Source of the DNA: Candidatus Eiseniibacteriota bacterium
Lineage (GTDB): Bacteria > Eisenbacteria > RBG-16-71-46
Assembly (NCBI GenBank): GCA_963707915.1
Contig: OY970178.1
Span: 1,632,001 to 1,696,000 of the forward strand
DNA: 64,000 nt
Direction: 5' to 3'
In this document: positions 1-64,000 of the stretch, piece after piece
How the letters are laid out: the number at the start of each line of letters is the position of its first letter
Numbering within the stretch: the stretch's first letter is position 1
Made by a program: the position numbers and the translations under genes
The notes under the pieces: model-generated
Database searches by the model: none
The model's input: the letters and a program-made list of their open reading frames with translations, nothing else
What the model was told of the DNA's origin: nothing

Positions 1-1500
1 CCAGGTGAGCGTGGTGCCGTCCGCGGCCACGTCAACGCTGACGAACGAGAGCAGCACGGGAATGGGGACCAGCAGCCCTAGAGCGCCGTCATGGTTGATG
101 TTCTGCGCGTAGATGTCGTAGTCGCCGTTGCGCCCGTCCTCCCAGGTGACGATGGCGTCGTTCCCCGAGCGCGACCCGATGTCCGAGGTGAGCCTGGGGG
201 CGTACTGATCTCCGGCGGCGGTGCAGAGGGCCACGCCGTTGGGCGTCCAATCGACCGAGCCAGAGGGGGAGACCCGCTGGGCGTAGATGTCCCAGATGCC
301 GCTGCGCCTGTCCTGCCAGGTGACGACGGCCCCGGCCGCGCCCAGACCACATAACTCGTCGGGTACCGGGGCGATGGTGGGGTATGACTGATCACCCATG
401 GCCCTGCAGAGGGCCACCCCGTTGGCGGTCCACTGGACGGTGCCGTCGGACCAGATCTGCTGGGCGTAGATGTCCCAGTTGCCGGCACGGCGGTCCTCCC
501 AGGCGACGATCGCATAGCCGCCGAAGTCCGAGACGATGACGGGGCGTTGCTGAGCGCCGGTGGCGCTGCAGAGGGCGACGCCGTCGGGCGGCCACACGGG
601 CCAACCATCGGCAGAGATCCGCTGGGCGTAGATGTCACCGAAGCCGCCGTTGCGAACTTCTTCCCATGCGACGATGGCCCCATCCGCAGCGTCCCAGGCG
701 ATCGTGGGTGCGTGCCGACTGCCGAACGCGTAGCAGACGGCCATGCCGTCGGGCTCCCACTGGGGCGCACCGTCGGCAGAGAGCCGTTGGACGTAGATGT
801 CCCAGTAGCCGTTGCGCCAGTCCTGCCAGGCGACGATGACCCCGCCTGGTCCTACCGAGACGATGCTGGGAGCGCTCTGTTCTTCCACGGCGCTGCAGAG
901 GGCCACGCCGTCGGCCGTCCACTGAGGCGTACCGGCGGCGGAGATCCGCTGGGCGTAGATGTCCGAGTTGCCGTTGCGCCAGTCCTGCCAGGCGACGGTG
1001 GCCCCGGACGGACTGGCCGGAATGATGGTGAGGTAGGACTGATCCCCGACGGCAGTGCAGAGGGGCACACCGTTGGCCGCCCATTGGACCGTGCCGTCCG
1101 CCGAGATCCGCTGGGCATAGATGTCCGCATTGCCGCTGCGGCTGTCGGACCAGACGACGATGGCCCCGCCCGCGCCGTCCAAGATGATGGCGGGGTACTG
1201 CTGAGCACCGGCGGCGTCGCAGAGGACCACACCATCGGCGGCCCACAGGACCGTGCCGGCGGCGGAGATCCGCTGGGCGTAGATGTCACTGTTGCCGCTG
1301 CGGTCGTCCCGCCAGGTGACGATGGCCCCGCCCGCGCCGTCCGAGGTGATGGTGGGGCCCCGCTGATCGCCGGCGGGAATGGACACCGGAACGTTCACGC
1401 TCGAATCGGACGACCACGCCCCGGCGGCAGGGCGCGGAAGCAGGAGCGCAGGGCCGAGCGCCCCCGCGCAGACGAAGAAGAACGCTGCAGCCTTGTGCAT
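1..1500 (-). CDS. Secreted repeat protein with eight ~55-aa repeats (WxDxRxGxxDIYAQRIxxxGxxxWxxxGVALC), probable beta-propeller; 3' end runs off the window
   Basis: Not in the ORF track because there is no stop in the window. Manual translation from ATG 1500 (GGAGG upstream) gives MHKAAAFFFVCAGALGPALLLPRPAAGAW (signal peptide), then 8 DIY(A/V)Q repeats, ending PVLLSFVSVDVAADGTTLTW at the edge. Confidence 0.85.
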   Translation of the reverse strand, partial: MHKAAAFFFVCAGALGPALLLPRPAAGAWSSDSSVNVPVSIPAGDQRGPTITSDGAGGAIVTWRDDRSGNSDIYAQRISAAGTVLWAADGVVLCDAAGAQQYPAIILDGAGGAIVVWSDSRSGNADIYAQRISADGTVQWAANGVPLCTAVGDQSYLTIIPASPSGATVAWQDWRNGNSDIYAQRISAAGTPQWTADGVALCSAVEEQSAPSIVSVGPGGVIVAWQDWRNGYWDIYVQRLSADGAPQWEPDGMAVCYAFGSRHAPTIAWDAADGAIVAWEEVRNGGFGDIYAQRISADGWPVWPPDGVALCSATGAQQRPVIVSDFGGYAIVAWEDRRAGNWDIYAQQIWSDGTVQWTANGVALCRAMGDQSYPTIAPVPDELCGLGAAGAVVTWQDRRSGIWDIYAQRVSPSGSVDWTPNGVALCTAAGDQYAPRLTSDIGSRSGNDAIVTWEDGRNGDYDIYAQNINHDGALGLLVPIPVLLSFVSVDVAADGTTLTW

Positions 1501-1637
1501 GACGCGGCCTCCGGGATCAGGGGAATCCATGGGGCGCCATTCTAGCCCACCGGCTCTCCGGAGGACCCGGAGCGGTTCAGGGCGCGGCGACCAATTCAGC
1601 CGCCGCCCCACACGACCGTGCTTCTGCTCGAGCGCGC

Positions 1638-4100
1638 CTACTCCAACCGCACCACACGTGTCGTCCGTGTCACGCTTCCGCGGCTGACCCGAACGAGAAA
1701 GACCCCTGCTCCCGCCCCGCGCCCCCCTTCATCCCGCCCGTCCCATTGCAGCTCCAACGCCGCCGCACCGCCCTCCCCGCTCCACAGCCGCCGCACGCGC
1801 CGACCCGCCACGTCGAAGATCTCCACCGTCCCCCTGCCAACCCCGGCCATCCAGATCCTGAGGCCGACCGTTCCGCGCGTCGGATTCGGATAGATGCCCA
1901 CTTCGAGCCTACTCACAGCGGTCCGAACTCCCTCCACCGTCGTCACCGCCGGCGTCTCCACGCTCGCCGGCAGGTCATACCCGGCCGAGTCCACCGGGAT
2001 CACCACGTAGGCATACGTCAGCGACGTGTCCGCCTCAACGTACACGTACGACGTGTCCGTGATGCCTTCCGCAACCACGATGCCGCCGCCCATCCCACCG
2101 CCTCCGAACGCTCGCTTCAGGAGCGTGTAGCTCGACGCGGCGGCATTCTTCGTCCAACGCACCGACATCATCACCCCGTCAACAAGTACCTCTCCAGCGA
2201 CATACAACACCTTCACCGCGGCATTGCAGGTCTCCTCCGGCTCACTCTTCACGTTTCTCTCGGCGAACGCGGCGTCGACCTCGCCGGAGTACTGGCCATG
2301 GCCGGGTATCGTCTTGTCCCGAAGAATGCCCCTGTAGGCATCGAACGTCCGTCCGCCCGGGGGTACCCGCCCCAGATCGGCAATGGCATCGTACATCCAC
2401 GCATCGATCGCACCCGGCTCCACGTCGTACGGGGGGTTCTGCAACAGGTTTCGAAGAGACCACAGCGCGCCGCTGAACGTCTCACAGGACGTATAGGCGT
2501 TCTCCGCGTCGTACGCCCCGTTGCAGTATTGGCGTCGTGCCTTTGGACTGGCAACGGTGCGCTTCTTGAAGCCGTAGCTCGCCGGAATCTGATCACCGAT
2601 CCACACGTCACCCGTCGCGGCCGCGGTGAAGTAGTCCGCAAAGCCTTCGTCCATTGCCATCCATTCCGTATATTCGGACCGATCGCCTTCCGAGATCAGC
2701 CGCCCTTCCAGTAGCTGGATCACCATCGCATGCCCGAACTCGTGATACACGGTCTCCTGATCGCCGGCAATGCCCGGCATGAGGCAGATCATTGCTCCGC
2801 CGCTACCGTCGGTGTACGGACCCGCCGTCGCGTGCTTGTTCGTCACGTTCTTCGTCGAATTGTTCACTTCCAGCAGCATGAGGCGTAGATGCGGCCGCTC
2901 CAGGCTGCCACTCCAAAACTCATCGTCCATCTTGCGCGCCCAATACAGGGCGTACACAGGCTCGGAGCCGCTCCAAGCAAGTTCATGCGTCTGGCCTGTC
3001 GGAAGCCGTTCCATCCCCTGGCACAGCGATCCCTGACTCTCGCACTCCGGGCCAAGGGGGCGACTGGCATAATCCCGCACCTTGTATTCATCGTTACCGA
3101 GGAAGCTGACGACGCGATCGCCTGCGCACAACGGCGTCGCAAGCGAGAAGCTGCCGTCCGGAAGGGTGCGCGTTGCGTCATGAAACCGACCTGCGCAGGA
3201 GCTGGCCGTCACGTCGAGATCGCCAAGGGATTCGCGTGCGCCGGCCGGCGGCGTGGCACCCATCACGGAGCCCGTGATCGCCTCCGGGTGTGGGGTGCAT
3301 GTGGCCTGCACACGCAGCCGCTTTACGGTGCCATAGCACGGATCGCCAAAGCTGGCGGTGTTCGCGGAAACGGAGCAGCCCGGCTGCCCCAGGCAGGCCG
3401 CTTCGACCACGGAGCGGGACGAGGCGGCGTTACACGATCCGTACGTAAAGCTCCCACAGGTGCTCTCGGGAGTGCCGAAGCTCGCAAAGTCAATACTGGT
3501 GATTGCGTATCCTTCCGGGGCGGTGAGAGTCGCCGTTCCACCCTCGTTCACCTGGGCGCAGATTCGTCGAGTGTGAGGCGGGACAACGTCGACGCGAAGG
3601 TCGATGAATGACGCCACGCCGTTGTCGATTGCGCGAACGGCGAGGACATTGTCGCCCGCCGTGATGATCCCATCCGGCACCTGGGCTTTGAATTCATCCA
3701 GTGCTGGACACTCCGAGTGGGTTGCGCTCATGACCAGTACGCCGTTGACCCACACTTGGGCATCGTTGTCGATGGCCAGGTAGAGCGTGACCGGTGCCTC
3801 CGGGTCACTTGGATCGACTCGAAAGACGCGCCGCAGGAGCACTTCCGTATTGGGGGCCCAGGCGGTGTGAATCGTTGGATCCAGTGGACACCCGGTGGTT
3901 CCCTGGCCGAACGCGGCGACGCCCGTGGCCCAGTTCGAGTCATCGAAGCCTGCCGCATGGAAGCTACCGGCGAGGGGGTCGTTTCGTGGGACCTGTCTGT
4001 AGCGCCACCCTGAGGAGCCGTAGGCGACGACATCCGCCGCCCGGGCAGGCAAACCGCTGCAGACCAGCAATCCCAGCACGAACGCTGTAATCAAGCGCAT
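1638..4100 (-). CDS. Secreted zinc metallopeptidase (M4/M36-like) with galactose-binding jelly-roll domain, SUEL/Gal_Lectin domain and FlgD/T9SS-A-like C-terminal domain
   Basis: Signal peptide MRLITAFVLGLLVCSGLPARA; SIDFASFGTP..CG..GSC..ACLG..CSV..FGDPC.GTVKRL.VQATC lectin pattern; HEFGH plus downstream DEGFAD; C-terminal YPNP..IFDVAGRRVRRL..WDGRDE.G..GVF. Start could be 4136 or 4196. Confidence 0.8.
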   Translation of the reverse strand: MRLITAFVLGLLVCSGLPARAADVVAYGSSGWRYRQVPRNDPLAGSFHAAGFDDSNWATGVAAFGQGTTGCPLDPTIHTAWAPNTEVLLRRVFRVDPSDPEAPVTLYLAIDNDAQVWVNGVLVMSATHSECPALDEFKAQVPDGIITAGDNVLAVRAIDNGVASFIDLRVDVVPPHTRRICAQVNEGGTATLTAPEGYAITSIDFASFGTPESTCGSFTYGSCNAASSRSVVEAACLGQPGCSVSANTASFGDPCYGTVKRLRVQATCTPHPEAITGSVMGATPPAGARESLGDLDVTASSCAGRFHDATRTLPDGSFSLATPLCAGDRVVSFLGNDEYKVRDYASRPLGPECESQGSLCQGMERLPTGQTHELAWSGSEPVYALYWARKMDDEFWSGSLERPHLRLMLLEVNNSTKNVTNKHATAGPYTDGSGGAMICLMPGIAGDQETVYHEFGHAMVIQLLEGRLISEGDRSEYTEWMAMDEGFADYFTAAATGDVWIGDQIPASYGFKKRTVASPKARRQYCNGAYDAENAYTSCETFSGALWSLRNLLQNPPYDVEPGAIDAWMYDAIADLGRVPPGGRTFDAYRGILRDKTIPGHGQYSGEVDAAFAERNVKSEPEETCNAAVKVLYVAGEVLVDGVMMSVRWTKNAAASSYTLLKRAFGGGGMGGGIVVAEGITDTSYVYVEADTSLTYAYVVIPVDSAGYDLPASVETPAVTTVEGVRTAVSRLEVGIYPNPTRGTVGLRIWMAGVGRGTVEIFDVAGRRVRRLWSGEGGAAALELQWDGRDEGGRGAGAGVFLVRVSRGSVTRTTRVVRLE

Positions 4101-4272
4101 GGGCAGGATGCTACAGGCTGCTTGGGACATTTCCATTGCGACCCCCGGCGGGCGGTGTGTGAAGCTGCCTTGAGGTTTCAGTATGATCCATACCATGCAG
4201 CGTGCCGTGCGGGTGGGCAGGGGACTGGATCCTCCACCTGCATCAACACTCGGTGGTCAGGTCACTCGCTTG

Positions 4273-7200
4273 TCACCTCACCAGGACGATCCGCTTCGAG
4301 AACCTGTGGCCGCCAACCTCCAGGATGCAGAAGTACACGCCACCGGACACCTTGGCGCCGTGCGTGTCGGTTCCGTCCCACGTCACGGTGGTCACGCCCC
4401 TTGGCATCCAGCCGCGAGCGAGTGCTCGAACGGATCTCCCGGCCACATCGTAGATCGCGAGCATCGCCGAACCATCTTGGGCGAGGGAGTACTGCACGCT
4501 CATAGTTCCGCGGCAGGGGTTGGGCCCAGCCGCGATCAGGCGGGTGGTCACCACTTCGGCCGGTTCTACATCGACCAGCGTGGGACCGGTCAGCCACGGC
4601 CGATAGGTCACGTAGTCCGATACCGGCTGTCCCGTCCCGGCCGGGTTGTAGTCGGGGCTACCCGTGGAGGCATCGAGCGGTCCGGTTCCACTGCCCCACC
4701 AGCAATTCTTCGCCGTGATGAGCCTGTCCGTTGACGCGTTGTACACGGCAACGGCGTTTCCGGAGAAGTCGCAGCGGTAGAGCACCGGAGTGGACGCGAA
4801 CGCGTACACGCCGTACCCGGAAGAGTTGGTCACCACACAGTACGAGAGAGTGGGAGCGTTCGTGCTGTGGAAGGTGATGTTGGCGCCCACGCCGTCGTAG
4901 TTTGTCGCGCCTGCATTCTCGACGACGCAGTACTCCATCTCCGTGCCGGCGTTGAAGTCGCTGCGGTCCCCAAAGTAGATGCCCCTCCAACCGCCCGGCG
5001 AGCCGCTCAACGAGGTGAACCGGATCACGTCCTGCGGGTCCCCCAGCGCGCTGAGTTGGCCGGCATTCGGCCCGCAGCATCCCTCGTTGTAGTTCGCGAT
5101 GACGAGAGCCCCGTACCGGTCGCCCTTCACCAGCACGCCAGGACCGATCGTCAGGGTGGCGTCGTTGAACACAACGGCGGCCCCCTCCAGGACGTAGGCC
5201 ATGGGTACCGGCAGCGCGTACCACACCCGGTCCGCCGTGATGCCGCCATCCACCAGCACGATGCCCGTGCTGTAACCGCTCATCGATTGGATGGAGATGT
5301 CGGAGTTGGGCGATGTCCTGAGCGCGACAGCTCCGTTCCCGACGAAGCTGCAGCCCGCGATCGTGGGCTGCGAGTTACCGTTCAACACGTCCACACCGAG
5401 ATGGCTCCCCGTGTTGAAGGTGCACAAGCTCAGATTCGGTGACGACCCGTTGCAGTACACGTCCGTGGACGCATTGCCCGAGAACGTGACCGCGCTCAGC
5501 GAGGGTGAGGATGCGCTGAGGTACAGCCCATGGCCGGAGCTGTTCCTGACCGTGCATTGGGTCATCCTCGGAACGTTGGTGGAGCGGCACGTGATGTTCG
5601 CGGCTACGCCGTCGAAGTTGAGCTCGCCGGCGTTCTCGATGACGCAGTAGCTCAGGCTCGTTCCCGCAAAGTAGTCGCTCCGGTCCCCGAAGTAGATGCC
5701 CTTCCAGCCGCCCGGCGCCCCCGAGAGCGAGGTGAACGTGATCAGCGAGTCCGCCTTGCCCGTGGCCTTCAGGATGCCCGCGTTGGGCTCGCAGCATCCC
5801 GCGTTGTAGTTCGCAATCACGAGCGCCCCCGCCGGGGCGAACTTCATCAGTACCCCCGGGCCAAGGGTCAGCGTCGCGTCCCCTTTCACGATGGTCGCGC
5901 CGTCGGAGACGTAGGCCATCCCAGGCGCGAGCGCCGTCCACGTGCGGGACGCCGTGATCGCTCCCTCGATGAGCTTGACTCCCCTGGAATAGCCGGACAG
6001 GCCCAGGTTGGTCATCAGGCTTTGGGGAGCCACTCGAAAGGCGTAGTCCCCGGTGCCGATGAAGCTGCATCGGGTCAGCCCCGGCACAGAGGTGTTGGCC
6101 GCGACGTCCACGCCGACGTGCGCCCCGGTCTCGAAGGTGCAATCGGTGAGCTGAGGCGAACTGGTGACGCAGTACACGTCCGCTGCAGCGTTGCCTGAGA
6201 ACGTGGTCGTGCCGATCGGTGGCGACGAGCCGGTCAAGTAGATCCCGTAGCTGCCCGAGTTCCGAATCGTGCAGTGCGACATGGCGGGAACGTTTGTCGC
6301 ATGGCAGGTGACGTTCGCTCCCACGCCGTCGTAGTTCGTCGCGCCCGCATTCTCGACGATGCAGTAGGTCATCTGCGTACCGCCGAAGTAGTCGCTGCGA
6401 TCCCCAAAGTAGATGCCCAACCACCCATTGGCCTGGCCGTTGAGGGACGTGAACACGATCGGCGCAGCGGCCGTACCGGTCGCAATGAGACGCCCCGCGT
6501 TGGGAATGCAGCAACCGTAGTTGTAGTTCGCTACCACGAGCGATGCGCCCGCGGCGAACTTGATGACGGTGCCTGCCCCGATCGTCAGCGTTGCGTCGTT
6601 CGTGACGATCAACGGGCACGTAACGACATAGGGGCTTGACGCGGCCGTGAACGTCGTGTTGGTCGTGATGTTGGCGCAGAGATACGTGGCGGCCTGCACG
6701 TCGACCAGAACCGTATCGGCCTCGAAGCCCGGCGCCGTTGCCATGACCTGCACAGATCCGGCGATGGTAGTACTGGTCCCGCCAACGACCGCCGTGCCGC
6801 TCGCGTCCGTCTGGCAGGTTGAGCCACCCAGAACCAGGGCCGACGCTCCGGAGATGATCGAGAACGTCACCGCGACTTCCGGCACCGCGAACGCAGCGCC
6901 GCCGGCGTCGATGAGCTTCGCGGTCAGGCTCACGGCGTCGGAGCCATTGTTGACGAGTTGTGGCCGGCTCGCCGTGAGGTCGACCCGGCCCGGTGCCGGC
7001 GGCGCGCTGGGGAGGAGCGGCTTCGAACTGATCAGCGAGAACGCCTGCGGGAACTCAAGAGTCCCTTTGTGCGCAACCGTCAGCCGATAACTCCCGGGGC
7101 TCGGCGCCGCAAGGTGGACCTGCTCCACGTTGTCGCGAGTGTTGTCACCCGTGGTAGCTGGCGCCTCCGGACTCTGTGGCGCCAGGACGTACGGAAAGTA

Positions 7201-8814
7201 CTGCGTTGCATCGGAGACTCGTTCAAGCCGGACATCGAGGTCGTTGACGAGGGCAGGTTGCTCCGGATCCAGCGCCGCAGGGGACACGGGCACTCCTGGA
7301 GGGTCCGTCCAGGCGAGCGTGATCCGAAGCGGACCCACCCCATCGCAGTACAGGAACGACTCGACCGTGGCCCCATCGCTCAACTGTGCCTCTGCGATGT
7401 GGGTACGGGTCGGATCGTCGAGCAGCAGCAACTGCGCTGCCTTGTACGAGTCCAGCAGACCCCACCCATGCCGGTAATCCGGGCCTTCCGCCGCGCCACT
7501 CTCTTCCGCGGTCTGGATCAGGATGCCCTTGACCGTCGACGACAGCGGCGCGGTACCACCACGCCGCGATCGGTAGAGCTCGACCAACAGGCCCGCGGAT
7601 CCCGCTGCCACTGGAGCAGCCATCGACGTCCCGCTCTTGAGCCCATAGGCGGTGGGGCCGGTCGCGAAGCACGACGACACGTCCACGCCATTGGTGACCA
7701 AGTCCGGTTTGATTCGTCCGTCGTCGGTCGGCCCCCAGCTGCTGAAGTCGCTCATCACTACGTCAGATGCCATCCCGTACCCGCCAGGGATATCGTCGAT
7801 CGCCCCGATCGTGAGCACGTTCTTGGCGGTAGCACCCTCGGGCACGGTATCAAAGCCATCCGCCCCCCCATCTGCGTGTCGCGCGTACGTGCTCGGAACC
7901 CAGCTCTCGGTAGCATGGTCATACACCTTGTGAAGGCCCCCCGGCCCGGGACCATGGTCGATCCGGTCGTTGCCCGCTGCGGTGACGATCGTGTAGCGCG
8001 GTGCAAGCAGCGCAAGGCTGTCCCATCCCACCGCCTTTTCACCGTAGTAACCGAACAGGTAGTCCTCGACCTGGCTTACTCGAGTGTCGCCGTTCCAGTA
8101 CCACTCTCCGAGCGCCTTGTTCTCCAACCATCCGCGCGCCTTGCTGTAGGAATGATTCGATATCAGGAGCCCTGAGGCGGCAGCCAGCGCCATCTCCGCG
8201 TTGTCGGATTCCCAGCCATACGCCGCCAATGGCGCCGCAAACGACATTCCCTTGGCTGCGGGATTCGTTCCGGCCGCGACCATCGTCCCGGCGACGTGGG
8301 TCGCGTGGTGGCTCACGGTTGACTCCTCGTCCATTTGCACAACGCGCCCACCGAACTCCTGGTGGGCTGTCAGAACGGCGCCTGAGTCCCAGAGTGCCAT
8401 TTCCCCCAGCAGGCTCGAAGCACCGGTAAGACTCAGCCCGTAGCCCGCCCCAGGCCACAGACGGTCCGTCCTGGACGTCTTGGCAGCATTGAGGTTGCAG
8501 GTGCTGTAGTAGACTGGATGCCCACGATCATCCATATACATGAGCTGCCGCCCGCGGACCCCTGCGCCTTCGCTCCTGAGGAGCCGGTAGTAGGCCGCAG
8601 TGCGCCGTGCTTGGAGCTGATTCGCGAATCCGTCCGCCAGCCGGTCGAGCGCGGCTGTTTCCTCCACTCGAGTTGGCTGAGGCGCGAGCCTTGCCGAAGA
8701 GAGGGAGACGGTAGCTCTGCGCTGTGCAGCCGCGGGCCCTGCGATGATGGCTGAAAGCGCGAGAAGGCAGGGCACCCACGTTGTGAGCCGGGGCAGCGGG
8801 CCTGACAGGGTCAT
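4273..8814 (-). CDS. Secreted S8 subtilisin-like protease with Ig-like domain, three beta-helix repeat modules and FlgD/T9SS-A-like C-terminal domain
   Basis: Catalytic motifs WDSG (D), HATHVAGT (H), AAGND (N), SGTSMA (S); GRIKPDL; GGAGG before ATG 8814; C-terminal PNP..IYDVAGRSVR.L..WDGTD..GVYF. Confidence 0.9.
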   Translation of the reverse strand: MTLSGPLPRLTTWVPCLLALSAIIAGPAAAQRRATVSLSSARLAPQPTRVEETAALDRLADGFANQLQARRTAAYYRLLRSEGAGVRGRQLMYMDDRGHPVYYSTCNLNAAKTSRTDRLWPGAGYGLSLTGASSLLGEMALWDSGAVLTAHQEFGGRVVQMDEESTVSHHATHVAGTMVAAGTNPAAKGMSFAAPLAAYGWESDNAEMALAAASGLLISNHSYSKARGWLENKALGEWYWNGDTRVSQVEDYLFGYYGEKAVGWDSLALLAPRYTIVTAAGNDRIDHGPGPGGLHKVYDHATESWVPSTYARHADGGADGFDTVPEGATAKNVLTIGAIDDIPGGYGMASDVVMSDFSSWGPTDDGRIKPDLVTNGVDVSSCFATGPTAYGLKSGTSMAAPVAAGSAGLLVELYRSRRGGTAPLSSTVKGILIQTAEESGAAEGPDYRHGWGLLDSYKAAQLLLLDDPTRTHIAEAQLSDGATVESFLYCDGVGPLRITLAWTDPPGVPVSPAALDPEQPALVNDLDVRLERVSDATQYFPYVLAPQSPEAPATTGDNTRDNVEQVHLAAPSPGSYRLTVAHKGTLEFPQAFSLISSKPLLPSAPPAPGRVDLTASRPQLVNNGSDAVSLTAKLIDAGGAAFAVPEVAVTFSIISGASALVLGGSTCQTDASGTAVVGGTSTTIAGSVQVMATAPGFEADTVLVDVQAATYLCANITTNTTFTAASSPYVVTCPLIVTNDATLTIGAGTVIKFAAGASLVVANYNYGCCIPNAGRLIATGTAAAPIVFTSLNGQANGWLGIYFGDRSDYFGGTQMTYCIVENAGATNYDGVGANVTCHATNVPAMSHCTIRNSGSYGIYLTGSSPPIGTTTFSGNAAADVYCVTSSPQLTDCTFETGAHVGVDVAANTSVPGLTRCSFIGTGDYAFRVAPQSLMTNLGLSGYSRGVKLIEGAITASRTWTALAPGMAYVSDGATIVKGDATLTLGPGVLMKFAPAGALVIANYNAGCCEPNAGILKATGKADSLITFTSLSGAPGGWKGIYFGDRSDYFAGTSLSYCVIENAGELNFDGVAANITCRSTNVPRMTQCTVRNSSGHGLYLSASSPSLSAVTFSGNASTDVYCNGSSPNLSLCTFNTGSHLGVDVLNGNSQPTIAGCSFVGNGAVALRTSPNSDISIQSMSGYSTGIVLVDGGITADRVWYALPVPMAYVLEGAAVVFNDATLTIGPGVLVKGDRYGALVIANYNEGCCGPNAGQLSALGDPQDVIRFTSLSGSPGGWRGIYFGDRSDFNAGTEMEYCVVENAGATNYDGVGANITFHSTNAPTLSYCVVTNSSGYGVYAFASTPVLYRCDFSGNAVAVYNASTDRLITAKNCWWGSGTGPLDASTGSPDYNPAGTGQPVSDYVTYRPWLTGPTLVDVEPAEVVTTRLIAAGPNPCRGTMSVQYSLAQDGSAMLAIYDVAGRSVRALARGWMPRGVTTVTWDGTDTHGAKVSGGVYFCILEVGGHRFSKRIVLVR
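4860..6600 (-). repeat. Three diverged intragenic repeats, period 717 bp (239 aa), in the S8 protease gene
   Basis: TTGTAGTTCG occurs at 5087, 5804 and 6521; protein motif DATLT.G.G..ANYN.GCC.PNAG..FTSL.G..GW.GIYFGDRSD occurs three times. Confidence 0.9.
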
Positions 8815-9045
8815 GATTGCCTCCGAAGCTGTGTACTCCTGATCGCGGCAAATCATCCTCGCGTCTTGCCCACAGGCCCAGGCTGCCGCTATTCGGGGGG
8901 GGAGGCGCGATTCAGAAACGAGTATAGTTGACCCCGTCTCGTGGACACCAGATGGGGGCTCGGCCTATCGCCGGTTCCGTGTGTGGCTCAAGGTACGAAG
9001 AGCCGCATCGTCACCAGCTGGAACCATTCGCCCCCGCCGCCCGCC

Positions 9046-9087
9046 AAAACGCGCGAGGCGGAGTGGCCCCTCGCCACCCCGCCTCGC
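9046..9087 (-). terminator. Rho-independent terminator after the acyl-CoA dehydrogenase gene
   Basis: Stem GCGAGGCGGAGTGGC / GCCACCCCGCCTCGC with a short U-tract on the minus strand (AAAA at 9046-9049), about 20 bp after the stop. Confidence 0.6.
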
Positions 9088-9108
9088 TCCCTGCCCCGCC
9101 CGACCGCG

Positions 9109-10281
9109 CTACCGCGCCAGCTTCGCCGCGTCCCGCACGAGCTGCGAGCCGATCACGTTGCGCTGGATCTGGTTCGTGCCCTCGTAGATCTGCGTGATCT
9201 TGGCGTCGCGCATCATCTTCTCGACCGGGTAGTCGGTCATGTAGCCGTAGCCGCCGAGGATCTGGACGGCGTCGGTGGTGACCTTCATCGCGGTGTCCGA
9301 GGCGAACACCTTGGCCATCGCCGAGAGGTGCCCGATATCCCGGGTGTCGCCCTTGTCGATGCGGTCGGCGAGCCCGTAGATGAGGCCGCGCGCCGCCTCG
9401 ATCTGCATGGCCATGTCGGCCAGCATCCACTGCACGCCCTGGAACGTGACGATGCTCTTGCCGAACTGCTGCCGCTGGTGCGCGTAGCGGAGCGACTCCT
9501 GCAGGGCGCCCTCGGCGATCCCCAGCGCCTGCGCCGCCACGCCCGGGCGGGAGACGTCGAAGGTCTTCATCGCCACGATGAAGCCCTGGCCTTCGCGGCC
9601 CAGCAGGTTCGCGGCCGGCACGCGGGCGTTGTCGAACACCAGCTCCGAGGTGACGCTGGCGCGGATGCCCATCTTCGTCTCCTTCTTGCCGAAGGAGAAC
9701 CCGGGCGTGCCCTTCTCGATGATGAAGCACGACGCGCCGCGCGCGCCCTTCTCGGGCTGGGTCAGCGCGACCGTGGTGTAGATGTCCGCCTCGCCGCCGT
9801 TGGTGATGAAGACCTTCGTCCCGTTCAGGACGTAGTGGTCGCCGTCGCGCCGCGCGGTGGTGCGCAGCGAGCCGGCGTCCGAGCCGGCCATCGCCTCGGT
9901 CAGCCCGAAGGCCGCCAGCTTCTCCCCCGCGGCCATGGGCGGCAGGTACTTCTGCTTCTGCTCCTCCGAGCCGTAGAGCAGGATGGGGAACGCGCCCAGC
10001 GCCGTCCCGGCGAAAGCCAGCGCGATGCCGGCGCAGGCCTTGGAGAGCTCCTCGGTGACGAGGCACATGTTGGTGATGCCCATGCCGTGTTCGACCAGCC
10101 CGTCGTAGGCGGTCGGCACGAACACGCGGAACAGGTCCACCTTCGCCATCGCTCGAACGATGTCCCAGGGGAAGGTCCCCTCTTCGTCGTACTTCGCCCG
10201 GACGGGCTTGACCTTCTCCTCGGCGATCGTCCGCGCCAGGTCGCGGATGGCGCGCTGCTCCTCGCTCAACAGGTGCTCCAT
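9109..10281 (-). CDS. Acyl-CoA dehydrogenase (butyryl-CoA dehydrogenase-like)
   Basis: AFGLTE..AGSD, NGTKVFITNG, R.QFGK, QILGGYGY, RDAKITQIYEGTNQIQR; start MEHLL. Confidence 0.95.
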   Translation of the reverse strand: MEHLLSEEQRAIRDLARTIAEEKVKPVRAKYDEEGTFPWDIVRAMAKVDLFRVFVPTAYDGLVEHGMGITNMCLVTEELSKACAGIALAFAGTALGAFPILLYGSEEQKQKYLPPMAAGEKLAAFGLTEAMAGSDAGSLRTTARRDGDHYVLNGTKVFITNGGEADIYTTVALTQPEKGARGASCFIIEKGTPGFSFGKKETKMGIRASVTSELVFDNARVPAANLLGREGQGFIVAMKTFDVSRPGVAAQALGIAEGALQESLRYAHQRQQFGKSIVTFQGVQWMLADMAMQIEAARGLIYGLADRIDKGDTRDIGHLSAMAKVFASDTAMKVTTDAVQILGGYGYMTDYPVEKMMRDAKITQIYEGTNQIQRNVIGSQLVRDAAKLAR

Positions 10282-10443
10282 CGACTTCCTCTCCCCTGCC
10301 CTGCATGGGCCGCGTCTTGCCCCGGGTGGCCGGAGTCTTCCGGCGGACGCCACGGCGGGGCGGCTGGTGTGAGACCGGTCCCGGGCGGGACGCCCGTGGC
10401 CGGAGCGAAGTGCCGGGCACTGTACACCGTCCGGGGCCCGGCG

Positions 10444-10629
10444 TCAGCCCCCGGGGCGATCCCGCGGTCGGGCTCCGGTCAGGATCTCCAGCGCCTCGAC
10501 GATGCGCAGCGAGCCGGTCTCCATCGCGAGGAGTTGGGAGGTCAGCCAGGGCTCGACCGGCCGCTGCATCCGCTTGAGCTTGCCGAAGAGCGGGTTGCTG
10601 GCCGCGGCGAAGACGCGCGCCCCCGGCAT
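10444..10629 (-). CDS. Possible small protein or gene remnant (61 aa)
   Basis: Strong G/C third-position codon bias (ttc ggc aag ctc aag cgg atg cag..); no recognisable family. Confidence 0.3.
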   Translation of the reverse strand: MPGARVFAAASNPLFGKLKRMQRPVEPWLTSQLLAMETGSLRIVEALEILTGARPRDRPGG

Positions 10630-10635
10630 CCTCGC

Positions 10636-10685
10636 GAAGCACCGCGACCACTCCCCGGAGCCCGGTGGAGTGGTCGCGGTGCTTC
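10636..10685. terminator. Perfect 19-bp inverted repeat downstream of the MBL gene (terminator-like hairpin)
   Basis: GAAGCACCGCGACCACTCC-N12-GGAGTGGTCGCGGTGCTTC, about 20 bp after the stop at 10705; no U-tract. Confidence 0.6.
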
Positions 10686-10704
10686 CGCCCGTGCGCTGCT
10701 CAGC

Positions 10705-13287
10705 TCACTTGAGACGCGCCATCCGCTCGGTGCGGGTGCCCCACGGCGTCACCAGCCGCACGAAGTAGAGCCCGGCGCCCGGCGCCGAGCCGTCCGGGCC
10801 GCGACCGTCCCAGCGCCACGCCTGCGGGCCGGCCGCGAAGTCGCCCTCGTATTCGCCCAGCCGCCGCCCCGAGACGTCCACCACTTCCAGCCGCGCCCGC
10901 CCCGCCGCCGGCAGCGAGAAGCGCAGCAGCGTCGTGCCGCGGCTCGGGTTCGGCATCGGCCGCGCCAGCGCCAGCACCGCCGGCCCGCTGCCCCACACGT
11001 CGGCGGTGGCATCCCCGATCTCGAACGAGCCGGCGCTCACCGCGCTGCCCGCGTTGAGCGCCAGGTCATAGGCCGTCACCCGCACCCGCGCGCTGTCGCT
11101 CATCTGGATGGGCAGGATCCAGGTGTACGAGCCGGTGTTCTCGAGTCCGCGCACGATCGACACCCACGGGCCCCCGGGGCCCGAGAGCGAGTAGTCCACG
11201 TCCACCGAGTCCACCGCGGCGTTGTCGGTCGCCGTCCAGGTGATGGGGTGCGTCGAGCCCTGCACCATGATCTCCCCGCCCACCGGCGAGAGCAGCGTCA
11301 CCACCGGCGCGGCCACGTCCACGAACGTCGCCGTCACCGCCTTGTTCGCGTCCACCGTCAGCGTCACCGGGTCGGCGACCCCGCTGGTGTCCCCGCTCCA
11401 GCCCGCGAACGCCCAGCCCGCCACCGCCGCCGCGTCCAGCACGACGCTGCTGCCGTAGGCGTAGCTCGCCAGGTCCGGGCTCTTCGTCACCGTCCCGCCC
11501 CCCACCGCGCTCACCACCAGCGCGAACTGGTCGGCCGAGAACGTCGCCGCGATGGCGTGGTCCGCCGTCACGTTGCTGAACACGTAGCTGGTGTCCGCCG
11601 CCACCGCCCCGCCGTCCACCGTCAGCCCCAGCACGTGGTAGCCGGTCGCCGGCCGGATCGCGAACCCCTGGCTGGCACCCGCCACCACCGCCACCGCCCC
11701 GCTCGGCGTGATGCTGCCGTTCGCCCCGGCCGAGGCGGTGATGGTGAAGGTGTTCACCCCGAAGCTCGCTGCGATGTTGTGGTTCGCCGTCACGTTCGGG
11801 AAGTTGTAGCTGGTCACGGCCCCCACCGAGCCCCCGTCCACCAGCACGTCCTCGACGTGGTAGCCGCCCGCCGCCGCGATGCTGAAGCCCTGGCTGGCGC
11901 CCTGCACCACCGCCACCGCCCCGCTCGGCGTGATGCTGCCGTTCGCCCCGGCCGAAGCGGTGATGGTCCAGCGGTCGATGGTGAAGTTCGTGGCACTCGA
12001 GTCGCGCCCGGCGTTGCCCGCCGCGTCACGGGCGATGACCCGCACCCGCACCGTGCCGCTCGGCACGTTCGGCACGCTCCACGACCACGAGCCGCTGTTG
12101 GCGATGCCGCTGGCCAGCGCGTTGGGGAAGCTCGCCCCGCCGTCGGTCGAGTAGGCCAGGTCCACGCTGGTCACGCCCACCGCGTCGGTCGCGCTCCAGG
12201 TGATCGCCTGGGTCGAGCCCGCCTTCCAGGTCTCGCCGCCGTTCGGCGCGGTCACCGCCACCACCGGCGCCGTCACGTCGCCGGGGGCGGTGCCCGAGTT
12301 GGTGAAGGTGTCCGCGAAGGGGGTCCCCGTGCCGTTGCTGCGCACGGTGTCCACGCCGCCCCCCTGCCAGGTCGCAGAGATGATGACCTGGCCGTTCGAA
12401 TACTTGTCCCACCCCGCCAGCGGCGTGGCGCCGGTGCCGAGCTCGGTCCAGTAGGTCTTGACGTTCGCGGTGTGCAGACGGCCGACCGCCGCCGCGGTCG
12501 GGTGACCGTAGGAGTTGCCGTTGCCCATGGAGATCACGCCGATCTTGGGCTGGATCGCGGCGAGCCAGGTGGGGTTGCTCGAGGTCGCGGAGCCGTGGTG
12601 GTGCACCTTGTAGGCTTCGACCGGACCGACCTGCGCGCCGACGGTGGTCTCGATATCCTTGTAGCTGCCGCTGTTGTAGCCACTGAGATCGCCGCCGAAC
12701 ACCATGTCGAACTCGCCGTAGCTGACCTTGAGAATCAGGCTCAGGCAGTTCGGCTCGGTCGTCGAGATCCCCGCGCCGTTCAGGTTCACGCACTTGATCG
12801 TGACCGGATGCGCCGAGAGGGAGTCGAGCGTGATGATCTGGTTCCGGACCAGCGTGCGGCGCCGGGCGCCCAGCGTGCTCACGTAGTTCGTGTACGCCGC
12901 GGTCGTGTACGAGCCGCCGCCGTCCCAGCCGTAATCGAGGGATACACCGCCGGCGCCGAAGATCGCGGGGAAGTTGCCGAGGTGGTCGGAGTGATAGTGG
13001 CTGACGAAGTGGTGGTCCACGTGCGTCACGCCCAGCGCCTGGAGCTGCTGCAGGACGGTTTGGCCGATCGCCGTCGTCCCCGACTGCCCTTCGTCGATCA
13101 TCACCACCTGCCCCAGCGGGGAGATGATGACGGCGCCGTCGCCCTGGCCCACGTCGAGGTGGATGATCTGCAGGCGGCCGTTCGGAGTCACCGCGCCCGC
13201 GGGGGTGAACCCCGCGCCGCTGAAGACGAGCGAGAGAGCGAGGGCTACGGCAACGCGCAGATGGTCGCGGAGTCGAGTCGGGGGCAT
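10705..13287 (-). CDS. Secreted ComEC/Rec2-type metallo-beta-lactamase-fold hydrolase with Ig-like and InlB-B-like repeats and FlgD/T9SS-A-like C-terminal domain
   Basis: Signal peptide; LDVGQGDG, IDEG, SHYHSDH, FGGDL, KVHHHGS, NSYGHP motifs; APNGGETW Ig domains; duplicated TITASAGANGSITPSG modules (about 222 bp period); C-terminal PNPSRG..DVSGRR..WDGR..GLYF. Confidence 0.85.
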   Translation of the reverse strand: MPPTRLRDHLRVAVALALSLVFSGAGFTPAGAVTPNGRLQIIHLDVGQGDGAVIISPLGQVVMIDEGQSGTTAIGQTVLQQLQALGVTHVDHHFVSHYHSDHLGNFPAIFGAGGVSLDYGWDGGGSYTTAAYTNYVSTLGARRRTLVRNQIITLDSLSAHPVTIKCVNLNGAGISTTEPNCLSLILKVSYGEFDMVFGGDLSGYNSGSYKDIETTVGAQVGPVEAYKVHHHGSATSSNPTWLAAIQPKIGVISMGNGNSYGHPTAAAVGRLHTANVKTYWTELGTGATPLAGWDKYSNGQVIISATWQGGGVDTVRSNGTGTPFADTFTNSGTAPGDVTAPVVAVTAPNGGETWKAGSTQAITWSATDAVGVTSVDLAYSTDGGASFPNALASGIANSGSWSWSVPNVPSGTVRVRVIARDAAGNAGRDSSATNFTIDRWTITASAGANGSITPSGAVAVVQGASQGFSIAAAGGYHVEDVLVDGGSVGAVTSYNFPNVTANHNIAASFGVNTFTITASAGANGSITPSGAVAVVAGASQGFAIRPATGYHVLGLTVDGGAVAADTSYVFSNVTADHAIAATFSADQFALVVSAVGGGTVTKSPDLASYAYGSSVVLDAAAVAGWAFAGWSGDTSGVADPVTLTVDANKAVTATFVDVAAPVVTLLSPVGGEIMVQGSTHPITWTATDNAAVDSVDVDYSLSGPGGPWVSIVRGLENTGSYTWILPIQMSDSARVRVTAYDLALNAGSAVSAGSFEIGDATADVWGSGPAVLALARPMPNPSRGTTLLRFSLPAAGRARLEVVDVSGRRLGEYEGDFAAGPQAWRWDGRGPDGSAPGAGLYFVRLVTPWGTRTERMARLK

Positions 13288-13628
13288 CGGTTCTCCATGT
13301 GTCCGGAGTCACCGAGGGGGCGCACCGGGGTGGTATCGGAGTCTACCCGGGGCCGCCAAACGACGCCTCGGGGGCGAGGTCCTTCGCTGTGCTCAATGAT
13401 ATCGGCTGGTCACGCCCGCCGTCCAGCGGTTCCGGCACTGCCGGCCCGTTCCTCTCCCATACCCGTGCGATTCAGCGGACTCAGGTGCGGACCGCCACGC
13501 TGACTGCAATGCCCGTGCAAAGCGCATGGCCGCGGCGCGCTCCCGCCCCGGGAATACGCCCCCGTCCCCGGCGTACCCGGTGCAGCAAGCGCAGCAGCGC
13601 AGCGGGACCCAACCGGAGGAGGAGAGCC

Positions 13629-14585
13629 ATGCAGACCCATCGAGACCTGATCCGCAGCCTCGCGGCGTGCGCCGCACTCGCCCTCGTGCTGAGCGCCGCG
13701 CCCGCCCGCGCCTCGAGCGCTGTTGACGACGGCGGCACCGGCCGCTGGGACCGCACGGCGAGCGGCAGTCTGGTGGACGTCCAGGTGCTGGTCGGCGACC
13801 GGGCCACGCCGCTCTACCTCGCCCCGGGGCGCTGGGACCGCCGCTACTTCCAGGCGCAGCGCGGACGCAACTACGCCCTGCTCGTCCGCAATCGCACCGA
13901 TCGGCGCGTCGGCGTGCTCATCGCGGTGGACGGCCTGAACGTGGTGAACGGCGAGCGCTCGAGCCTGCGCCGCAACGAGGCGATGTACGTGCTCGACCCG
14001 TGGGAGACCGCAACCATCCGCGGCTGGCGCACCTCGCTCGAACAGGTCCGGCAGTTCGTCTTCGTGGACGAGGAGCGTTCCTACGCCGAGCGCACCGGCC
14101 AGGCCAACGGCGACATGGGCTGGATCCGCGTGCTGGCCTTCGAGGAGCGCCGTCCGCTGGCGTGGCTCGGCCGCCCCGAGGCCGGGCGACTGCTCGGCGA
14201 CGCGGGCGGCGGCCGCGCCGACAGCGACCTGCGCGGGCGCGAGTCGCGCGACGCGGAGCCCCCGGCGAACCAGGCGCCGACGCCCGTCACCGAGCGCACG
14301 CGGAACGGCGAGATGAGCGCACCGCTCGCGGCCGAGAAGTCGCTCGCCGGGCAGCGGGCCGCGGCGCCGCAGGCCGACGCCTACCCCGGCACGGGCTGGG
14401 GCGAGCGGCGGCGGGACCCGGTGCGCGAGACCTCGTTCGTGGCCGCCGCGACGGCGGGCGACCACCTGGTCCTCCGCTACGAGTACGCCCCGAGCCTGCG
14501 CGCGCTGGGCATCCGGCTGGACGGCGACCGGTTGCGGGACCGCGAGCGCGGTGAGCTGGGGTTCGCCCGGCCCCCGAAGTGGTGA
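13629..14585 (+). CDS. Secreted hypothetical protein
   Basis: GGAGGA upstream, signal peptide ending APARA, globular core NYALLVRN..VDGLNVVNGE..YVLDP..IRGWRTS. Confidence 0.75.
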   Translation: MQTHRDLIRSLAACAALALVLSAAPARASSAVDDGGTGRWDRTASGSLVDVQVLVGDRATPLYLAPGRWDRRYFQAQRGRNYALLVRNRTDRRVGVLIAVDGLNVVNGERSSLRRNEAMYVLDPWETATIRGWRTSLEQVRQFVFVDEERSYAERTGQANGDMGWIRVLAFEERRPLAWLGRPEAGRLLGDAGGGRADSDLRGRESRDAEPPANQAPTPVTERTRNGEMSAPLAAEKSLAGQRAAAPQADAYPGTGWGERRRDPVRETSFVAAATAGDHLVLRYEYAPSLRALGIRLDGDRLRDRERGELGFARPPKW

Positions 14586-14696
14586 GGCGTCCGCGCCCGA
14601 CGGCGCCGTGCAGGAGCGGCCCGCCTCGTGGGAGGCGGGCCGCTCGCGCGTGCGCCCGGCACGGAAGGCCGCGCGCGGACGCGACCTCGCGACCGG

Positions 14697-15707
14697 CTAC
14701 CTCATGCCGAACGCGTGGGCGACGTACCAGCTGGCGGCCGCGATGACCGCGGCGATGGGCATGGTGAGGACCCAGGCCCAGACGATCCGGCCGGCCACCC
14801 CCCATTTCACGGCGGAGAGCCGCTGGGTCGAGCTCACCCCGACCCCGACGATCGCTCCCGTGATGGTGTGGGTGGTCGAGACCGGGATGCCGGCGGCGCT
14901 GGCCGCGAAGAGCGAGAGGGCGCCCGCGGTCTCGGCGCAGAACCCCCCCACCGGCTGCAGCCGCGTGATGCTCATGCCCATCGTCTTCACGATGCGCCAT
15001 CCGCCCGAGAGCGTCCCCAGCGCGATGGCGCCGTAGCTCGCGACGATGACCCAGAACGGCATGTGGAACGCCCCGGTGAGGTGCCCGGTCGAGTAGAGCA
15101 GCGCCGTGATGATGCCCGCGGTCTTCTGCGCGTCGTTCGAGCCGTGCCCCAGGCTGAAGGCCGCCGCGGAGACGAGCTGCAGGCGCCGGAACAGCCCGTC
15201 CACGCGGTGGGGCGTGGAGCGGTGGAAGAGCCACAGGACCACGAACATGCTGAGGAAGCCGAGCACCAGGCCGAGGACCGGCGAGATCACGATGAAGAGG
15301 GCGATCTTCACCACCCCGCCCACGATGATCGCGCCGGGGCCGTGGGCCACGAGCGCGGCGCCGACGAAGCCGCCGATCAGGGCGTGCGAGGAGGAGGTCG
15401 GCAGCCCCAGCCACCAGGTCACCAGGTTCCACACCACCGCGGCGACCAGCGCGGCCAGCACCAGCGACGGCGTCACCACCGAGGGGTCGACGGTGCCCTT
15501 GGCGATGGTCTTCGCCACGTGGTGCACCGGGAACACGACGAACGCGGCGAAGTTGAAGAACGCCGCCCACACCACCGCCCAGTGCGGCGGCAGCACCCGC
15601 GTGCTGACCACCGTGGCGATGGAGTTGGCGGCGTCGTGGAAGCCGTTGCTGAAGTCGAAGGCCAGCGCGATCAGGATGATCAGGATGACGCCGAGTGGCA
15701 GGTGCAT
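14697..15707 (-). CDS. pit: PiT-family inorganic phosphate transporter (copy 2)
   Basis: NGFHDAANSIAT and HGSNDAQK signatures, LPTSSSH, PVSTTH. Confidence 0.95.
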   Translation of the reverse strand: MHLPLGVILIILIALAFDFSNGFHDAANSIATVVSTRVLPPHWAVVWAAFFNFAAFVVFPVHHVAKTIAKGTVDPSVVTPSLVLAALVAAVVWNLVTWWLGLPTSSSHALIGGFVGAALVAHGPGAIIVGGVVKIALFIVISPVLGLVLGFLSMFVVLWLFHRSTPHRVDGLFRRLQLVSAAAFSLGHGSNDAQKTAGIITALLYSTGHLTGAFHMPFWVIVASYGAIALGTLSGGWRIVKTMGMSITRLQPVGGFCAETAGALSLFAASAAGIPVSTTHTITGAIVGVGVSSTQRLSAVKWGVAGRIVWAWVLTMPIAAVIAAASWYVAHAFGMR

Positions 15708-15747
15708 CTTCAGCGGCCCCCCGCGCCGAGGGGTTCGATCCCGTCGG

Positions 15748-16755
15748 CTACTTCATGCCCAGCGCGTGCGCGACGAACCAGGACGCGGCCGCGATGATCG
15801 CCGCCGCCGGCATGGTCAGCACCCACGCCCAGACGATGCGACCGGCCACGCCCCACTTCACGGCCGAGAGCCGTCCGGTGGAGCTGACCCCCACGCCGAC
15901 GATCGCGCCGGTGATGGTGTGGGTGGTGGAGACCGGAATGCCCGCCGCGGTCGCGCCGAACAGCGTGAGCGCGCCGGCGGTCTCGGCGCAGAAGCCGCCC
16001 ACCGGCTTCAGCTTGGTGATGTTCATGCCCATGGTCTTGACGATGCGCCAGCCGCCGAACATCGTGCCCAGGGCGATCGCCCCGTGGCTGATGAGCACCA
16101 CCCACAGCGGCACGTGGAACTCGCCGTGGAGGTTCCCGGTCGAGTAGAGCAGGGCGGTGATGATGCCCATGGTCTTCTGGGCGTCGTTGCCGCCGTGGCC
16201 CAGGCTGTAGGCCGCCGCGGAGACGAGCTGCAGGCGCCGGAACAGGCCGTCCACCCGGCTCGGCGTGGTCCGGTGGAACGCCCACATGACGGCGATCATC
16301 GTCACGCACCCCGCCGCCAGCCCGATCAACGGGGCCAGCACGATGAACTGGACGATCTTCGCCAGGCCGCCGAGCATCACGGCCTGCGGCCCGACCGCGA
16401 CCACCGCCGCCCCGGCCAGCCCGCCGATGAGCGCGTGGGACGAGGACGTCGGCAGGCCCACCCACCAGGTGATCAGGTTCCAGATGAGCGCCCCCAGCAC
16501 CGCGGCGAGGATGATCGGCGGGGTCACGACCGCGGGGTCCACCACGCCCTTGCCGATGGTCTTCGCGACGTGGACGCCGAACACCAGGAACGCGGCGAAG
16601 TTGAAGAACGCCGCCCACGCCACCGCCGCGCGCGGCGACAGCACCCGCGTGCTCACCACCGTGGCGATGGAATTGGCGGCGTCGTGGAAGCCGTTGCTGA
16701 AATCGAAGGCCAGCGCGATCAGGATGATCGCGAGAACGTTCAGCGGCAGGTCCAT
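15748..16755 (-). CDS. pit: PiT-family inorganic phosphate transporter (copy 1)
   Basis: NGFHDAANSIAT and HGGNDAQK signatures; start MDLPL 2 bp after the DUF47 stop. Confidence 0.95.
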   Translation of the reverse strand: MDLPLNVLAIILIALAFDFSNGFHDAANSIATVVSTRVLSPRAAVAWAAFFNFAAFLVFGVHVAKTIGKGVVDPAVVTPPIILAAVLGALIWNLITWWVGLPTSSSHALIGGLAGAAVVAVGPQAVMLGGLAKIVQFIVLAPLIGLAAGCVTMIAVMWAFHRTTPSRVDGLFRRLQLVSAAAYSLGHGGNDAQKTMGIITALLYSTGNLHGEFHVPLWVVLISHGAIALGTMFGGWRIVKTMGMNITKLKPVGGFCAETAGALTLFGATAAGIPVSTTHTITGAIVGVGVSSTGRLSAVKWGVAGRIVWAWVLTMPAAAIIAAASWFVAHALGMK

Positions 16756-16757
16756 GC

Positions 16758-17372
16758 TCAGCGGCTCTTGAGGACGATCGACTCGATCACGTTGGCCACG
16801 TCCTCGCACTGGTCCGTGGCGTTCTCGAGCCGGCCGTAGATCTCCTTCCAGCGGATCACGTCGAGGAAGTCGTGCGACCCGTCGAACAGGTCCGCGACCG
16901 CCTGGCGCGAGAGGGCGTCGGCCTCGTTCTCCAGCCGGTTGATCTCGATGGTGAACGGCATCAGGCCCTTGAAGTCCTTCAGGTGTCCGACCGCCTGCTC
17001 GATCTGCACCCCGCACTCGGTCACGATGCGTGCGAGCTGTTTCGCCTGGGGCGTGGCCGCCGGGATCTTGAACAGGACGATGCGGCTGGAGATCCCCTCG
17101 ATCGCGTCGAGCACGTCGTCGAGCCCGCTGGCGAGGCCGTGGACGTCCTCGCGGTCGAGCGGCGTGATGAAGGTCCGGTTCAGGCGCTCGAACAGCTCGT
17201 GCGCCACCAGGTCACCCTGGTGCTCGACGTCCTTGAGGGCCCTGGCGCGGTCCTCGAGGTGGTCGAACTCCTGCACCATCTGGTTGAGCAGGTCGCCGCC
17301 CTGGCGCACCAGCACCGCCTGGCGCCGGAACAACTCGAAGAAGTTCTCGTCCTTGGGGAAGAGGGAAAACAT
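16758..17372 (-). CDS. DUF47 / PhoU-like phosphate transport regulator
   Basis: EHQGD, TFITPLDREDV, LENEAD, WKEIY..LE..TDQCEDVA; lies directly upstream of pit. Confidence 0.93.
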   Translation of the reverse strand: MFSLFPKDENFFELFRRQAVLVRQGGDLLNQMVQEFDHLEDRARALKDVEHQGDLVAHELFERLNRTFITPLDREDVHGLASGLDDVLDAIEGISSRIVLFKIPAATPQAKQLARIVTECGVQIEQAVGHLKDFKGLMPFTIEINRLENEADALSRQAVADLFDGSHDFLDVIRWKEIYGRLENATDQCEDVANVIESIVLKSR

Positions 17373-17533
17373 CGATGTCCTCGCGTGCGGGGAGTGGGTC
17401 CGTACCTACGGTGCCGCCGACACACCGCGGAACGGATATCACGGCCGGAGGGTTCCGGCAACCGGCCGGCGGTGCTACCCTGCGCGTCGTTCCGCGACGT
17501 GCGACCTGAGGATGGACCCTGGGGGAAACCGCC

Positions 17534-17968
17534 ATGAAATCGGGCTTGAACGATCTCGCGCTGCTGCTGCTCCGGCTGGGGCTGGGGGCCGTCATGTGGG
17601 CCCACGGGGCGCAGAAGCTCCTGGGCCTGTTCGGCGGCCACGGGCCGCAGGGGTTCGTCCGACTGGTCGGGACCCTCGGACTGCCGGCGTCGCTGGCCTG
17701 GCTGGTCATCGCCGTCGAGTTCTTCGGCGGCATCGCCATCGTCTTCGGGGTGCTCAGCCGCCTCGCCGCGCTCGGCTTCGCCGTCGAGATGGTGGTCGCC
17801 ATCGTCAAGGTGCACTGGGCGAACGGGTTCTTCATGGACGGCGGCGCCGCGGGCCACGGCGGAGGGTACGAGTACCCGTTGCTGCTGGCGGTCGTCGCCT
17901 TCGTCCTGCTGCTCACCGGCCCCGGCCGCTACGCCCTCTTCGGCAAGACGCAGAAGCTGCTGGCTTGA
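17534..17968 (+). CDS. DoxX family membrane protein
   Basis: LLLRLGLG..HGAQKL, EFFGG, GGYEY, GPGRYAL. Confidence 0.92.
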   Translation: MKSGLNDLALLLLRLGLGAVMWAHGAQKLLGLFGGHGPQGFVRLVGTLGLPASLAWLVIAVEFFGGIAIVFGVLSRLAALGFAVEMVVAIVKVHWANGFFMDGGAAGHGGGYEYPLLLAVVAFVLLLTGPGRYALFGKTQKLLA

Positions 17969-18002
17969 GGAGCGTCGGACCCGCGAGGGGCGCGGGCGGG
18001 AG

Positions 18003-19565
18003 CTAGGCCCGCCCCGCGCCCCCGGGCCCCGGCGCGGCGTCCGCGCGACGCCACTCGCCGCTGGGGTCGTCGAGGGTATAGCGGTCGTAGAACTCGCGCC
18101 CGCGCTTCGCGACGAAGTCCACGCCCTCGAGCAGCGCCTGGAACTCCTCCTCCCCCGTCACCGGGGAGAAGCAGATGCGCACCCAGCCGGGCTTCACGCC
18201 GATGTGCCCCTCCTCGAGCTGGTGCTTGATCGCGAGCGAGACCCGCGGATCGATGTGCAGCAGCTCGTGGCCGTACGGCCCGGCGCACATGCACCCGCCC
18301 CGGACCTGGATGCCGAAGAAGTCGTTGAGCAGGGCCGAGGCCAGGTTGTGGTGCAGTCCCTTGAAGATGAGCGAGACCACGCCGAGGCGCTCGGGCTCGA
18401 GGTTGCCCAGCACCTCGAGCCCGGGGTTCCTGGTCCACTCGGCCAGCGCGCGCCGCAGGTAGTCCTGCTCGATCCGCCGCATGCGCTCCGCGCCGATCGC
18501 GTGCTTGAGGTCGAAGGCGAGCCCGGCCTGGATGCTGCCCACGATGGGCGGGGTGCCGCCGGTCTCGCGGCGGAAGAAGTCGTGCAGGTAGATGTGCTCG
18601 GTCGGGGAGGTGTAGAGCACCGTGCCGCCGCCGGGCTCCGAGGGCACGCGGTTGGTGAAGAGCCGGCGGTTCGCGACCAGCAGGCCCGGCGTCCGGGGCC
18701 CGCCCAGGAACTTGTGGACCGAGAAGAACGCTGCGTCCTTCGCCGCCGCCTCGTCGGGCCGGCCGGTCGCGTCCACCGGGTGCAGGTCGATGTCCACGTA
18801 CGGCCCCGAGGCGGCGTAGTCGAAGAAGGCCAGCGCCCCGTGCGCGTGCAGCACCCGCGCGATCGCGGCCGTGTCGTTGAGGATGCCCGTGACGTTCGAG
18901 GCGGCCGAGAAGGTCCCGATCCTGAGCGCGCGGCCGGCGTGGGCCGCGAGCACCCGGTCGAGGTGCTCGAGGCTGACGCGCCCCTGCGCGTCGAAATCCA
19001 CGTAGACGTTCTCGGCGATGGTCTCGCGCCAGGTGATGTCGTTGCTGTGGTGCTCCATGTGGCTCCGGAACACCACCGGGCGCTCGTCCTCGGGGACGTG
19101 ACCGGAGAGCCGGTAACGGTCCTCGAGCTGGCAGGGGATGCGCAGCCCCAGGATGGCGATGAGCCGGTTGACCGCGCCGGTCGAGCCCGCACCCACCGGG
19201 ATGAGCACGTCGTCCGGCCCCGCGTGGAGGTAGCGCGCGATGCGGCGGAACGCGCCCTCGTAGTAGCGCGTCATGAGCCGTCCGGTGTGCGAGGACTCGG
19301 TGTGGGTGTTGGCCATGAAGGGCAGCACGCGCGCGGCCAGCTCGTCCTCGACGGCGCGGTGGAAGCGGCCCGAGGCGATGTAGTCGAAGTAGCGGAGCGG
19401 CTTCTCCCCCTCCGGTGTGGGGAACGTCGCGTCCACGCCGACCACGCCGCGGCGCAGATGCTCGAGGAAGGCGCGTTCCTCGGCCGCGTCGCGCGTCTCG
19501 ATCGCGCGCCGCGGCGTGTCGTCCTCGAGATCCACCAGCGGCGGGAAGGTGTGCTCGGCGGCCAT
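18003..19565 (-). CDS. Aminotransferase class V / cysteine desulfurase-like PLP enzyme
   Basis: YFDYIASG, EHHSN, SNVTG, DYAA, SVHKFLGG (PLP Lys), GGTP, RGGCMCA. Confidence 0.9.
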   Translation of the reverse strand: MAAEHTFPPLVDLEDDTPRRAIETRDAAEERAFLEHLRRGVVGVDATFPTPEGEKPLRYFDYIASGRFHRAVEDELAARVLPFMANTHTESSHTGRLMTRYYEGAFRRIARYLHAGPDDVLIPVGAGSTGAVNRLIAILGLRIPCQLEDRYRLSGHVPEDERPVVFRSHMEHHSNDITWRETIAENVYVDFDAQGRVSLEHLDRVLAAHAGRALRIGTFSAASNVTGILNDTAAIARVLHAHGALAFFDYAASGPYVDIDLHPVDATGRPDEAAAKDAAFFSVHKFLGGPRTPGLLVANRRLFTNRVPSEPGGGTVLYTSPTEHIYLHDFFRRETGGTPPIVGSIQAGLAFDLKHAIGAERMRRIEQDYLRRALAEWTRNPGLEVLGNLEPERLGVVSLIFKGLHHNLASALLNDFFGIQVRGGCMCAGPYGHELLHIDPRVSLAIKHQLEEGHIGVKPGWVRICFSPVTGEEEFQALLEGVDFVAKRGREFYDRYTLDDPSGEWRRADAAPGPGGAGRA

Positions 19566-19652
19566 GGTCACCTCACGGGTCGGCGTCGGGTCCGCGGTCA
19601 TGCTAGCCTGCCGTCGCCGGAGCGGCAACGCGACGCGAAGGAGGACCCGACG

Positions 19653-20827
19653 ATGACCGCAGCCACGGAAGCCAGGACCATCGCCTTCTGCCAGGAGCTG
19701 GTGAGGATCGAGAGCCTCTCGGGCGGGGAACAGGCCGCGGCCGCGGCGGTCGAGCGCGAGATGCGCTCCCTCGGCTACGACGAGGTGCGCCGCGACGAGC
19801 TCGGCGGCGTGGTCGGCAAGCTGCGCGGGGCACGCGCCGCCGGCCCCGGCGCGGCGCCCGGCGCCCTGCTGTTCGACGCCCACCTGGACGTGGTCCCGGC
19901 CACCGAGCCGGGCAGCTGGCGCTTCCCGCCGTTCTCGGGCGAGCTGGCGGAGGGCCGCGTCTGGGGCCGGGGCGCGACCGACGTCAAGGGCTCGCTCGCG
20001 GCGCTGGTCCTGGGGCTGGGCACCCTGCCCCGCGCGGACTTCGCGGGCACCCTGCTGGTCTCGGCGAGCGTCGGCGAGGAGCGCATCGAGGGCCTGGCCC
20101 TGGGCCACGTGCTCGCCGCGCATCCCGCGCGCGCGGCGGTGATCTGCGAGCCGACCGGGCTGCGGCTGGGGCTCGGCCACCGCGGGCGCGCGAGCCTGGT
20201 GGTCGAGGCCACGGGCCGGGCCGCGCACACCTCGCGCGCCGAGAACGGCATCAACGCGGTCTACCGGCTGACCGAGGCCATCACCCGGGTCCGCGCCATG
20301 GCGCCCCGCGCCGACGAGCTGCTCGGGCGCGGCCACGCCGAGCTGGTCGAGGTCTCCTCGCTCCCCTACCCGGGCTCCGCGATGGTGCCCTACCACGCGA
20401 CTGCGCGCTTCGACCGGCGGCTGGTGCGCGGCGAGACCCGCGAGAGCGTGCTGGGCGAGATGGAGGCCGCGCTCGCCGGGCTCGAGGGCGTGAGCGTGCG
20501 CCTGCACCAGGGCACGCTCGGTGCTTCACCGGGCGCTCGTTCACGGTGGAGGCGTTCCATCCCGGCTGGGCGGTGGCGGCCGATGCGCCCCACGTGCGGC
20601 GGGCGCGCGAGGCGCTCGCCGGGGCCGGGCTGGCAGACGAGGTCTTCTACGCTCCGTACTCCACGAACGGGACCGCGACCGCGGGCCGCGCGGGTCTCCC
20701 CACGCTCATCTACGGCGCGGGCGACATCTCCGCCGCGCACGCGGTGGACGAGAGCATCGCCACCGACGAGCTGCTCGCCGCGTCCCGCGGCTACCAGGCG
20801 CTCGCGCGGGGCCTGGCCGCGGGCTGA
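19653..20827 (+). CDS. M20 family metallohydrolase, YgeY-like; frameshift near 20520
   Basis: DAHLDVV, GRGATDVKG, VGEE, ICEP, GHRG, GRAAHTS; continues in ORF 20546..20827 (YSTNG, YGAG..AHAVDE). Confidence 0.85.
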
Positions 20828-20926
20828 GCGGTCCGACGGCGGGACGCCTCCGGCGCGTGCCCGGCTCGAGTTCGACCCCGGGGGGCCCGTCGCCCGGGGC
20901 GGGCAGGGACGCGACCCGGCATGCGT

Positions 20927-20956
20927 GAGCGGGGCGTCCGCTCGGACGCCCCGCTC
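20927..20956. terminator. Hairpin between convergent genes (possible bidirectional terminator)
   Basis: Perfect 14-bp inverted repeat GAGCGGGGCGTCCG / CGGACGCCCCGCTC. Confidence 0.55.
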
Positions 20957-20984
20957 GTGCTCGTTGCTCCGCGATCTACTGCGG

Positions 20985-21941
20985 TTACTCGGCGCGCCCC
21001 AGCACCAGCGCGATCAGCGCCATGCGCAGCACGACGCCGTTGGCGGCCTCGATCCAGTAGCGGGCGTGACGCGTGCTGTCCACGTCGGCGGGCAGCTCGT
21101 CCATGCGCGGCAGCGAGTGCAGGACGATCGAGCCCGGCTTGGCCTTCTCGCGCATCATCGTGCGGGTGACCTGGTACTCGGGCGGCGTGAGGCCCTTCTT
21201 CGCGTCGGCCGCGTCGACGCGCGACTTGGTGTAGTCGGCCTGCACCACCGGCTCGATGTAGATCACGTCGGCCTTGTCGATGCACTCCGACGTGCTCTTC
21301 CACTCGTGGTAGCGCACGTTGCGGTCGGCCAGCTCCTGCTTGAACTCGGCCGTCGGCGCCATGTCCGGCGGGTAGACCACGTCGAGCTCCATGTCGAACG
21401 CCGTGGCGGCGTAGCCGATCGAGTGCATGGTGCGCATGCGGTGGTCGCCGACGCACAGCCAGCGCAGGCCGTCGAGCGTGCCCTTCTCGCGCCAGATCGT
21501 GTACAGGTCGGTGAGCACCTGCGTCGGGTGCTCGCCCCAGCCGTCGCCGCAGTTGATGATGGGCACCGAGGAGTGCTTCGCCGCCTCGGCCGGCGCGCCG
21601 AGCTGGAAGTGCCGCATCGCGATCACGTCGCCGTAGTACTCCAGCATGCGCACGGTGTCCTTGATCGACTCCTGGTAGAAGTCGCCGGCGCGCGTCATCT
21701 TGGCGTCGGAGAAGCCCAGGACGTGGCCGCCGAGGCGGTGCATCGCGGCCTCGGTGGACAGGCGGGTGCGGGTGCTGGGCTGGTAGAACGCGGTCAGCAG
21801 CGTCTTGTCGGCGCACAGGTCGGTGTTGCGGCGGTTGTGGGCGTGCGGCGCGAGCTTCTCGCACACCTCGAAGATGCGGGTGTAGTCGTCGCGCTCGAAA
21901 TCCTTGAGCGACAGGATGTCACGTCCGATGAAGCTCCTCAT
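20985..21941 (-). CDS. Aspartate carbamoyltransferase-like enzyme (pseudo-ATCase) with an altered acceptor pocket
   Basis: PyrB-like STRTRLS, MRH, HPTQ, HSLPR, but TRAGDFYQES and IEPVVQ replace the PyrB KKGE and MTRVQ motifs; own RBS (GAGGTG) and ATG. Confidence 0.85.
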   Translation of the reverse strand: MRSFIGRDILSLKDFERDDYTRIFEVCEKLAPHAHNRRNTDLCADKTLLTAFYQPSTRTRLSTEAAMHRLGGHVLGFSDAKMTRAGDFYQESIKDTVRMLEYYGDVIAMRHFQLGAPAEAAKHSSVPIINCGDGWGEHPTQVLTDLYTIWREKGTLDGLRWLCVGDHRMRTMHSIGYAATAFDMELDVVYPPDMAPTAEFKQELADRNVRYHEWKSTSECIDKADVIYIEPVVQADYTKSRVDAADAKKGLTPPEYQVTRTMMREKAKPGSIVLHSLPRMDELPADVDSTRHARYWIEAANGVVLRMALIALVLGRAE

Positions 21942-22012
21942 GGCACCTCTCCCAGGATGGTGGGTCTGATGACGGCCGGATCCAACGCCGGCCGTGGTTC
22001 CTGCTTCCTTCG

Positions 22013-23256
22013 CTACCCCTCGGGGAACAACGTGTCGAGCACGCCGGCGTCCGGCGGGATGAGCCGCGGCTCGCCGGCCGTCTTCATGGCCGAGGCCACG
22101 TCCTTGAGCCCGTTGCCGGTGATGAGCGCCACGACGCGCCAGGCCGGGTCCACCAGGCCCTGGCGCACGGCCTCCTTCAGCCCGGCCCAGCGCGGCGGCC
22201 GCCGCGGGCTCGGCGAACACGCCGGCGCCGCGCGCCACCTCGCCGATCGCGGCCAGGATCGCGGCGTCGCTCACCGTGACGCCGAAGCCGCCCGACTCGC
22301 GGATCGCCTTCACGGCCGCGTCGCCGTCGCGCGGCAGGCTCACCGAGATCGAGTCCGCCACGGTGTCGCCGGACACCGGCCGGATCACGCCGTCGCCGGC
22401 CGCGGCCTTGACGATCGCCGCGCTGCCCTCGGCCTGCACCGCCAGCAGCCGGGGCGTGCGCTCGATGAAGCCCAGGCGCTGGAACTCGACGAAGCCCTTC
22501 CAGACGCCCGAGAGGATGTTGCCGTCGCCGACCGGCACGACGACCAGGTCCGGCACCTGCCAGTCCAGCTGCTCGCAGAGCTCGAAGGAGACGGTCTTCT
22601 TGCCCTCGCGCGTGTACGGGTTGAATCCGGTGTTGCGGTTGTACCAGCCGAAACGGCGCGTGGCCTCGAGACAGAGATCGAAGGCCTGGTCGTAGGTGCC
22701 GTCCACCGCCAGCACCTCGGCACCGAAGGTCAGCAGCTGCGCGATCTTCGCGCGCGGCGCGGTCTTCGGCACGAAGATGCGCGTGCGGATGCCCGGCGCG
22801 GCGGCGAGCACCGCGGTCGCCGAGGCGGCGTTGCCGGTCGAGGCCCCGGTCACCAGCGTGCACCCGAGCTCCTGCGCGCGCTTGAGCGCGACCGAGCTGG
22901 CGCGACACTTGAACGAGGCGCTGGGATTGCGGCCGTCGTCCTTGAGCAGCAGCGGCCGGGCGAGCCCGAGCTCCCGCGCGAGCCGCGGCGCCTCGACCAG
23001 CGGCGTCCAGCCCACCGGCGGCCCGTCGAGCCGGGCGCTCACCGGCAGGAGCGGCAGGTAGCGCCAGATCGTGCGGTCGCCGCTCTTCGCGAGCGATTCG
23101 CGCGACCAGCTCTTCCTCACGACGTCGAGGTCGTACTCGACCAGCGTGTTCGCGCCGCAGTCCGGGCAGACGTAGCGGTCGTCGGCGACCGGCGCGAGCC
23201 GGCCGCAGGCGACGCAGCGCAGGCCGACCGCGTTGCCCCGGCCGCGGCCCGCTCAC
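22013..23256 (-). CDS. Threonine synthase-like fold-type II PLP enzyme with N-terminal Zn ribbon; frameshift near 22190 and probably near the start
   Basis: CVACG..CPDCG, IWRYLPLLP, GWTPL, NPSASFKCR, ASTGN, EGKKT, VPVGDG, AEPAAA; after the frameshift LITGNGLKD. Confidence 0.85.
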
Positions 23257-24204
23257 GCCACGATCCAGGTGCCCGACTTGCCTTCCAGCGCGGGCACGAG
23301 GTGCTGCGGGTCGGTGATCAGCGCCTGCTTGCCGCCCGACTCGAGGAACTCGATGATCGCCTCGATCTTGGGCTTCATGCTGCCCGGCGCGAAGTGGCCC
23401 TCGGCCAGGTACTTCTTCGCCTCGGCCAGGGTCATGCGGTCGATGTCCTTCTGGTCGGGCTTGCGGAAGTTGAGGCAGACCTTCTCGATCGCGGTCGAGA
23501 TGATGAGCAGGTCGGCCTTCAGGTCGCGCGCCAGCAGGCTGGTCGCGAGGTCCTTGTCGATCACGGCCGCCGCGCCCTTCAGGTGCCCCTTCTCGTCCTC
23601 GACCACCGGGATGCCGCCGCCGCCCACCGCGACCACCACGATGTCGTTCTCGAGCAGCCGGCGGATGGCCTCGAGCTCGATGATCGGCATCGGCTTCGGC
23701 GAGGCCACGACGCGGCGGAACCCGCGCCCGGCGTCCTCGACGATGTCCCACTTGTCCTTCTGCCGGTGCTCGTTCGCGGTCTTCTCGTCCATGAAGGAGC
23801 CGATCGGCTTCGACGGCTTCTTGAAGGACGGATCGTTGCGGTCCACCAGCACCTGCGTCACCACGGTGGCGACCACCGGGGGCCTGCGGCCAGTCCTTCA
23901 TCTCGTTGTACATCGCGCGCTGCACCTGGTAGCCGATCGCCCCCTGGGTGTCGGCACCGCACGAGTCGAGCGGCACCTGGTGCAGCTCGTGGGCCGCCAG
24001 CTCGCTGCGCCGCAGGATGAAGCCGACCTGCGGGCCGTTGCCGTGGGTCACGACGACGCGGTAGCCCGACTTGACCAGCCCCGCGATGTGCCGGCAGGTC
24101 TCCTCGACCGCGGCGTACTGGTCCTCCACCGACTTGTGCGACTCGTCCAGGATCAGCGAATTCCCGCCCACCGCGAGGATGGCGAGCTTCTTCTCGGTCG
24201 TCAT
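23253..24204 (-). CDS. arcC: Carbamate kinase; frameshift in a C-run near 23880
   Basis: AVGGNSL, THGNGPQVG, TQGAIGY, then PSKPIG, RRVVASP, GGGGIPV, AVIDKD, FAPGSMKPK. Confidence 0.93.
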
Positions 24205-24301
24205 GTTCCCCACTCCATCCGCGCCCGAGCGGGCGCGATCGTTCGTTGGTCAGGGACCGGGAGCCGCCCGCAGGCGGCTCCCGTCCACGGTCCGCCGGGC
24301 C

Positions 24302-25785
24302 CTAGAGGGTCTTGAGCACGCCCGTGCGCTCGTTGAACTGCTGGATGAGCCGGTCCCACTCCGCGACCTGGGCCCAGGTCTCGGTCCAGAAGTCGGGCTC
24401 CCACAGGGCGGCCAGCTCCTCGGAGGTCTTGCCCTGCTGCTCCACCCAGGTGAAGTACTTGAGGTTGTGGAGCCGCTTGCGGTCGTGGTAGCCGAGCTCC
24501 TGCAGGTAGTCGGTCCCGGCGCCCTCGAGGTAGCGGGCGAAGTCCTGGGCCGCGCGCTCGCGGGTGTACGGGCCCCGCTCGTCGCGCAGCTCCTGCGTGC
24601 GCGAGCGCGTACAGCGTCCATCGAGTCGGTGAGCGGGGTCGACCATGACGTCGCGCCCGTCCAGCTCGTAGTATCTTCGCCACCTTGATCGCCGCGATCA
24701 GGTTGCAGATGCCGGAGATCCCGACCAGCGGCAGGAGCTTGAGGAAGTCCTCCTTCAGGCCGCTGCGCGGCGAGGAACTTGATCGCCCTCCTCCTCGTTG
24801 AACAGCCGCAGGAGGCTCATGGCACTGCTCGTCGTCGATGGCCGCGACCATGTCGGTGTTGCGCACGTTGTGCACCCAGGGCACGTGCTTGTCGCCGATC
24901 CCCTCGATGCGGTGCGCGCCGAAGCCGTTCGAGAGCAGCGTCGGGCACTGCAGCGCCTCGGTCGCCACGACCTTCACGTGCGGGAACCGGGTGCGCAGGT
25001 AGTCGCCGGCCGCGATGGTGCCGGCCGAGCCCGTGGCCGAGATGTAGGCGGCCAGCCGGCTGTCCGGCTTGCGGATCTGGCCGAAGACCTCCTCGACGAT
25101 CGAGCCGGTCATGGTGTAGTGCCAGGCCGCGTTCCCGAACTCCTCGAACTGGTTGAAGATGGAGATCTTGTCGCCGCGCGTCTTCCGCAGCTCCCAGCAC
25201 TTGTCGTAGATCTCCTTGACGTTCGACTCGGTGCCCGGCGTCGCGATGATCTCGTCCGTGCCGATGGCGCGCAGCCACTCGAAGCGCTCCTTCGACATGC
25301 CCTCGGGCAGGATGGCGATGGCCTTGCAGCCGAGCAGCGCGCTGTCGAAGGCGCCGCCGCGGCAGTAGTTCCCGGTCGAGGGCCAGACCGCCTTGTGCAG
25401 CTCGGGGTCGAACTCGCCCGTGACCAGGCGCGGCACCAGGCAGCCGAAGGCGGCGCCGACCTTGTGGGCGCCGATCGGGAAGTGCTTGCCGACCAGCCCG
25501 ACGATGCGGGCCTTCACGCCGGTCAACTCGGACGGGAACTCGATCCAGTTGCCGCGGTTGAACAGGCCGCCCTTCTCCTTCGGCTCGTTCTTCCAGGTGA
25601 TGCGGAAGAGGTTGAGCGGGTCGACATCCTGCATGCCCGACCCCGGCCAGCCGCTTCTTGATCGGCTCCGGGACCCGGCTCGGGTCCTTCTGCTCGGCGA
25701 AGGTGGGGATGACGATCTTGCGCTCGCGGCAGCGCGCCACGGTCTTGGCGATGACGGCTTCGTCGATCTTCGGAGAGACCCGCAT
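24302..25785 (-). CDS. Fold-type II PLP-dependent enzyme (cysteine synthase-like); several frameshifts
   Basis: AAAAGGAG RBS; MRVSPK..IPTFAEQKDP, PLNLFRITWKNEP, GAHKVGA, WPSTGNYCRGG, TGSAGT, HRIEGIGDKH, GISGICN, HNLKYFTWVEQQG spread over several frames. Confidence 0.8.
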
Positions 25786-25946
25786 CCAATGGCTCCTTTT
25801 CGGCGGAGTTTTCGGGTTTCGGAGGGACCAAGGACAATAGCCGAGGCCGCTGCCGCAGGGCAAACGCGGGGACCGCACAAGTCCTTGACGTCGCATGGCC
25901 GAGGGGCGCGGGCCCGTCCCCCCGCGCGGAGGTCGGGGACGCCGGT

Positions 25947-25976
25947 TTGAACGCGGACCCGCGCAACGGGTACGAT
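25947..25976 (+). promoter_or_regulatory. Possible sigma-70 promoter for the ygeW-like operon
   Basis: TTGAAC-N18-TACGAT in the divergent intergenic region. Confidence 0.4.
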
Positions 25977-26119
25977 GCGCGGCCGACTTCCTGACGGTGG
26001 CCGTCAGCGGCTTGTTTCTCCCTCGAGCGCGGCGGCCACGACGATGCCATCCGCCATTCCGAGGCGCCGGCCGGGACCTTCGAGGGGTCCGCCGGCTCCC
26101 GCACCCAGAAGGAGCCTGC

Positions 26120-27265
26120 ATGAGCCCCGTGACCTCCCTCCCGCCGGTCCCCGACCGCGCCGCGCTCGACGCCCTCTTCGGCCGCAGCATGCTGCTGACG
26201 CGCGACTGGACCACGCCCGAGCTCGAGACCCTGATGGCGGTGATCGGTCGTTTCGCCGGGCTCGACTACGCCGGCAAGTCCACCGCGCTGTTCAAGGACG
26301 AGCTGGGCTGGGCCCTGTTCTTCGACCAGTCCACCCGCACCAAGTCGGCCTGGGCCGGCGCCTGCGCACGCCTCGGCCTGGACCCGGTCATCGTCGACGG
26401 CAGCAGCACGCAGGTCTCGCACGGCGAGACCGCGGTCGAGACCGGCGCGATGCTGGGGATGAACGCCCACGCCCTGGGCGTGCGGCACGATCTCATCATC
26501 GGCGAGGGCAACCGCTTCATGCGCGACGTCAAGCAGGGCATCGACGACTACCTCGCCGCGATCCGGGACCCGCGCCGGGTGCCGGTCGTGAACCTGCAGT
26601 GCGACATCGACCACCCCACGCAGACGATGGCCGACCTGATGTGGATGCGCGAGTGCAACCCCGGCGGCCTCAAGGGCAAGAAGATCGCCATCTCCTGGGC
26701 CTACTCGCCCTCGTACGCGAAGCCGCTCTCGGTGGCGCAGGGCTGCTCCATGCTCTTCACCCGCTTCGGCGCGGAGGTCGTCCTCGCCCATCCCCAGGGC
26801 TACCACCTGATGCCCGACACCATGGAATTCGCCGCGGCCAGCGCGAAGGCCTCGGGCGGCTCGTTCAAGGTGGTGAACTCGATGGACGAGGCCTTCCAGG
26901 GCGCCGACATCGTCTATCCCAAGTCGTGGGGCCCCTACGACCTCATGCTGGAGCGCGTCGCGGCCAACAAGGCGAAGGACAAGGCGCGGCTGGGCGAGAT
27001 CGAGAAGGCGGCGCTGGCGGGCAACGCGAAGCACAAGGACTGGATCTGCGACGAGCGGCGCATGGGACTCACCCGCGGCGGGAACGCGCTCTACATGCAC
27101 CCGCTGCCCGCGGACATCGGCGACGAGGTCTCGCACGGCGTGATGAAGCAGCACACCGTCAACGTCGCGCGCCAGGCCCAGTACAAGATGTACGCGATCA
27201 TGGCGCTGCTCTCGGTGGCGAAGGTCCCGAACCTCGCGCAGCGGCTGGAAGCCCTCGGGAAGTAG
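26120..27265 (+). CDS. ygeW: YgeW-like (knotted) carbamoyltransferase
   Basis: STRT, SHGET, LQCDIDHPTQ, WAYSPSYAKPLSV.QG, YPKSW, MHPLPADI; AAGGAG RBS. Confidence 0.82.
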   Translation: MSPVTSLPPVPDRAALDALFGRSMLLTRDWTTPELETLMAVIGRFAGLDYAGKSTALFKDELGWALFFDQSTRTKSAWAGACARLGLDPVIVDGSSTQVSHGETAVETGAMLGMNAHALGVRHDLIIGEGNRFMRDVKQGIDDYLAAIRDPRRVPVVNLQCDIDHPTQTMADLMWMRECNPGGLKGKKIAISWAYSPSYAKPLSVAQGCSMLFTRFGAEVVLAHPQGYHLMPDTMEFAAASAKASGGSFKVVNSMDEAFQGADIVYPKSWGPYDLMLERVAANKAKDKARLGEIEKAALAGNAKHKDWICDERRMGLTRGGNALYMHPLPADIGDEVSHGVMKQHTVNVARQAQYKMYAIMALLSVAKVPNLAQRLEALGK

Positions 27266-27269
27266 TCCC

Positions 27270-28838
27270 GTGAGCGAAGGCGACACGCGCGGCACGCTCG
27301 ACGCGAGCATCGCGTCGGCGGCCGCGCGTGACCTGCCGCTCGCCGCCGCCATCCTGCGGGAGGCCATCCGCATCCCCGCCGACCACGTGGACCGCCCACC
27401 CGGGGCACCCACCGAAGGTGGGTCCGGCGGCGACCCGCTGTGCGGCACCAGCAACCACGAGGGCCCGCGCCTCGACTACCTGCGGCGCGCCGTCCTCGAG
27501 TCCGGCGCGGTCGCGAGCGCGGACGACGTCGGATTCGACGCCTTCGGCAACCTCAACTGGGTGGTGGAGGACCGCGACGACGGCGTGCCCCACCGCGAGA
27601 AGCGCGTCATCTACCTCGACGGCCACGCCGACACGGTCCGGCCGATGCGCGCCCAGTGGCACGAGCGGACCGGCGGGCTCGACCCGTTCCTCGGGCTCAC
27701 GGACCCCGCGCGGCTCGACCGCGGCCGGCTGCGCCGGGAGCTCGGCTGGCTGCCGCCGGACGACGAGTGGGGGCACCTGGTCTTCGGCCGCGGCGCCGCG
27801 GACCAGCTCGGCGGCGTGGTGGCGCAGATCGTCGCCTCGCGCATCCTGCTCGAATTGAAGCCCGCCGGCGCGCTGCGGGGCGTGATCGTGCGCAGCTACG
27901 TCACGCCGGCGGAGGAGGACAACGAGGGTGGCGGGCCGCTCTTCCTGACGCGGCGCGTGTTCCCCGGCGCCCCGCCCGCCATGCTCCCGGACGTCGTCGT
28001 GCTCACCGAGATGACCGGCGACACGACCCGCGGCGCGCTCGTCGTCCGGCGCGGCCAGCGCGGCCGCATGGCGATCGAGGTCCGGGTCACCGGGCGTTCG
28101 TGCCACGGCTCGATCCCGCGCGAGGGCCTGAACCCGCTCGAGCACGGCGGCGCGATCCTCGCCGAGGCCGCCGCGCGGCACGCGAGCGGCGAGGGCTTCC
28201 TGCGCGATCCGCTGCTCGGAGCCGGCTCGCGCACCGCCACGTGGGCGGAGCTCGAGACGCCGAGCGACTGCTCCGTGCCCGAGCGCTTCCGCTTCCGGCT
28301 CGACCGACGCCTCACCACCGGCGAGTCCCCCGAGCAGGCGCTGCGGGACGTCGAGGGCCTCGAGAGCGTGGCGCGCGCGCGCGCCGCGGGACTCGCCGTC
28401 GAGGTCGCGGTGCCGGTCTACGACCAGCCCACCTGGCGCGGCTACGTGCCCGGGAACGCGCAGGTCTACGCCGCCTGGCAGACCCCCGAGGAGCACCCCG
28501 CCATCCAGGCGGCGCTGGCGACCTACCGTGCCGTGGTGACGCCGCATGTGGCCGCGGACGGCGAGGGCGGCGCGCTGCGCCGCGAGCCCCGGGTCGACCG
28601 CTGGGTGTTCTCGACCGACGGCGTGGGCTGGCCCGTGCCCGAGAGCGAGCGGGCCCTGGTCGTGCCGGACTCGAAGCGGTGGGTCTCCGCGGGCGGGCAG
28701 CGCCACCCGGGCATGTTCGGCATCGGTCCCGGGATCATGCAGAATGCGCACCAGGTCGGCGAGGTGCTGGACCTGCGCGAGTTGCAGCAGGCGATCGCGT
28801 TCCTGGCGCGCTACCCGAGCGTGTTCGCGACGCGGTAG
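27270..28838 (+). CDS. M20 family metallohydrolase, YgeY-like with insertions
   Basis: DGHADTV, GRGAADQLGG, AEEDNEG, LTE, RGQRGR, GRSCHGS, FSTDG, NAHQVGE; 4 bp after the ygeW-like gene. Confidence 0.88.
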   Translation: MSEGDTRGTLDASIASAAARDLPLAAAILREAIRIPADHVDRPPGAPTEGGSGGDPLCGTSNHEGPRLDYLRRAVLESGAVASADDVGFDAFGNLNWVVEDRDDGVPHREKRVIYLDGHADTVRPMRAQWHERTGGLDPFLGLTDPARLDRGRLRRELGWLPPDDEWGHLVFGRGAADQLGGVVAQIVASRILLELKPAGALRGVIVRSYVTPAEEDNEGGGPLFLTRRVFPGAPPAMLPDVVVLTEMTGDTTRGALVVRRGQRGRMAIEVRVTGRSCHGSIPREGLNPLEHGGAILAEAAARHASGEGFLRDPLLGAGSRTATWAELETPSDCSVPERFRFRLDRRLTTGESPEQALRDVEGLESVARARAAGLAVEVAVPVYDQPTWRGYVPGNAQVYAAWQTPEEHPAIQAALATYRAVVTPHVAADGEGGALRREPRVDRWVFSTDGVGWPVPESERALVVPDSKRWVSAGGQRHPGMFGIGPGIMQNAHQVGEVLDLRELQQAIAFLARYPSVFATR

Positions 28839-28869
28839 TCTGGCAGGGCGGGACCGGCGGGGCCGCGGC

Positions 28870-28896
28870 TCAAGCGCGCGCCGCGGCCGCCGACAC
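28870..28896 (+). promoter_or_regulatory. Sigma-28 (FliA)-like promoter of the PilZ-like gene
   Basis: TCAAG-N14-GCCGACAC. Confidence 0.65.
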
Positions 28897-28989
28897 TGGA
28901 AGGTGGACGAGTACGGCCGGGCCGGTGGCGAACCGGGCGGCCGTCCCGTCCGGCGGCCGCTGCGCCGCCATCGTCACGGGGGGCACGAC

Positions 28990-30548
<1,559 letters not shown>

Positions 30549-30550
30549 GG

Positions 30551-32240
30551 TCAGGCCGCCTCGTCGAAGAGCACGAAGGAGTCGAGCGCCGGGGTGACGA
30601 GCTGCTTGCGGATCTCGAGGTCGAAGTGCGTCTCCTCGCGCGCCAGGTCGTCGGCCGCACTGCCGCCGACCGCGCGGACGAGCGCGCGCCCGGTGGTGGC
30701 GTGGAACAGCACCTCGACCGGCGAGCTGCCGCCCAGCCGGCTGCTCACCAGCGGGATGTTCTCCTTCTCGAGGAAGTCCCGGATGAACTGGGCGTTCTTG
30801 CGGGGCACTTCCGGGCTCAGCCCGACGCGCGCCAGCACGTGGGCGGCCCCGAAGGCCTTCGCCTCGAGGCGCCGGCGGTCCCCGCCCAGCTTGGCGATGT
30901 CGTTGATCAGCATCTCCATGGCGTTCACTCCGTAGCGGGTGGGCAGCTCGGCGTCGGCCAGTCCGTCGGGCAGCATGAAGTGGTTGATGCCCCCGATGCG
31001 CGCCACCGGATCGAAGAGGCAGGCGCAGACGCAGGAGCCCAGCACGGTGCGCAGCTCGACCGGCTCGGCGCTCGCCCGCACCCCGCCGATCGTGACGTGG
31101 ATGCGCGCGGACCGCGGCCCGGCCGCCACAGCGGCCGCGGCCCGCGCCGGTCCGACCCGCCGGCCGCTCGCCTCGGCCAGGGCGCGGCGCGTCCCGGGCG
31201 GCAGGTGGATGCGGCCCGCCCGCCCGGCGGGAGCGGGCACGGCGTCCGTCCCGGCCGCGCCGGCGCACTCCGCAGCGGTCGCGGGCGCGGGCCCGGCGGC
31301 CACGGCCGGGCCGCCCGCCGCGACCCGTCCGGTGCGCTCGGCCGCGCCGCGCAACCGGTAGATGGTGCCCCGCAGCGGCTCGAACACGTGCATGTGGGAC
31401 TGCAGGCTCTCCGAGTGCCCGAGGAACAGGTACCCGCCCTCCGCCAGCCGCTCGGCGAACGACTCGACGATCGTCTTCACCGTCTCCCGGTCGAAGTAGA
31501 TCAGGACGTTGCGGCAGAAGATGAGGTCGAACGGGCCGGGCACCCGCCACGGCTTCTCGATCAGGTTGAAGCGGCGGAAGGTGACCAGGTCGCGCAGCTC
31601 GCTCTTGACCCGCGCCATGCCGCCGTTCGCGCCCGAGCCGCGCTGGAAGAACCGCTTGCGCAACTCGGCCGGCACCGGCTGGAGGAGATCGATCGGGGTA
31701 GACCCCCTGCTGGGCACGCGCCAGCACCTGCGTGTCGAGATCGGTCGCGAGGATCTCGAAGCTCCACCCGGCCGGGTTCTCGAACCCCGAGAGCAGGGTC
31801 ATCGCCAGCGTGTAGGGCTCCTCGCCCGACGAGCAACCGGCGCTCCAGATGCGCAGTCGCCTCGGCCCGCCCCTCAGGCTGCGCTCGCGGAGCTCGGGGA
31901 AGACCCGGGTCCTCATGAAGTCGAAGTGGTGGGACTCGCGGAAGAAGTCGGTCTTGTTCGTGGTGATGCAGTTGAGCATCTCCCGCAGCTCGCTGCCGTC
32001 CGGGTCCTGCTTCGTCACCCGCTCGAAGTACTGCCGGTAGCTGTGCAGCCCCAGCGCGCGCAGGCGGCGGGCGAGACGCGAGGCCACCAGCTGCTTCTTC
32101 GAGTCGTTGAGCGTGATGCCCGCCTGCTCGAGGATCAGCTTCCGGAAGGCATGGAACTCGGCGTCGTTGATCGCGAAGCCGCCGGGAGGCGCGACCGATC
32201 CCCCGGCGTCGGACGCGTCAGAGGTGTCGTGTGCGGTCAT
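30551..32240 (-). CDS. cheR: CheR methyltransferase fused to CheD deamidase; frameshift in a C-run near 31700 within CheR
   Basis: TTNKTDFFRE, WSAGCSSGEEPY, FCRNVLIYFD, FLGHSESL, Ala-rich linker, then TVLGSCV..NHFMLP..EAKAFG with no stop between the domains. Confidence 0.85.
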
Positions 32241-32331
32241 CCGCGGTCTCCAGGACGGGGAAGCGCCTCCAGGCGACGGGCTGCGGCCGGCCGGGGACGC
32301 GCGGTCGTCGGGCCGCGCGCCCCCGCCGGTC

Positions 32332-33197
32332 TCAGTACTCCTCGAAGCCCTTCTCCCACTCGTTGCCACCCTGCGCCGGCGCCACGGCCTTCGCCACCGG
32401 TCCCGCCGCCGCGCGCTTCTCCGGCCGCCCGCCGCCCGCCTTCGCCGCCGTCCGCGCCACCGCCCCCTTGGTCCCCTGCCCGCCCAGCTTGAAGCGCGAC
32501 ACCAGCGTCTGCAGTTGCTCCGCCTGGCTCGCCAGCCCCTCCGCCGTCGCGTTCAGCTCCTCGGTCTGCGACGCGTTCGACTGCGTCACCTGGTCCATCT
32601 GCGTCACCGCCTTGTTCACCTGGTCGATCCCCGACGACTGCTCCCGGCTCGCCGCCGCGATCTCCGACACGATGTCCGTCACCCGCTTCACCGACGTCAC
32701 GATCTCGCTCAGCGTCTGTCCCGACTGGTTCACCAGCTCCGTCCCGCCCTCCACCTTCCGCACCGAGTCCTGGATCAGGTTCTTGATCTCCTTCGCCGAC
32801 GTCGCCGAGCGCTGCGCCAGGTTCCGCACCTCGGTCGCCACCACCGCGAACCCCCGCCCCTGCTCCCCCGCCCGCGCCGCTTCCACCGCCGCGTTCAGCG
32901 CCAGCAGGTTGGTCTGGAACGCGATCTCGTCGATCGTCCCGATGATGTCCGCGATCTGCTTCGACGACTGGTTGATCGCCGCCATCGCCTCCACCGCCGT
33001 GCTCACCACCCGCCCGCCCTTCTCCGCCACCTCCCGCGACCCGTTCGCCAGCTGGTTCGCCTGCTGCGCGTTGTCCGCGTTCTGCTTCACCGTCGAGGTG
33101 ATCTCCTCCAGGCTCGCCGCCGTCTCCTCCAGGCTCGACGCCTGCTCCTGCGCCCCCGACGAGATCTGCCCCGCCCCCGCGCTCAGCTGCTGCGAGG
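32332..33197 (-). repeat. Near-identical MCP signalling-domain DNA, copy A
   Basis: Matches 38222..39087 with only about 5 substitutions seen by eye; about 700 bp shared with 36481..37179. Confidence 0.92.
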
Positions 33198-33999
33198 AGT
33201 CCCGCACCGCGAGTGCCGACTGCGCCACCTCGCTCATCACCCCGCGGATGGACGTCACCGCCAGGTCGAGGGAGCGCGTCATGCGCCCGAGCTCGTCCGA
33301 CGAACGGTCCTCGATGTGGGCGCTCAGGTCGCCCTTGGCGAGCTCCGCGATGGCCTTCTCGACGCCGGCGATCGGCGTGGTGATGCTCCGCGCCAGCGAG
33401 AGGCCGAACAGCAGGTACAGCACGCCCAGCACGACGGAGGCGATGAGCAACCCGCGCCGGCCCGTGTTGACGACCGCCCGGGTGTCCGCACTCGCCTTGT
33501 CCGCCTCGTGCTTGACCAGCTCTTCCAGGGCCTCGTTGGGCGCACGGTCCTGCCCCTTGACCATCTTGTCCGAGGTCGCCGGGTCCTGCCCGCCGCCCGC
33601 GGCGAACGCCTTCAGCGAGGCGCGGTAGCCCTCGCCCATCGTCCGGTGCGCACCGGCGAACTTCTCGAGCAGCGCAGCGGTGGCGGGGTCGTTTGCGGCC
33701 TTGATCAGGGTCGCCGCGGAGTCCTGGACCGCCTTCTCCTCGGCGAAGAAGGCGTCGCGGTGCTTGGCGTAGGCCTCGGGATCGCTGCCCCGGAGCAGGA
33801 TGTTCTTCCACTCCTGGACCTGCGTCTTCAGGTGCACCTGCATGGCGCGCGTCCCGTCCTGCGTGGTGGTCTCGCTCGCGAACAGGGCGAAGCCGCTCTC
33901 GAACGTCCACAGCATCCATCCGCCCATCAGGACGGTCATGACCAGTCCGACCACCACGAGCAGGCCCAGCCGCTTGCTGATGTCAATCTTCCTCAACAT
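32332..33999 (-). CDS. Methyl-accepting chemotaxis protein 1 (periplasmic sensor, HAMP, C-terminal GFEEY pentapeptide)
   Basis: Two TM helices, [12 protein letters not shown] sensor, [30 protein letters not shown]. Confidence 0.96.
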
Positions 34000-34008
34000 G
34001 GCACCCTC

Positions 34009-35727
34009 CTAGAACGAGAGGACGAGTTGGAGGTAGCCCCAGTCGAGGTCCTCACCACCGCCCGTGTTGTCGACGAAATCACCGATCCACAGGTGCGACC
34101 AGCCGCCCGCCAGGCCGAGCCGCGGACGCGGGTCCCACTTGAAGCCCAGGTCGAGCTCCGTGCCGAGGTCCACGCCCGCCGTGCCGGCCGCGGAGCGGCG
34201 CAGCGTGTTGCCCGCGTCGTCCGCCCAGGCGTCGCGCGCCTGCATCAGGCGGAAGCGGTGGAGCTCGGCGCTGGCGCCCCACGACTTGCGCGGCTGCACG
34301 CCGATCACCGCGTTCCAGTCCACGACGTTCGCGCAACCCACCACGTCGAGCGTGCCGAGGTAGCCGTGCCCGCCCCAGTACACCGGGTCGTAGCGCTGGC
34401 TCCTGCCGTCCACCGGGTCCCGGTCGCCCGAGGCGCCGATCCACTCCGTCTGCACCCGCGGCTTCCACCCGCCGGGCAGCTCCATCGCGACGCGCACCGC
34501 GCCGAACCACGCGTCGACGTCGTCGCCGGCGCGGTGGCCGCGCTGCAGGGCCCCTTCGCCGCGGACGTCGAGGCGGCCGCTCGCCAGCCGCAGCCGCAAC
34601 CCGCTGGTGGCGTCGCGGAGGCTGCCCTTCCGCCCGGCCTCCGAGGTGACGCCCGAGTCGCCGAACGAGCGCGCGAAGCTGTAGAGCTCGGCCTCGATCG
34701 TCTTGGAGGGCTTCCAGAGGGCGTCGACGCCCGTGAACAGGCGGTCGCTGCCGGTCAGCCGACCCTCGGAGATCCACGCGAACAGCCCGTCCAGCTGCCA
34801 TTGCTTCGGGGTGAGACGCAGACGCGCGCCGTCCCAGGCGCGGCCCGAGTTCCCCCAGTCCGAGCCGGCGACCACGCGGCCGTCGCCGTACTGGAACACC
34901 TGGCGGCCGATGCGCAGCGCGACCGGGCGGCGCCCGATGCTGTCGACGTCGGCGTAGGCCGTGTACAGGTCCACGTTCGCGAAGGTGCCACCGGGCGAGC
35001 CCGTGGCACCCATGACGCGGGCGTCCTGCAGGCCGAAGTAGCCCTTCACGCCGGGGCCGAGCTTGAAGCCTCCGCCGAAGCGGGTCCGCATCAGCGACTG
35101 GTCGCCGCTCTCGAGCAGCTTCTGCGAGGACGCCCGCTTGTACGATCCGGGCATCCGGTAGTCGAGGATGGAGCGCGCCTCGTAGCGGAAGCGCATGCTG
35201 CCTTCCCAGGCGATCGGAGCCATCGCGGTCGCGAGGGAGGCCGCCCCGGCACTCCCCCCCGGCAGGGTCCTCGGCGGCGCGGCGTCCAGTACCACGTTCG
35301 CCGGGGCGGGGCGCGCCTCCGAGGGCGGGGGCGTGACCGCCGCGACCTGCGTGCCGGCGCCGGGCGCCGCGTCCCCCGCGGGAGCGGACGGCGCCGACGC
35401 GGCGACCGGCGCCGCCGGCTCGGACGGGGCTGCGACGACCGTGGACGCGACGGGCTCGGACGGAGCCGTCGCGGCGGCGGCCGACGAGACGGTCTCCGGC
35501 GCGGCCACCGGGGCCGGCGACGCGGGGGCGTTCAGGGTGGTCACCTTCGCGTGGTGCACGCGGTGCATGGGCCGGCGGTGGGTCACCGGCGCGGCCTTCT
35601 TCGGCGTCACCACGGCTGGGACGGGCTTGGGGGGCGGCGGCTTCAGGTCGTACTCACCCGCCGACGCCAGCGACGCTCCCACCAGCAGCGCCACGGCCAC
35701 CACATCGATCGTCCTGAAGGGACGCAT
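34009..35727 (-). CDS. Alginate export (AlgE-like) outer-membrane beta-barrel with a Pro/Ala-rich N-terminal linker
   Basis: Signal peptide, RFRYE, LQDARV.G, DLYTAY, RIGRQVFQYGDGRVV..DWGN..RAWDG, ASGD, LGTELDL, C-terminal YLQLVLSF. Confidence 0.82.
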   Translation of the reverse strand: MRPFRTIDVVAVALLVGASLASAGEYDLKPPPPKPVPAVVTPKKAAPVTHRRPMHRVHHAKVTTLNAPASPAPVAAPETVSSAAAATAPSEPVASTVVAAPSEPAAPVAASAPSAPAGDAAPGAGTQVAAVTPPPSEARPAPANVVLDAAPPRTLPGGSAGAASLATAMAPIAWEGSMRFRYEARSILDYRMPGSYKRASSQKLLESGDQSLMRTRFGGGFKLGPGVKGYFGLQDARVMGATGSPGGTFANVDLYTAYADVDSIGRRPVALRIGRQVFQYGDGRVVAGSDWGNSGRAWDGARLRLTPKQWQLDGLFAWISEGRLTGSDRLFTGVDALWKPSKTIEAELYSFARSFGDSGVTSEAGRKGSLRDATSGLRLRLASGRLDVRGEGALQRGHRAGDDVDAWFGAVRVAMELPGGWKPRVQTEWIGASGDRDPVDGRSQRYDPVYWGGHGYLGTLDVVGCANVVDWNAVIGVQPRKSWGASAELHRFRLMQARDAWADDAGNTLRRSAAGTAGVDLGTELDLGFKWDPRPRLGLAGGWSHLWIGDFVDNTGGGEDLDWGYLQLVLSF

Positions 35728-35854
35728 TCCGACACTCCTACGGTTGAGCGCGGAACTCGCCGCGCCGGCCTTCCCGACTCGCCGCCATCGCTCGCGCCCG
35801 CCCGCTCGACCGGGCCCGGCGACCTGCGCGGACGACCCTCCCGGTGCCCGCCGG

Positions 35855-36346
35855 TCACGCGGCGAGGTTCTTCTCCAGCGTCTCTTTCCCCAGCAGTTCC
35901 TCGATGTCCAGCAGCGCGATCAGCCGCTCCGCCGTCTTCGCCATCCCCTTCAGGTAGGTGATGTCCGCGCCGCTGCCCAGGTCGGGCCGCGGCTCGATGT
36001 CGTTGCCCGGGATGTCCAGCACGTCCGAGACCGCGTCCACGACCAGCCCGAACACCTTGGATCCGACCGTCACCACGATCACCACCGTGAACTGGTCGTT
36101 CTCCGTCGCGGGCATCCCGAGCCGCGCCCGCAGGTCCGCCACCGGCACGACCGTCCCGCGCAGGTTCATCACCCCGCGGACGAACGCAGGCGCGTTCGGG
36201 ATCGGCGTCGGAGGCGTGTATCCCTTGATCTCCTGCACCTTCAGGATCTCGATCCCGTACTGCTCCTGCCCCAGCATGAAGGTCAGGTACTGGTGCACGT
36301 CGTCGTCGAACACCCCACCGGTGTTCCGCGACAGTCCCATGTCCAT
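35855..36346 (-). CDS. cheW: CheW coupling protein
   Basis: [40 protein letters not shown]. Confidence 0.95.
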   Translation of the reverse strand: MDMGLSRNTGGVFDDDVHQYLTFMLGQEQYGIEILKVQEIKGYTPPTPIPNAPAFVRGVMNLRGTVVPVADLRARLGMPATENDQFTVVIVVTVGSKVFGLVVDAVSDVLDIPGNDIEPRPDLGSGADITYLKGMAKTAERLIALLDIEELLGKETLEKNLAA

Positions 36347-36460
36347 CGTCGTCTCCTTCTCCGCGGCCTGCCGCGAGCTGGAATGTGCCGGGCCCGTCCC
36401 CCGTCGTGGCCGCGGCCACGGGCACGGTGGGCGGGGCGCCTCGCCGACGTCCTTGTTCCG

Positions 36461-38026
36461 CTACGCCTGTGCGTCCAGCCTGAAGCGCGACACCAGCGTC
36501 TGCAGCTGCTCCGCCTGGCTCGCCAGCCCCTCCGCCGTCGCGTTCAGCTCCTCGGTCTGCGACGCATTCGACTGCGTCACCTGGTCCATCTGCGTCACCG
36601 CCTTGTTCACCTGGTCGATCCCCGACGACTGCTCCCGGCTCGCCGCCGCGATCTCCGACACGATGTCCGTCACCCGCTTCACCGACGTCACGATCTCGCT
36701 CAGCGTCTGCCCCGACTGGTTCACCAGCTCCGTCCCGCCCTCCACCTTCCGCACTGAGTCCTGGATCAGGTTCTTGATCTCCTTCGCCGACGTCGCCGAG
36801 CGCTGCGCCAGGTTCCGCACCTCGGTCGCCACCACCGCGAACCCCCGCCCCTGCTCCCCCGCCCGCGCCGCTTCCACCGCCGCGTTCAGCGCCAGCAGGT
36901 TGGTCTGGAACGCGATCTCGTCGATCGTCCCGATGATGTCCGCGATCTGCTTCGACGACTGGTTGATCGCCGCCATCGCCTCCACCGCCGTGCTCACCAC
37001 CCGCCCGCCCTTCTCCGCCACCTCCCGCGACCCGTTCGCCAGCTGGTTCGCCTGCTGCGCGTTGTCCGCGTTCTGCTTCACCGTCGAGGTGATCTCCTCC
37101 AGGCTCGCCGCCGTCTCCTCCAGGCTCGACGCCTGCTCCTGCGCCCCCGACGAGATCTGCCCCGCCCCCGCGCTCAGCTCCCGGGACGCGGTGGCCAGCG
37201 CCAAGGCCGAGCCGCGCACCTCCTGCAGCGAGCCCCTCATCCGGTCGACCGCGCGATCCAGCGCGGCCGCCATGCGGCCCACCTCGTCGCGCGTGTCGAT
37301 CGCCAGGCGCTCGGTGAGGTCGCCTTCGGCCACCTGCTCGAGCACGGCGGTGGCGCGGGCGATCGGGCGGGCCACCTGCTCGGCGATGAGCACCCCGAGC
37401 CCGAGCCCCCCGGCGATCGCCGCCGCGATGAGCACGAGGAGGGCCGCCCGCGTGCGGCGGGCGGCCGCCGCGCTCGACGCCACCCGGCTCTTCATCGCCG
37501 CGCGCAGGTCCGTGTCCAGCTCGGCGAGCGCCTTGCGCATGTCGCCCGCCGCCGAGCGATTGCCCGCCATGATGGTCTTCGCACCCTCGAGATCACCCGC
37601 GGCCGAGCGGCGGCTGATGTTCCGCACGTCCTGGCTCCAGCCGGCGAAGAGCTCCGAGACGCGGGCCACGAGCGGGGTCTGCGTGGTGGTGAGCTTCGCG
37701 CCGCCGAGGACCGCGAGACCGTCGGACGCGATCTGGAGCGCGGCGTCGGCGTCCTGGACGCTCTTCTGCGCGGCCTCCGTGCCGGGGAACAGCATCGCGT
37801 TGCGGAAATGGCGGCCCGCGTCGTTGAGGCCCGCCTTCACGTCCGCCGTCGCCGTGATGAGCGGGAAGTCCCGCTCCTGGATCTGCGCGGATGCGAGCTC
37901 CTGCCCGGCCATCCCGCGGACCGACAGGCCACCGACCAACGCCGTCAACCCTGCCGCCAGCGCGAAGGCGACCAGCAGCTTCGCCCTCATCTGGAGGTTC
38001 TGGAACCACCGCGCGGCCCATCGCAT
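36461..38026 (-). CDS. Methyl-accepting chemotaxis protein 2 (no C-terminal pentapeptide)
   Basis: Start MRWAARWF with GGAGGG RBS; two TMs, HAMP, conserved hairpin tip. Confidence 0.95.
36481..37179 (-). repeat. Near-identical MCP signalling-domain DNA, copy B
   Basis: Matches about 32490..33188 with a few synonymous changes. Confidence 0.9.
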
Positions 38027-38221
38027 CTCAGCTCTCCCTCCTGCGCCCGCGCGGATGTGAGGGGCCGCCGGGGCATCCGTTCCGCCGGGCGCGCCCACGG
38101 AGCGCCTCACTGCCGCTCCGCCGGCGGGGCGGCCGCACCGCGCCGTCCCCCGCGCCCACTCCTCGACCGCCGGGCGACCCTCCACGCGGTCGCCCCCGGG
38201 CCGTACTCGTTTCCGCCGCTC

Positions 38222-39087
38222 TCAGTACTCCTCGAAGCCCTTCTCCCACTCGTTGCCGCCCTGCGCCGGCGCCGCGGCCTTCGCCACCGGTCCCGTCGCC
38301 GCGCGCTTCTCCGGCCGCCCGCCGCCCGCCTTCGCCGCCGTCCGCGCCACCGCCCCCTTGGTCCCCTGCCCGCCCAGCTTGAAGCGCGACACCAGCGTCT
38401 GCAGCTGCTCCGCCTGGCTCGCCAGCCCCTCCGCCGTCGCGTTCAGCTCCTCGGTCTGCGACGCGTTCGACTGCGTCACCTGGTCCATCTGCGTCACCGC
38501 CTTGTTCACCTGGTCGATCCCCGACGACTGCTCCCGGCTCGCCGCCGCGATCTCCGACACGATGTCCGTCACCCGCTTCACCGACGTCACGATCTCGCTC
38601 AGCGTCTGTCCCGACTGGTTCACCAGCTCCGTCCCGCCCTCCACCTTCCGCACCGAGTCCTGGATCAGGTTCTTGATCTCCTTCGCCGACGTCGCCGAGC
38701 GCTGCGCCAGGTTCCGCACCTCGGTCGCCACCACCGCGAACCCCCGCCCCTGCTCCCCCGCCCGCGCCGCTTCCACCGCCGCGTTCAGCGCCAGCAGGTT
38801 GGTCTGGAACGCGATCTCGTCGATCGTCCCGATGATGTCCGCGATCTGCTTCGACGACTGGTTGATCGCCGCCATCGCCTCCACCGCCGTGCTCACCACC
38901 CGCCCGCCCTTCTCCGCCACCTCCCGCGACCCGTTCGCCAGCTGGTTCGCCTGCTGCGCGTTGTCCGCGTTCTGCTTCACCGTCGAGGTGATCTCCTCCA
39001 GGCTCGCCGCCGTCTCCTCCAGGCTCGACGCCTGCTCCTGCGCCCCCGACGAGATCTGCCCCGCCCCCGCGCCCAGCTGCTGCGAGG
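38222..39087 (-). repeat. Near-identical MCP signalling-domain DNA, copy C
   Basis: Direct repeat of 32332..33197 at offset 5890. Confidence 0.92.
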
Positions 39088-39913
39088 CCGAGGCCACCGC
39101 CTGGCTGGCCTGCGCCACCTGCTGCATGTTCTCCTCGAAGACCTTCATCATGACGTTGAGCTGCTCGCCCATCTGCCCGAGCTCGTCCCTGGACGTCACG
39201 TTCACCCGCACCGTCAGGTCGCCGGTCGCCGCGGTCGTCGCCCGCTCGACCACGTGCATCAGCGGGCCGGTGATGGCGCGCGAGATCATGAAGCCGAGGA
39301 AGATCGACAGCAGCACCGTCACCGCGAGGAACGCGACCAGCATGCCTCGCGTGCGCTGGAAGTTCTGGCTCTGCGCGACGGCTTCCCGCTCCATCGCGGC
39401 GGTCTTGTTGGCGAGGATCTTCTCCAGGTCGTCGTTGGCCGCCTGGGCGTTGGCCTTGTTGGCCGTCACGCTCTCCAGGCCCTTGAGGCTCTCGTTGGCC
39501 AGCGACTGGGCCCACGCCGCGTCGTTCCCGCTCTTCCAGGCGTCGTACGTCTTGCGCGTGTCGGCCATGATCGCCTTGACCTCGTCGCTGACCAGGCACT
39601 TCTCACCCTCGTCCAGGCTCTTCGCGAGCTGGACGGACAGCTCGTCGTACTTCTTCTTCTCGGCCTGCACCTCGGCCGGGTCGGTGGCGAGCAGGCTCTG
39701 CGCGGTCAGGGTGCGCATGCTGTTGAACGCGATCCCGGCCTGCGCGAAGGTGCGCACGCCCTCGAAGTGCATGGTCTTGACCGTGTCGAAGCGCTTGTCC
39801 TCCTTCGACAGCGAAGTGACCGCGACCAGGCCGACCGCCAGGGTCAGCAGGGCGACCGTCAGGAAGCCTCCCACCAGCTTCTGCCCGACCTTCAGGTTGT
39901 TGAACCAGTTCAT
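38222..39913 (-). CDS. Methyl-accepting chemotaxis protein 3 (4-helix-bundle-like sensor, GFEEY pentapeptide)
   Basis: [13 protein letters not shown] start, two TMs, HAMP, conserved tip. Confidence 0.96.
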
Positions 39914-39947
39914 CGTCCTATCCTCCCTGGAATCGTCCGGGCCCTCT

Positions 39948-40436
39948 TCAACGGGCGACTGCCATCGGGCCGAGTGCGTCCTCGCCGATGAGCTTGTCGA
40001 TATCGAGCAGCGCGATCAGCTTGTCGTCCGACTTCGCCATCCCGGTCATGAACGAGGTGTCCACGTCCCGGCCCAGCGCGGGCGTGGCCTCGATCGCCGC
40101 GCGCGGGATGTCCAGCACGTCGGAGACCGCGTCCACCACCAGGCCGAACACCCGCGTGCCGACCGTCACCACGATCACCACGGTGAACCGGTTGTACTCG
40201 GCCTCGCTCATCGCGAACTTGGTGCGCAGGTCCACCACCGGCACCACCGTCCCGCGCAGGTTGATCACGCCCTTGATGTAGGCCGGCGCGTTCGGGATCG
40301 GCGTGAAGGCGGTGTACCCCTTGATCTCTTGCACCTTCAGGATCTCGATGCCGTACTCCTCGGCGCCGAGCGTGAAGGTGAGGAACTGGTTGCCGTCCGC
40401 TCCGGTCCCGGAGACGTCCTGCCCGGCTCTCTCCAT
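39948..40436 (-). CDS. cheW: CheW coupling protein
   Basis: [34 protein letters not shown]. Confidence 0.95.
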
Positions 40437-40531
40437 GTCCTTGTCCCTTCGTCTAGAGGCGGCCCACGTGCGGCACGGAGGTCCGGGCACGAGCGCAAGC
40501 GCAGGCCCGGGCCAGCCCTGCCCATCCCGGA

Positions 40532-40558
40532 GTGTCGCCACGGCGGGCACGTCCTTGA
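40532..40558 (-). promoter_or_regulatory. Sigma-28-like promoter of the cheW-mcp-..-cheB unit
   Basis: TCAAG-N14-GGCGACAC on the minus strand. Confidence 0.55.
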
Positions 40559-40691
40559 GCGGACGGAGCGGCCGTCGTGCAATCCGCACGACGACGCCGG
40601 GTCGGCAGGCGGGGGACGGCACCGGGGAACGCGAATCTCTGGCGTCGCGGGAGCCCCGGGGTCTACCATGGTGTCCAGGAAGGAGGACGCC

Positions 40692-41012
40692 ATGGACATC
40701 GCCGGCTACGACCAGACGCTGGAGCAGCTCCGGTCCCGCATCGCCGCGCTGCCCCCCGAAGCGCGCGCCGCGCTCGAGTCGCTGGCGGACGAGACCGCCG
40801 CGCGCCAGCGGGAGATCGCCGCGACGCACGCCGAGACGCTCGGGCTCGCCCGGGACTACGACGCGGCGGCCGCGCGCTTCCGCGACGCCGCGGCCCGCAT
40901 GGCGGGCTCGACGGCGCACGTGCTGGACAAGATCCAGGACGCTCTCATCGATCTCAACTTCGTCGCCCTGGACCTCGAGTCGCGCAACCGCGAACGGGGC
41001 GGTCCCCGCTAG
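40692..41012 (+). CDS. Small helical/coiled-coil hypothetical protein (106 aa)
   Basis: AGGAGG RBS, ATG MDIAGYDQ, GC-rich third positions; convergent with cheA. Confidence 0.7.
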   Translation: MDIAGYDQTLEQLRSRIAALPPEARAALESLADETAARQREIAATHAETLGLARDYDAAAARFRDAAARMAGSTAHVLDKIQDALIDLNFVALDLESRNRERGGPR

Positions 41013-41027
41013 GGTCCCCCGCGGGCC

Positions 41028-43073
41028 TCAGCGGGCCGAGGCGGCGAGCTCGGCCCCGGCGCCTGCCGCCGCGCCCGCCCCTTCGGCGGGAGCCTCCGCC
41101 TCGTTCTGGCGCCGGGTGGCGATGCGGTGCAGTTCCACCACGTCCATGATGAGCGCGACCCGGCCGTCGCCCATGATGGTCGCCCCCATGACGGCGTCCA
41201 CCTTGCGGTAGTTCTGCTCCAGGCTCTTGATGACGACCTGGGACTGCCCGAGCACGTCGTCCACCAGCACCCCGAAGCGGCACTCGTCCGACTCCAGCAC
41301 CACGACGATGCCCTGGCACGGATCGGTCACCGCGCCGGAGACGCCCAGCAGACGGTCCAGCCGGAGCAGCGGGACCTGCTCGCCCCGCAACAGGAAGATC
41401 TCGCCGCGTCCGCCCAGCACGGTCTTGACCTCGCCGGGCGCCGGGCGCACCGATTGCGCGATGGCCAGCAGCGGGATGATGAACACCTCCCGGCCCACCT
41501 GGATCGACAGCCCGTCCAGGATGGCCAGCGTCAGCGGGATGCGGATGCGGAACCGGCTGCCCTGTCCCGGGACGCTCGACACGACGATCGCGCCGTTGAG
41601 CGCCTCGACGTTGCGCTTCACCACGTCCATGCCCACGCCGCGTCCCGAGACGTCGGTGACGACGGCCGCCGTGGAGAAGCCGGGGCGGAAGAGCAGCGCG
41701 TGGATGTCGTCGTCGGAGAGCACCGCGTCCGGGCGCACCAGGTCCTGGGCGACGGCCTTCGCCCGGATGCGATCCCGGTCGAGACCCTTGCCGTCGTCCG
41801 CGATCTCGATGACGACGTTGCCGCCCTCGTGGAACGCACGCAGGCGCACGACGCCCTCCTCGGGCTTGCCGCAGCGGGCCCGCTCCTCGGGCGATTCGAT
41901 GCCGTGGTCCACGGAATTGCGGATGAGGTGCGTGAGCGGATCGCCGAGCCGCTCGATCACGCTCTTGTCGAGCTCGGTGTCAGCGCCGGAGATGTCCAGG
42001 CGCACGCGCTTGCCCAGCGACAGGGCCAGGTCGTGCACGGTCCGCGGGAAGCGGTTGAACACCGACCCCACGGGCAGCATGCGGATGGACATCACGCGTT
42101 CCTGCAGGTCCCGCGTGCTGCGCACCACCATGCCCAGGGCCTCCTGGATCTGGATCAGGCCCTCACCGGTCATGCGCGTCGCGACCTGGCTCACCATGGC
42201 CTGGGCGATGACCAGTTCGCCCACCAGGTTGATGAGCCCGTCCACCTTCTCGGTGGGCACACGGATCGACGACGCATCGGCCTGGCGCCGGTTCGCGTGT
42301 TCCCCGGCGGATGCCGGCGCGGCCGGCGACGACGCGGTGGCGGCGGACGCCGCGGCGGTGTCCGGCACGAGCCGGATCGTGAGGTCGCAGGCGTCCTCGA
42401 CGAACATGAAGACGTCGCGGACCACCGCCTCGCTGGCCACGCCCCGCAACCGGTACGTCCACGACAGGTGACAGGCCTCGGGGTCCAGCGCCTCGAGCGC
42501 CGGGAGCCGGGACCGGTCGCAGTTCACCTCGATCACCTCGCCGAGGTCGGCGATCTCCCGCAGCAGGAGGAGCACGTCCTGCCCCTGCCCGAAGAAGCCC
42601 GAGTGCGGCCGGAAGCTCACTTCGCACACGGAGCCGGCGGCCGCCCCCGCCGCGGCGGGAGCCGGGGCCGGCCCGGCCGGCGCCGGCTCGACGGCGAGCC
42701 TGGCCTCCAGCTCGGCCACGGTCTCGTCGATCGGGACGGTCCCGGCCTGTTCGGCCCGGGTCGCCTCGACCAGGGCGCGCAGCAGGTCGGTCGCCTTGAG
42801 GAGCAACGCCGTGAGCGCGGGCTCCACCGCGAGCCGGCCGCCGCGCAGGCGGTCGAGCACGTTCTCGAGCACGTGGGTGAGGCGCGCGATCTCGGTGAAG
42901 CCGAAGCTGCCGCTGCCCCCCTTGATCGAGTGCGCCGCGCGGAAGATGGTGTTCAGCAGCTCGGGATCGGCCCCGCGGGTCTCCAGGTCAAGCAGCCCGG
43001 ACTCCATGGTGGCGAGATGCTCGTAGGCCTCCTCGAAGAAGGTCTCGTGGAAGCGCTTGAGGTCCACCTTCAT
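41028..43073 (-). CDS. cheA: Chemotaxis histidine kinase CheA
   Basis: IFRAAHSIKG (Hpt), HLIRNSVDHGIE, DDGKG, GFSTA..SGRGVGMDVV, CheW-like P5 domain. Confidence 0.97.
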   Translation of the reverse strand: MKVDLKRFHETFFEEAYEHLATMESGLLDLETRGADPELLNTIFRAAHSIKGGSGSFGFTEIARLTHVLENVLDRLRGGRLAVEPALTALLLKATDLLRALVEATRAEQAGTVPIDETVAELEARLAVEPAPAGPAPAPAAAGAAAGSVCEVSFRPHSGFFGQGQDVLLLLREIADLGEVIEVNCDRSRLPALEALDPEACHLSWTYRLRGVASEAVVRDVFMFVEDACDLTIRLVPDTAAASAATASSPAAPASAGEHANRRQADASSIRVPTEKVDGLINLVGELVIAQAMVSQVATRMTGEGLIQIQEALGMVVRSTRDLQERVMSIRMLPVGSVFNRFPRTVHDLALSLGKRVRLDISGADTELDKSVIERLGDPLTHLIRNSVDHGIESPEERARCGKPEEGVVRLRAFHEGGNVVIEIADDGKGLDRDRIRAKAVAQDLVRPDAVLSDDDIHALLFRPGFSTAAVVTDVSGRGVGMDVVKRNVEALNGAIVVSSVPGQGSRFRIRIPLTLAILDGLSIQVGREVFIIPLLAIAQSVRPAPGEVKTVLGGRGEIFLLRGEQVPLLRLDRLLGVSGAVTDPCQGIVVVLESDECRFGVLVDDVLGQSQVVIKSLEQNYRKVDAVMGATIMGDGRVALIMDVVELHRIATRRQNEAEAPAEGAGAAAGAGAELAASAR

Positions 43074-43080
43074 GGGGAGC

Positions 43081-43440
43081 CTACCCTCTCTCCGGCGCGG
43101 CGACCGCCGGCCGTTCGCCGCCGATGACCCCCGCGAGCCCGACGACGCGCAGGGTGTCCTCGACCGACGGGGCCATGGCCACCACCTTGAGGCTGCGTCC
43201 GCGCGCTGCGAGCTCCGCGCCCAGCGCGAGCAGCACCTGCAACGCGGCGCCGTCCAGGTACTCGGCGCGGGCGAGGTCGAGCGTCACCGTCCCGGTCCCG
43301 GCGAGCGCGGCCAGCGCCCCCTCCTTGAGCCGGCGCGCCAGCGCCGCGTTGATCGTGCCCTCCAGGCACAGGCGCCGCTGCGCGCCGTCCTCGTCGACCC
43401 GGATCGGCTGCACGGCTCCCTCCCTCGCGCTCGTCACCAT
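43081..43440 (-). CDS. STAS domain protein
   Basis: L.LEG.I..LK..VTLDLARAEYLDGAALQVLL..LRVVGL. Confidence 0.85.
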   Translation of the reverse strand: MVTSAREGAVQPIRVDEDGAQRRLCLEGTINAALARRLKEGALAALAGTGTVTLDLARAEYLDGAALQVLLALGAELAARGRSLKVVAMAPSVEDTLRVVGLAGVIGGERPAVAAPERG

Positions 43441-43452
43441 CGGGGCCCCCTC

Positions 43453-44817
43453 CTAGAACAGCACGTCATCCACGGCCTGGGCGGCGGCGCCCACCGCGGA
43501 GGCCTCGGCGGGGGCGGTCGCCCCGCTCGCCGGGCTCGCGGACGGCGCCTCCCCGACCAGGTCGGTGTCGCCCTTCACCACGCGCAGCCCGAGGCTGAAC
43601 ACCTGGTCGTCGAGGCAGCGGAACACGGTCCGGAGGTCGGCGGGCGCCTCCCCGACCTCCTCGGTCACCACCTCGGGCAGCCCCATCTTGAGGTCGAACC
43701 CGCGCGAGTGGAGACCGGCGCGGATGCGGCCGGCGATCGTGTTGACCAGCTCGTAGAGCACCTCGGAGCTGCCGTCCTCGAAGGTGCTCTCCCGGCGCAG
43801 CACCTGGGAGCCGATCTTCTCCGCCTGGGCGCGGCCGATGAGCATCTCGGTGTGGAGGGTGGCGCCGCTCTCGGCGTCGCGCAGGGTGACCCGCGCGCAC
43901 ACGCCGGTCGGGCACTCGACGCCCTTCTGCTCCTCCTCGCCGTAGGCCAGGACCTCCTTGCCCATCATCACGCCCATGGTCTGCTGGGTGGCCGTGACGA
44001 GCTCCTTGCGCAGGCCCTCGCGCACCAGGTGGCGCAGCTTCTCGAGCGTGTTCTGGTCGCGCAGCACGACCCGGCGGAACTCCTCGAGGAACTGCTCGGG
44101 GACGAACGACTTGCGCACCACGCCCGCGTAGCGCGCGGCCTTGGCGGCCTCCACGTCCGAGTTCGAGAACAGGAAGATCTGCGGCGGGGTCGAGCCGTCC
44201 TGGATGGACATCTTGCGGATGACGTCCGCCAGCACGTCCTCGCCCATGAGCGGGAGCCCCTCCGCCAGGCACACCAGGCTGGGCTTCACCGTCGCCTCGC
44301 GGAAGCGGACGGCCGCCTGCGTGCTCGAGGAGACGTCGGTGACGTCGAACTCCTGGTCGAGGAGCGGCCGCGCGAAGGCCAGGAAGTTGGGGTCGGCGTC
44401 CACCATGAGCAGGGTGTTGAAGGTCCCGCCCTCGCGGCGCTGGCGCCACTGGGTCGAGCGCAGCATGACGCTCTTGAAGCGCGGCAGCGCGTCGACCGGG
44501 TTGATGGGCTTGAGCATGTAGTCGACGACGCCGAGCCCCAGCATGCGCGTCACGTTCTCCTTGGTGCTCGACGCCGAGACGCAGATCACCGGCACGTCGG
44601 CCCGCTGGGGCGACTGGCGGATGGCGCAGAGCGCCTCCAGCCCGCTCAGGATCGGCATCTCGATGTCGAGCACCAGGAAGTCGGGGTCCACCAGCTCGAG
44701 CTGCTGGAGCGCCGACAGGCCGTTGTCCGCCTCCACCACCTCGACGTTGAGGTGGCTGAGGAGGCGCTTGATCACCGCTCGCGAGATGCGGTCGTTGTCG
44801 ACGACGAGGGCCTTCAT
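43453..44817 (-). CDS. Receiver + pseudo-receiver + CheX-like phosphatase domain protein
   Basis: REC1 LDIEMP..KP; REC2 lacks the acceptor Asp (CLAEGLP); C-terminal ELVNTIAG (ExxN) and MGLPEV. Confidence 0.75.
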   Translation of the reverse strand: MKALVVDNDRISRAVIKRLLSHLNVEVVEADNGLSALQQLELVDPDFLVLDIEMPILSGLEALCAIRQSPQRADVPVICVSASSTKENVTRMLGLGVVDYMLKPINPVDALPRFKSVMLRSTQWRQRREGGTFNTLLMVDADPNFLAFARPLLDQEFDVTDVSSSTQAAVRFREATVKPSLVCLAEGLPLMGEDVLADVIRKMSIQDGSTPPQIFLFSNSDVEAAKAARYAGVVRKSFVPEQFLEEFRRVVLRDQNTLEKLRHLVREGLRKELVTATQQTMGVMMGKEVLAYGEEEQKGVECPTGVCARVTLRDAESGATLHTEMLIGRAQAEKIGSQVLRRESTFEDGSSEVLYELVNTIAGRIRAGLHSRGFDLKMGLPEVVTEEVGEAPADLRTVFRCLDDQVFSLGLRVVKGDTDLVGEAPSASPASGATAPAEASAVGAAAQAVDDVLF

Positions 44818-44820
44818 GGC

Positions 44821-45435
44821 TCAGAACAGCTCGATGCCGCCGGAGTCCAGGGACTGCTGCTGGACCGTCTTGCGCGCCACCGCGAGGAGCTCCGACCGGT
44901 GCGCGTCGAGGCGCCGGAACAGCTCGTCCAGCACCTCGTTGGTCAGCGGCGCCACGGGGTTGTCGGGATGGGGGTGCAGGACCGACATGTCCTTCGAGAA
45001 GCGCTCCAGCGTCGTCAGGCGGCGGCCCACGTGCTGGAGCAGCTGGGTGGCCATGTCCTCGAACTGCAGGCTCTGGACCGTGCTGCCCGTCCTCGAGGTG
45101 ATTTCCATGGCGATCGCCGCAACCTGGCCCATGGGCGCCCCGCCAGGCGTGGACTGGGCCACGTCGATCAGGCGCACCAGATCCGCCAGGCTGCCAGTCA
45201 TCTCGCAGAACGCCGTGGAGAGCTTCTCGGCAGCGTCCGCCAGGATCCCGCGCAGCTGGTCGAGGTCCACCGCCGTCGTGTTGAACTCGCTGTGCAGCGT
45301 GGTGTGCACCTCGTCGCGCAGCAGGTACAGCCGCTCCCGGATCTCGGGCGGCGGAACGGGGATGCCGTCCCACCGGGCGGGACAGGCCACGGCATCGACC
45401 GCGCCCGTGGCGTCACCAACCGGACCATTCGTCAT
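44821..45435 (-). CDS. CheZ-like or MCP-tail-like helical protein
   Basis: VQSLQFEDMATQLL (DxxxQ) and C-terminal VQQQSLDSGGIELF. Confidence 0.6.
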   Translation of the reverse strand: MTNGPVGDATGAVDAVACPARWDGIPVPPPEIRERLYLLRDEVHTTLHSEFNTTAVDLDQLRGILADAAEKLSTAFCEMTGSLADLVRLIDVAQSTPGGAPMGQVAAIAMEITSRTGSTVQSLQFEDMATQLLQHVGRRLTTLERFSKDMSVLHPHPDNPVAPLTNEVLDELFRRLDAHRSELLAVARKTVQQQSLDSGGIELF

Positions 45436-45499
45436 CGTGTCCTCCGTCGAGAAGAAAGGCGACCCGGGGCCCGCAGGGGGTTTGGAGGCTCGTCCCGGC

Positions 45500-45871
45500 C
45501 TAGGACTTCGGTACGACCTTCGCGATCACCTGCAGCAGCATCTCCGGGTTGAAGGGCTTCACCAGCCAGCCGGTCGCGCCGGCGGCCTTTCCCTGCGCCT
45601 TCATGTCGGCCTGGGACTCCGTCGTCAGCATGAGGATCGGGGTGAACTTGTACTCGTCCCGGGCCCGGACCGCCTTGATGAAGGTGAGCCCGTCCATCAC
45701 CGGCATGTTGAGGTCGGTGATGATCAGGTCCAGCGGCGCTCCGGAGAGCTGCTCCAGCCCGTCCTGGCCGTTCTTCCCGACCAGGGGTTCGAAGCCGGCC
45801 TGCTTCAACGTATAGGACACCATCTCCCGCATCGTCGCGGAATCGTCGACCACCAGGGCGCTCTTGCTCAC
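45500..45871 (-). CDS. cheY: CheY response regulator
   Basis: GTG start with GAGG upstream; LVVDDS, TDLNMPVMDG, LTTES, WLVKPF. Confidence 0.95.
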   Translation of the reverse strand: MSKSALVVDDSATMREMVSYTLKQAGFEPLVGKNGQDGLEQLSGAPLDLIITDLNMPVMDGLTFIKAVRARDEYKFTPILMLTTESQADMKAQGKAAGATGWLVKPFNPEMLLQVIAKVVPKS

Positions 45872-45964
45872 GGATCCGCCTCGGGTTGAGGAACACGCGG
45901 CTCGTCCCCGACGGGGGACATCGAAACCCCTGACGAGCGGGGAGCCGCCGGGAGTCTTCGTTGA

Positions 45965-45991
45965 GTATCGGGCCGGGGGTGGATTCCTTGA
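45965..45991 (-). promoter_or_regulatory. Sigma-28-like promoter of the cheY-cheA unit
   Basis: TCAAG-N14-CCCGATAC on the minus strand. Confidence 0.7.
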
Positions 45992-46040
45992 GGCCGCCCG
46001 CCGGGCCCCGCGAAGCCCCGCGCCGCCCCCCCGCCGGGCC

Positions 46041-46067
46041 TCAAGACACGCTCCGCCAAACCGATAC
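46041..46067 (+). promoter_or_regulatory. Sigma-28-like promoter of motAB
   Basis: TCAAG-N14-ACCGATAC. Confidence 0.7.
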
Positions 46068-46120
46068 TGGATGCACGGCCGTACGTCTGCCGGCCCGGTC
46101 GAACCCCTGGGAGCGTGCGA

Positions 46121-47004
46121 ATGATCGCCCTGATCGGACTGATCGTGGTCATCGGGTCGGTGATCGGCGGATTCACCATCGCCGGGGGGAAGCTCGTCGC
46201 CCTCTTCCAGCTCTCGGAGCTGGTCACGATCATCGGCACGGCCACCGGGACGGTGCTCATCGCGACCCCCCCCGCGGTCCTCAAGTCGCTCGGGGCCAAG
46301 CTGCCGAAGCTCATCCAGCCCTCCCCGTTCGGCAAGACGCTCTACCTCGACATGCTCAAGATGATGTACGAGATCTTCCAGACCGCGCGCCGCGACGGCC
46401 TGGTGGCCATCGAGGCCCACATCGAGGCCCCGGCGAAGAGCGCGCTCTTCGCCCGCTACCCGCAGGTCCTCCGCCACCACCACGCGATCGTCTACCTGTG
46501 CGACTCGCTGCGGCTGGTGCTGGTCGGCAGCGTGCCGCCGCACGACCTCGAGGCCCTGATGGACGGCGAGATCGACGTCCACCACGAGCAGGAGGCGATG
46601 CCGGTAACGACGATGACACGGGTGGGCGACGCGCTGCCCGGCATCGGCATCGTGGCGGCGGTGCTCGGCATCGTGGTCACGATGGGCGCGATCTCCGGCC
46701 CGGTGGAGCAGATCGGCGAGAAGGTGGCCGCCGCCCTGGTCGGGACGTTCCTCGGCGTGCTCTGCGCCTACGGCTTCGTGAACCCGATCGCCCAGGGGCT
46801 CGAGCACGTCAACACCGCGGAGTCGCGCATCTTCTACGTCGCCAAGGCGTGCGTCGTGGCCTTCGCGAAGGGCTTCTCCCCGATCGTCGCCGTCGAGTTC
46901 GGGCGGCGCGCGATCTTCGCCGAGGTGCGGCCGACCTTCGCCGAGATGGAGAGCCGCCTGCAAGAGCCTCAAGGGACCGGGCAAGGGCGGAGCGGGCGCG
47001 GTGA
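46121..47004 (+). CDS. motA: Flagellar stator MotA; 3' end disturbed by an indel near 46955
   Basis: ARRDGLVAIE, DALPGIGIVAAVLG, ALVGTFLG, AVEFGRR. Confidence 0.93.
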
Positions 47005-47858
47005 ACAAGAACCGCGAGGTACCGGTCATCATCATCGTGAAGAAGCGCGGTCACCGCGGCGGGCACCACGGCGGCGCCTGGAAGGTGGCTTTCGCCGACT
47101 TCATGACCGCCATGTTCGCGCTCTTCCTGGTGCTGTGGATCGTGAACCAGAGCACCGACATCCGCTCGGCGGTCGCGGGCTACTTCCAGGACCCGCTCGG
47201 GCGCGCCGACGAGTTCGGCAGCTCGATCATGCCCGGCGAGGGCGCGCAGAGCTCCACCGTGCGCCCGCTCTCGCCGAGCGAGGTGGTGGAGATGCGCCGC
47301 AACCGCCTGGGGGCGCTCGCCCAGCGCCTCGAGGGCCAGCTCGACAAGGTCGCCGACCTCGGCGCCGCCCGGGACAAGATCGAGATCCAGCTGACCAGCG
47401 ACGGGCTGCGCATCCAGCTGCTCGAGGACTCGACCGGCGTGTTCTTCGACACCGGCAGCTCCACTCCCAACCCGCGCGGCGTGCAGATCCTCGCGCTGCT
47501 CGGGCGGGAGCTCGGCGCCCTGCCCAACGCCGTGCGGGTCGAGGGCTACACCGACGCCCGTCCGTACGCGGGCAACAGCGCCTACTCGAACTGGGAGCTC
47601 AGCGCCGACCGGGCCAACGCGGCCCGCCGCGTCCTGGGGCGGAACGGCCTGGCCCCCGACCAGGTGGTGCAGATCCGCGGCCTCGCCGACCACGAGCTGC
47701 GCGACCCGGGCAACCCGTACTCGGCCTGCAACCGGCGGATCACGATCACCATGCTGACGGAGTACGCACGGCCGCCCGAGATGCGCTCGCCCGACGGCCT
47801 GCCGCCCGACTCCATGCCGGGCAGCCACCGCGCGACGGCGCCGGAGACCTCCACGTGA
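47001..47858 (+). CDS. motB: Flagellar stator MotB
   Basis: HHGGAWKVAFADFMTAM, EGYTD, NWELSADRA, NRRI. Confidence 0.96.
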   Translation: MNKNREVPVIIIVKKRGHRGGHHGGAWKVAFADFMTAMFALFLVLWIVNQSTDIRSAVAGYFQDPLGRADEFGSSIMPGEGAQSSTVRPLSPSEVVEMRRNRLGALAQRLEGQLDKVADLGAARDKIEIQLTSDGLRIQLLEDSTGVFFDTGSSTPNPRGVQILALLGRELGALPNAVRVEGYTDARPYAGNSAYSNWELSADRANAARRVLGRNGLAPDQVVQIRGLADHELRDPGNPYSACNRRITITMLTEYARPPEMRSPDGLPPDSMPGSHRATAPETST

Positions 47859-49045
47859 GCGGCCCGGCGACCGTGCTGCTGGCCTCGGCCGACGACGCGG
47901 TGGTGGGGGGCTTCACCGCCATGCTGGCCCTGGTGCCCGGGGTCCGTCCGCTGGTGACCCCCCACGGGGCGGACGTGCTGCCGCTGGTGCGGGAGCAGCA
48001 GCCCGACCTGGTGATCGTCGACCACGAGCTCATCGGCGAGCGCGCCTTCGACCTGTGCCGCGGCCTGCGTGCCCAGCCGGGCATGGCCGACGCGATGATC
48101 GTGCTGGTGGTGTCCAGCGACAGCACCGAGTTCAAGCGCCAGGGACTGGCCGTCGGGGTGGACGAGTACCTCACCCGACCGGTGGAGCCCGCCGACCTGA
48201 TGGCGAAGGTGCGCTGGATGCAGCGCATCAAGCGGGTGAACGACGAGCTCCGCTCCGACCGCCAGGAGCTCGAGCGGCTGCACGTGGAGCTCCGCCTGGG
48301 CTTCGACCACCTGCTCGAACTGCTCGTGAGCCTCGTGGACATGCGGCTCCCCGGCGCCGCCGCGCGCGGCGAGCGGATCGTGGAGCTGGCCCGGGGACTG
48401 GCGGAACGGTTCGAGGTCCCGCTCTCGATGTGCCGCGACCTCGACATCGCCGCCCGCCTGCACGAGATGGGCCGCGTCCTGGCCGCGGGCGACGGGCGGG
48501 ACGGCGAGCCCGGCCCGCCGCCGGCCCACGACACCCGGTTCGTCCTCGCCACCCGCGCCCTGCTGCAGCGCGTGGACGGCCTGCGCGAGGCCGGCGACCT
48601 GGTGGGCGCGATCTTCGAGAACTGGGACGGCTCCGGCTTCCCCAGCCACCTGCAGCAGGGCCAGATCCCGCTGCGCTCCCGGATCCTGCGCGTGATCATC
48701 GACTTCACGACCGCGCTCGCGGCCGAGGGCGAGGCCTCCGTCGACGAGATCATGGACCGGCTCGACGAGCGCCGGGGCACCTGCTACGACCCCATGGTCA
48801 TCGTCCAGCTGCAGGAGATGCTCGCCAGCGGGCCCCAGCACGAGCTGCGCGACTCGCGCATCCGGCTGGCCATCCCGGACCTCGAGGCGGGGATGGTGCT
48901 GGCCGAGGACCTGTGCACGGACTCGGGCCTCAAGCTGCTCGCGCGGGGCACCCGGCTGTCGTCGTCGGTGCTGGAGACCATCCGGCGGCGGCACCACCTC
49001 GAGCCCCTGCTCGAAGGCGCGACCATCCTGAAGCAGTCCGCCTGA
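47855..49045 (+). CDS. Response regulator with a degenerate HD-GYP domain
   Basis: GTG overlaps the motB stop; REC (PDLVIVD), LHEMGR, FENWDGSGFP, IPLRSRI, YDP. Confidence 0.8.
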   Translation: MSGPATVLLASADDAVVGGFTAMLALVPGVRPLVTPHGADVLPLVREQQPDLVIVDHELIGERAFDLCRGLRAQPGMADAMIVLVVSSDSTEFKRQGLAVGVDEYLTRPVEPADLMAKVRWMQRIKRVNDELRSDRQELERLHVELRLGFDHLLELLVSLVDMRLPGAAARGERIVELARGLAERFEVPLSMCRDLDIAARLHEMGRVLAAGDGRDGEPGPPPAHDTRFVLATRALLQRVDGLREAGDLVGAIFENWDGSGFPSHLQQGQIPLRSRILRVIIDFTTALAAEGEASVDEIMDRLDERRGTCYDPMVIVQLQEMLASGPQHELRDSRIRLAIPDLEAGMVLAEDLCTDSGLKLLARGTRLSSSVLETIRRRHHLEPLLEGATILKQSA

Positions 49046-49179
49046 CCCCTCCGCCACCCCCTGGACCGGCAGCCCGGGCGTGACGCGGGCGCGAGGCGCC
49101 CGCCCCCCGCGACGCGCGCGAACGGCCGGGAGGTGCCACACCCCCCGGCGGCACTCGCGAACCGTCGCTGCGACCGCTC

Positions 49180-50541
49180 TCAGATCATCTGGAGCACGCT
49201 CTGCATCATCTCGTTGGCGACGTTCACGATGCGTGCGGCCGCGGTGTAGGCCTGCTGCTGGCTGATGAGCGCGACCATCTCCTCGTCCACCGAGACGCCG
49301 CTGATGCTGGCGCGCAACGTGTCGGCCTGGTCCACCATCGCCTGGTGCGCGGACGCGTCCTGGGACGCGCTGCTCACGCTGGACCCGACCTGCCCGGAGA
49401 GATCGATGTAGAACTCCCGGAAGCTCCTCCCGCCCAGCGCCGCGACACCGGTCGTGGCCAGGGCCGCGAGCTGCTGCGCGACCGTGCCGTCGCCGGCGGC
49501 CGCGATCCCGCCCGCCGCGATGGCGTCTCCGGAGGCGAGCACTCCGGGAGCCAGCGCGATGCTCTGCGCGGTCACCCCCGCCGGGTCGAAGAAGTCGGTG
49601 TTGGTCGCGCCGTTCAGGGTGTAGCCGGTGCGGTGGATCGCGTTCACGGTCGTGACCAGCGCCCGGGCCAGGGAGTCGAGCTGGGCCTCGATGCCGGGCA
49701 GCGTGGTCGTGGTGAGCTCGCAGAGCGCGGCCAGGCTCCCCGACTTCGGGGCCACCGTGCCGCCCCCGGAGGTGACCAGGCTGTAGCCGCCCCCCGGCAG
49801 CGCGTTCACCGCCAGCGCCTGGGCGTTCGAACCGTCCACGATGATCGTGTCGCCCGCGGCCACCGCGATGGTGCCGTCGCTGCGGTCCATCACGCGCACT
49901 CCGACCAGGCCGGAGAGCTGGTCCACGAGCAGGTCGCGCCGGTCCTGCAGATCGGGGGCCGTCCCGCCCGGGCCGCTGGCGAGGATCTGCCCGTTGAGCT
50001 CGCCGATCTGGCGGGCGAGGTCGTTCACCTGGCCCACCTGGTCGCGGATCTGCGCCAGCGCGCCGTCGGCGATCTCGTGCACCGCGGTGTCGAGCTGCTG
50101 GAGTTGCTGCACGAATCGCCGGCCCGCCTGCTGCACGAGCGAACGGCTGGTGGGGCTGGCCGGGTTGTTCGCCAGGTTGGCGAACGCGCCGAAGAAGCCG
50201 TCGAGCGACGCCGCGAGCCCGTCGGTCGAAGGCTCGTGGATGGCCGCCTCGACCTGGCCCAGGAAGTCCCCCATGGTGGCGGAGTTGCCCAGGAGCCCCG
50301 ATTCGCTGCGATAGCGGGAGTCGAAGAAGGTGTTGCGCACGCGCTCGATGCCGGCCTCGGTCACGCCCCGGCCGATGGGCCCCATCGGCGTGAGCTGCGG
50401 CGCGGCCGCGGTGAGCGTGAGTCGCTGGCGGCTGTAGCCCGCCGTCTGGGCGTTCGCGACGTTGTGCGCGGTCACGCTCATCGCGTTCTGCTGGGCGAAC
50501 ATCGCGGACCGCGCGATGCTCAACAGGCTGGCGAGGGACAT
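49180..50541 (-). CDS. flgK: Hook-associated protein FlgK
   Basis: HNVANAQTAGYSRQ, LQDRRD, SGVSVDEEM..QQAY.A.AR. Confidence 0.95.
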   Translation of the reverse strand: MSLASLLSIARSAMFAQQNAMSVTAHNVANAQTAGYSRQRLTLTAAAPQLTPMGPIGRGVTEAGIERVRNTFFDSRYRSESGLLGNSATMGDFLGQVEAAIHEPSTDGLAASLDGFFGAFANLANNPASPTSRSLVQQAGRRFVQQLQQLDTAVHEIADGALAQIRDQVGQVNDLARQIGELNGQILASGPGGTAPDLQDRRDLLVDQLSGLVGVRVMDRSDGTIAVAAGDTIIVDGSNAQALAVNALPGGGYSLVTSGGGTVAPKSGSLAALCELTTTTLPGIEAQLDSLARALVTTVNAIHRTGYTLNGATNTDFFDPAGVTAQSIALAPGVLASGDAIAAGGIAAAGDGTVAQQLAALATTGVAALGGRSFREFYIDLSGQVGSSVSSASQDASAHQAMVDQADTLRASISGVSVDEEMVALISQQQAYTAAARIVNVANEMMQSVLQMI

Positions 50542-50543
50542 GG

Positions 50544-51089
50544 TCAGGCCCTCCGGTTGAGGATGAAGCCCGGGCTCTTCGGGGTGGCCGGGTGCTCGGC
50601 CGCCCGGTAGACCGGCGAGGGCTCCTCCGCGGAGGAGAACAGCGCCTGGAGGAACGCGTTCCCCGCCTCGACGGCGCTGCGCAGCACGGTCCGGTTCACG
50701 GCCGCCTCGCGGGCCGCCTTCTCCGCCTCGCGGCGCAACGCGGCGCGCGCGGCGACGTAGGCGCCCGCGCCATGCGCGCCGGCGGGCGGCTCGAACTCCT
50801 CGAGCGAGGCGCCCGGGTCACCGCCCAGCTCCGCCACGACCGCCACGCGGTGGCGGCGCGATTCGTCCACGGCCAGCAGGAGCCGGCCGACGTCGTCGAC
50901 ACTGGCGTTCACGCGGGTGATGTCGCTGGCGGCCACGGCGGAGCGCTGCTGCACGAGCGCTTCGCCCAGGTCGCGCACGGCGACGATCTCGTGCTCGAGC
51001 GCCGCGGTGAGCCGCTCGAGCGACTGCGTCGCGGTGGTGGCCGCGGGACGCGACGCCTCCAGCACCAGGCTCAACGATTGGGGCTTCAT
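50544..51089 (-). CDS. flgN: Flagellar export chaperone FlgN-like
   Basis: Helical protein upstream of flgK, N..L pattern, C-terminal VY..ILNRRA. Confidence 0.7.
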   Translation of the reverse strand: MKPQSLSLVLEASRPAATTATQSLERLTAALEHEIVAVRDLGEALVQQRSAVAASDITRVNASVDDVGRLLLAVDESRRHRVAVVAELGGDPGASLEEFEPPAGAHGAGAYVAARAALRREAEKAAREAAVNRTVLRSAVEAGNAFLQALFSSAEEPSPVYRAAEHPATPKSPGFILNRRA

Positions 51090-51403
51090 GGTCTGACCTC
51101 CGGCGTCGGTGGGGTCTCTTCGGGCGGGAGCCGCCTCGCCATCTGGCGGTACAACGCTTCGCCCATGCCGCTCTTCATCCGCTCCGCGGCCTCGCCGGCC
51201 AGCCGCTCGTCGAGCATGGAGGTGAAGAGCTCCTGGCCCGGTCCCGACTCGATGAGACCGTCCTGCGGCACGCTCGCGCGCATCGCCTTGAAGAGCTGGT
51301 TCAGGAACAGGCCTTCCAGTTCGTGGGCCATCCTGCGGAGTTGGGCGTGCGGGTCCGGACGCGGCGCCGCGGTCATCCCGGCGGGCCCGCTGACGGCACT
51401 CAT
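51086..51403 (-). CDS. flgJ: Rod-binding FlgJ (N-terminal domain only)
   Basis: ELEGLFLNQLFKAMRASVP, FTSMLDE, GMGEALYRQM. Confidence 0.9.
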   Translation of the reverse strand: MSAVSGPAGMTAAPRPDPHAQLRRMAHELEGLFLNQLFKAMRASVPQDGLIESGPGQELFTSMLDERLAGEAAERMKSGMGEALYRQMARRLPPEETPPTPEVRP

Positions 51404-52446
51404 CGGACCACCACCTGCGCCTGGAGCGCGCCGGCGGCCTGCAGCGACTCGAAGATGGCGGCGATCTCCTCCGGCTTCGCCCCGGCCGCGTGGAGCCCGG
51501 CCGCCACGTCCTGCACGGAGGCCAGCGGCTCGACGCGCACGATGCCGGTCGCCGTCCCGCCGGTCGCGGGCGGGCCGCCCACCAGTAGCGTCAGGCCGCC
51601 GTGGCTCACGGAAGCCGGACCCACCGTCGCGCCGCCACCGGCCACGACCGTCCCGTCGCGTCCGCCGATGATGACCAACGCCTGCTCGCGGGTGCTCACC
51701 TGGATGGTGTCCACCGCGGCGAGGAACGCGTTCAGCCCGTCGGTGCGGCCGGCGGCCGGCGTCAGCGCCACCGCCCCCGGGTCCTCGGCCTTCGCGGTGT
51801 TCGCCCCGAAGGCCGCGTTCACGGCATCGGCGATGCGGCTCGCGGTGGCCAGGTCCGGCCGGCGCAACAGCAGTCGCGCCGACATCGCGCTCGCGGGCAG
51901 TTCCACCTCGAGCAGGCCACCCTGCGGGATGCGGCCGGTGTTGCCCTGCCGCGTGCGCAGCGAGCGCGACTCGCCGTCGTCGGCCACCAGCACCGCGCCC
52001 TGCGCGGTCGCCAGCGCCGGCTGCCCGGGGTCGGTCACCAGCGGGGTGATCCACAGCACGCCGCCGCGCAACGAGGTCGCGTCCCCGATCGCGGAGACCT
52101 GGACTTCGAAGCGTCCCCCGGCGCGCAGGTACGGGGAGGCTTCCGCCGTCACCAGCACCGCCGCGACGTCACGCATGCGCAACTGCTCGGCCGGCACCTC
52201 GATCTGGAACCGGCGCAGCAGGTTCACCACCGAGCGCACCGTGGGCGTGCCCGCCGTGGACCTTCCGAAGCTGCGGTCGCCGCTGCCGTCGAGGCCGACC
52301 ACCAGACCGTAGCCCACCAGGCGGCGCGGCACGTCGCCCGCGTGCAGCGTGAGGTCGCCGATCCGGCCGTCGGCGCCGCGCGCGGGCACGGCCACGGCCA
52401 GCGCGAGGAGCAGCGCGCACCGGATGCCGCAGGAGCGCGCGCTCAT
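51400..52446 (-). CDS. flgI: P-ring protein FlgI
   Basis: LVGYGLVVGLDGSGD, VAAVLVTA, IGDATSLRGG, AAGALQA. Confidence 0.95.
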   Translation of the reverse strand: MSARSCGIRCALLLALAVAVPARGADGRIGDLTLHAGDVPRRLVGYGLVVGLDGSGDRSFGRSTAGTPTVRSVVNLLRRFQIEVPAEQLRMRDVAAVLVTAEASPYLRAGGRFEVQVSAIGDATSLRGGVLWITPLVTDPGQPALATAQGAVLVADDGESRSLRTRQGNTGRIPQGGLLEVELPASAMSARLLLRRPDLATASRIADAVNAAFGANTAKAEDPGAVALTPAAGRTDGLNAFLAAVDTIQVSTREQALVIIGGRDGTVVAGGGATVGPASVSHGGLTLLVGGPPATGGTATGIVRVEPLASVQDVAAGLHAAGAKPEEIAAIFESLQAAGALQAQVVVR

Positions 52447-53087
52447 GGCCACAACATCCCGAGGAAGCGGCCGACGATGCCCGTGGTCGGACCGATCTTC
52501 TTCCCCTTGTAGGTGATCTCCGCGTTCGCGACCCGGTTGGAGAGCACGCAGTTGGCCGGCGAGACATCCTGGGAGCGCACCAGGCCGCTGAGCGTGATGT
52601 CCTGCACCCTCCCGTCCACGGTGACCTTCTTGCTGCCCGCGATCCGGATCGTGCCGTCACCCTCGAGCGCGGTGACCTGGACGGTCAGCACGGCGGTGAG
52701 ATCGCCCTGCCGGCCGGTCTCCCCGACGTCGCGGGAGTTGCTCTTCAGGCCCGAGCCGAAGGACTTCGCCGGGCCGATGGCCACGTCGGTGCCGATGCTC
52801 GCGTTCAGGTCGGCGCGGGTGGAGCGGTCGCCGGTGGCGACCTTGGAGACCCGCTCGCTCGCCGCGGTGGCCTCGTCCACCACCACGGTGAGGAGGTCCC
52901 CGACGCGCAGCGGCACGCGGTCGGAGGTCCACGAGAGGCGCCCGGCCGGGCGCTCGGCCCGCGCGGCGGGCGCGGTGCCGCCCGAATCCGCGGCGGATGC
53001 CGCGACGGCCGGGTCCGGGGTCTGCGCCGTGGCAGCCCCCGGGACCGCCAGCGCGGCGAAGAACAGGACGGCAAGCGACGCTCTCAT
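52443..53087 (-). CDS. flgH: L-ring protein FlgH
   Basis: VGDLLTVVVDE, LSGLVRSQDV..N.VLS..VANAEI.Y.G, terminal WP. Confidence 0.92.
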   Translation of the reverse strand: MRASLAVLFFAALAVPGAATAQTPDPAVAASAADSGGTAPAARAERPAGRLSWTSDRVPLRVGDLLTVVVDEATAASERVSKVATGDRSTRADLNASIGTDVAIGPAKSFGSGLKSNSRDVGETGRQGDLTAVLTVQVTALEGDGTIRIAGSKKVTVDGRVQDITLSGLVRSQDVSPANCVLSNRVANAEITYKGKKIGPTTGIVGRFLGMLWP

Positions 53088-53756
53088 CGGTCTCCCCCAC
53101 TCGAGATCACGGCGGTGCCCGTCGCGGTGGCGGTTCCGACCAGCCGGTCGGGCCTGCCCTCCACCCGGGCCCTCACCAACTCACCCTGGCGCGCGCGATT
53201 GAGCGCGGTGCCGACCACCGAAACCTGCACCGCGCCGTCGGTCCACAGCAGCCGCACCGGCGCGCCGGCCTCGACGAGCAACGGCGGAGCCACGGCGGGC
53301 CGCGCCAGCGCGTCCCCGGCAGCGAGCGCGCGGCGCACCTCCCATCCCGGTCCCGGGAGGGACGAGGACGGCGGCGCGGGCGGCCCCCAGCACACGCGCG
53401 GCTCCCGCCGCACGTCGGCGGGAACGAGGCGGGTGCCGGCCGCGAGCGGTCGCGCGGCCACGGGCACGGAATCCTCCACGCCGGCCCGCAGCCGGACGGC
53501 GACGGCGTCCGCGCCGGGCGGCTCGAACACCACGACCAGCCAGCCCCCCACGCCCCGGCCCGTGACGCGGAACGGCGGCGCCCCGCCGGGCAGCGTGCCC
53601 GGCAGCCGGCCCCACTCGAGCCGCACCGCGCGCTCCGGCACGCCCCACTCCCGGGCGAGCCAGGCGACCCACGCGGACGGCCGCGGAAGCCTCGAACGCC
53701 GTGGGCGCGGAGCTCACGAGCTGGAGCAGGACGACCAGGCTAGCGAATGAGGTCAT
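53084..53756 (-). CDS. flgA: P-ring formation chaperone FlgA; frameshift near 53680
   Basis: SAF-like [27 protein letters not shown]; between flgG and flgH. Confidence 0.8.
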
Positions 53757-54529
53757 TGGTGGCGCTCATCATCTCGTCGCTGGCGGTGATCGCCTTGGCG
53801 TTGATCTCGTAGGCGCGCTGCGCCGCGATCATGTCGGTCATCTCCTGCACGATCTCGACGTTGCTGGTCTCGAGCGAGCCCTGGAGCAGCCGGCCGAAGC
53901 CGTCCTCCTGCGGGGACCCGGTCATGGGCTGGCCCGAGGCCGGGGTCTCGGCGTACTGGTTCTCGCCGATGCTGAGCAGGCCGCACGAGTTCACGAAGCG
54001 CGCGAGCTCGATGCGGCCCAGCTCGACCGGGGTCGAGCTGCCGGCCGAGAGCACGCTCACGGTGCCGTCGGGGGCGATGGTGATGGAGCTCGCGTCCTCG
54101 GGCACGGTGATGCTGGGCAGCACCGCGTGGCCGCCGGTCGTCACGAGCGTGCCGGACTCCGAGAGCGTGAAGCTGCCGTCGCGCGTGTACGCGGTGGTGC
54201 CGTCGGGCCGCCGCACCTGGAAGAAGCCGTCGCCCTCGACGGCGACGTCCAGCGGCCGCTGGGTGCTCTCGGGGGCGCCCTGCCCGTGGAGCCGCAGGAT
54301 CGCGCCGATGCGCACGCCCTTGCCGATCTGCACCGGCGCCGACGGTCTCGGCGCCCCGGTCGGTCGCGGCGCGCGGCCCCTGCAGGGTCTCGTAGAGCAC
54401 GTCCTCGAAGCTCACCCGGCTCCGCTTGAAGCCGGTGGTGTTCACGTTGGCGAGGTTGTTGGCGATCACGTCGATCATGCGCTGCTGCGCGGCCATGCCG
54501 CTCGCGGACGTTCGCAGGCTCGAATTCAT
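53740..54529 (-). CDS. flgG: Distal rod protein FlgG; frameshift near 54345
   Basis: [40 protein letters not shown]. Confidence 0.95.
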
Positions 54530-54593
54530 CGGTCGTCCTCCCGGCGGGGTCGCGCGGCGCCGGCGGCGCCCTCGCCCAGCCCTGCGGGCCCGG

Positions 54594-55289
54594 TCACTGG
54601 ACCCTGCCCACTGTGTTGGTGACGTTCCCCAGCACGCTGTCCAGCGCCTTCAGCGCTTCGACGTTGCTGCCGTAGGACCGCTGGATGGTCATGAGTTCCA
54701 CCATGGACAGCAGCGGGTCGAGGTTGGCCTCCTCGACCGAGCCCTGGCGCACGGCGACCGTGTTCTCGGGCACGGGGTGCCGCGTGCCGTCCGGCACGTA
54801 GCGTCCGGAGCCTTCCTTGAGGAGCCGGGCCGGCTCGTCCACGGTCTCGACGCGCAGGCGTCCGACGCCCGCGCCGTCCACGACCACCGTGCCGTCGGCC
54901 CGGATCTCGACCTGGGAACCGATCACGCGGATCGGGCCCTCCGCGCCCACCAGCGGGTCGCCGCGCCCGTCCATCAGGCACCCCGACGCGTCCAGCCGCA
55001 GCGAGCCGCCACGGGTCAGGCGCTCACCGCGCGGCGTGTTCACGACGAGGAAGCCCGGCCCCTCGAGGCTGATGTCGAGCGGCCGGCCGGTATCGCGCAG
55101 GCGCCCCTGCTCGAGGTCCAGCTGTTCGACCGGCACGGGGTAGTCGGCGCCCGGGAGCTGCCGGGCCGTCATCCGGCCGGCCTTGAACGCGTCGGTGCTC
55201 GCGTTCGCGACGTTGTGGGTCGCGACCTCCTGGAGCTTCCGGTAGTACGCGAGGGTGCGGGCCGTGCTCACGATGCCCCGCATCGACAT
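54594..55289 (-). CDS. flgF: Rod protein FlgF
   Basis: [39 protein letters not shown]. Confidence 0.9.
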
Positions 55290-55342
55290 GGCTCCTCCTG
55301 TTTTCGTTCCCGGCCCGAGGCCCGGGGTTCCACGTCCCCGAC

Positions 55343-55357
55343 GCAAGCCGCATGCCG
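55343..55357 (-). promoter_or_regulatory. Sigma-54-like promoter upstream of flgF
   Basis: CGGCATGCGGCTTGC (GG-N10-GC), about 55 bp before the flgF start. Confidence 0.6.
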
Positions 55358-55383
55358 TGCGGCCCGGGGGCGCAGGCGACCGG

Positions 55384-55932
55384 CTAACTGCTTTCGACCC
55401 AGCGCATCCCGCTCACCGGATCCGCCTCCCGGCGGCGGTTCAGGCCACTCAACCATGCCGGAGCGGAAGGTTCTTCCCGGCGCCGGCGGGACCGCCGGCG
55501 CGTGGCGCGATCGGGACGCAGCAGCGTGCGCACGGCGTCCTGGGCCAGGCGCGTGCGGCGCGCGGCGCGGGCGACGGGACGACCGCCGCGCACCTCGCGG
55601 ACCACGGCCTTGAACGGATCGCGGCGGCGGCCGGCGAGCGCGAGCGCGAAGCAGGCGCCCGCCAGCGCGGCCAGCAAACCCGCCGCGCCCACGGCCGCGG
55701 GCGGGGTCTGCAACTCCGCCGCCAGCGCCGCGACCACCGGGGCCAGCCGGTCCCGGAGCGCGGCGGCCGCGACGACGGCGCCATCCCACAGCGCCGGGAC
55801 GCGCGCGACCATGCCGTCCCACGCCGCGGAGCCGGCGGCGAGCCACGACGCGGGAAGACGGCCCGGCAGGTTCCCGCCCAGCACCATCAACACCACCGTG
55901 ACGAGGACCGCCGTCCAGAGCTTCCTTCTCAT
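55384..55932 (-). CDS. Hypothetical membrane protein with an HTH-like C-terminus
   Basis: Overlaps the fliA stop (ATGA), GGAGG RBS, two hydrophobic segments, GRPVARAARRTRLAQDAVRTLL. Confidence 0.65.
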   Translation of the reverse strand: MRRKLWTAVLVTVVLMVLGGNLPGRLPASWLAAGSAAWDGMVARVPALWDGAVVAAAALRDRLAPVVAALAAELQTPPAAVGAAGLLAALAGACFALALAGRRRDPFKAVVREVRGGRPVARAARRTRLAQDAVRTLLRPDRATRRRSRRRREEPSAPAWLSGLNRRREADPVSGMRWVESS

Positions 55933-56693
55933 GGCTCACCTCCGTTGCGCGTGATGGCCTCCCGCAGGCGCGCGAGCGCCCGCGTCCGGATCTGGGAGAC
56001 CCGTGACTCGCTGACGTGCAGGACGTCACCGATCTCCTTCAGGCTCAACTGTTCGTAGTGGTAGAGCGACAGGACCAGCCGGTCCTTGGCGGGGAGCGCG
56101 GCGAAGGCCTCGTGCAGCCCCTCCAGCGCCTCGGCCCGCGCCAGCTCGACTCCCGGGTCCGTCGACTCGGTGTCGGGGATGGTCTCGGAGAGCAGCGCGT
56201 CGCCTTCCTCCCCGGCCCCGCCGGGCGCGTCGAGCGCCAGCAGCACGCGGCCCTCGGCCTGCTCCGCCCAGCGCCAGTAGGTGTCCATGTCCACGCCCAG
56301 TGCCCGGGCCACTTCCGTCGCCGCCGGGGCGCGCCCGAGGCGCTGCGCGAGGTCGTCGCGCACGCGCGACAGCTGGCGTCCGCGGGTGCGCACCGAGCGC
56401 GGCACCCAGTCCTGGGCGCGCATCTCGTCGAGCATCGCACCGCGGATGCGCGGGACCGCGTAGCTGCTGAACGCCAGCCGGCGCTCGAGTTCGAAGCCCT
56501 CGAGGGCCTGCACCAGCCCGAGCGTGCCGGCGCTCACCAGCTCGTCGAGCTCGATCTCGCGCGGCGCCCGCCGGATGATCTCGCGAGCGGCGTGGTGGAC
56601 GAGGCCGATGTATCGATCCAGCAGCTGCGAGCGGGCCTCCGGATCACCGTGGGTCCGGTAGCGCTCCCAGAGGGCGTTGTTCAGGTCGGTCAT
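55929..56693 (-). CDS. fliA: Flagellar sigma factor sigma-28
   Basis: FSSYAVPRIRGAMLDEMR..DWVPRS, LSLKEIG.VL.VSESRVSQ. Confidence 0.96.
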   Translation of the reverse strand: MTDLNNALWERYRTHGDPEARSQLLDRYIGLVHHAAREIIRRAPREIELDELVSAGTLGLVQALEGFELERRLAFSSYAVPRIRGAMLDEMRAQDWVPRSVRTRGRQLSRVRDDLAQRLGRAPAATEVARALGVDMDTYWRWAEQAEGRVLLALDAPGGAGEEGDALLSETIPDTESTDPGVELARAEALEGLHEAFAALPAKDRLVLSLYHYEQLSLKEIGDVLHVSESRVSQIRTRALARLREAITRNGGEP

Positions 56694-57548
56694 GGCACGC
56701 TCGTCGTGAAGGGGGACCGGGGCGGGGCGGCGCACTCGCCGTCCGCCTCGGACGTCCTGGCTCCGGCCAGGCGGGCGACGGCCTCGTCCACCGCCGGCGG
56801 TGCTGCGGCGAGGAGCGCCCCGGGCCGGCGGATGTCGGCGCGCAGCCCGTCGTCCTCCGGCAGGGCACCCAGGTAGCTCGAGCTCCCGGCCCAGGAAGCG
56901 CGAGGCGGCGAGGCGCAGGCGCTCGAAGGCGGCCAGCCCCTCCTCGTCGCTCCGGGTGCGGTTCACGAGGACGGAGACCGGCAGGGCCGGGAGCTGGAGG
57001 CTCACGATCTTGATCAGCGCGTAGGCGTCGCTCAGCGCCGTCGGCTCCGGCACGGTGACGACCACCAGCCGGGTGGCGTTCATCGAGGCGACCCGCACGA
57101 CGTTGTCGATACCGGGCCCGCCATCCACGACGACCGTCTCGAAGTCCTCGTAGAGGGAGCTCAGCTGGTGGTGGAGCCGCGCCTGGTCCACCCGGCTCAG
57201 GGCGTAGAGCGACTCGGCGCCGGAGTCCGCGGGCAGCAGCCAGAGGCCGGGGCCCACGGCCACCGGGAGCTGCTCCAGGTCGGCCTCGCCGGTCAGCAGG
57301 TCTTCGAGCCGGCCGGCGGGACGCACGCCCAGCAGGATGTGCAGGTTGCCCTGGTTCTGGCAGCCGTCCACCAGCAGCACGCGGCGGCCGTTCCGGGCCA
57401 GCGCGGTGGCGAACAGCGCCGCGAGCACCGACTTCCCCACGCCTCCCTTGCCACTGCCCACGACGATCACCTCCGCGCCGGGCGATCCCGCCCGCGGGCG
57501 GCACGGTGCCTGTTGCGCGAGGCTGCGAAGGGCGGCGGCCTGGTCCAT
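56690..57548 (-). CDS. flhG: MinD-like ATPase FlhG/FleN; frameshift near 56875
   Basis: MDQAAALR, SGKGGVGKS, VDGGPG, PEPTALSDAYALIK; continues YLGALPED and ends in ATGA overlap with fliA. Confidence 0.9.
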
Positions 57549-58405
57549 CACCGCGCTCCCGTCACGGCGAACTCGCCGCGCGGCGTCCGCGACGCGGAGC
57601 CCGCGCCGGCGACCGGCGCGGCGGACCGCAGGTCGGCGGGCACCTCCTGCCCGTCGGCCGCCCAGCGCACGGGCAGCCCGCAGGAGACGGCGAGGTCGAA
57701 CAGCGAGCTGTCTCCGGGCAGCTCGTCCAGCTTGGTCGGGAGCAGGTGCGTCACGCCCCACTCCCGGTAGTCGTCCACCAGGCGGCGGGCGAGGCGCGTC
57801 TGCAGTCCCGCGGGCAGCGTGAGGTGCACCTCGTGCGCCGCCAGCTCGGCCAGCGCGGCGCGGGTGGCGGCCACGTCGCCGCGGGCGGCGGGCCCGCGAC
57901 CCGCGGTGTCGACCAGCACGACCTCGCACCCCGAGAGCCGCCGCAGCGCGCGCTTCAGCTCGCGCGTCTCGTAGACGACCTCCAGCGGGATGCGCGAGAG
58001 CTCGGCGTAGATGCGCGACTGCTCGACCGCGCCGATGCGGTAGGTGTCGAGGCAGAGCAGGCCGACCGAGTGTCCGCCGAACACCTGGGGATGGTTGGCG
58101 AGCTTGGCGATGGTCGTGGTCTTGCCGGCACCGGTCGGCCCGACCAGCGCGACGACGAGCGGGCCGCGGCCGCCGGCCGCCGGGTCGATGCCCGGAGCGG
58201 CGCCGGCCGTGGTCCGTGCCGGCAGCGGCGCGTGGCGCGGCCGGGGGAGCGAGCCGGCCGAATCGGCGGCCACCAGCTCGAAGCCGATGACCGGGTCGGC
58301 CGAGACCCGGCGCGACGAGACCACGATCGCGTCATCGCCGAACACCGCCTGGGCCTGGGCGAGCAGCGTGGAGAAGTCGGGTCCGCGGAAGGTCTCAGTC
58401 GGCAC
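57548..58405 (-). CDS. flhF: SRP-type GTPase FlhF
   Basis: GPTGAGKTTT.AKL, DTYRIGAVEQ, DTAGR, TKLDE, GQEVP.DL. Confidence 0.95.
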   Translation of the reverse strand: MPTETFRGPDFSTLLAQAQAVFGDDAIVVSSRRVSADPVIGFELVAADSAGSLPRPRHAPLPARTTAGAAPGIDPAAGGRGPLVVALVGPTGAGKTTTIAKLANHPQVFGGHSVGLLCLDTYRIGAVEQSRIYAELSRIPLEVVYETRELKRALRRLSGCEVVLVDTAGRGPAARGDVAATRAALAELAAHEVHLTLPAGLQTRLARRLVDDYREWGVTHLLPTKLDELPGDSSLFDLAVSCGLPVRWAADGQEVPADLRSAAPVAGAGSASRTPRGEFAVTGAR

Positions 58406-60574
58406 GGGTCAGCTCCCATGTGCTGATGTTCTGGATGGGGGTCTGCGCCGGCAGCTCGCCGAGCGAGATCACCGGCAGACGGGGCAGGATGGGCTCCACG
58501 AGCCGGCGGATGCCGACGCGCAGGCCGGGGGGCGTCACGAGCGGCGGCACCTGGCCGTCACGGCGCGACGATTCGACGATGCGGTGGAGCGAGTGCAGGG
58601 CCGCGGTGAGCTCCTCGGGATCGAGGGTGCGCTGCCCTTCGCGGCCCCGCGGACTGAAGAGCTGCATCAGCCCGACCTCGAGCCGCGGGCCGACGGTGAT
58701 CGCCCGGATGGGCGCCTCGCCGCCGCCCAGCATCTGGACGATCACGGTCGACAGGGTGCGCCGGACGTGCTCGGTGAGGACTTCCGGGTCCTTGGTCTGC
58801 TCGGCCGCGTCGGAGAGCGCCTCGAGGATGCTCACCAGGTCGCGGATCGGCAGGCCTTCGCGCAGCAGCCGCTGCAGCACGCGGTGCACGACGCCCAGCG
58901 AGAGCTTGTTGGGGACGACGTCCTCGACCAGCGCCGGGTGGGTCTCCTTGAGCTCGTCGAGCATCTCGCGCGTGTTCTGGCGGCTCAGCAGGTCGGAGGC
59001 GTGCTCGCGGATGGTCTCCATGAGGTGCGTCGAGAGCACGGTCTGCGGCTCGACCACGTTGTACCCGGCGGCCTCGGCCTGGCCGCGCTGATCGGGCGAG
59101 ATCCACACCGCGGGCAGGCCGAAGCTGGGATCGGTCGTGGTCGTGCCCTCGATGGGCGTGGCACTCCCGGTGGTGTCGAGCGCGAGCAGGTGGCGCGGCA
59201 TCAGCGCGCCGCCCGCGACCCGCGCGCCGCGCAGCCGGATGACGTACTCGTTCGAGCGGGAGCTGGATGTTGTCGCGGATCCGCACCGCCGGCACCATCA
59301 TCCCGAGCTCGAAGGCCAGCTGCTTGCGCATGACCCGCACCCGCTGGAGCAGGTCGCCCTGCTGCGTCTCGTCCACCAGCGGCACCAGGGCGTAGCCGAT
59401 CTCGACCTCCAGCGGCTCGACCGCCAGCAGCTCCAGCAGCGGGGGCATGCCGGTGGGGAACTCGGTCTCCGTCGCCGCGCGGCGCCGCCGCCGCGGCCGG
59501 GGCCGACCGGCGGCGCCCGCGCATCGCGTAGGCCACCCCGGCCGACGCCGCCGCGAGCGCGAGGAAGGGGAGCATCGGCAGCCCGGGGACGACGGCGAAC
59601 AGCGCCAGGATCCCCGAGGCCGTCCACAGCGAGCGCGGGCTGGCCGTCAGCTGGTCCATGATCGACGAGGCCACCGGCGTGCCCGCCGACCCGTAGGTCA
59701 CCAGCAGGCCGGCCGCGGTGCTCACGATCAGCGCGGGGATCTGGGTCACGATCCCGTCGCCCACGGTGAGCGCGGTGAAGGTCGAGAGCGATTCCCGGGC
59801 GGTCATGCCGTGCTGGGTCATCCCGATGATGAACCCGCCGACCAGGTTGATGCCGGTGATGACCAGCCCGGCCACCGCGTCGCCCCGCACGAACTTCGCC
59901 GCGCCGTCCATGGAACCGTAGAAGTCGGCGTAGCGGTTGATCTCCTCGCGCCGCCGCCGCGCCTCGGCCTCGTCGATGAAGCCCGCGCCGAGGTCGGCGT
60001 CGATGCTCATCTGGCGGCCGGGCATCGCGTCGAGGGTGAACCGCGCGGCCACCTCGGCGACGCGTCCGGCGCCCTTCGTGATGACCATGAAGTTGATGAC
60101 GACCAGGATCAGGAAGATGACGAGCCCGACCACGTAGTTGCCGCCGATCACGAAGTTGCCGAAGGCGGCGATGACCTCGCCCGCGCGCCCGCTGCTCAGG
60201 ATGAGACGCGTGCTGCTCACGTTGAGGCCGAGCCGCAGCAGCGTGATGAGCAGCAGCAGGCTGGGGAAGATGCTGAACTCGAGCGGGTCGCGCGACGACA
60301 GCGCCACCAGCAGGATGATGATCGAGAGCGCGAAGCTCAGCGCCAGGCAGGCGTCCAGCAGGAACGCCGGCAGCGGCACGACCAGCAGGGCGACGATGCC
60401 GACCACGCCGATCGCGAGGTAGGTCTCGGCCGTCGAGGACAGCAGCCGGCGCCCGAGCGGCACCGCCGCCGCGGTGCCGGCGCCCGAGCCGGGCGTGGAG
60501 CGCCCGGCGGCCGCGGCCCCGACGGGCGTGCCGAGCACCGGGGCGACCGCGTTGGGAAGCGTCACGACGCTCAC
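58395..60574 (-). CDS. flhA: Export gate FlhA; frameshifts near 59480 and 59255
   Basis: ITKGAGRVAEVAARFTLDAMPGRQM, FYGSMDGAAKFVRGDA, EIGYALVPLVD, DPSFGLPA.W. Confidence 0.95.
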
Positions 60575-61678
60575 GAGGCCCTCCGTTCAGGCGCCGCCGC
60601 CCCGCCGCTGCGGGCGACGCGCTGCCGGTACACGAAGGCGAGGATCTCGGCCACGACCGCGTAGAGCGCGGACGGGACCATCTGCCCCACCGTGGCGGTG
60701 GCGAGCAGCGCGCGGGCCACGGCGCGGTTCTCGATCACCGGCACGTTGGCCGCGAAGGCCAGGGCCTTGATCCGCTCCGCCAGCTTGCGCTCGCCCATCG
60801 CCACGACGATCGGGGCCGGGGCCACGTCGATGTCGTACTTCAGGGCGACGGCGACGTGGGTCGGGTTGACGACCACGACGTCGGCGGTCGGCACGTCCTG
60901 GAGCATGCGCTGGCGGGCACGGGAGCGGGCCAGCGCCTTGATGCGCCCCTTGATCATGCGGGTCGCCCTCGGCGTCCTTGTGCTCGCCGACCACGTCCTG
61001 CCGGGTCATGCGCAGGCTCTTCTCGTACTGGAGGACCTGGTACCAGTAGTCGGCCCCGGCGATGACCAGGAACGCGAGCCCCACGGTGAGCGCGAGCTTG
61101 ACCACGAGCGTCCGGGCGACCTGGCCGATCTCGACCGGGCTCGCCCCCGACAGCGAGACCAGCTCGGGCCAGTTCGACCGCACGACCTGGAAGGTGATGA
61201 AGCCGAGCAGCGCGATCTTGACCGACGACTTCAGCAGCGTGACCACCGAGTCGAGGCTCACGATGCGCTTGATGCCGCCCAGCAGGTTCACGTTGGTGAA
61301 CGACGGGGTGATGGGCTTCAGCGAGAGCACGCCGCGCGCCTGGGCGAGGTTCACGCCCACCACGATGCCCGCCAGGCCCAGCCCGAACGGGAGCATGGCG
61401 ACGACCAGGCCCTGCGTCATGTCCCGCAGGATCCGCACCGCGCCCAGCGAGGTGAGCGGGCCGGAGGTGAGCGCGCTCGTGCTCTCGTGGAGCAGGCGGA
61501 CCGCGAACGTGGCGAGCTCCCGCCCGCCGACGCCCGCCAGCAGCACGGTGCCGGCCAGCAGCACCGCGGCCGTGCTGAGGTCCTGGCTGCGCGCGATCCG
61601 CCCCTCCTTCCGCGCGTCTTCGCGCTTCCGGGGGGTCGGGGCTTCGGTGCGGTCCTGTCCGCTCGAACCTTCGGCCAT
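60571..61678 (-). CDS. flhB: Export gate FlhB; frameshift near 60960
   Basis: RTEAPTPRK, EGDP, NPTH autocleavage site, VAEILA. Confidence 0.95.
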
Positions 61679-61681
61679 GGC

Positions 61682-62482
61682 TCAGGGTCCTGTCGGGGCG
61701 GCCTGCATCGCCCCCACGAAGGAGGTCACGCTGCCGGGGAGCTGGTGCACCCACCCCTCGATGCTGGTGGCCAGGAAGGGCAGGGCCGCGCCGGCCATGA
61801 CCAGGCCGACCGCGATCGAGACCGGGAACGAGATCATCATCGCGTTGATCTGCGGCACGGCGCGGCTGAGGAGCGCGACCGACATCTCCGCGAGCAGCAG
61901 GGTCACCATGACCGGGGCAGCGGCGCTCACCGCGCAGCGGAACACGGCCTTCGCGGCCAGCACGGCGCCCTGGCCGCCGGCCAGGTCCATGGGCGACCCG
62001 GGCGGCAGGGTCTGGAGGCTGTCCGCCAGCCCGCGCAGCAGCATGAGGTGGCCGCCGATACCCACGTAGATGAGCAGCACGAGGTTGCTCAGGATCAGCC
62101 CCATGCCCGAGACCTGCAGGTCGGGCATCGGCGCGAGCTGGGGCGCGAGCGACAGCCCCATCTGCAGCGAGATGATCTCGCCCGCCAGCGCGACGCCCTG
62201 CACGAGGATGCCCGCGGTGAGCCCGATGACGATCCCCACGACCATCTCGAGCGCGAACGGCAGCGGCAGCGCGAGCAGTTCGTCGGGGATCCGGGTGGCG
62301 GGCACCGACGGCAGCAGCACGACCGAGAGCACGACCGTGATGGCCGCGCGCGCACGGTTCGGCAGGTTCGTCATGGACCAGAGCGGCGCCGTGAACATCA
62401 GCCCGGAGAGCCGCGCCGAGACCAGCGCGAAGGCGGGCCAGCGCCCGGGAGCGAGCACCTCGGTGAGCAGGTCGGGGATCAT
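61682..62482 (-). CDS. fliR: Export gate FliR
   Basis: R..GL..AP, AGEIISLQMGL, GGH, RAVPQIN..FP. Confidence 0.93.
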   Translation of the reverse strand: MIPDLLTEVLAPGRWPAFALVSARLSGLMFTAPLWSMTNLPNRARAAITVVLSVVLLPSVPATRIPDELLALPLPFALEMVVGIVIGLTAGILVQGVALAGEIISLQMGLSLAPQLAPMPDLQVSGMGLILSNLVLLIYVGIGGHLMLLRGLADSLQTLPPGSPMDLAGGQGAVLAAKAVFRCAVSAAAPVMVTLLLAEMSVALLSRAVPQINAMMISFPVSIAVGLVMAGAALPFLATSIEGWVHQLPGSVTSFVGAMQAAPTGP

Positions 62483-62748
62483 GAGGCCAGCGTCGGGAAG
62501 CTCTGCAGCACGCCGACCAGGTACTGGACGAGCTGGGAGAGCGACCACGGCAGGAAGATCACGAAGATGGCCGCCATCGCGAGCAGCTTCGGGATGAAGG
62601 TCAGGGTCTGCTCCTGGATCTGCGTCACGGCCTGGATCAGGCTCACCAGGATGCCCACGACCAGCGAGGTGAGGAGCAGCGGGGCCGCCACCAGCAGGGT
62701 CACCCCGAGGGCCTGGCGGATGAGCTCCACGGCGAGGGAGGAGGACAT
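62479..62748 (-). CDS. fliQ: Export gate FliQ
   Basis: QAVTQIQEQTLTFIPK; GTAGG upstream of ATG. Confidence 0.95.
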   Translation of the reverse strand: MSSSLAVELIRQALGVTLLVAAPLLLTSLVVGILVSLIQAVTQIQEQTLTFIPKLLAMAAIFVIFLPWSLSQLVQYLVGVLQSFPTLAS

Positions 62749-62753
62749 GCGGC

Positions 62754-63975
62754 CTACCGGAAGCTCGCGACGAGGTTCTGGACCACCAGCGTCCAGCCGT
62801 CGGCGAGCACGAAGAGGAGCAGCTTGAGCGGGAGCGAGATCATCACCGGCGGCAGCATGAACATGCCGAGGCTCATGAGCACCGAGGCCACGATGATGTC
62901 CACGACGACGAAGGGCAGGAAGATGACGAAGCCCATCTGGAACGACGGTGCGCAGCTCGCTGGTCACGAACGCCGAGACCACGACGAAGATGGGCAACTC
63001 CTCGACCGACTTGGCGTCCGAGGCGTGGCTCAGCTCGGTGAACAGGGTCAGGTCCTGCTCGCGCGTGTTCGCCAGCATGAACTCGCGGAACGGCTTGACG
63101 CCCTGCTCGTAGGCCTGGACCTGGGTCATCTGCCCGCCGAGGTAGGGCTGCAGCGCCTCCCGGTTCGCCTTCTGGAGCACGGGGTTCATGACCACGCCGG
63201 TGAGCAGCACGGTGAGGGCCACGAGCAGCTGGTTCGGCGGAACGGTCTGGGTGCCGAGCGCGGACCGCAGGAAATGCAGCACGATCAGGATGCGCGTGAA
63301 GCTGGTCATGAGCAGGAACATCGCCGGCAGCAGGGTGAGCACGCCGATGAACACGACCAGGCCGACCGCCCCCGACAACTGCAGGGCGTCCTTCCCCTCG
63401 CCCACGCGGATGTCCACGCGGGGGGCCGCCGAGCCGCCGAACATGCCGGCGGCCGCGCCCGCCGCCGGCCCACGCGCCGCGGGCGCCGGGATGGCGGTGG
63501 ACACGGCCGCGCGCTTCACGGCCGGCCGGGCCGTCGGCGCCGGTGCGGCGGCGGCCGCGCGCGGCGGCGTGGTGCGCGATGGCGCCTGGGCGTGCGCCGC
63601 CAGCGGGGCGGCGAGCAGCATCAGCACGAGCGCGGCGCGCCCCAGGAACGGCAGCCGCCACGGCCGGGTGAGCGACGCGGGGAGCCGCTCGGGCCCGGCT
63701 TCCAGCAGCCGGTCGCGCGCGGGCCCTTCGAGCTCGGTCAGCAAGCGGGTCCCGCCCTCGGCCAGGGAGACCACCAGCACGCGGTCGGCGACCTGCACGA
63801 CCGCGAGACCCTGCCGGGGCCCCAGGGGAACGCGCTGGAGGACGCGCAGGGGGACGCCGCGGCCGGACGGGGGAACGCCGCCCTGCATGCGCTGGACCAG
63901 TCGGAGCGCGAGCACGAGCACGCCGATCGTGGCGGCCAGGGCGCCGAGCACCCCGATGAACCCGGTGCCGATCAC
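62754..63975 (-). CDS. fliP: FliO-FliP fusion; frameshift near 62945 within FliP
   Basis: N-terminal FliO ([27 protein letters not shown]) in frame with FliP ([39 protein letters not shown]). Confidence 0.88.
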
Positions 63976-64000
63976 GCGGCGCTCTCGACGCCCTGGTTCG

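Follow-up and report, generated by a model that had tools for sequence, protein, structure and literature searches.

Seven genes lie between positions 19653 and 28838 of the window, the 64-kb stretch of DNA analysed here, which corresponds to 1632001-1696000 of the contig. All seven were located by Pfam and NCBIfam profile searches (Table 1). They encode two carbamoyltransferases, one YgeW-like and one PyrB-like, a carbamate kinase (ArcC), two M20 hydrolases (M20a and M20b) and two fold-type II PLP enzymes (ThrC-like and CysK-like), and this agrees with the gene list of the initial annotation. The same annotation stated that each function occurs twice, which is true of the transferases, the hydrolases and the PLP enzymes but not of the carbamate kinase, which is single. 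A SufS-like class V aminotransferase (AT5) is encoded outside the cluster coordinates. It scores 119.6 bits with the SufS family, below the cut-off of 475, it adjoins the cluster at three loci of related genomes, L013 (G004), L018 (G008) and L032 (G029), and it is 74% identical to the G008 copy. AT5 is possibly an accessory gene of the cluster, and as a guess it could handle sulfur or selenium for a molybdenum enzyme.

Table 1. Genes of the cluster and AT5, with positions in the 64-kb window
Feature	Position	Strand	Profile match
M20a, YgeY-like M20 metallohydrolase	19653..20824	+	NF009555 224.1 bits (N part) + 63.3 bits (C part)
PyrB-like carbamoyltransferase (pseudo-ATCase), 318 aa, intact	20985..21941	-	TIGR00670 227.9 bits
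ThrC-like fold-type II PLP enzyme	about 22013..23230	-	PALP 232.8 bits (Pfam)
Carbamate kinase (ArcC/YqeA type)	23253..24204	-	TIGR00746 264.7 bits (C part) + 90.7 bits (N part)
Long CysK-like fold-type II PLP enzyme	about 24302..25770, approximate	-	PALP 48.5 bits, cysK 92.6 vs cut-off 351
YgeW-type carbamoyltransferase, 381 aa, intact	26120..27265	+	NF005538 380.5 bits
M20b, divergent YgeY-like M20 hydrolase, 522 aa, intact	27270..28838	+	NF009555 167.5 bits
SufS-like class V aminotransferase (AT5), outside cluster coordinates	18003..19451	-	Pfam Aminotran_5 118 bits

In this assembly the reading frames of four of the seven genes (M20a, ThrC-like, ArcC and CysK-like) are interrupted. The break in M20a is near 20478-20480, and the G001, G003 and G006 copies keep a single frame. 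The ThrC-like gene has one extra base at about 22191 compared with G004, which puts the C-terminal 85 residues in another frame. The arcC gene has one extra base at about 23884 that is absent from G004 and from contigs of the runs X3 and X17. Several breaks occur in the CysK-like gene (24607-24822 and 25639) as single-base insertions relative to G004, and a base is missing at 24821 and at 25636 in short-read contigs. Overall, neither G004 nor the contigs of X2, X3 and X17 have the extra bases of the cluster. The breaks are most likely errors of the assembly consensus, because these bases do not occur in close relatives or in short-read contigs and because breaks also affect genes outside the cluster. 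It is quite unlikely that the frameshifts are real, and that the cluster is decaying in this strain with a non-functional pathway. The number of split genes would fit decay, as would the result that no run containing this very strain was found among the runs compared (best share of words 0.22) and the variability of the accessory gene M20a within the genus, where it was not found beside the PyrB-like gene in G004, G005 and G007. However, genes of unrelated function, CheR, CheB and the XdhD-type gene, are split too, every difference is a single extra base, third-position GC stays at 0.9-1.0 throughout the broken genes, and the genome, 94.84% complete, is in a single contig.

The YgeW-like transferase scores under the curated cut-offs (NF005538, cut-off 453; TIGR03316, 360.7 vs 500 bits). 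It shares with E. coli YgeW 48% identity over 371 aa as well as the Q80, H84, K-P-x-S-V and S-W residues and, in a 23-row tree, forms one clade with it, apart from the OTCases, with 100/100 support. The gene starts with the ATG at 26120, which is preceded by a GAAGGAG stretch, and it was found in 29 of 61 related genomes. M20b begins 4 bases past its stop codon, and the two genes directly adjoin each other in all six relatives that were fetched. M20b has three insertions and scores below the YgeY-family cut-off of 321 bits, and the score of M20a with the same profile is divided between two frames. Both hydrolases have the M20 metal-ligand and catalytic Glu motifs known from DapE and CPG2 (H-x-D, G-R-G-x-x-D, E-E, T-E and a C-terminal H), in alignment with E. 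coli YgeY. A third, true YgeY-family gene is located at 759.6 kb and passes the cut-off with 424.6 bits.

The PyrB-like transferase is below the curated TIGR00670 cut-off of 236.95 bits, while the real PyrB of the genome scores 355.5. In a MAFFT alignment it keeps the STRTR motif, R105, H134, Q137, R167 and HSLPR, the carbamoyl-phosphate residues among them, and has replacements at S80 (R), K84 (Y), R229 (P) and Q231 (V). We take R229, Q231 and K84, in E. coli PyrB numbering, to be the residues that bind the aspartate side chain, and all three are found in E. coli PyrB and in the genome's own PyrB. S80R, K84Y and R229P are present in all 119 database relatives of the PyrB-like protein, and P, V and Y occupy positions 229, 231 and 84 in all nine family members. 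By alignment, the protein has lost the aspartate side-chain residues and kept the carbamoyl-phosphate site. It belongs to a separate clade of the 23-row tree (support 100/99). The family is large, with 70-77% identity across phyla, and public sources, wherever they name it, call it aspartate carbamoyltransferase.

The ThrC-like enzyme carries an N-terminal zinc-ribbon-like stretch and is 38% identical to the other thrC product of the genome. Its intact orthologue in G004 scores 206 bits with TIGR00260 (cut-off 167.1), 293.4 with PRK08197 (cut-off 303) and 46.9 with the DpaL profile NF006058 (cut-off 276). The public name of the PyrB-like family and the TIGR00260 score would suggest that the two proteins are simply the aspartate carbamoyltransferase and threonine synthase of this genome, and the initial annotation had considered that the transferases and the ThrC-like enzyme might be its only housekeeping PyrB, ArgF and ThrC. 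This is almost certainly not so, as the aspartate-binding residues of the PyrB-like protein are replaced and the genome has, elsewhere, the true pyrB with pyrI, pyrD, pyrE and pyrC, an argF (411 bits) and a thrC (497.9 bits, PRK08197). With a separate pyrB-pyrI operon, argF and thrC in the genome, the versions in the cluster are extra copies.

The CysK-like enzyme is about 480 aa long in relatives and is intact at 480 aa in G004. It is below the cysteine synthase cut-off (TIGR01139, 109 vs 350.95 bits) and weakly matches the SbnA family (38.5 vs 350 bits). All eight family members keep the lysine that lines up with the SVKDR lysine of the genome's CysK, the Asn-loop differs, and there are N- and C-terminal extensions of about 80 and 100 aa. 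The intact ArcC orthologue of G004, which is 96% identical, scores 369.9 bits with TIGR00746 (cut-off 358.25).

The absence of recognisable DpaL, hydantoinase, SsnA and Xdh genes noted in the initial annotation is correct for the window, where the searches gave no match to any of them. A genome-wide search, also proposed there, recovered part of the set. A SsnA-like gene is at 1764402-1765514 (276.6 bits), an XdhD-type gene with FAD subunit, MobA-like and YqeC genes is at about 145.7-153 kb, and a dihydropyrimidinase gene is at 737554-738915 (594 bits). DpaL/YgeX (NF006058) was not found anywhere in the genome, the best score being 40.7 bits against a cut-off of 276. No match in the genome was obtained with the N-terminal half of YgfK, nor one of at least 60 bits with the luciferase-like protein of Fodinibacter, and the pyrimidine enzyme PreA/PreT is the only such reductase present.

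The genes are co-conserved in relatives; the initial annotation had regarded the opposite result as evidence against its reading. The PyrB-like gene is present in 11 of 61 relatives, all of which also have the YgeW-like gene. G000, G003, G004, G005, G007, G029, G041 and G059 have the two on a single contig and no more than about 5 kb from each other, and in G001 the distance is about 10 kb. In G008, G021 and G053, the genes for YgeW-like, M20b, CysK-like and a second PLP enzyme adjoin XdhD-type, SsnA-like (235-259 bits) and YgfK-N-like (382-418 bits) genes, and ArcC is also in this group in G008 and G021. Neighbourhoods of this type are from other genera of the same family as the window's genome. 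In G019, ArcC, YgeW-like and M20b adjoin pyrimidine-catabolic genes (amidohydrolase, CN-hydrolase, aminotransferase and aldehyde dehydrogenase).

Neighbours were also counted in a set of 80 PyrB-like loci spanning many phyla, using the 42 that are flanked by 6 kb or more on each side. The genomes behind these counts are related and not independent. A CysK-like gene is nearby in 34/42, PALP2 or a ThrC-like gene in 33/42 (never both together), a second transferase in 26/42, ArcC in 24/42 and an M20 hydrolase in 2/42; DpaL was found near the PyrB-like gene at none of the 42. An Xdh, SsnA-like or luciferase-like gene is within 8 kb at 32 of the loci. All four tested genomes without ArcC at the locus had an arcC match 9-11 kb from the PyrB-like gene, and a YgeW-related transferase was beside or near it in both extended loci. 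The link to anaerobic purine catabolism drawn by the initial annotation is supported both by the XdhD-type, SsnA-like and YgfK-N-like neighbours in relatives and by these 32 loci.

Li et al. (PMC12507026) and Liu et al. (bioRxiv 10.1101/2025.04.24.650524) elucidated the reductive urate (2,8-dioxopurine) pathway in 2025. The former give the enzyme order and the latter describe ATP formation from 2,3-diureidopropionate via YgeW and YqeA. Pseudo-ATCases were described in 2013 by Barba et al. (PMC4016543), one of them adjoining a ygeW homologue. Going by these sources, to call the cluster an undescribed branch, as was done initially, was too strong. The window resembles the E. coli ygeW-ygeX-ygeY-hyuA-yqeA cluster in combining a transferase of the YgeW clade with YgeY-like M20 hydrolases and carbamate kinase, and its relatives carry XdhD-, SsnA- and YgfK-like neighbours. 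Unlike the E. coli cluster, it is without DpaL/YgeX, in whose place are the CysK-like and ThrC-like enzymes, it has no hyuA, ssnA or xdh, it adds the PyrB-like transferase, and its M20b is divergent.

The PyrB-like protein shares with the pseudo-ATCases of Barba et al. an ATCase-like fold, conserved carbamoyl-phosphate motifs and the loss of the RxQ aspartate motif. Their subgroup 1 has the motif HPLA and includes Rxyl_2847, a ureidoglycine carbamoyltransferase that phosphorolyses the diureido acid allantoate in the oxidative route. Subgroup 2 has H[ST]LP at 265-268 and G-x-[SC] at R230-Q232, and is represented in Nocardioides sp. JS614 beside a ygeW homologue, xdhABC and hyuA (PMC4016543). 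HSLP, found in all PyrB-like family members, differs from HPLA and fits H[ST]LP. The loci L056, from a Nocardioides MAG, and L054, from Fodinibacter, have the order PyrB-like, YgeW relative, FAD subunit, Xdh and hydantoinase-type gene, a context that matches what was published for subgroup 2. At the RxQ positions the PyrB-like protein has P-V-V (MAFFT) compared with the published G-x-[SC], a comparison in which the loop alignments may differ. Soil-type (Actinomycetota/Chloroflexota) variants with an F420-type luciferase-like reductase are mentioned by Li et al. (PMC12507026). Clusters of this type have a PyrB-like protein (72-77% identical), a long CysK-like enzyme, a carbamate kinase and a second, YgeW-related transferase, as the window does. 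They differ in that the YgeW relative is short (OTC2), PALP2 replaces the ThrC-like enzyme, M20 hydrolases are missing, and xdh, ssnA and reductase genes are part of the cluster. In gene content, the window combines the soil-type set with the E. coli-type YgeW-YgeY pair.

It is possible, if unlikely, that the substrate of the PyrB-like protein and its neighbours is a different ureido acid, in which case the cluster of this genus would be uncoupled from reductive urate breakdown. Such a substrate might be allantoate or ureidoglycine, formed in the oxidative route, or an N-carbamoyl amino acid derived from pyrimidines or hydantoins. The sole assayed pseudo-ATCase works on allantoate (PMC4016543), the cluster in this genus is not beside xdh or ssnA, no YgfK-type or luciferase-type reductase was found in the genome, and the G019 genes are beside pyrimidine-catabolic ones. 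However, across phyla the family occurs with XdhD-type, SsnA-like and reductase genes (the 32 loci above), neither uricase nor allantoinase is beside it in annotated loci, and its HSLP motif is not that of the allantoate-active subgroup. The direction could also be synthetic, the cluster making an albizziin-like ureido amino acid with diaminopropionate from an SbnA-like activity of the CysK-like enzyme. The weak SbnA-family match points this way, as does the carbamoyltransferase equilibrium, which favours carbamoylation (PMC4016543), but the constant neighbours are carbamate kinase and purine-catabolic genes, and no carbamoyl-phosphate synthetase, NRPS or export genes were seen in annotated loci, so that synthesis is very unlikely.

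It is fairly probable that the cluster is a hybrid form of the lower half, the ureide-to-pyruvate end, of the reductive urate pathway. XdhD-type, SsnA-like and hydantoinase-type enzymes encoded elsewhere would supply 2,3-diureidopropionate. The YgeW-type transferase would then transfer one ureido group to phosphate, an activity known for E. coli YgeW. The other group, most likely the one on C2 beside the carboxylate, could be removed in either of two ways. One would be hydrolysis by the YgeY-like M20 enzymes, the way taken in E. coli; in the other, the PyrB-like pseudo-ATCase would phosphorolyse the 2-ureido group of 2,3-diureidopropionate or of 3-amino-2-ureidopropionate. This regiochemistry is assigned from active-site likeness and is a guess, because PMC12507026 and bioRxiv 10.1101/2025.04.24.650524 disagree on which group YgeW removes. 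The single carbamate kinase would make ATP from the carbamoyl phosphate that one transferase, or both, release. We infer that the CysK-like and ThrC-like enzymes hold the place of DpaL/YgeX as lyases, presumably converting 2,3-diaminopropionate, or alternatively the monoureido form by elimination, to pyruvate and ammonia.

Some observations are at odds with the hybrid reading. No recognisable ring reductase was found in the genome in searches for the YgfK N-domain and luciferase-like proteins, and the genes for the upstream steps lie at dispersed sites, at distances of 100 kb to 1.5 Mb. Two to three YgeY-like hydrolases remain, so a complete route is possible without the PyrB-like protein, and two PLP enzymes exceed what the replacement of DpaL needs. 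The phosphorolysis of two carbamoyl groups put forward initially fits the comparative data, in which M20 hydrolases are rare near the PyrB-like gene and both a YgeW-type transferase and a carbamate kinase are encoded at the locus or a few kb from it. As two M20 hydrolases remain in the cluster, double phosphorolysis is an option in this genome and not a necessity. If the hybrid reading is true, ATP may be obtained from both urea-like groups of the purine.

The genes of the window were called by third-position GC, since its G+C content is about 72%, and were then scanned against Pfam and NCBIfam. The scans bear out the seven genes that the initial annotation had placed in the cluster at 19653-28838 (see the table). 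Its reading of them as a ureide or purine catabolic cluster is largely right, but where it inferred an undescribed branch, the cluster varies a pathway known by now. The new element is the hybrid composition of the cluster, found here in a phylum of sediment type that is uncultured. E. coli YgeW and the YgeW-type protein share 48% identity. The long CysK-like enzyme keeps the PLP lysine, and its protein-atlas names are generic only, for example 'putative cysteine synthase' and 'PLP-dependent enzyme'. Among solved structures the hits were confined to ATCases (1ml4 the best, at 216.5 bits) and cysteine synthases (at most 77 bits). A phosphate transporter gene and a PhoU_div gene lie about 1 kb to the left of the flanking aminotransferase gene; a link between them and the phosphate-consuming transferases is possible but putative.

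Features of the cluster and its flanks, in window coordinates
Feature	Position	Strand	Match or remark
PHO4-family phosphate transporter and PhoU_div (DUF47)	15751-17405	-	
SufS-like class V aminotransferase	18003-19451	-	flanks the cluster
M20a hydrolase	19653-20824	+	YgeY family, 224.1 + 63.3 bits
PyrB-like transferase	20985-21941	-	TIGR00670, 227.9 bits (cut-off 236.95)
ThrC-like PLP enzyme	about 22013-23230	-	PALP, 232.8 bits
Carbamate kinase (ArcC)	23253-24204	-	TIGR00746, 264.7 + 90.7 bits
Long CysK-like PLP enzyme	about 24302-25770	-	cysK, 92.6 bits (cut-off 351)
YgeW-type transferase	26120-27265	+	NF005538, 380.5 bits (cut-off 453)
M20b hydrolase	27270-28838	+	YgeY family, 167.5 bits (cut-off 321)
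CheR, CheB-type receiver/methylesterase and CheD	28977-32552	-	directly downstream of the cluster

The solution of the reductive urate pathway dates only from 2025 and comes from work on gut bacteria. According to Li et al. and Liu et al., urate is reduced to 2,8-dioxopurine by XdhD or XdhAC, the ring is then reduced by YgfK or UacX, and ring opening by SsnA and then HyuA gives 2,3-diureidopropionate. YgeW takes off one ureido group with phosphate, and YqeA, the E. coli carbamate kinase, makes ATP. YgeY hydrolyses the other ureido group to give 2,3-diaminopropionate, which YgeX (DpaL) converts to pyruvate. The step catalysed by YgeW with carbamate kinase and the hydrolysis by YgeY have been shown for the E. 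coli and C. sporogenes homologues. Li et al. and Liu et al. are in conflict over which ureido group YgeW takes (for all of these steps, PMC12507026; bioRxiv 10.1101/2025.04.24.650524), and a commentary lists as open points in which order the two ureido groups are cleaved, as well as the stereochemistry (PMC12990295). Li et al. mention clusters from Actinomycetota and Chloroflexota, and also a reductase of F420 type. Their counts of YgeW and YgeX were made by PF00185 and PF00291 respectively, so that neither an additional transferase nor an unusual PLP enzyme would be conspicuous; the passages covered here mention neither (PMC12507026). The supplementary gene-neighbourhood tables of the pathway papers may list the second transferase. 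Barba et al. defined the 'pseudo-ATCases' in 2013. Rxyl_2847, of subgroup 1, phosphorolyses allantoate, and the subgroup 2 gene of Nocardioides sp. JS614 adjoins a ygeW homologue, xdhABC and hyuA (PMC4016543). Literature searches for diureidopropionate, or for dioxopurine together with a carbamoyltransferase, returned only the 2025 papers, one review and one commentary.

In the Pfam and NCBIfam scans M20a and the ThrC-like, ArcC and CysK-like genes each extend across at least two reading frames, with third-position GC of 0.9-1.0 throughout the broken genes; the break in M20a is at about 20479. The frames were checked by alignment to a genome of the same genus (G004; 90.7% identity over 7956 bases), in which the ThrC-like, ArcC and CysK-like orthologues are all intact. 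Compared with G004, single unpaired bases are added in the window at 22191, 23884 and 25639, and a further seven fall within 24607-24822. Short-read contigs from three sequencing runs also lack a base at 23883 (X3, X17), 24821 (X3) and 25636 (X2, X3); these contigs come from relatives that are 90-99% alike, so that the frames, habitat and expression of this strain are not certain from them. Real frameshifts in this strain are possible, as the search of sequencing runs found no run containing this very strain (best share 0.22). The absence of the extra bases from G004 and from the relatives' contigs argues against them, as does the splitting of genes with unrelated functions: the CheR and CheB domains of the chemotaxis set are split over frames in the same way, and so is an XdhD-type gene at 146.6 kb. 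On these comparisons the frame breaks are read as probable errors of the assembly consensus. No start codon is visible in the ThrC-like gene's own frame at 23222-23252, and 2-base insertions relative to G004 at 23233 and 23249 make the junction of the ArcC stop and the ThrC-like start unreliable in this assembly. RNA-library contigs of a relative of about 93% identity span the PyrB-like, ThrC-like to ArcC and YgeW-like genes, with DNA carry-over possible.

The cluster transferases and ThrC-like enzyme are not the sole housekeeping PyrB, ArgF and ThrC of the genome; had they been, the reading of the initial annotation would have failed on its own terms. A pyrB gene (355.5 bits) adjoined by pyrI, pyrD, pyrE and pyrC is found elsewhere in the genome, as are argF (411 bits) and thrC (497.9 bits, PRK08197), and the cluster homologues are thus extra copies. 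Conservation of the cluster was followed in 61 related genomes, which are not independent of one another. The YgeW-like gene is present in 29 of the 61 and in six of the seven other genomes of the same genus, and M20b directly follows it in all six loci fetched. In three of the genomes (G008, G021 and G053) YgeW-like, M20b, CysK-like and PALP2, a second, distantly ThrC-like PLP gene, adjoin XdhD-type molybdoenzymes, SsnA-like amidohydrolases (235-259 bits) and matches to the N-terminal half of YgfK (382-418 bits), which are marker genes of the reductive urate pathway. ArcC lies inside the fetched locus of G008 and G021 but not of G053. In a related genus (L014, G019:C6 1-12263) ArcC, YgeW-like and M20b adjoin genes of pyrimidine-catabolic type and not xdh or ssnA, which hints that the module can be used for more than one ureide source.

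The PyrB-like gene is rarer, occurring in 11 of these 61 non-independent relatives, six of them of the window's genus, and none of the 11 carriers lacks the YgeW-like gene. The window's PyrB-like protein is 89-91% identical to those of two of the relatives (G029 and G041), its YgeW-like protein only 66-69%. This difference suggests that the PyrB-like gene was either transferred or is under much stronger constraint. In a genome of the same class with 57% GC (L034, G059:C2 5421-18716) a single operon contains PyrB-like, a short relative of YgeW, ArcC, ThrC-like and CysK-like; it is transcribed divergently from genes of MobA-like and multi-subunit Xdh type, and no M20 gene is nearby.

A scan with one genome per species listed more than 575 loci encoding the PyrB-like protein. 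The best 80 of these are 69-98% identical and carry the labels Candidatus Eisenbacteria (the closest listed, 96-98%), Planctomycetota, Actinomycetota, Chloroflexota, Spirochaetota, Myxococcota and others. Two labels among the loci look like binning or labelling oddities: an 89% identical locus of 70% GC is labelled Saccharimonadales (L039) and lies on the same contig as G041, which is placed in the window's order, and a 70% identical locus is labelled uncultured archaeon (L110). The protein database holds thousands of relatives, and among the best 120 every named one is called aspartate carbamoyltransferase, probably a systematic mis-annotation. The family was aligned with two PyrB proteins, that of E. 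coli and that of the genome itself, to compare residues with roles in aspartate binding by ATCase. STRTR, R105, H134, Q137, R167 and H-x-L-P-R are kept. S80 is replaced by R, K84 by Y, R229 by P and Q231 by V in nine of nine members, and R229P, K84Y and S80R are found in all 119 database relatives. In a 23-row tree with few reference enzymes the family forms one clade (100/99) adjacent to the two ATCases. The YgeW-like protein of the window falls with E. coli YgeW (100/100), and OTC2, a shorter YgeW relative, joins the YgeW clade (100/98).

Neighbours were counted at the 42 of the best 80 loci that have 6 kb or more of sequence on each side, again in related and non-independent genomes. CysK-like is present at 34 of the 42, PALP2 or ThrC-like (never both) at 33, any of Xdh, SsnA-like or luciferase-like genes at 32, a second transferase at 26 and ArcC at 24; an M20 hydrolase is found at two and DpaL at none. 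Of the 80 loci, 29 have PALP2 directly upstream of the PyrB-like gene and 15 have ThrC-like there. The PyrB-like protein is apparently the sole transferase at 16 of the 42 loci, 15 of them without ArcC within the flank. It was considered from these figures that ArcC is tied to the YgeW type only. This was rejected as an artefact of the 8-kb flank: in all four tested genomes of the ArcC-less loci the PyrB-like gene has a match to arcC at a distance of 9-11 kb, and in both extended loci an OTC2-type gene is near, directly adjoining in L118 and about 1.6 kb off in L117. In Fodinibacter luteus (L054) the order is 8-oxoguanine-deaminase-like, CysK-like, PALP2, SsnA-like, luciferase-like, PyrB-like, OTC2, ArcC, FAD subunit, Xdh and hydantoinase-type. 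An arrangement like that of the window recurs in Planctomycetota (L043: M20, YgeW, CysK-like, ArcC, ThrC-like, PyrB-like).

The PyrB-like enzyme would retain the ATCase elements for holding carbamoyl phosphate and the alpha-carboxylate but have a new side-chain pocket, which points to an N-carbamoyl-alpha-amino acid other than carbamoyl-aspartate as its substrate. The target may be the 2-ureido group of 2,3-diureidopropionate or of 3-amino-2-ureidopropionate, in a reaction that parallels the allantoate reaction of pseudo-ATCase subgroup 1. Since most loci with the PyrB-like gene lack an M20 hydrolase, the PyrB-like enzyme may be a phosphorolytic substitute for YgeY, doubling the carbamoyl phosphate that reaches the kinase; the window's cluster would then hold the hydrolytic and phosphorolytic solutions side by side. 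The CysK-like enzyme and its ThrC-like partner would occupy the place of DpaL, with deamination of diaminopropionate, elimination from the monoureido acid or handling of a D-isomer as candidate roles. Our proposal, tentative and somewhat doubtful when taken as a whole, is that the PyrB-like enzyme is a 2-ureido (N-carbamoyl-alpha-amino acid) phosphorylase replacing YgeY in most soil and sediment lineages, and that the conserved pair of CysK-like and ThrC-like or PALP2 enzymes is a new two-enzyme replacement of DpaL, perhaps eliminating urea or ammonia from D-configured intermediates.

The reading of the cluster as a variant of the reductive urate pathway has weak points in the window's own genome. 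No ring reductase of YgfK or luciferase type was found in it, the upstream pathway genes are scattered, and a true YgeY-family hydrolase gene stands alone at G000:C1:759625-760827 (424.6 bits). The XdhD-type molybdoenzyme (TIGR03313, 735 bits, two ORFs) lies at G000:C1:145700-153100, 1.5 Mb from the cluster; its companions are a YgfM-like FAD subunit, a chlorohydrolase-type amidohydrolase, MobA-like and YqeC, a layout reminiscent of the xdhD region of E. coli. The genome also has a complete set of genes for reductive pyrimidine catabolism at G000:C1:735900-743900, about 16 kb from the YgeY-family gene; it comprises methylmalonate-semialdehyde dehydrogenase, dihydropyrimidinase, CN-hydrolase, aminotransferase, PreT-like and PreA-like genes.

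An ATCase look-alike that is strongly conserved and very widespread seems to stand in for YgeY, which gives a testable prediction on cleavage order, stereochemistry and energy yield. Two uncharacterised PLP enzyme subfamilies also come into view. If the PyrB-like enzyme does replace YgeY, the ATP gained per urate would be doubled, to two per purine instead of one, and the pattern of displacement would settle the 3-ureido group as the target of YgeW. Eisenbacteria and some Planctomycetota would have both routes, and their cells could favour either ATP yield or irreversible pull. The hybrid arrangement in the window, where hydrolases accompany the second transferase, is well suited to the question of why either solution is retained.

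Follow-up and report, generated by a model that had tools for sequence, protein, structure and literature searches.

Organisation of the chemotaxis operon

The window analysed here, a stretch of 64,000 nucleotides, contains a chemotaxis operon on the minus strand. Its upstream part (36461..43073) comprises cheA (41028..43073), a long cheW (39948..40919) and two 4HB MCP genes (38222..39913 and 36461..38185), all recognised by Pfam. Further along the same strand lie another cheW (35855..36346; Pfam CheW, E 1.5e-42), the gene for an outer-membrane barrel (34009..35727) directly behind it, and the gene for a chemoreceptor, MCP1 (32332..33999; HAMP and MCPsignal, E 3.6e-57). The NCBIfam CheW match of the cheW next to the barrel gene (E 2.5e-41) is under the cut-off of that model. 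The downstream part of the operon (28974..32369) consists of a cheR-cheD fusion and cheB. The assembly shows each of them broken across frames, with their Pfam matches divided accordingly, and cheR changes frame at a CCCC run near position 31688. A frame break is also present in flhA. An intact CheR-CheD protein of 522 aa is encoded in the related genome G051. Should the breaks in cheR-cheD and cheB reflect the genome itself and not faulty assembly, the chemotaxis system may be decaying.

Next to the operon lie motA, motB and structural genes of the flagellum. The ring genes for FlgH and FlgI are also found in the window, which indicates a two-membrane envelope. The first-pass annotation had reported no polysaccharide synthesis genes nearby, and this was borne out: 43 neighbouring ORFs of the window, including the che genes, yielded no glycosyltransferase, polysaccharide-synthesis or alg-type family with Pfam, and the ORFs scanned in the fetched orthologue loci yielded no glycosyltransferase or other polysaccharide-synthesis family. 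A search of the own genome for ALGX was silent, but so were its controls.

A scan of positions 28500–46500 gave no promoter-like site and four terminator-like sites (3.7 expected by chance), each of which lies on the strand opposite to the operon. On the operon strand of this region, neither a terminator-like nor a sigma-70-like site was found, which is weak evidence. On the most likely reading, which as a whole we hold at about even odds, the barrel gene would be transcribed together with the flagellar chemotaxis genes. Among public sequencing runs, no RNA data set was listed as carrying this DNA, and the ten DNA data sets listed contain a fraction of only 0.05–0.15 of the sampled words. The own genome carries six MCP genes in 3.62 Mb. 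Assuming approximately one gene per kb, the chance of a random gene touching an MCP gene is estimated to be well under 1%.

The barrel gene and its junctions

The gene had been placed at 33999–35855 in the first-pass annotation. The real ORF (34009..35727, minus strand) lies inside this interval, the ends of which are the MCP start codon and the cheW stop. It encodes 572 aa, starts with ATG and ends with TAG. Its GC content by codon position is 0.71/0.58/0.95, the same as in real genes nearby. Residues 1–23 (35659..35727) read as a signal peptide, MRPFRTIDVVAVALLVGASLASA, with A-S-A as the last residues, followed by G24. The leader after cleavage, GEYDLK, is common to the protein and its homologues P0002 and P0003. 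The C-terminus is ...LQLVLSF, with Phe as the final residue. Both features, the predicted signal peptide and the aromatic C-terminus, are typical of outer-membrane barrels.

A spacer of 127 nt (35728..35854) separates cheW from the barrel gene and carries GGAG 8–11 nt before the barrel ATG. The spacer to MCP1 is much shorter: the MCP1 ATG follows 9 nt after the barrel TAG (34000..34008, gagggtgcc), as previously annotated. A Shine-Dalgarno sequence ahead of the MCP1 start, GGAGG, is formed by this spacer together with the overlapping barrel stop codon. The distance from barrel stop to the start of the MCP1-type gene is 7 nt in G052 and −1 nt in G051, where the two overlap in TGATG. These junctions suggest that the barrel gene may be translationally coupled to the MCP gene that follows; this belongs to the best explanation given below and shares its even odds.

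Family and fold of the barrel

Residues 171–572 and the stop codon (34009..35217) encode an 18-stranded beta-barrel. With Pfam at E ≤ 0.01, Alginate_exp (PF13372) is the sole family listed for the protein, at E 6.2e-46 and 157.4 bits against a cut-off of 25.2; no OprD match was obtained. The match spans residues 232–557 and profile positions 53–386 of 395. A search against NCBIfam gave no match. The AF2 model of the 402-residue barrel has a pLDDT of 95.2, a pTM of 0.90 and 18 long strands. The top structural match is the Pseudomonas aeruginosa alginate exporter AlgE (PDB 3RBH, 4AFK, 5D5D), with Z 34.8 and an rmsd of 2.6 over 354 of 402 residues at 13% identity (TM 0.72–0.74). The first twelve ranks are all AlgE chains (Z 32.5–34.8), while the next family reaches approximately 29. 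The window gene thus encodes a genuine outer-membrane barrel of AlgE shape, and the earlier description of an AlgE-like barrel between cheW and an MCP gene in a che operon is confirmed by Pfam, AF2 and the structural match.

This is the one Alginate_exp gene of its genome, in which Porin_4 and Porin_O_P gave no match, i.e. no common general porin was found. The family comprises 3266 representative clusters at E ≤ 0.001, and to our knowledge it has a single characterised member.

N-terminal region and carbonic anhydrase fusions

Between signal peptide and barrel lies an Ala/Pro-rich region of 147 residues (residues 24–170; 35218..35658), which has no Pfam match. The composition of residues 25–170 is 27% A, 20% P and 11% V. 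Barrels with an even number of strands place their two termini on the periplasmic side, and the N-terminus would therefore be periplasmic. The Pro/Ala-rich stalk described in the first-pass annotation is present, but the nearest relatives use it as a linker between a carbonic anhydrase and the barrel, and the former domain has been lost in the window. The His-rich patch HRRPMHRVHH noted at the same time (residues 50–59; 35551..35580) is likewise present, but only semi-conserved, as a basic His/Arg motif that appears in the alignment of orthologues with and without carbonic anhydrase.

An intact beta-carbonic anhydrase precedes the barrel in 6 of the 20 closest homologues (P0003, P0004, P0005, P0006, P0008 and P0010), and alignment A1 places it within the Ala/Pro-rich region. 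In these and in the genes of G005 and G051, the domain matches Pro_CA (E 5e-38 and 7e-38). It also matches the beta-carbonic anhydrase Rv1284 of Mycobacterium tuberculosis (PDB 1YM3) at E 6e-28 and retains the CxDxR and HxxC zinc-site motifs. As judged from these retained motifs, the carbonic anhydrase of the fused relatives is predicted to be catalytically intact. Unlike Rv1284, it follows a signal peptide for secretion and forms one polypeptide with an outer-membrane barrel. Searches of the literature outside subscription journals turned up no account of a fusion of this kind.

In the tree, the window copy is nested within the carbonic anhydrase clade, a position from which we read that it lost the enzyme and kept tether and barrel; at least two such losses are seen. 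The window barrel is 82% identical to that of P0002, which is without the enzyme, and 81% identical to that of P0003, which has it. P0011–P0014, G105 and G114 carry a different, unannotated N-terminal segment; the window protein, P0002 and P0007 have no such module. The own genome gave no PF00484 match, hence no beta-carbonic anhydrase.

The sensor of MCP1

The sensor of MCP1 (residues ~32–188; 33436..33906, minus strand) is a four-helix bundle according to homology and to an all-helical AF2 model with a pLDDT of 94.3. Against Pfam it gave nothing beyond noise at E ≤ 10, whereas its nearest Atlas clusters are 4HB_MCP_1/TarH. Foldseek returned no match at E ≤ 0.001; its weak matches are four-helix-bundle ligand-binding domains (PcaY_PP, MCP2201, Vc1313, Tsr and McpN). 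Homologous sensors occur in the MCPs encoded behind the barrel gene in G051 and G052. MCP1-type sensors occur in 4 of 206 genomes of the phylum, and three of these copies stand directly after a barrel gene; the receptor of G151 has no barrel. Beyond the phylum, 75 matches were found. A co-fold of barrel residues 25–110 with two copies of the sensor (residues 32–188) scored 0.50 and the control 0.44, which counts neither for nor against binding.

Conservation of the barrel-MCP linkage

Conserved linkage in other genomes was examined in ten orthologue loci from three genera and two families, in which two or more layouts occur. In nine of them (G000, G005, G051, G052, G105, G114, G115, L030 and L031), the barrel gene stands immediately beside an MCP gene; coming from related genomes, these are non-independent observations. 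The tenth, L033, is a 1.5-kb fragment without a match. The lack of conserved linkage that the first-pass annotation would have taken as a refutation was not seen. The closest view of the linkage is offered by G051 and its congener G050, which share the same che operon, colinear over eight genes. G050 lacks both the carbonic anhydrase barrel and the MCP1-type receptor present in G051, and this joint absence indicates that the two form a two-gene cassette.

Among the 206 genomes sampled from the phylum, 92 have MCPs, and all seven carriers of a barrel orthologue belong to these 92. In the genus of the window, MCPs and the barrel are both limited to G000 and G005, the barrel being absent from all six congeners without MCPs. 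Since just 7 of the 92 genomes with MCPs carry a barrel, it is dispensable for chemotaxis; the barrel is an accessory gene and not a core part of the chemotaxis operon. This agrees with the first-pass remark that it is no standard che component. Literature searches outside subscription journals gave no report of a che operon that contains an Alginate_exp barrel.

The adjacent receptor is of the MCP1-type 4HB kind in three loci and an sCache_2 receptor in three. G005 has a 4HB_MCP_1 receptor upstream of the barrel, cheR directly after it and no MCP1-type receptor. In genus g2, the barrel-MCP pair stands beside aconitase and MFS transporter genes. The difference in receptor type between loci argues against a single fixed ligand. 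The dedicated porin-receptor pair proposed earlier thus survives in part: G051 and G050 support a two-gene unit, but the varying receptor and the solitary receptor of G151 make a strict pairing of one porin with one receptor too narrow.

Indications of possible anion passage

Arg occupies 23 invariant columns in the subfamily alignment. Several of these residues alternate within predicted strands (R179-x-R181-x-E183-x-R185, R214-x-R216, R302-x-R304 and R378-x-R380). Six of eight distant relatives examined adjoin genes for napAB, nrfHA (two), hcp or an NMT1-type binding-protein ABC system (two), contexts which point to several different anions and not to one. The beta-carbonic anhydrase fused to the barrel in 6 of the 20 closest homologues counts as a further hint of an anion. 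Enzyme searches of the own genome singled out no anion either: the NrfA match is weak (29.5 bits), and two molybdopterin enzymes are of unassigned specificity.

AlgE shares with the window protein both PF13372 and an 18-stranded monomeric barrel. The pore of AlgE is an electropositive ring that binds citrate (PMC4118822); about ten basic residues form this constriction. The conserved strand Arg residues of the window barrel are compatible with that ring in a comparison made at the level of sequence. AlgE does not act as a free diffusion pore: its export is gated by L2 and T8 and depends on AlgK (PMC4118822). Gating and AlgK dependence count against reading the window barrel as a small-anion channel. 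AlgK is a generic TPR protein. The window barrel differs from AlgE in its low identity (13%), in the lack of a surrounding alg operon, in its 147-residue Ala/Pro N-terminal extension and in being linked to che genes and an MCP gene.

Next in the structural ranking (Z ~27–29) come the OccD/OccK channels of the OprD family from Pseudomonas and Acinetobacter, which are also 18-stranded and monomeric. These channels take up carboxylates and amino acids, and their entries in the structural match list include bound vanillate and glucuronate. They belong to another sequence family, have no N-terminal periplasmic extension and, as far as we know, are not linked to chemoreceptor genes. By analogy, the nearest functional precedent for the mechanism proposed below appears to be the maltoporin LamB of E. 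coli, an outer-membrane channel that, in maltose chemotaxis, aids the passage of a chemoeffector to where it is sensed in the periplasm. LamB, however, is a trimeric sugar channel of the mal regulon, its gene does not stand beside a receptor gene, and its fold match to the window barrel is weaker (Z ~21).

Proposed function

We give a probability of about 0.5 to the reading that the protein is a small-anion outer-membrane channel working with periplasmic chemoreceptor sensors. A charged chemoeffector would pass through the barrel to the four-helix-bundle sensor of MCP1 and to the neighbouring receptors of the operon; the candidates would be oxyanions resembling bicarbonate or nitrate, or carboxylates. 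In a variant of the same explanation, the barrel may condition the chemoeffector signal. From fold, invariant residues and gene context we infer an open, anion-selective pore, a ligand of this kind and a functional tie to chemotaxis. That the channel admits one specific chemoeffector, as the first-pass annotation proposed, would likewise be no more than an inference. In the nearest relatives, the Ala/Pro-rich tether would hold the beta-carbonic anhydrase in the periplasm.

A narrower version, which we advance tentatively and with clearly less confidence, is that barrel, tethered carbonic anhydrase and four-helix-bundle receptor form a module dedicated to sensing inorganic carbon or another planar oxyanion like it. 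In this scheme, CO2 or bicarbonate would cross the outer membrane through, or at, the anion channel, the tethered enzyme would interconvert the two beside the receptor, and the receptor would read the product and steer flagellar motility. The window would then represent a derived, enzyme-free form in which the pairing of channel and receptor has been kept. The case for bicarbonate is at its weakest in the window copy, since its genome has no beta-carbonic anhydrase.

Somewhat less probable again, and in our view unlikely, is that the barrel serves mainly as an outer-membrane anchor that tethers periplasmic modules near the chemoreceptors, with transport secondary or absent. The modules would be the carbonic anhydrase in most relatives and the unnamed one in genus g2, and the window copy would have lost its cargo. 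The N-terminal modules indeed vary while the barrel is constant, and a tether of ~147 residues is, as estimated from its length, long enough to cross the periplasm. An anchor, however, would not need what the barrel retained after losing the enzyme: it is still 81–82% identical to its nearest relatives and has kept all invariant Arg and the invariant loop residues. Moreover, relatives without an N-terminal module adjoin periplasmic enzymes that use anions.

Doubtful to a greater degree is an ordinary diffusion or nutrient channel, whose position next to an MCP gene would reflect shared regulation or an ancestral arrangement inherited in a few related genomes. The rarity of the gene (7/92), its restriction to one class of one phylum and the differing neighbouring receptor types fit this view, and the aconitase and MFS transporter neighbours in g2 fit nutrient uptake. 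Mere inheritance is harder to reconcile with adjacency in nine of ten loci over two families and at least two layouts, with junctions of 9, 7 and −1 nt, with the joint gain or loss of barrel and MCP1-type receptor, and with the missing barrel in all six MCP-less congeners.

A true AlgE-like exporter of an anionic polysaccharide, produced under control of a Che-like pathway, matches the family and fold and has a parallel in the Che-like pathways that control exopolysaccharide in some bacteria, but it is very improbable. The ORFs scanned in the window and in the orthologue loci contain no synthesis families, and motility genes lie beside the operon. In relatives, the fusions to carbonic anhydrase and the neighbouring nap, nrf and NMT1 genes are unlike polymer export. 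A PDB sequence-profile search returned only carbonic anhydrases at E ≤ 1 and did not reach AlgE. The barrel probably acts together with the receptor, and polysaccharide export is probably not its role.

Implications

Models of chemotaxis take the outer membrane as transparent. If the tentative module for sensing inorganic carbon or a similar oxyanion exists, its outer-membrane channel and its carbonic anhydrase would each be the first of their kind to deliver signals as part of a bacterial chemotaxis operon. The coupling of channel and receptor genes, together with their joint gain and loss, suggests that in some bacteria the outer membrane may control which signals reach the periplasmic sensors. 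For the Alginate_exp family, we propose a likely second role in passing small anions to enzymes, binding proteins and sensors of the periplasm. The carbonic anhydrase-barrel fusions provide a testable lead to CO2/bicarbonate sensing in an uncultured phylum of soil and sediment. The source names of the homologues give this phylum as Candidatus Eisenbacteria. A search of contig collections added one distant locus from genomes and four from metagenomes.

Barrel gene and product

Although the high G + C content of the window (71%) makes long spurious ORFs common, the minus-strand ORF at 34009..35727 is a real gene. Its G + C content per codon position is 0.71/0.58/0.95, like that of the adjoining genes. 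A search of 5.8 billion proteins yielded 20 homologues of its 572-residue product at E <= 1e-19. The protein carries a signal peptide that ends in A-S-A, followed by G24. Residues 25-170 are rich in Ala (27%) and Pro (20%) and include the His-rich patch HRRPMHRVHH (residues 50-59), and the final 402 residues finish in ...LVLSF. On the same strand, cheW (35855..36346) lies 127 nt upstream, and the gene of the 555-residue chemoreceptor MCP1 (32332..33999) starts 9 nt past the barrel stop codon, with a GGAGG overlapping that stop codon ahead of the MCP1 start. The outer-membrane barrel gene is hence co-oriented with and tightly joined to a receptor gene. The first-pass annotation had described an AlgE-like channel with a Pro/Ala-rich stalk between cheW and MCP1; all its statements on gene, product and neighbours agree with the ORF, the Pfam match and the sequence reading.

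Barrel structure

Both the profile match (Pfam Alginate_exp, E 6.2e-46, 157 bits, cut-off 25) and the fold place the protein in the Alginate_exp family. The AlphaFold2 model of residues 171-572, computed from 88 aligned sequences, shows 18 long strands with a mean pLDDT of 95.2 and a pTM of 0.90. AlgE ranked first in Foldseek (TM 0.72-0.74, identity 12-13%) and in VIA-align (Z 32.5-34.8, rmsd 2.6 over 354 residues), followed in the latter by OccK/OccD channels (Z about 27-29) and maltoporin (about 21). Searching the PDB with a sequence profile of the subfamily yielded no AlgE match at E <= 1. Because the fold is AlgE-like, yet identity is low and the profile misses AlgE, the protein is a distant family member and not an AlgE orthologue. 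Outer-membrane barrels with an even number of strands have both termini in the periplasm; given the 18 modelled strands, the Ala/Pro-rich region is predicted to be periplasmic.

Conserved linkage to chemoreceptors

Among 206 genomes of the phylum, 13 encode an Alginate_exp family member (E <= 1e-20). Close orthologues with a barrel identity of 55-100% occur in seven (the own genome G000, G005, G051, G052, G105, G114 and G115), and metagenome contigs add three orthologue fragments. The porin-receptor pairing proposed in the first-pass annotation recurs in these relatives: an MCP gene directly adjoins the barrel gene in nine of the ten orthologue loci, a count from related genomes that are not independent and to which no statistic is attached. 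The exception, L033, is a fragment without a hit. The gene order is cheB-STAS-cheY-cheA-cheW-MCP(4HB)-[CA-barrel]-MCP1-type-cheRD in G051, where CA denotes a beta-carbonic anhydrase domain, MCP-[barrel]-MCP1-type in G052 and MCP-cheW-MCP(4HB)-[CA-barrel]-cheR in G005, a member of the window's genus. G105, G114 and locus L030 feature [barrel]-MCP(sCache_2), and G115 and locus L031 MCP-[barrel]. In G105 and G114 the pair adjoins aconitase, MFS and FIST genes as well as Pyr_redox_2.

The junction between barrel and MCP1-type gene measures 9 nt in the window and 7 nt in G052 and is a TGATG overlap in G051. The downstream receptors of G051 and G052 have sensors homologous to that of MCP1 (52% identity from residue 53 onward and 41% across residues 1-301). 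This sensor type was found in only four of the 206 genomes, with three copies directly after a barrel; the fourth (G151) adjoins a SurA-like gene, and no barrel was found there. G050, a congener of G051, is colinear over eight genes of the operon, with only about 90 nt from MCP(4HB) to cheRD. Since the barrel and MCP1-type genes are absent together from G050, they behave as one cassette that is jointly gained or lost within a conserved neighbourhood.

The MCP1 sensor (residues about 32-188, 33436..33906, minus strand) matches no Pfam model, nor does any cover its family, for which 75 proteins from several phyla were detected (MCPs, histidine kinases and one PP2C phosphatase). Its members share an invariant E-W-K...L..G core and conserved Y, D and R positions; the strongly conserved signature reads [18 protein letters not shown]...Y...D..VKGxDRAPT. 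In the model (pLDDT 94.3) the sensor is entirely helical and forms a four-helix bundle, its Atlas neighbours are 4HB_MCP_1/TarH clusters, and Foldseek gave weak matches only, to four-helix-bundle ligand-binding domains. Family, model and structural matches point to no particular ligand of MCP1.

N-terminal modules

The nearest homologues stem from metagenome-assembled genomes with the source name Candidatus Eisenbacteria. Six of the 20 closest (P0003, P0004, P0005, P0006, P0008 and P0010) carry Pro_CA (PF00484), placed after the N-terminal leader and ahead of the Ala/Pro linker, as do the barrel genes of G005 (E 7e-38) and G051 (E 5e-38). Both motifs, CxDxR and HxxC, are retained in the domain, which matches PDB 1YM3 with E 6e-28. 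A third group (P0011-P0014, G105 and G114) has another N-terminal segment without a Pfam match, of about 350-500 residues ahead of the barrel in genus g2, to which the latter two belong (locus L020, 9242..11920, in G105; L021, 8320..10575, in G114). The periplasmic N-termini are therefore modular, with intact carbonic anhydrase among them.

In the maximum-likelihood barrel tree, the topology (P0004 CA, ((P0005 CA, P0006 CA), (window, (P0002 no CA, P0003 CA)))) was obtained with starred support, and P0007 (no CA) pairs with P0008 (CA) as its sister. Because the tree mixes both types, the CA domain was lost at least twice, and the window copy represents one such loss; its barrel was kept and is 81-82% identical to its nearest relatives. 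PF00484 has no match in the own genome, compared to matches in 9 of 14 control genomes. Relatives with and without CA have a basic His/Arg motif aligned to the His-rich patch, though the number of His differs.

Proposed role

Eight distant relatives (identity 28-43%) were taken to survey the wider family. In six (loci L024, L025, L027, L029, L006 and L032), the neighbouring genes encode periplasmic proteins, enzymes or binding proteins, for small nitrogen oxyanions or related anions. The barrel gene adjoins nrfH-nrfA in L024 (G107) and L025 (G118) and NMT1-type binding-protein ABC genes in L029 (G038) and a Victivallales contig; it comes after napA-napB in L027 (G086) and after a hybrid-cluster protein gene (hcp) and a YgbA_NO gene on a metagenome contig. 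G076 and G077, counted within the eight, have no clear context. Nitrate binders and bicarbonate binders both occur among the NMT1-type binding proteins. These contexts suggest that a branch of the family lets small anions in to reach enzymes and binding proteins of the periplasm.

The subfamily has 23 invariant Arg, many as alternating R-x-R inside predicted strands. In AlgE, citrate is bound by an electropositive ring (PMC4118822). By analogy, the barrel lumen is predicted to be positively charged. The barrel would pass a small anion, and the neighbouring receptors would sense that anion or its product. We assign a probability of about 0.5 to an anion-type channel with a functional tie to periplasmic chemoreceptors. 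Against it stand that AlgE is a gated exporter and not a diffusion pore, that few chemotactic genomes have the barrel, that the adjoining receptor types differ and that the own genome lacks carbonic anhydrase. The barrel is predicted to work most like the substrate-specific Occ channels. The nearest known functional precedent is LamB in maltose taxis; lamB is not linked to a receptor gene.

The modular N-termini would suit a barrel that acts as a tethering anchor for periplasmic modules; the window barrel outlived its CA domain, and we consider this role unlikely. Somewhat less probable still is a nutrient channel that has nothing to do with chemotaxis and just accompanies MCP genes. The differing receptor types would fit it; the joint behaviour with MCP1-type genes and the distribution of the barrel speak for a tie to chemotaxis. 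All seven carriers fall among the 92 of 206 MCP-bearing genomes, and in the window's genus (g1) both MCPs and barrel occur only in G000 and G005. MCPsignal had no match in the other six of its eight genomes (G001, G002, G003, G004, G006 and G007), some of which are 93-96% complete, so chemotaxis in this genus seems confined to those two. A polysaccharide exporter under Che-like control is very improbable despite the fold: as the first-pass annotation had noted, polysaccharide synthesis genes are absent nearby, with glycosyltransferase and other such families matching 0 of 43 neighbouring window ORFs, che genes included, in the profile scan, and none adjoins the eight distant relatives. An AlgE-type alginate porin was likewise rejected because of the operon context. 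In the literature searched, which did not cover subscription journals, neither an Alginate_exp barrel within a che operon nor a carbonic anhydrase-barrel fusion is described.

Genomic surroundings and assembly

The own genome, a single contig of 3.62 Mb with a completeness of 94.8%, encodes one Alginate_exp protein and six MCPs. The minus strand of the window forms one long motility region with fliOPQ, fliR, flhB, flhA, flhF, flgF/G, flgH, flgI, flgN and flgK, followed in gene order by motA and motB on the plus strand. An outer membrane is present, since L-ring and P-ring genes are encoded. A REC-CheX fusion (454 aa) and a STAS protein (43081..44817, minus strand) precede cheA, a long cheW, two MCPs with 4HB_MCP_1 sensors, cheW, the barrel gene, MCP1, a cheR-cheD fusion and cheB. 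G051 has STAS and a single-domain CheY at the position of the REC-CheX and STAS genes; no single-domain cheY was seen in the window's che operon. From 28500 to 46500, the minus strand has no terminator-like site, though this argument is weak.

The reading frame is divided in cheR-cheD, cheB and flhA. The cheR-cheD fusion (30551..32369, minus strand) is split near 31688 at a CCCC run, with CheR_N and CheR positions 1-88 in one frame and CheR 88-193 plus CheD in the other. The G051 fusion is intact (522 aa), and the break is probably an indel error, the alternative being a real frameshift. cheB (28974..30530, minus strand) occupies three frames or more, with REC and methylesterase 1-81 in one and 90-136 in the ORF 29390..29773; the rest of the gene was not found. 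In the region 58395..60957 and 62479..63975 (minus strand), flhA consists of two ORFs (FHIPEP 1-301 and 404-655), the flhB match begins only at profile position 228, and FliO, FliP and FliQ match in one ORF, which again points to indels or read-through in the assembly. The splits in cheR-cheD, cheB and flhA look like homopolymer errors of a long-read assembly; true pseudogenes are the alternative. Intact genes are those of the barrel, MCP1 and the two other MCPs, as well as cheA and the two cheW genes.

Elsewhere in the window, a 711-aa ORF (20985..23120, minus strand) combines PALP, a PLP-dependent enzyme domain, with a complete aspartate/ornithine carbamoyltransferase. Nearby are a partial amino-acid kinase match (23253..23876) and a second carbamoyltransferase-like gene (25895..27265).
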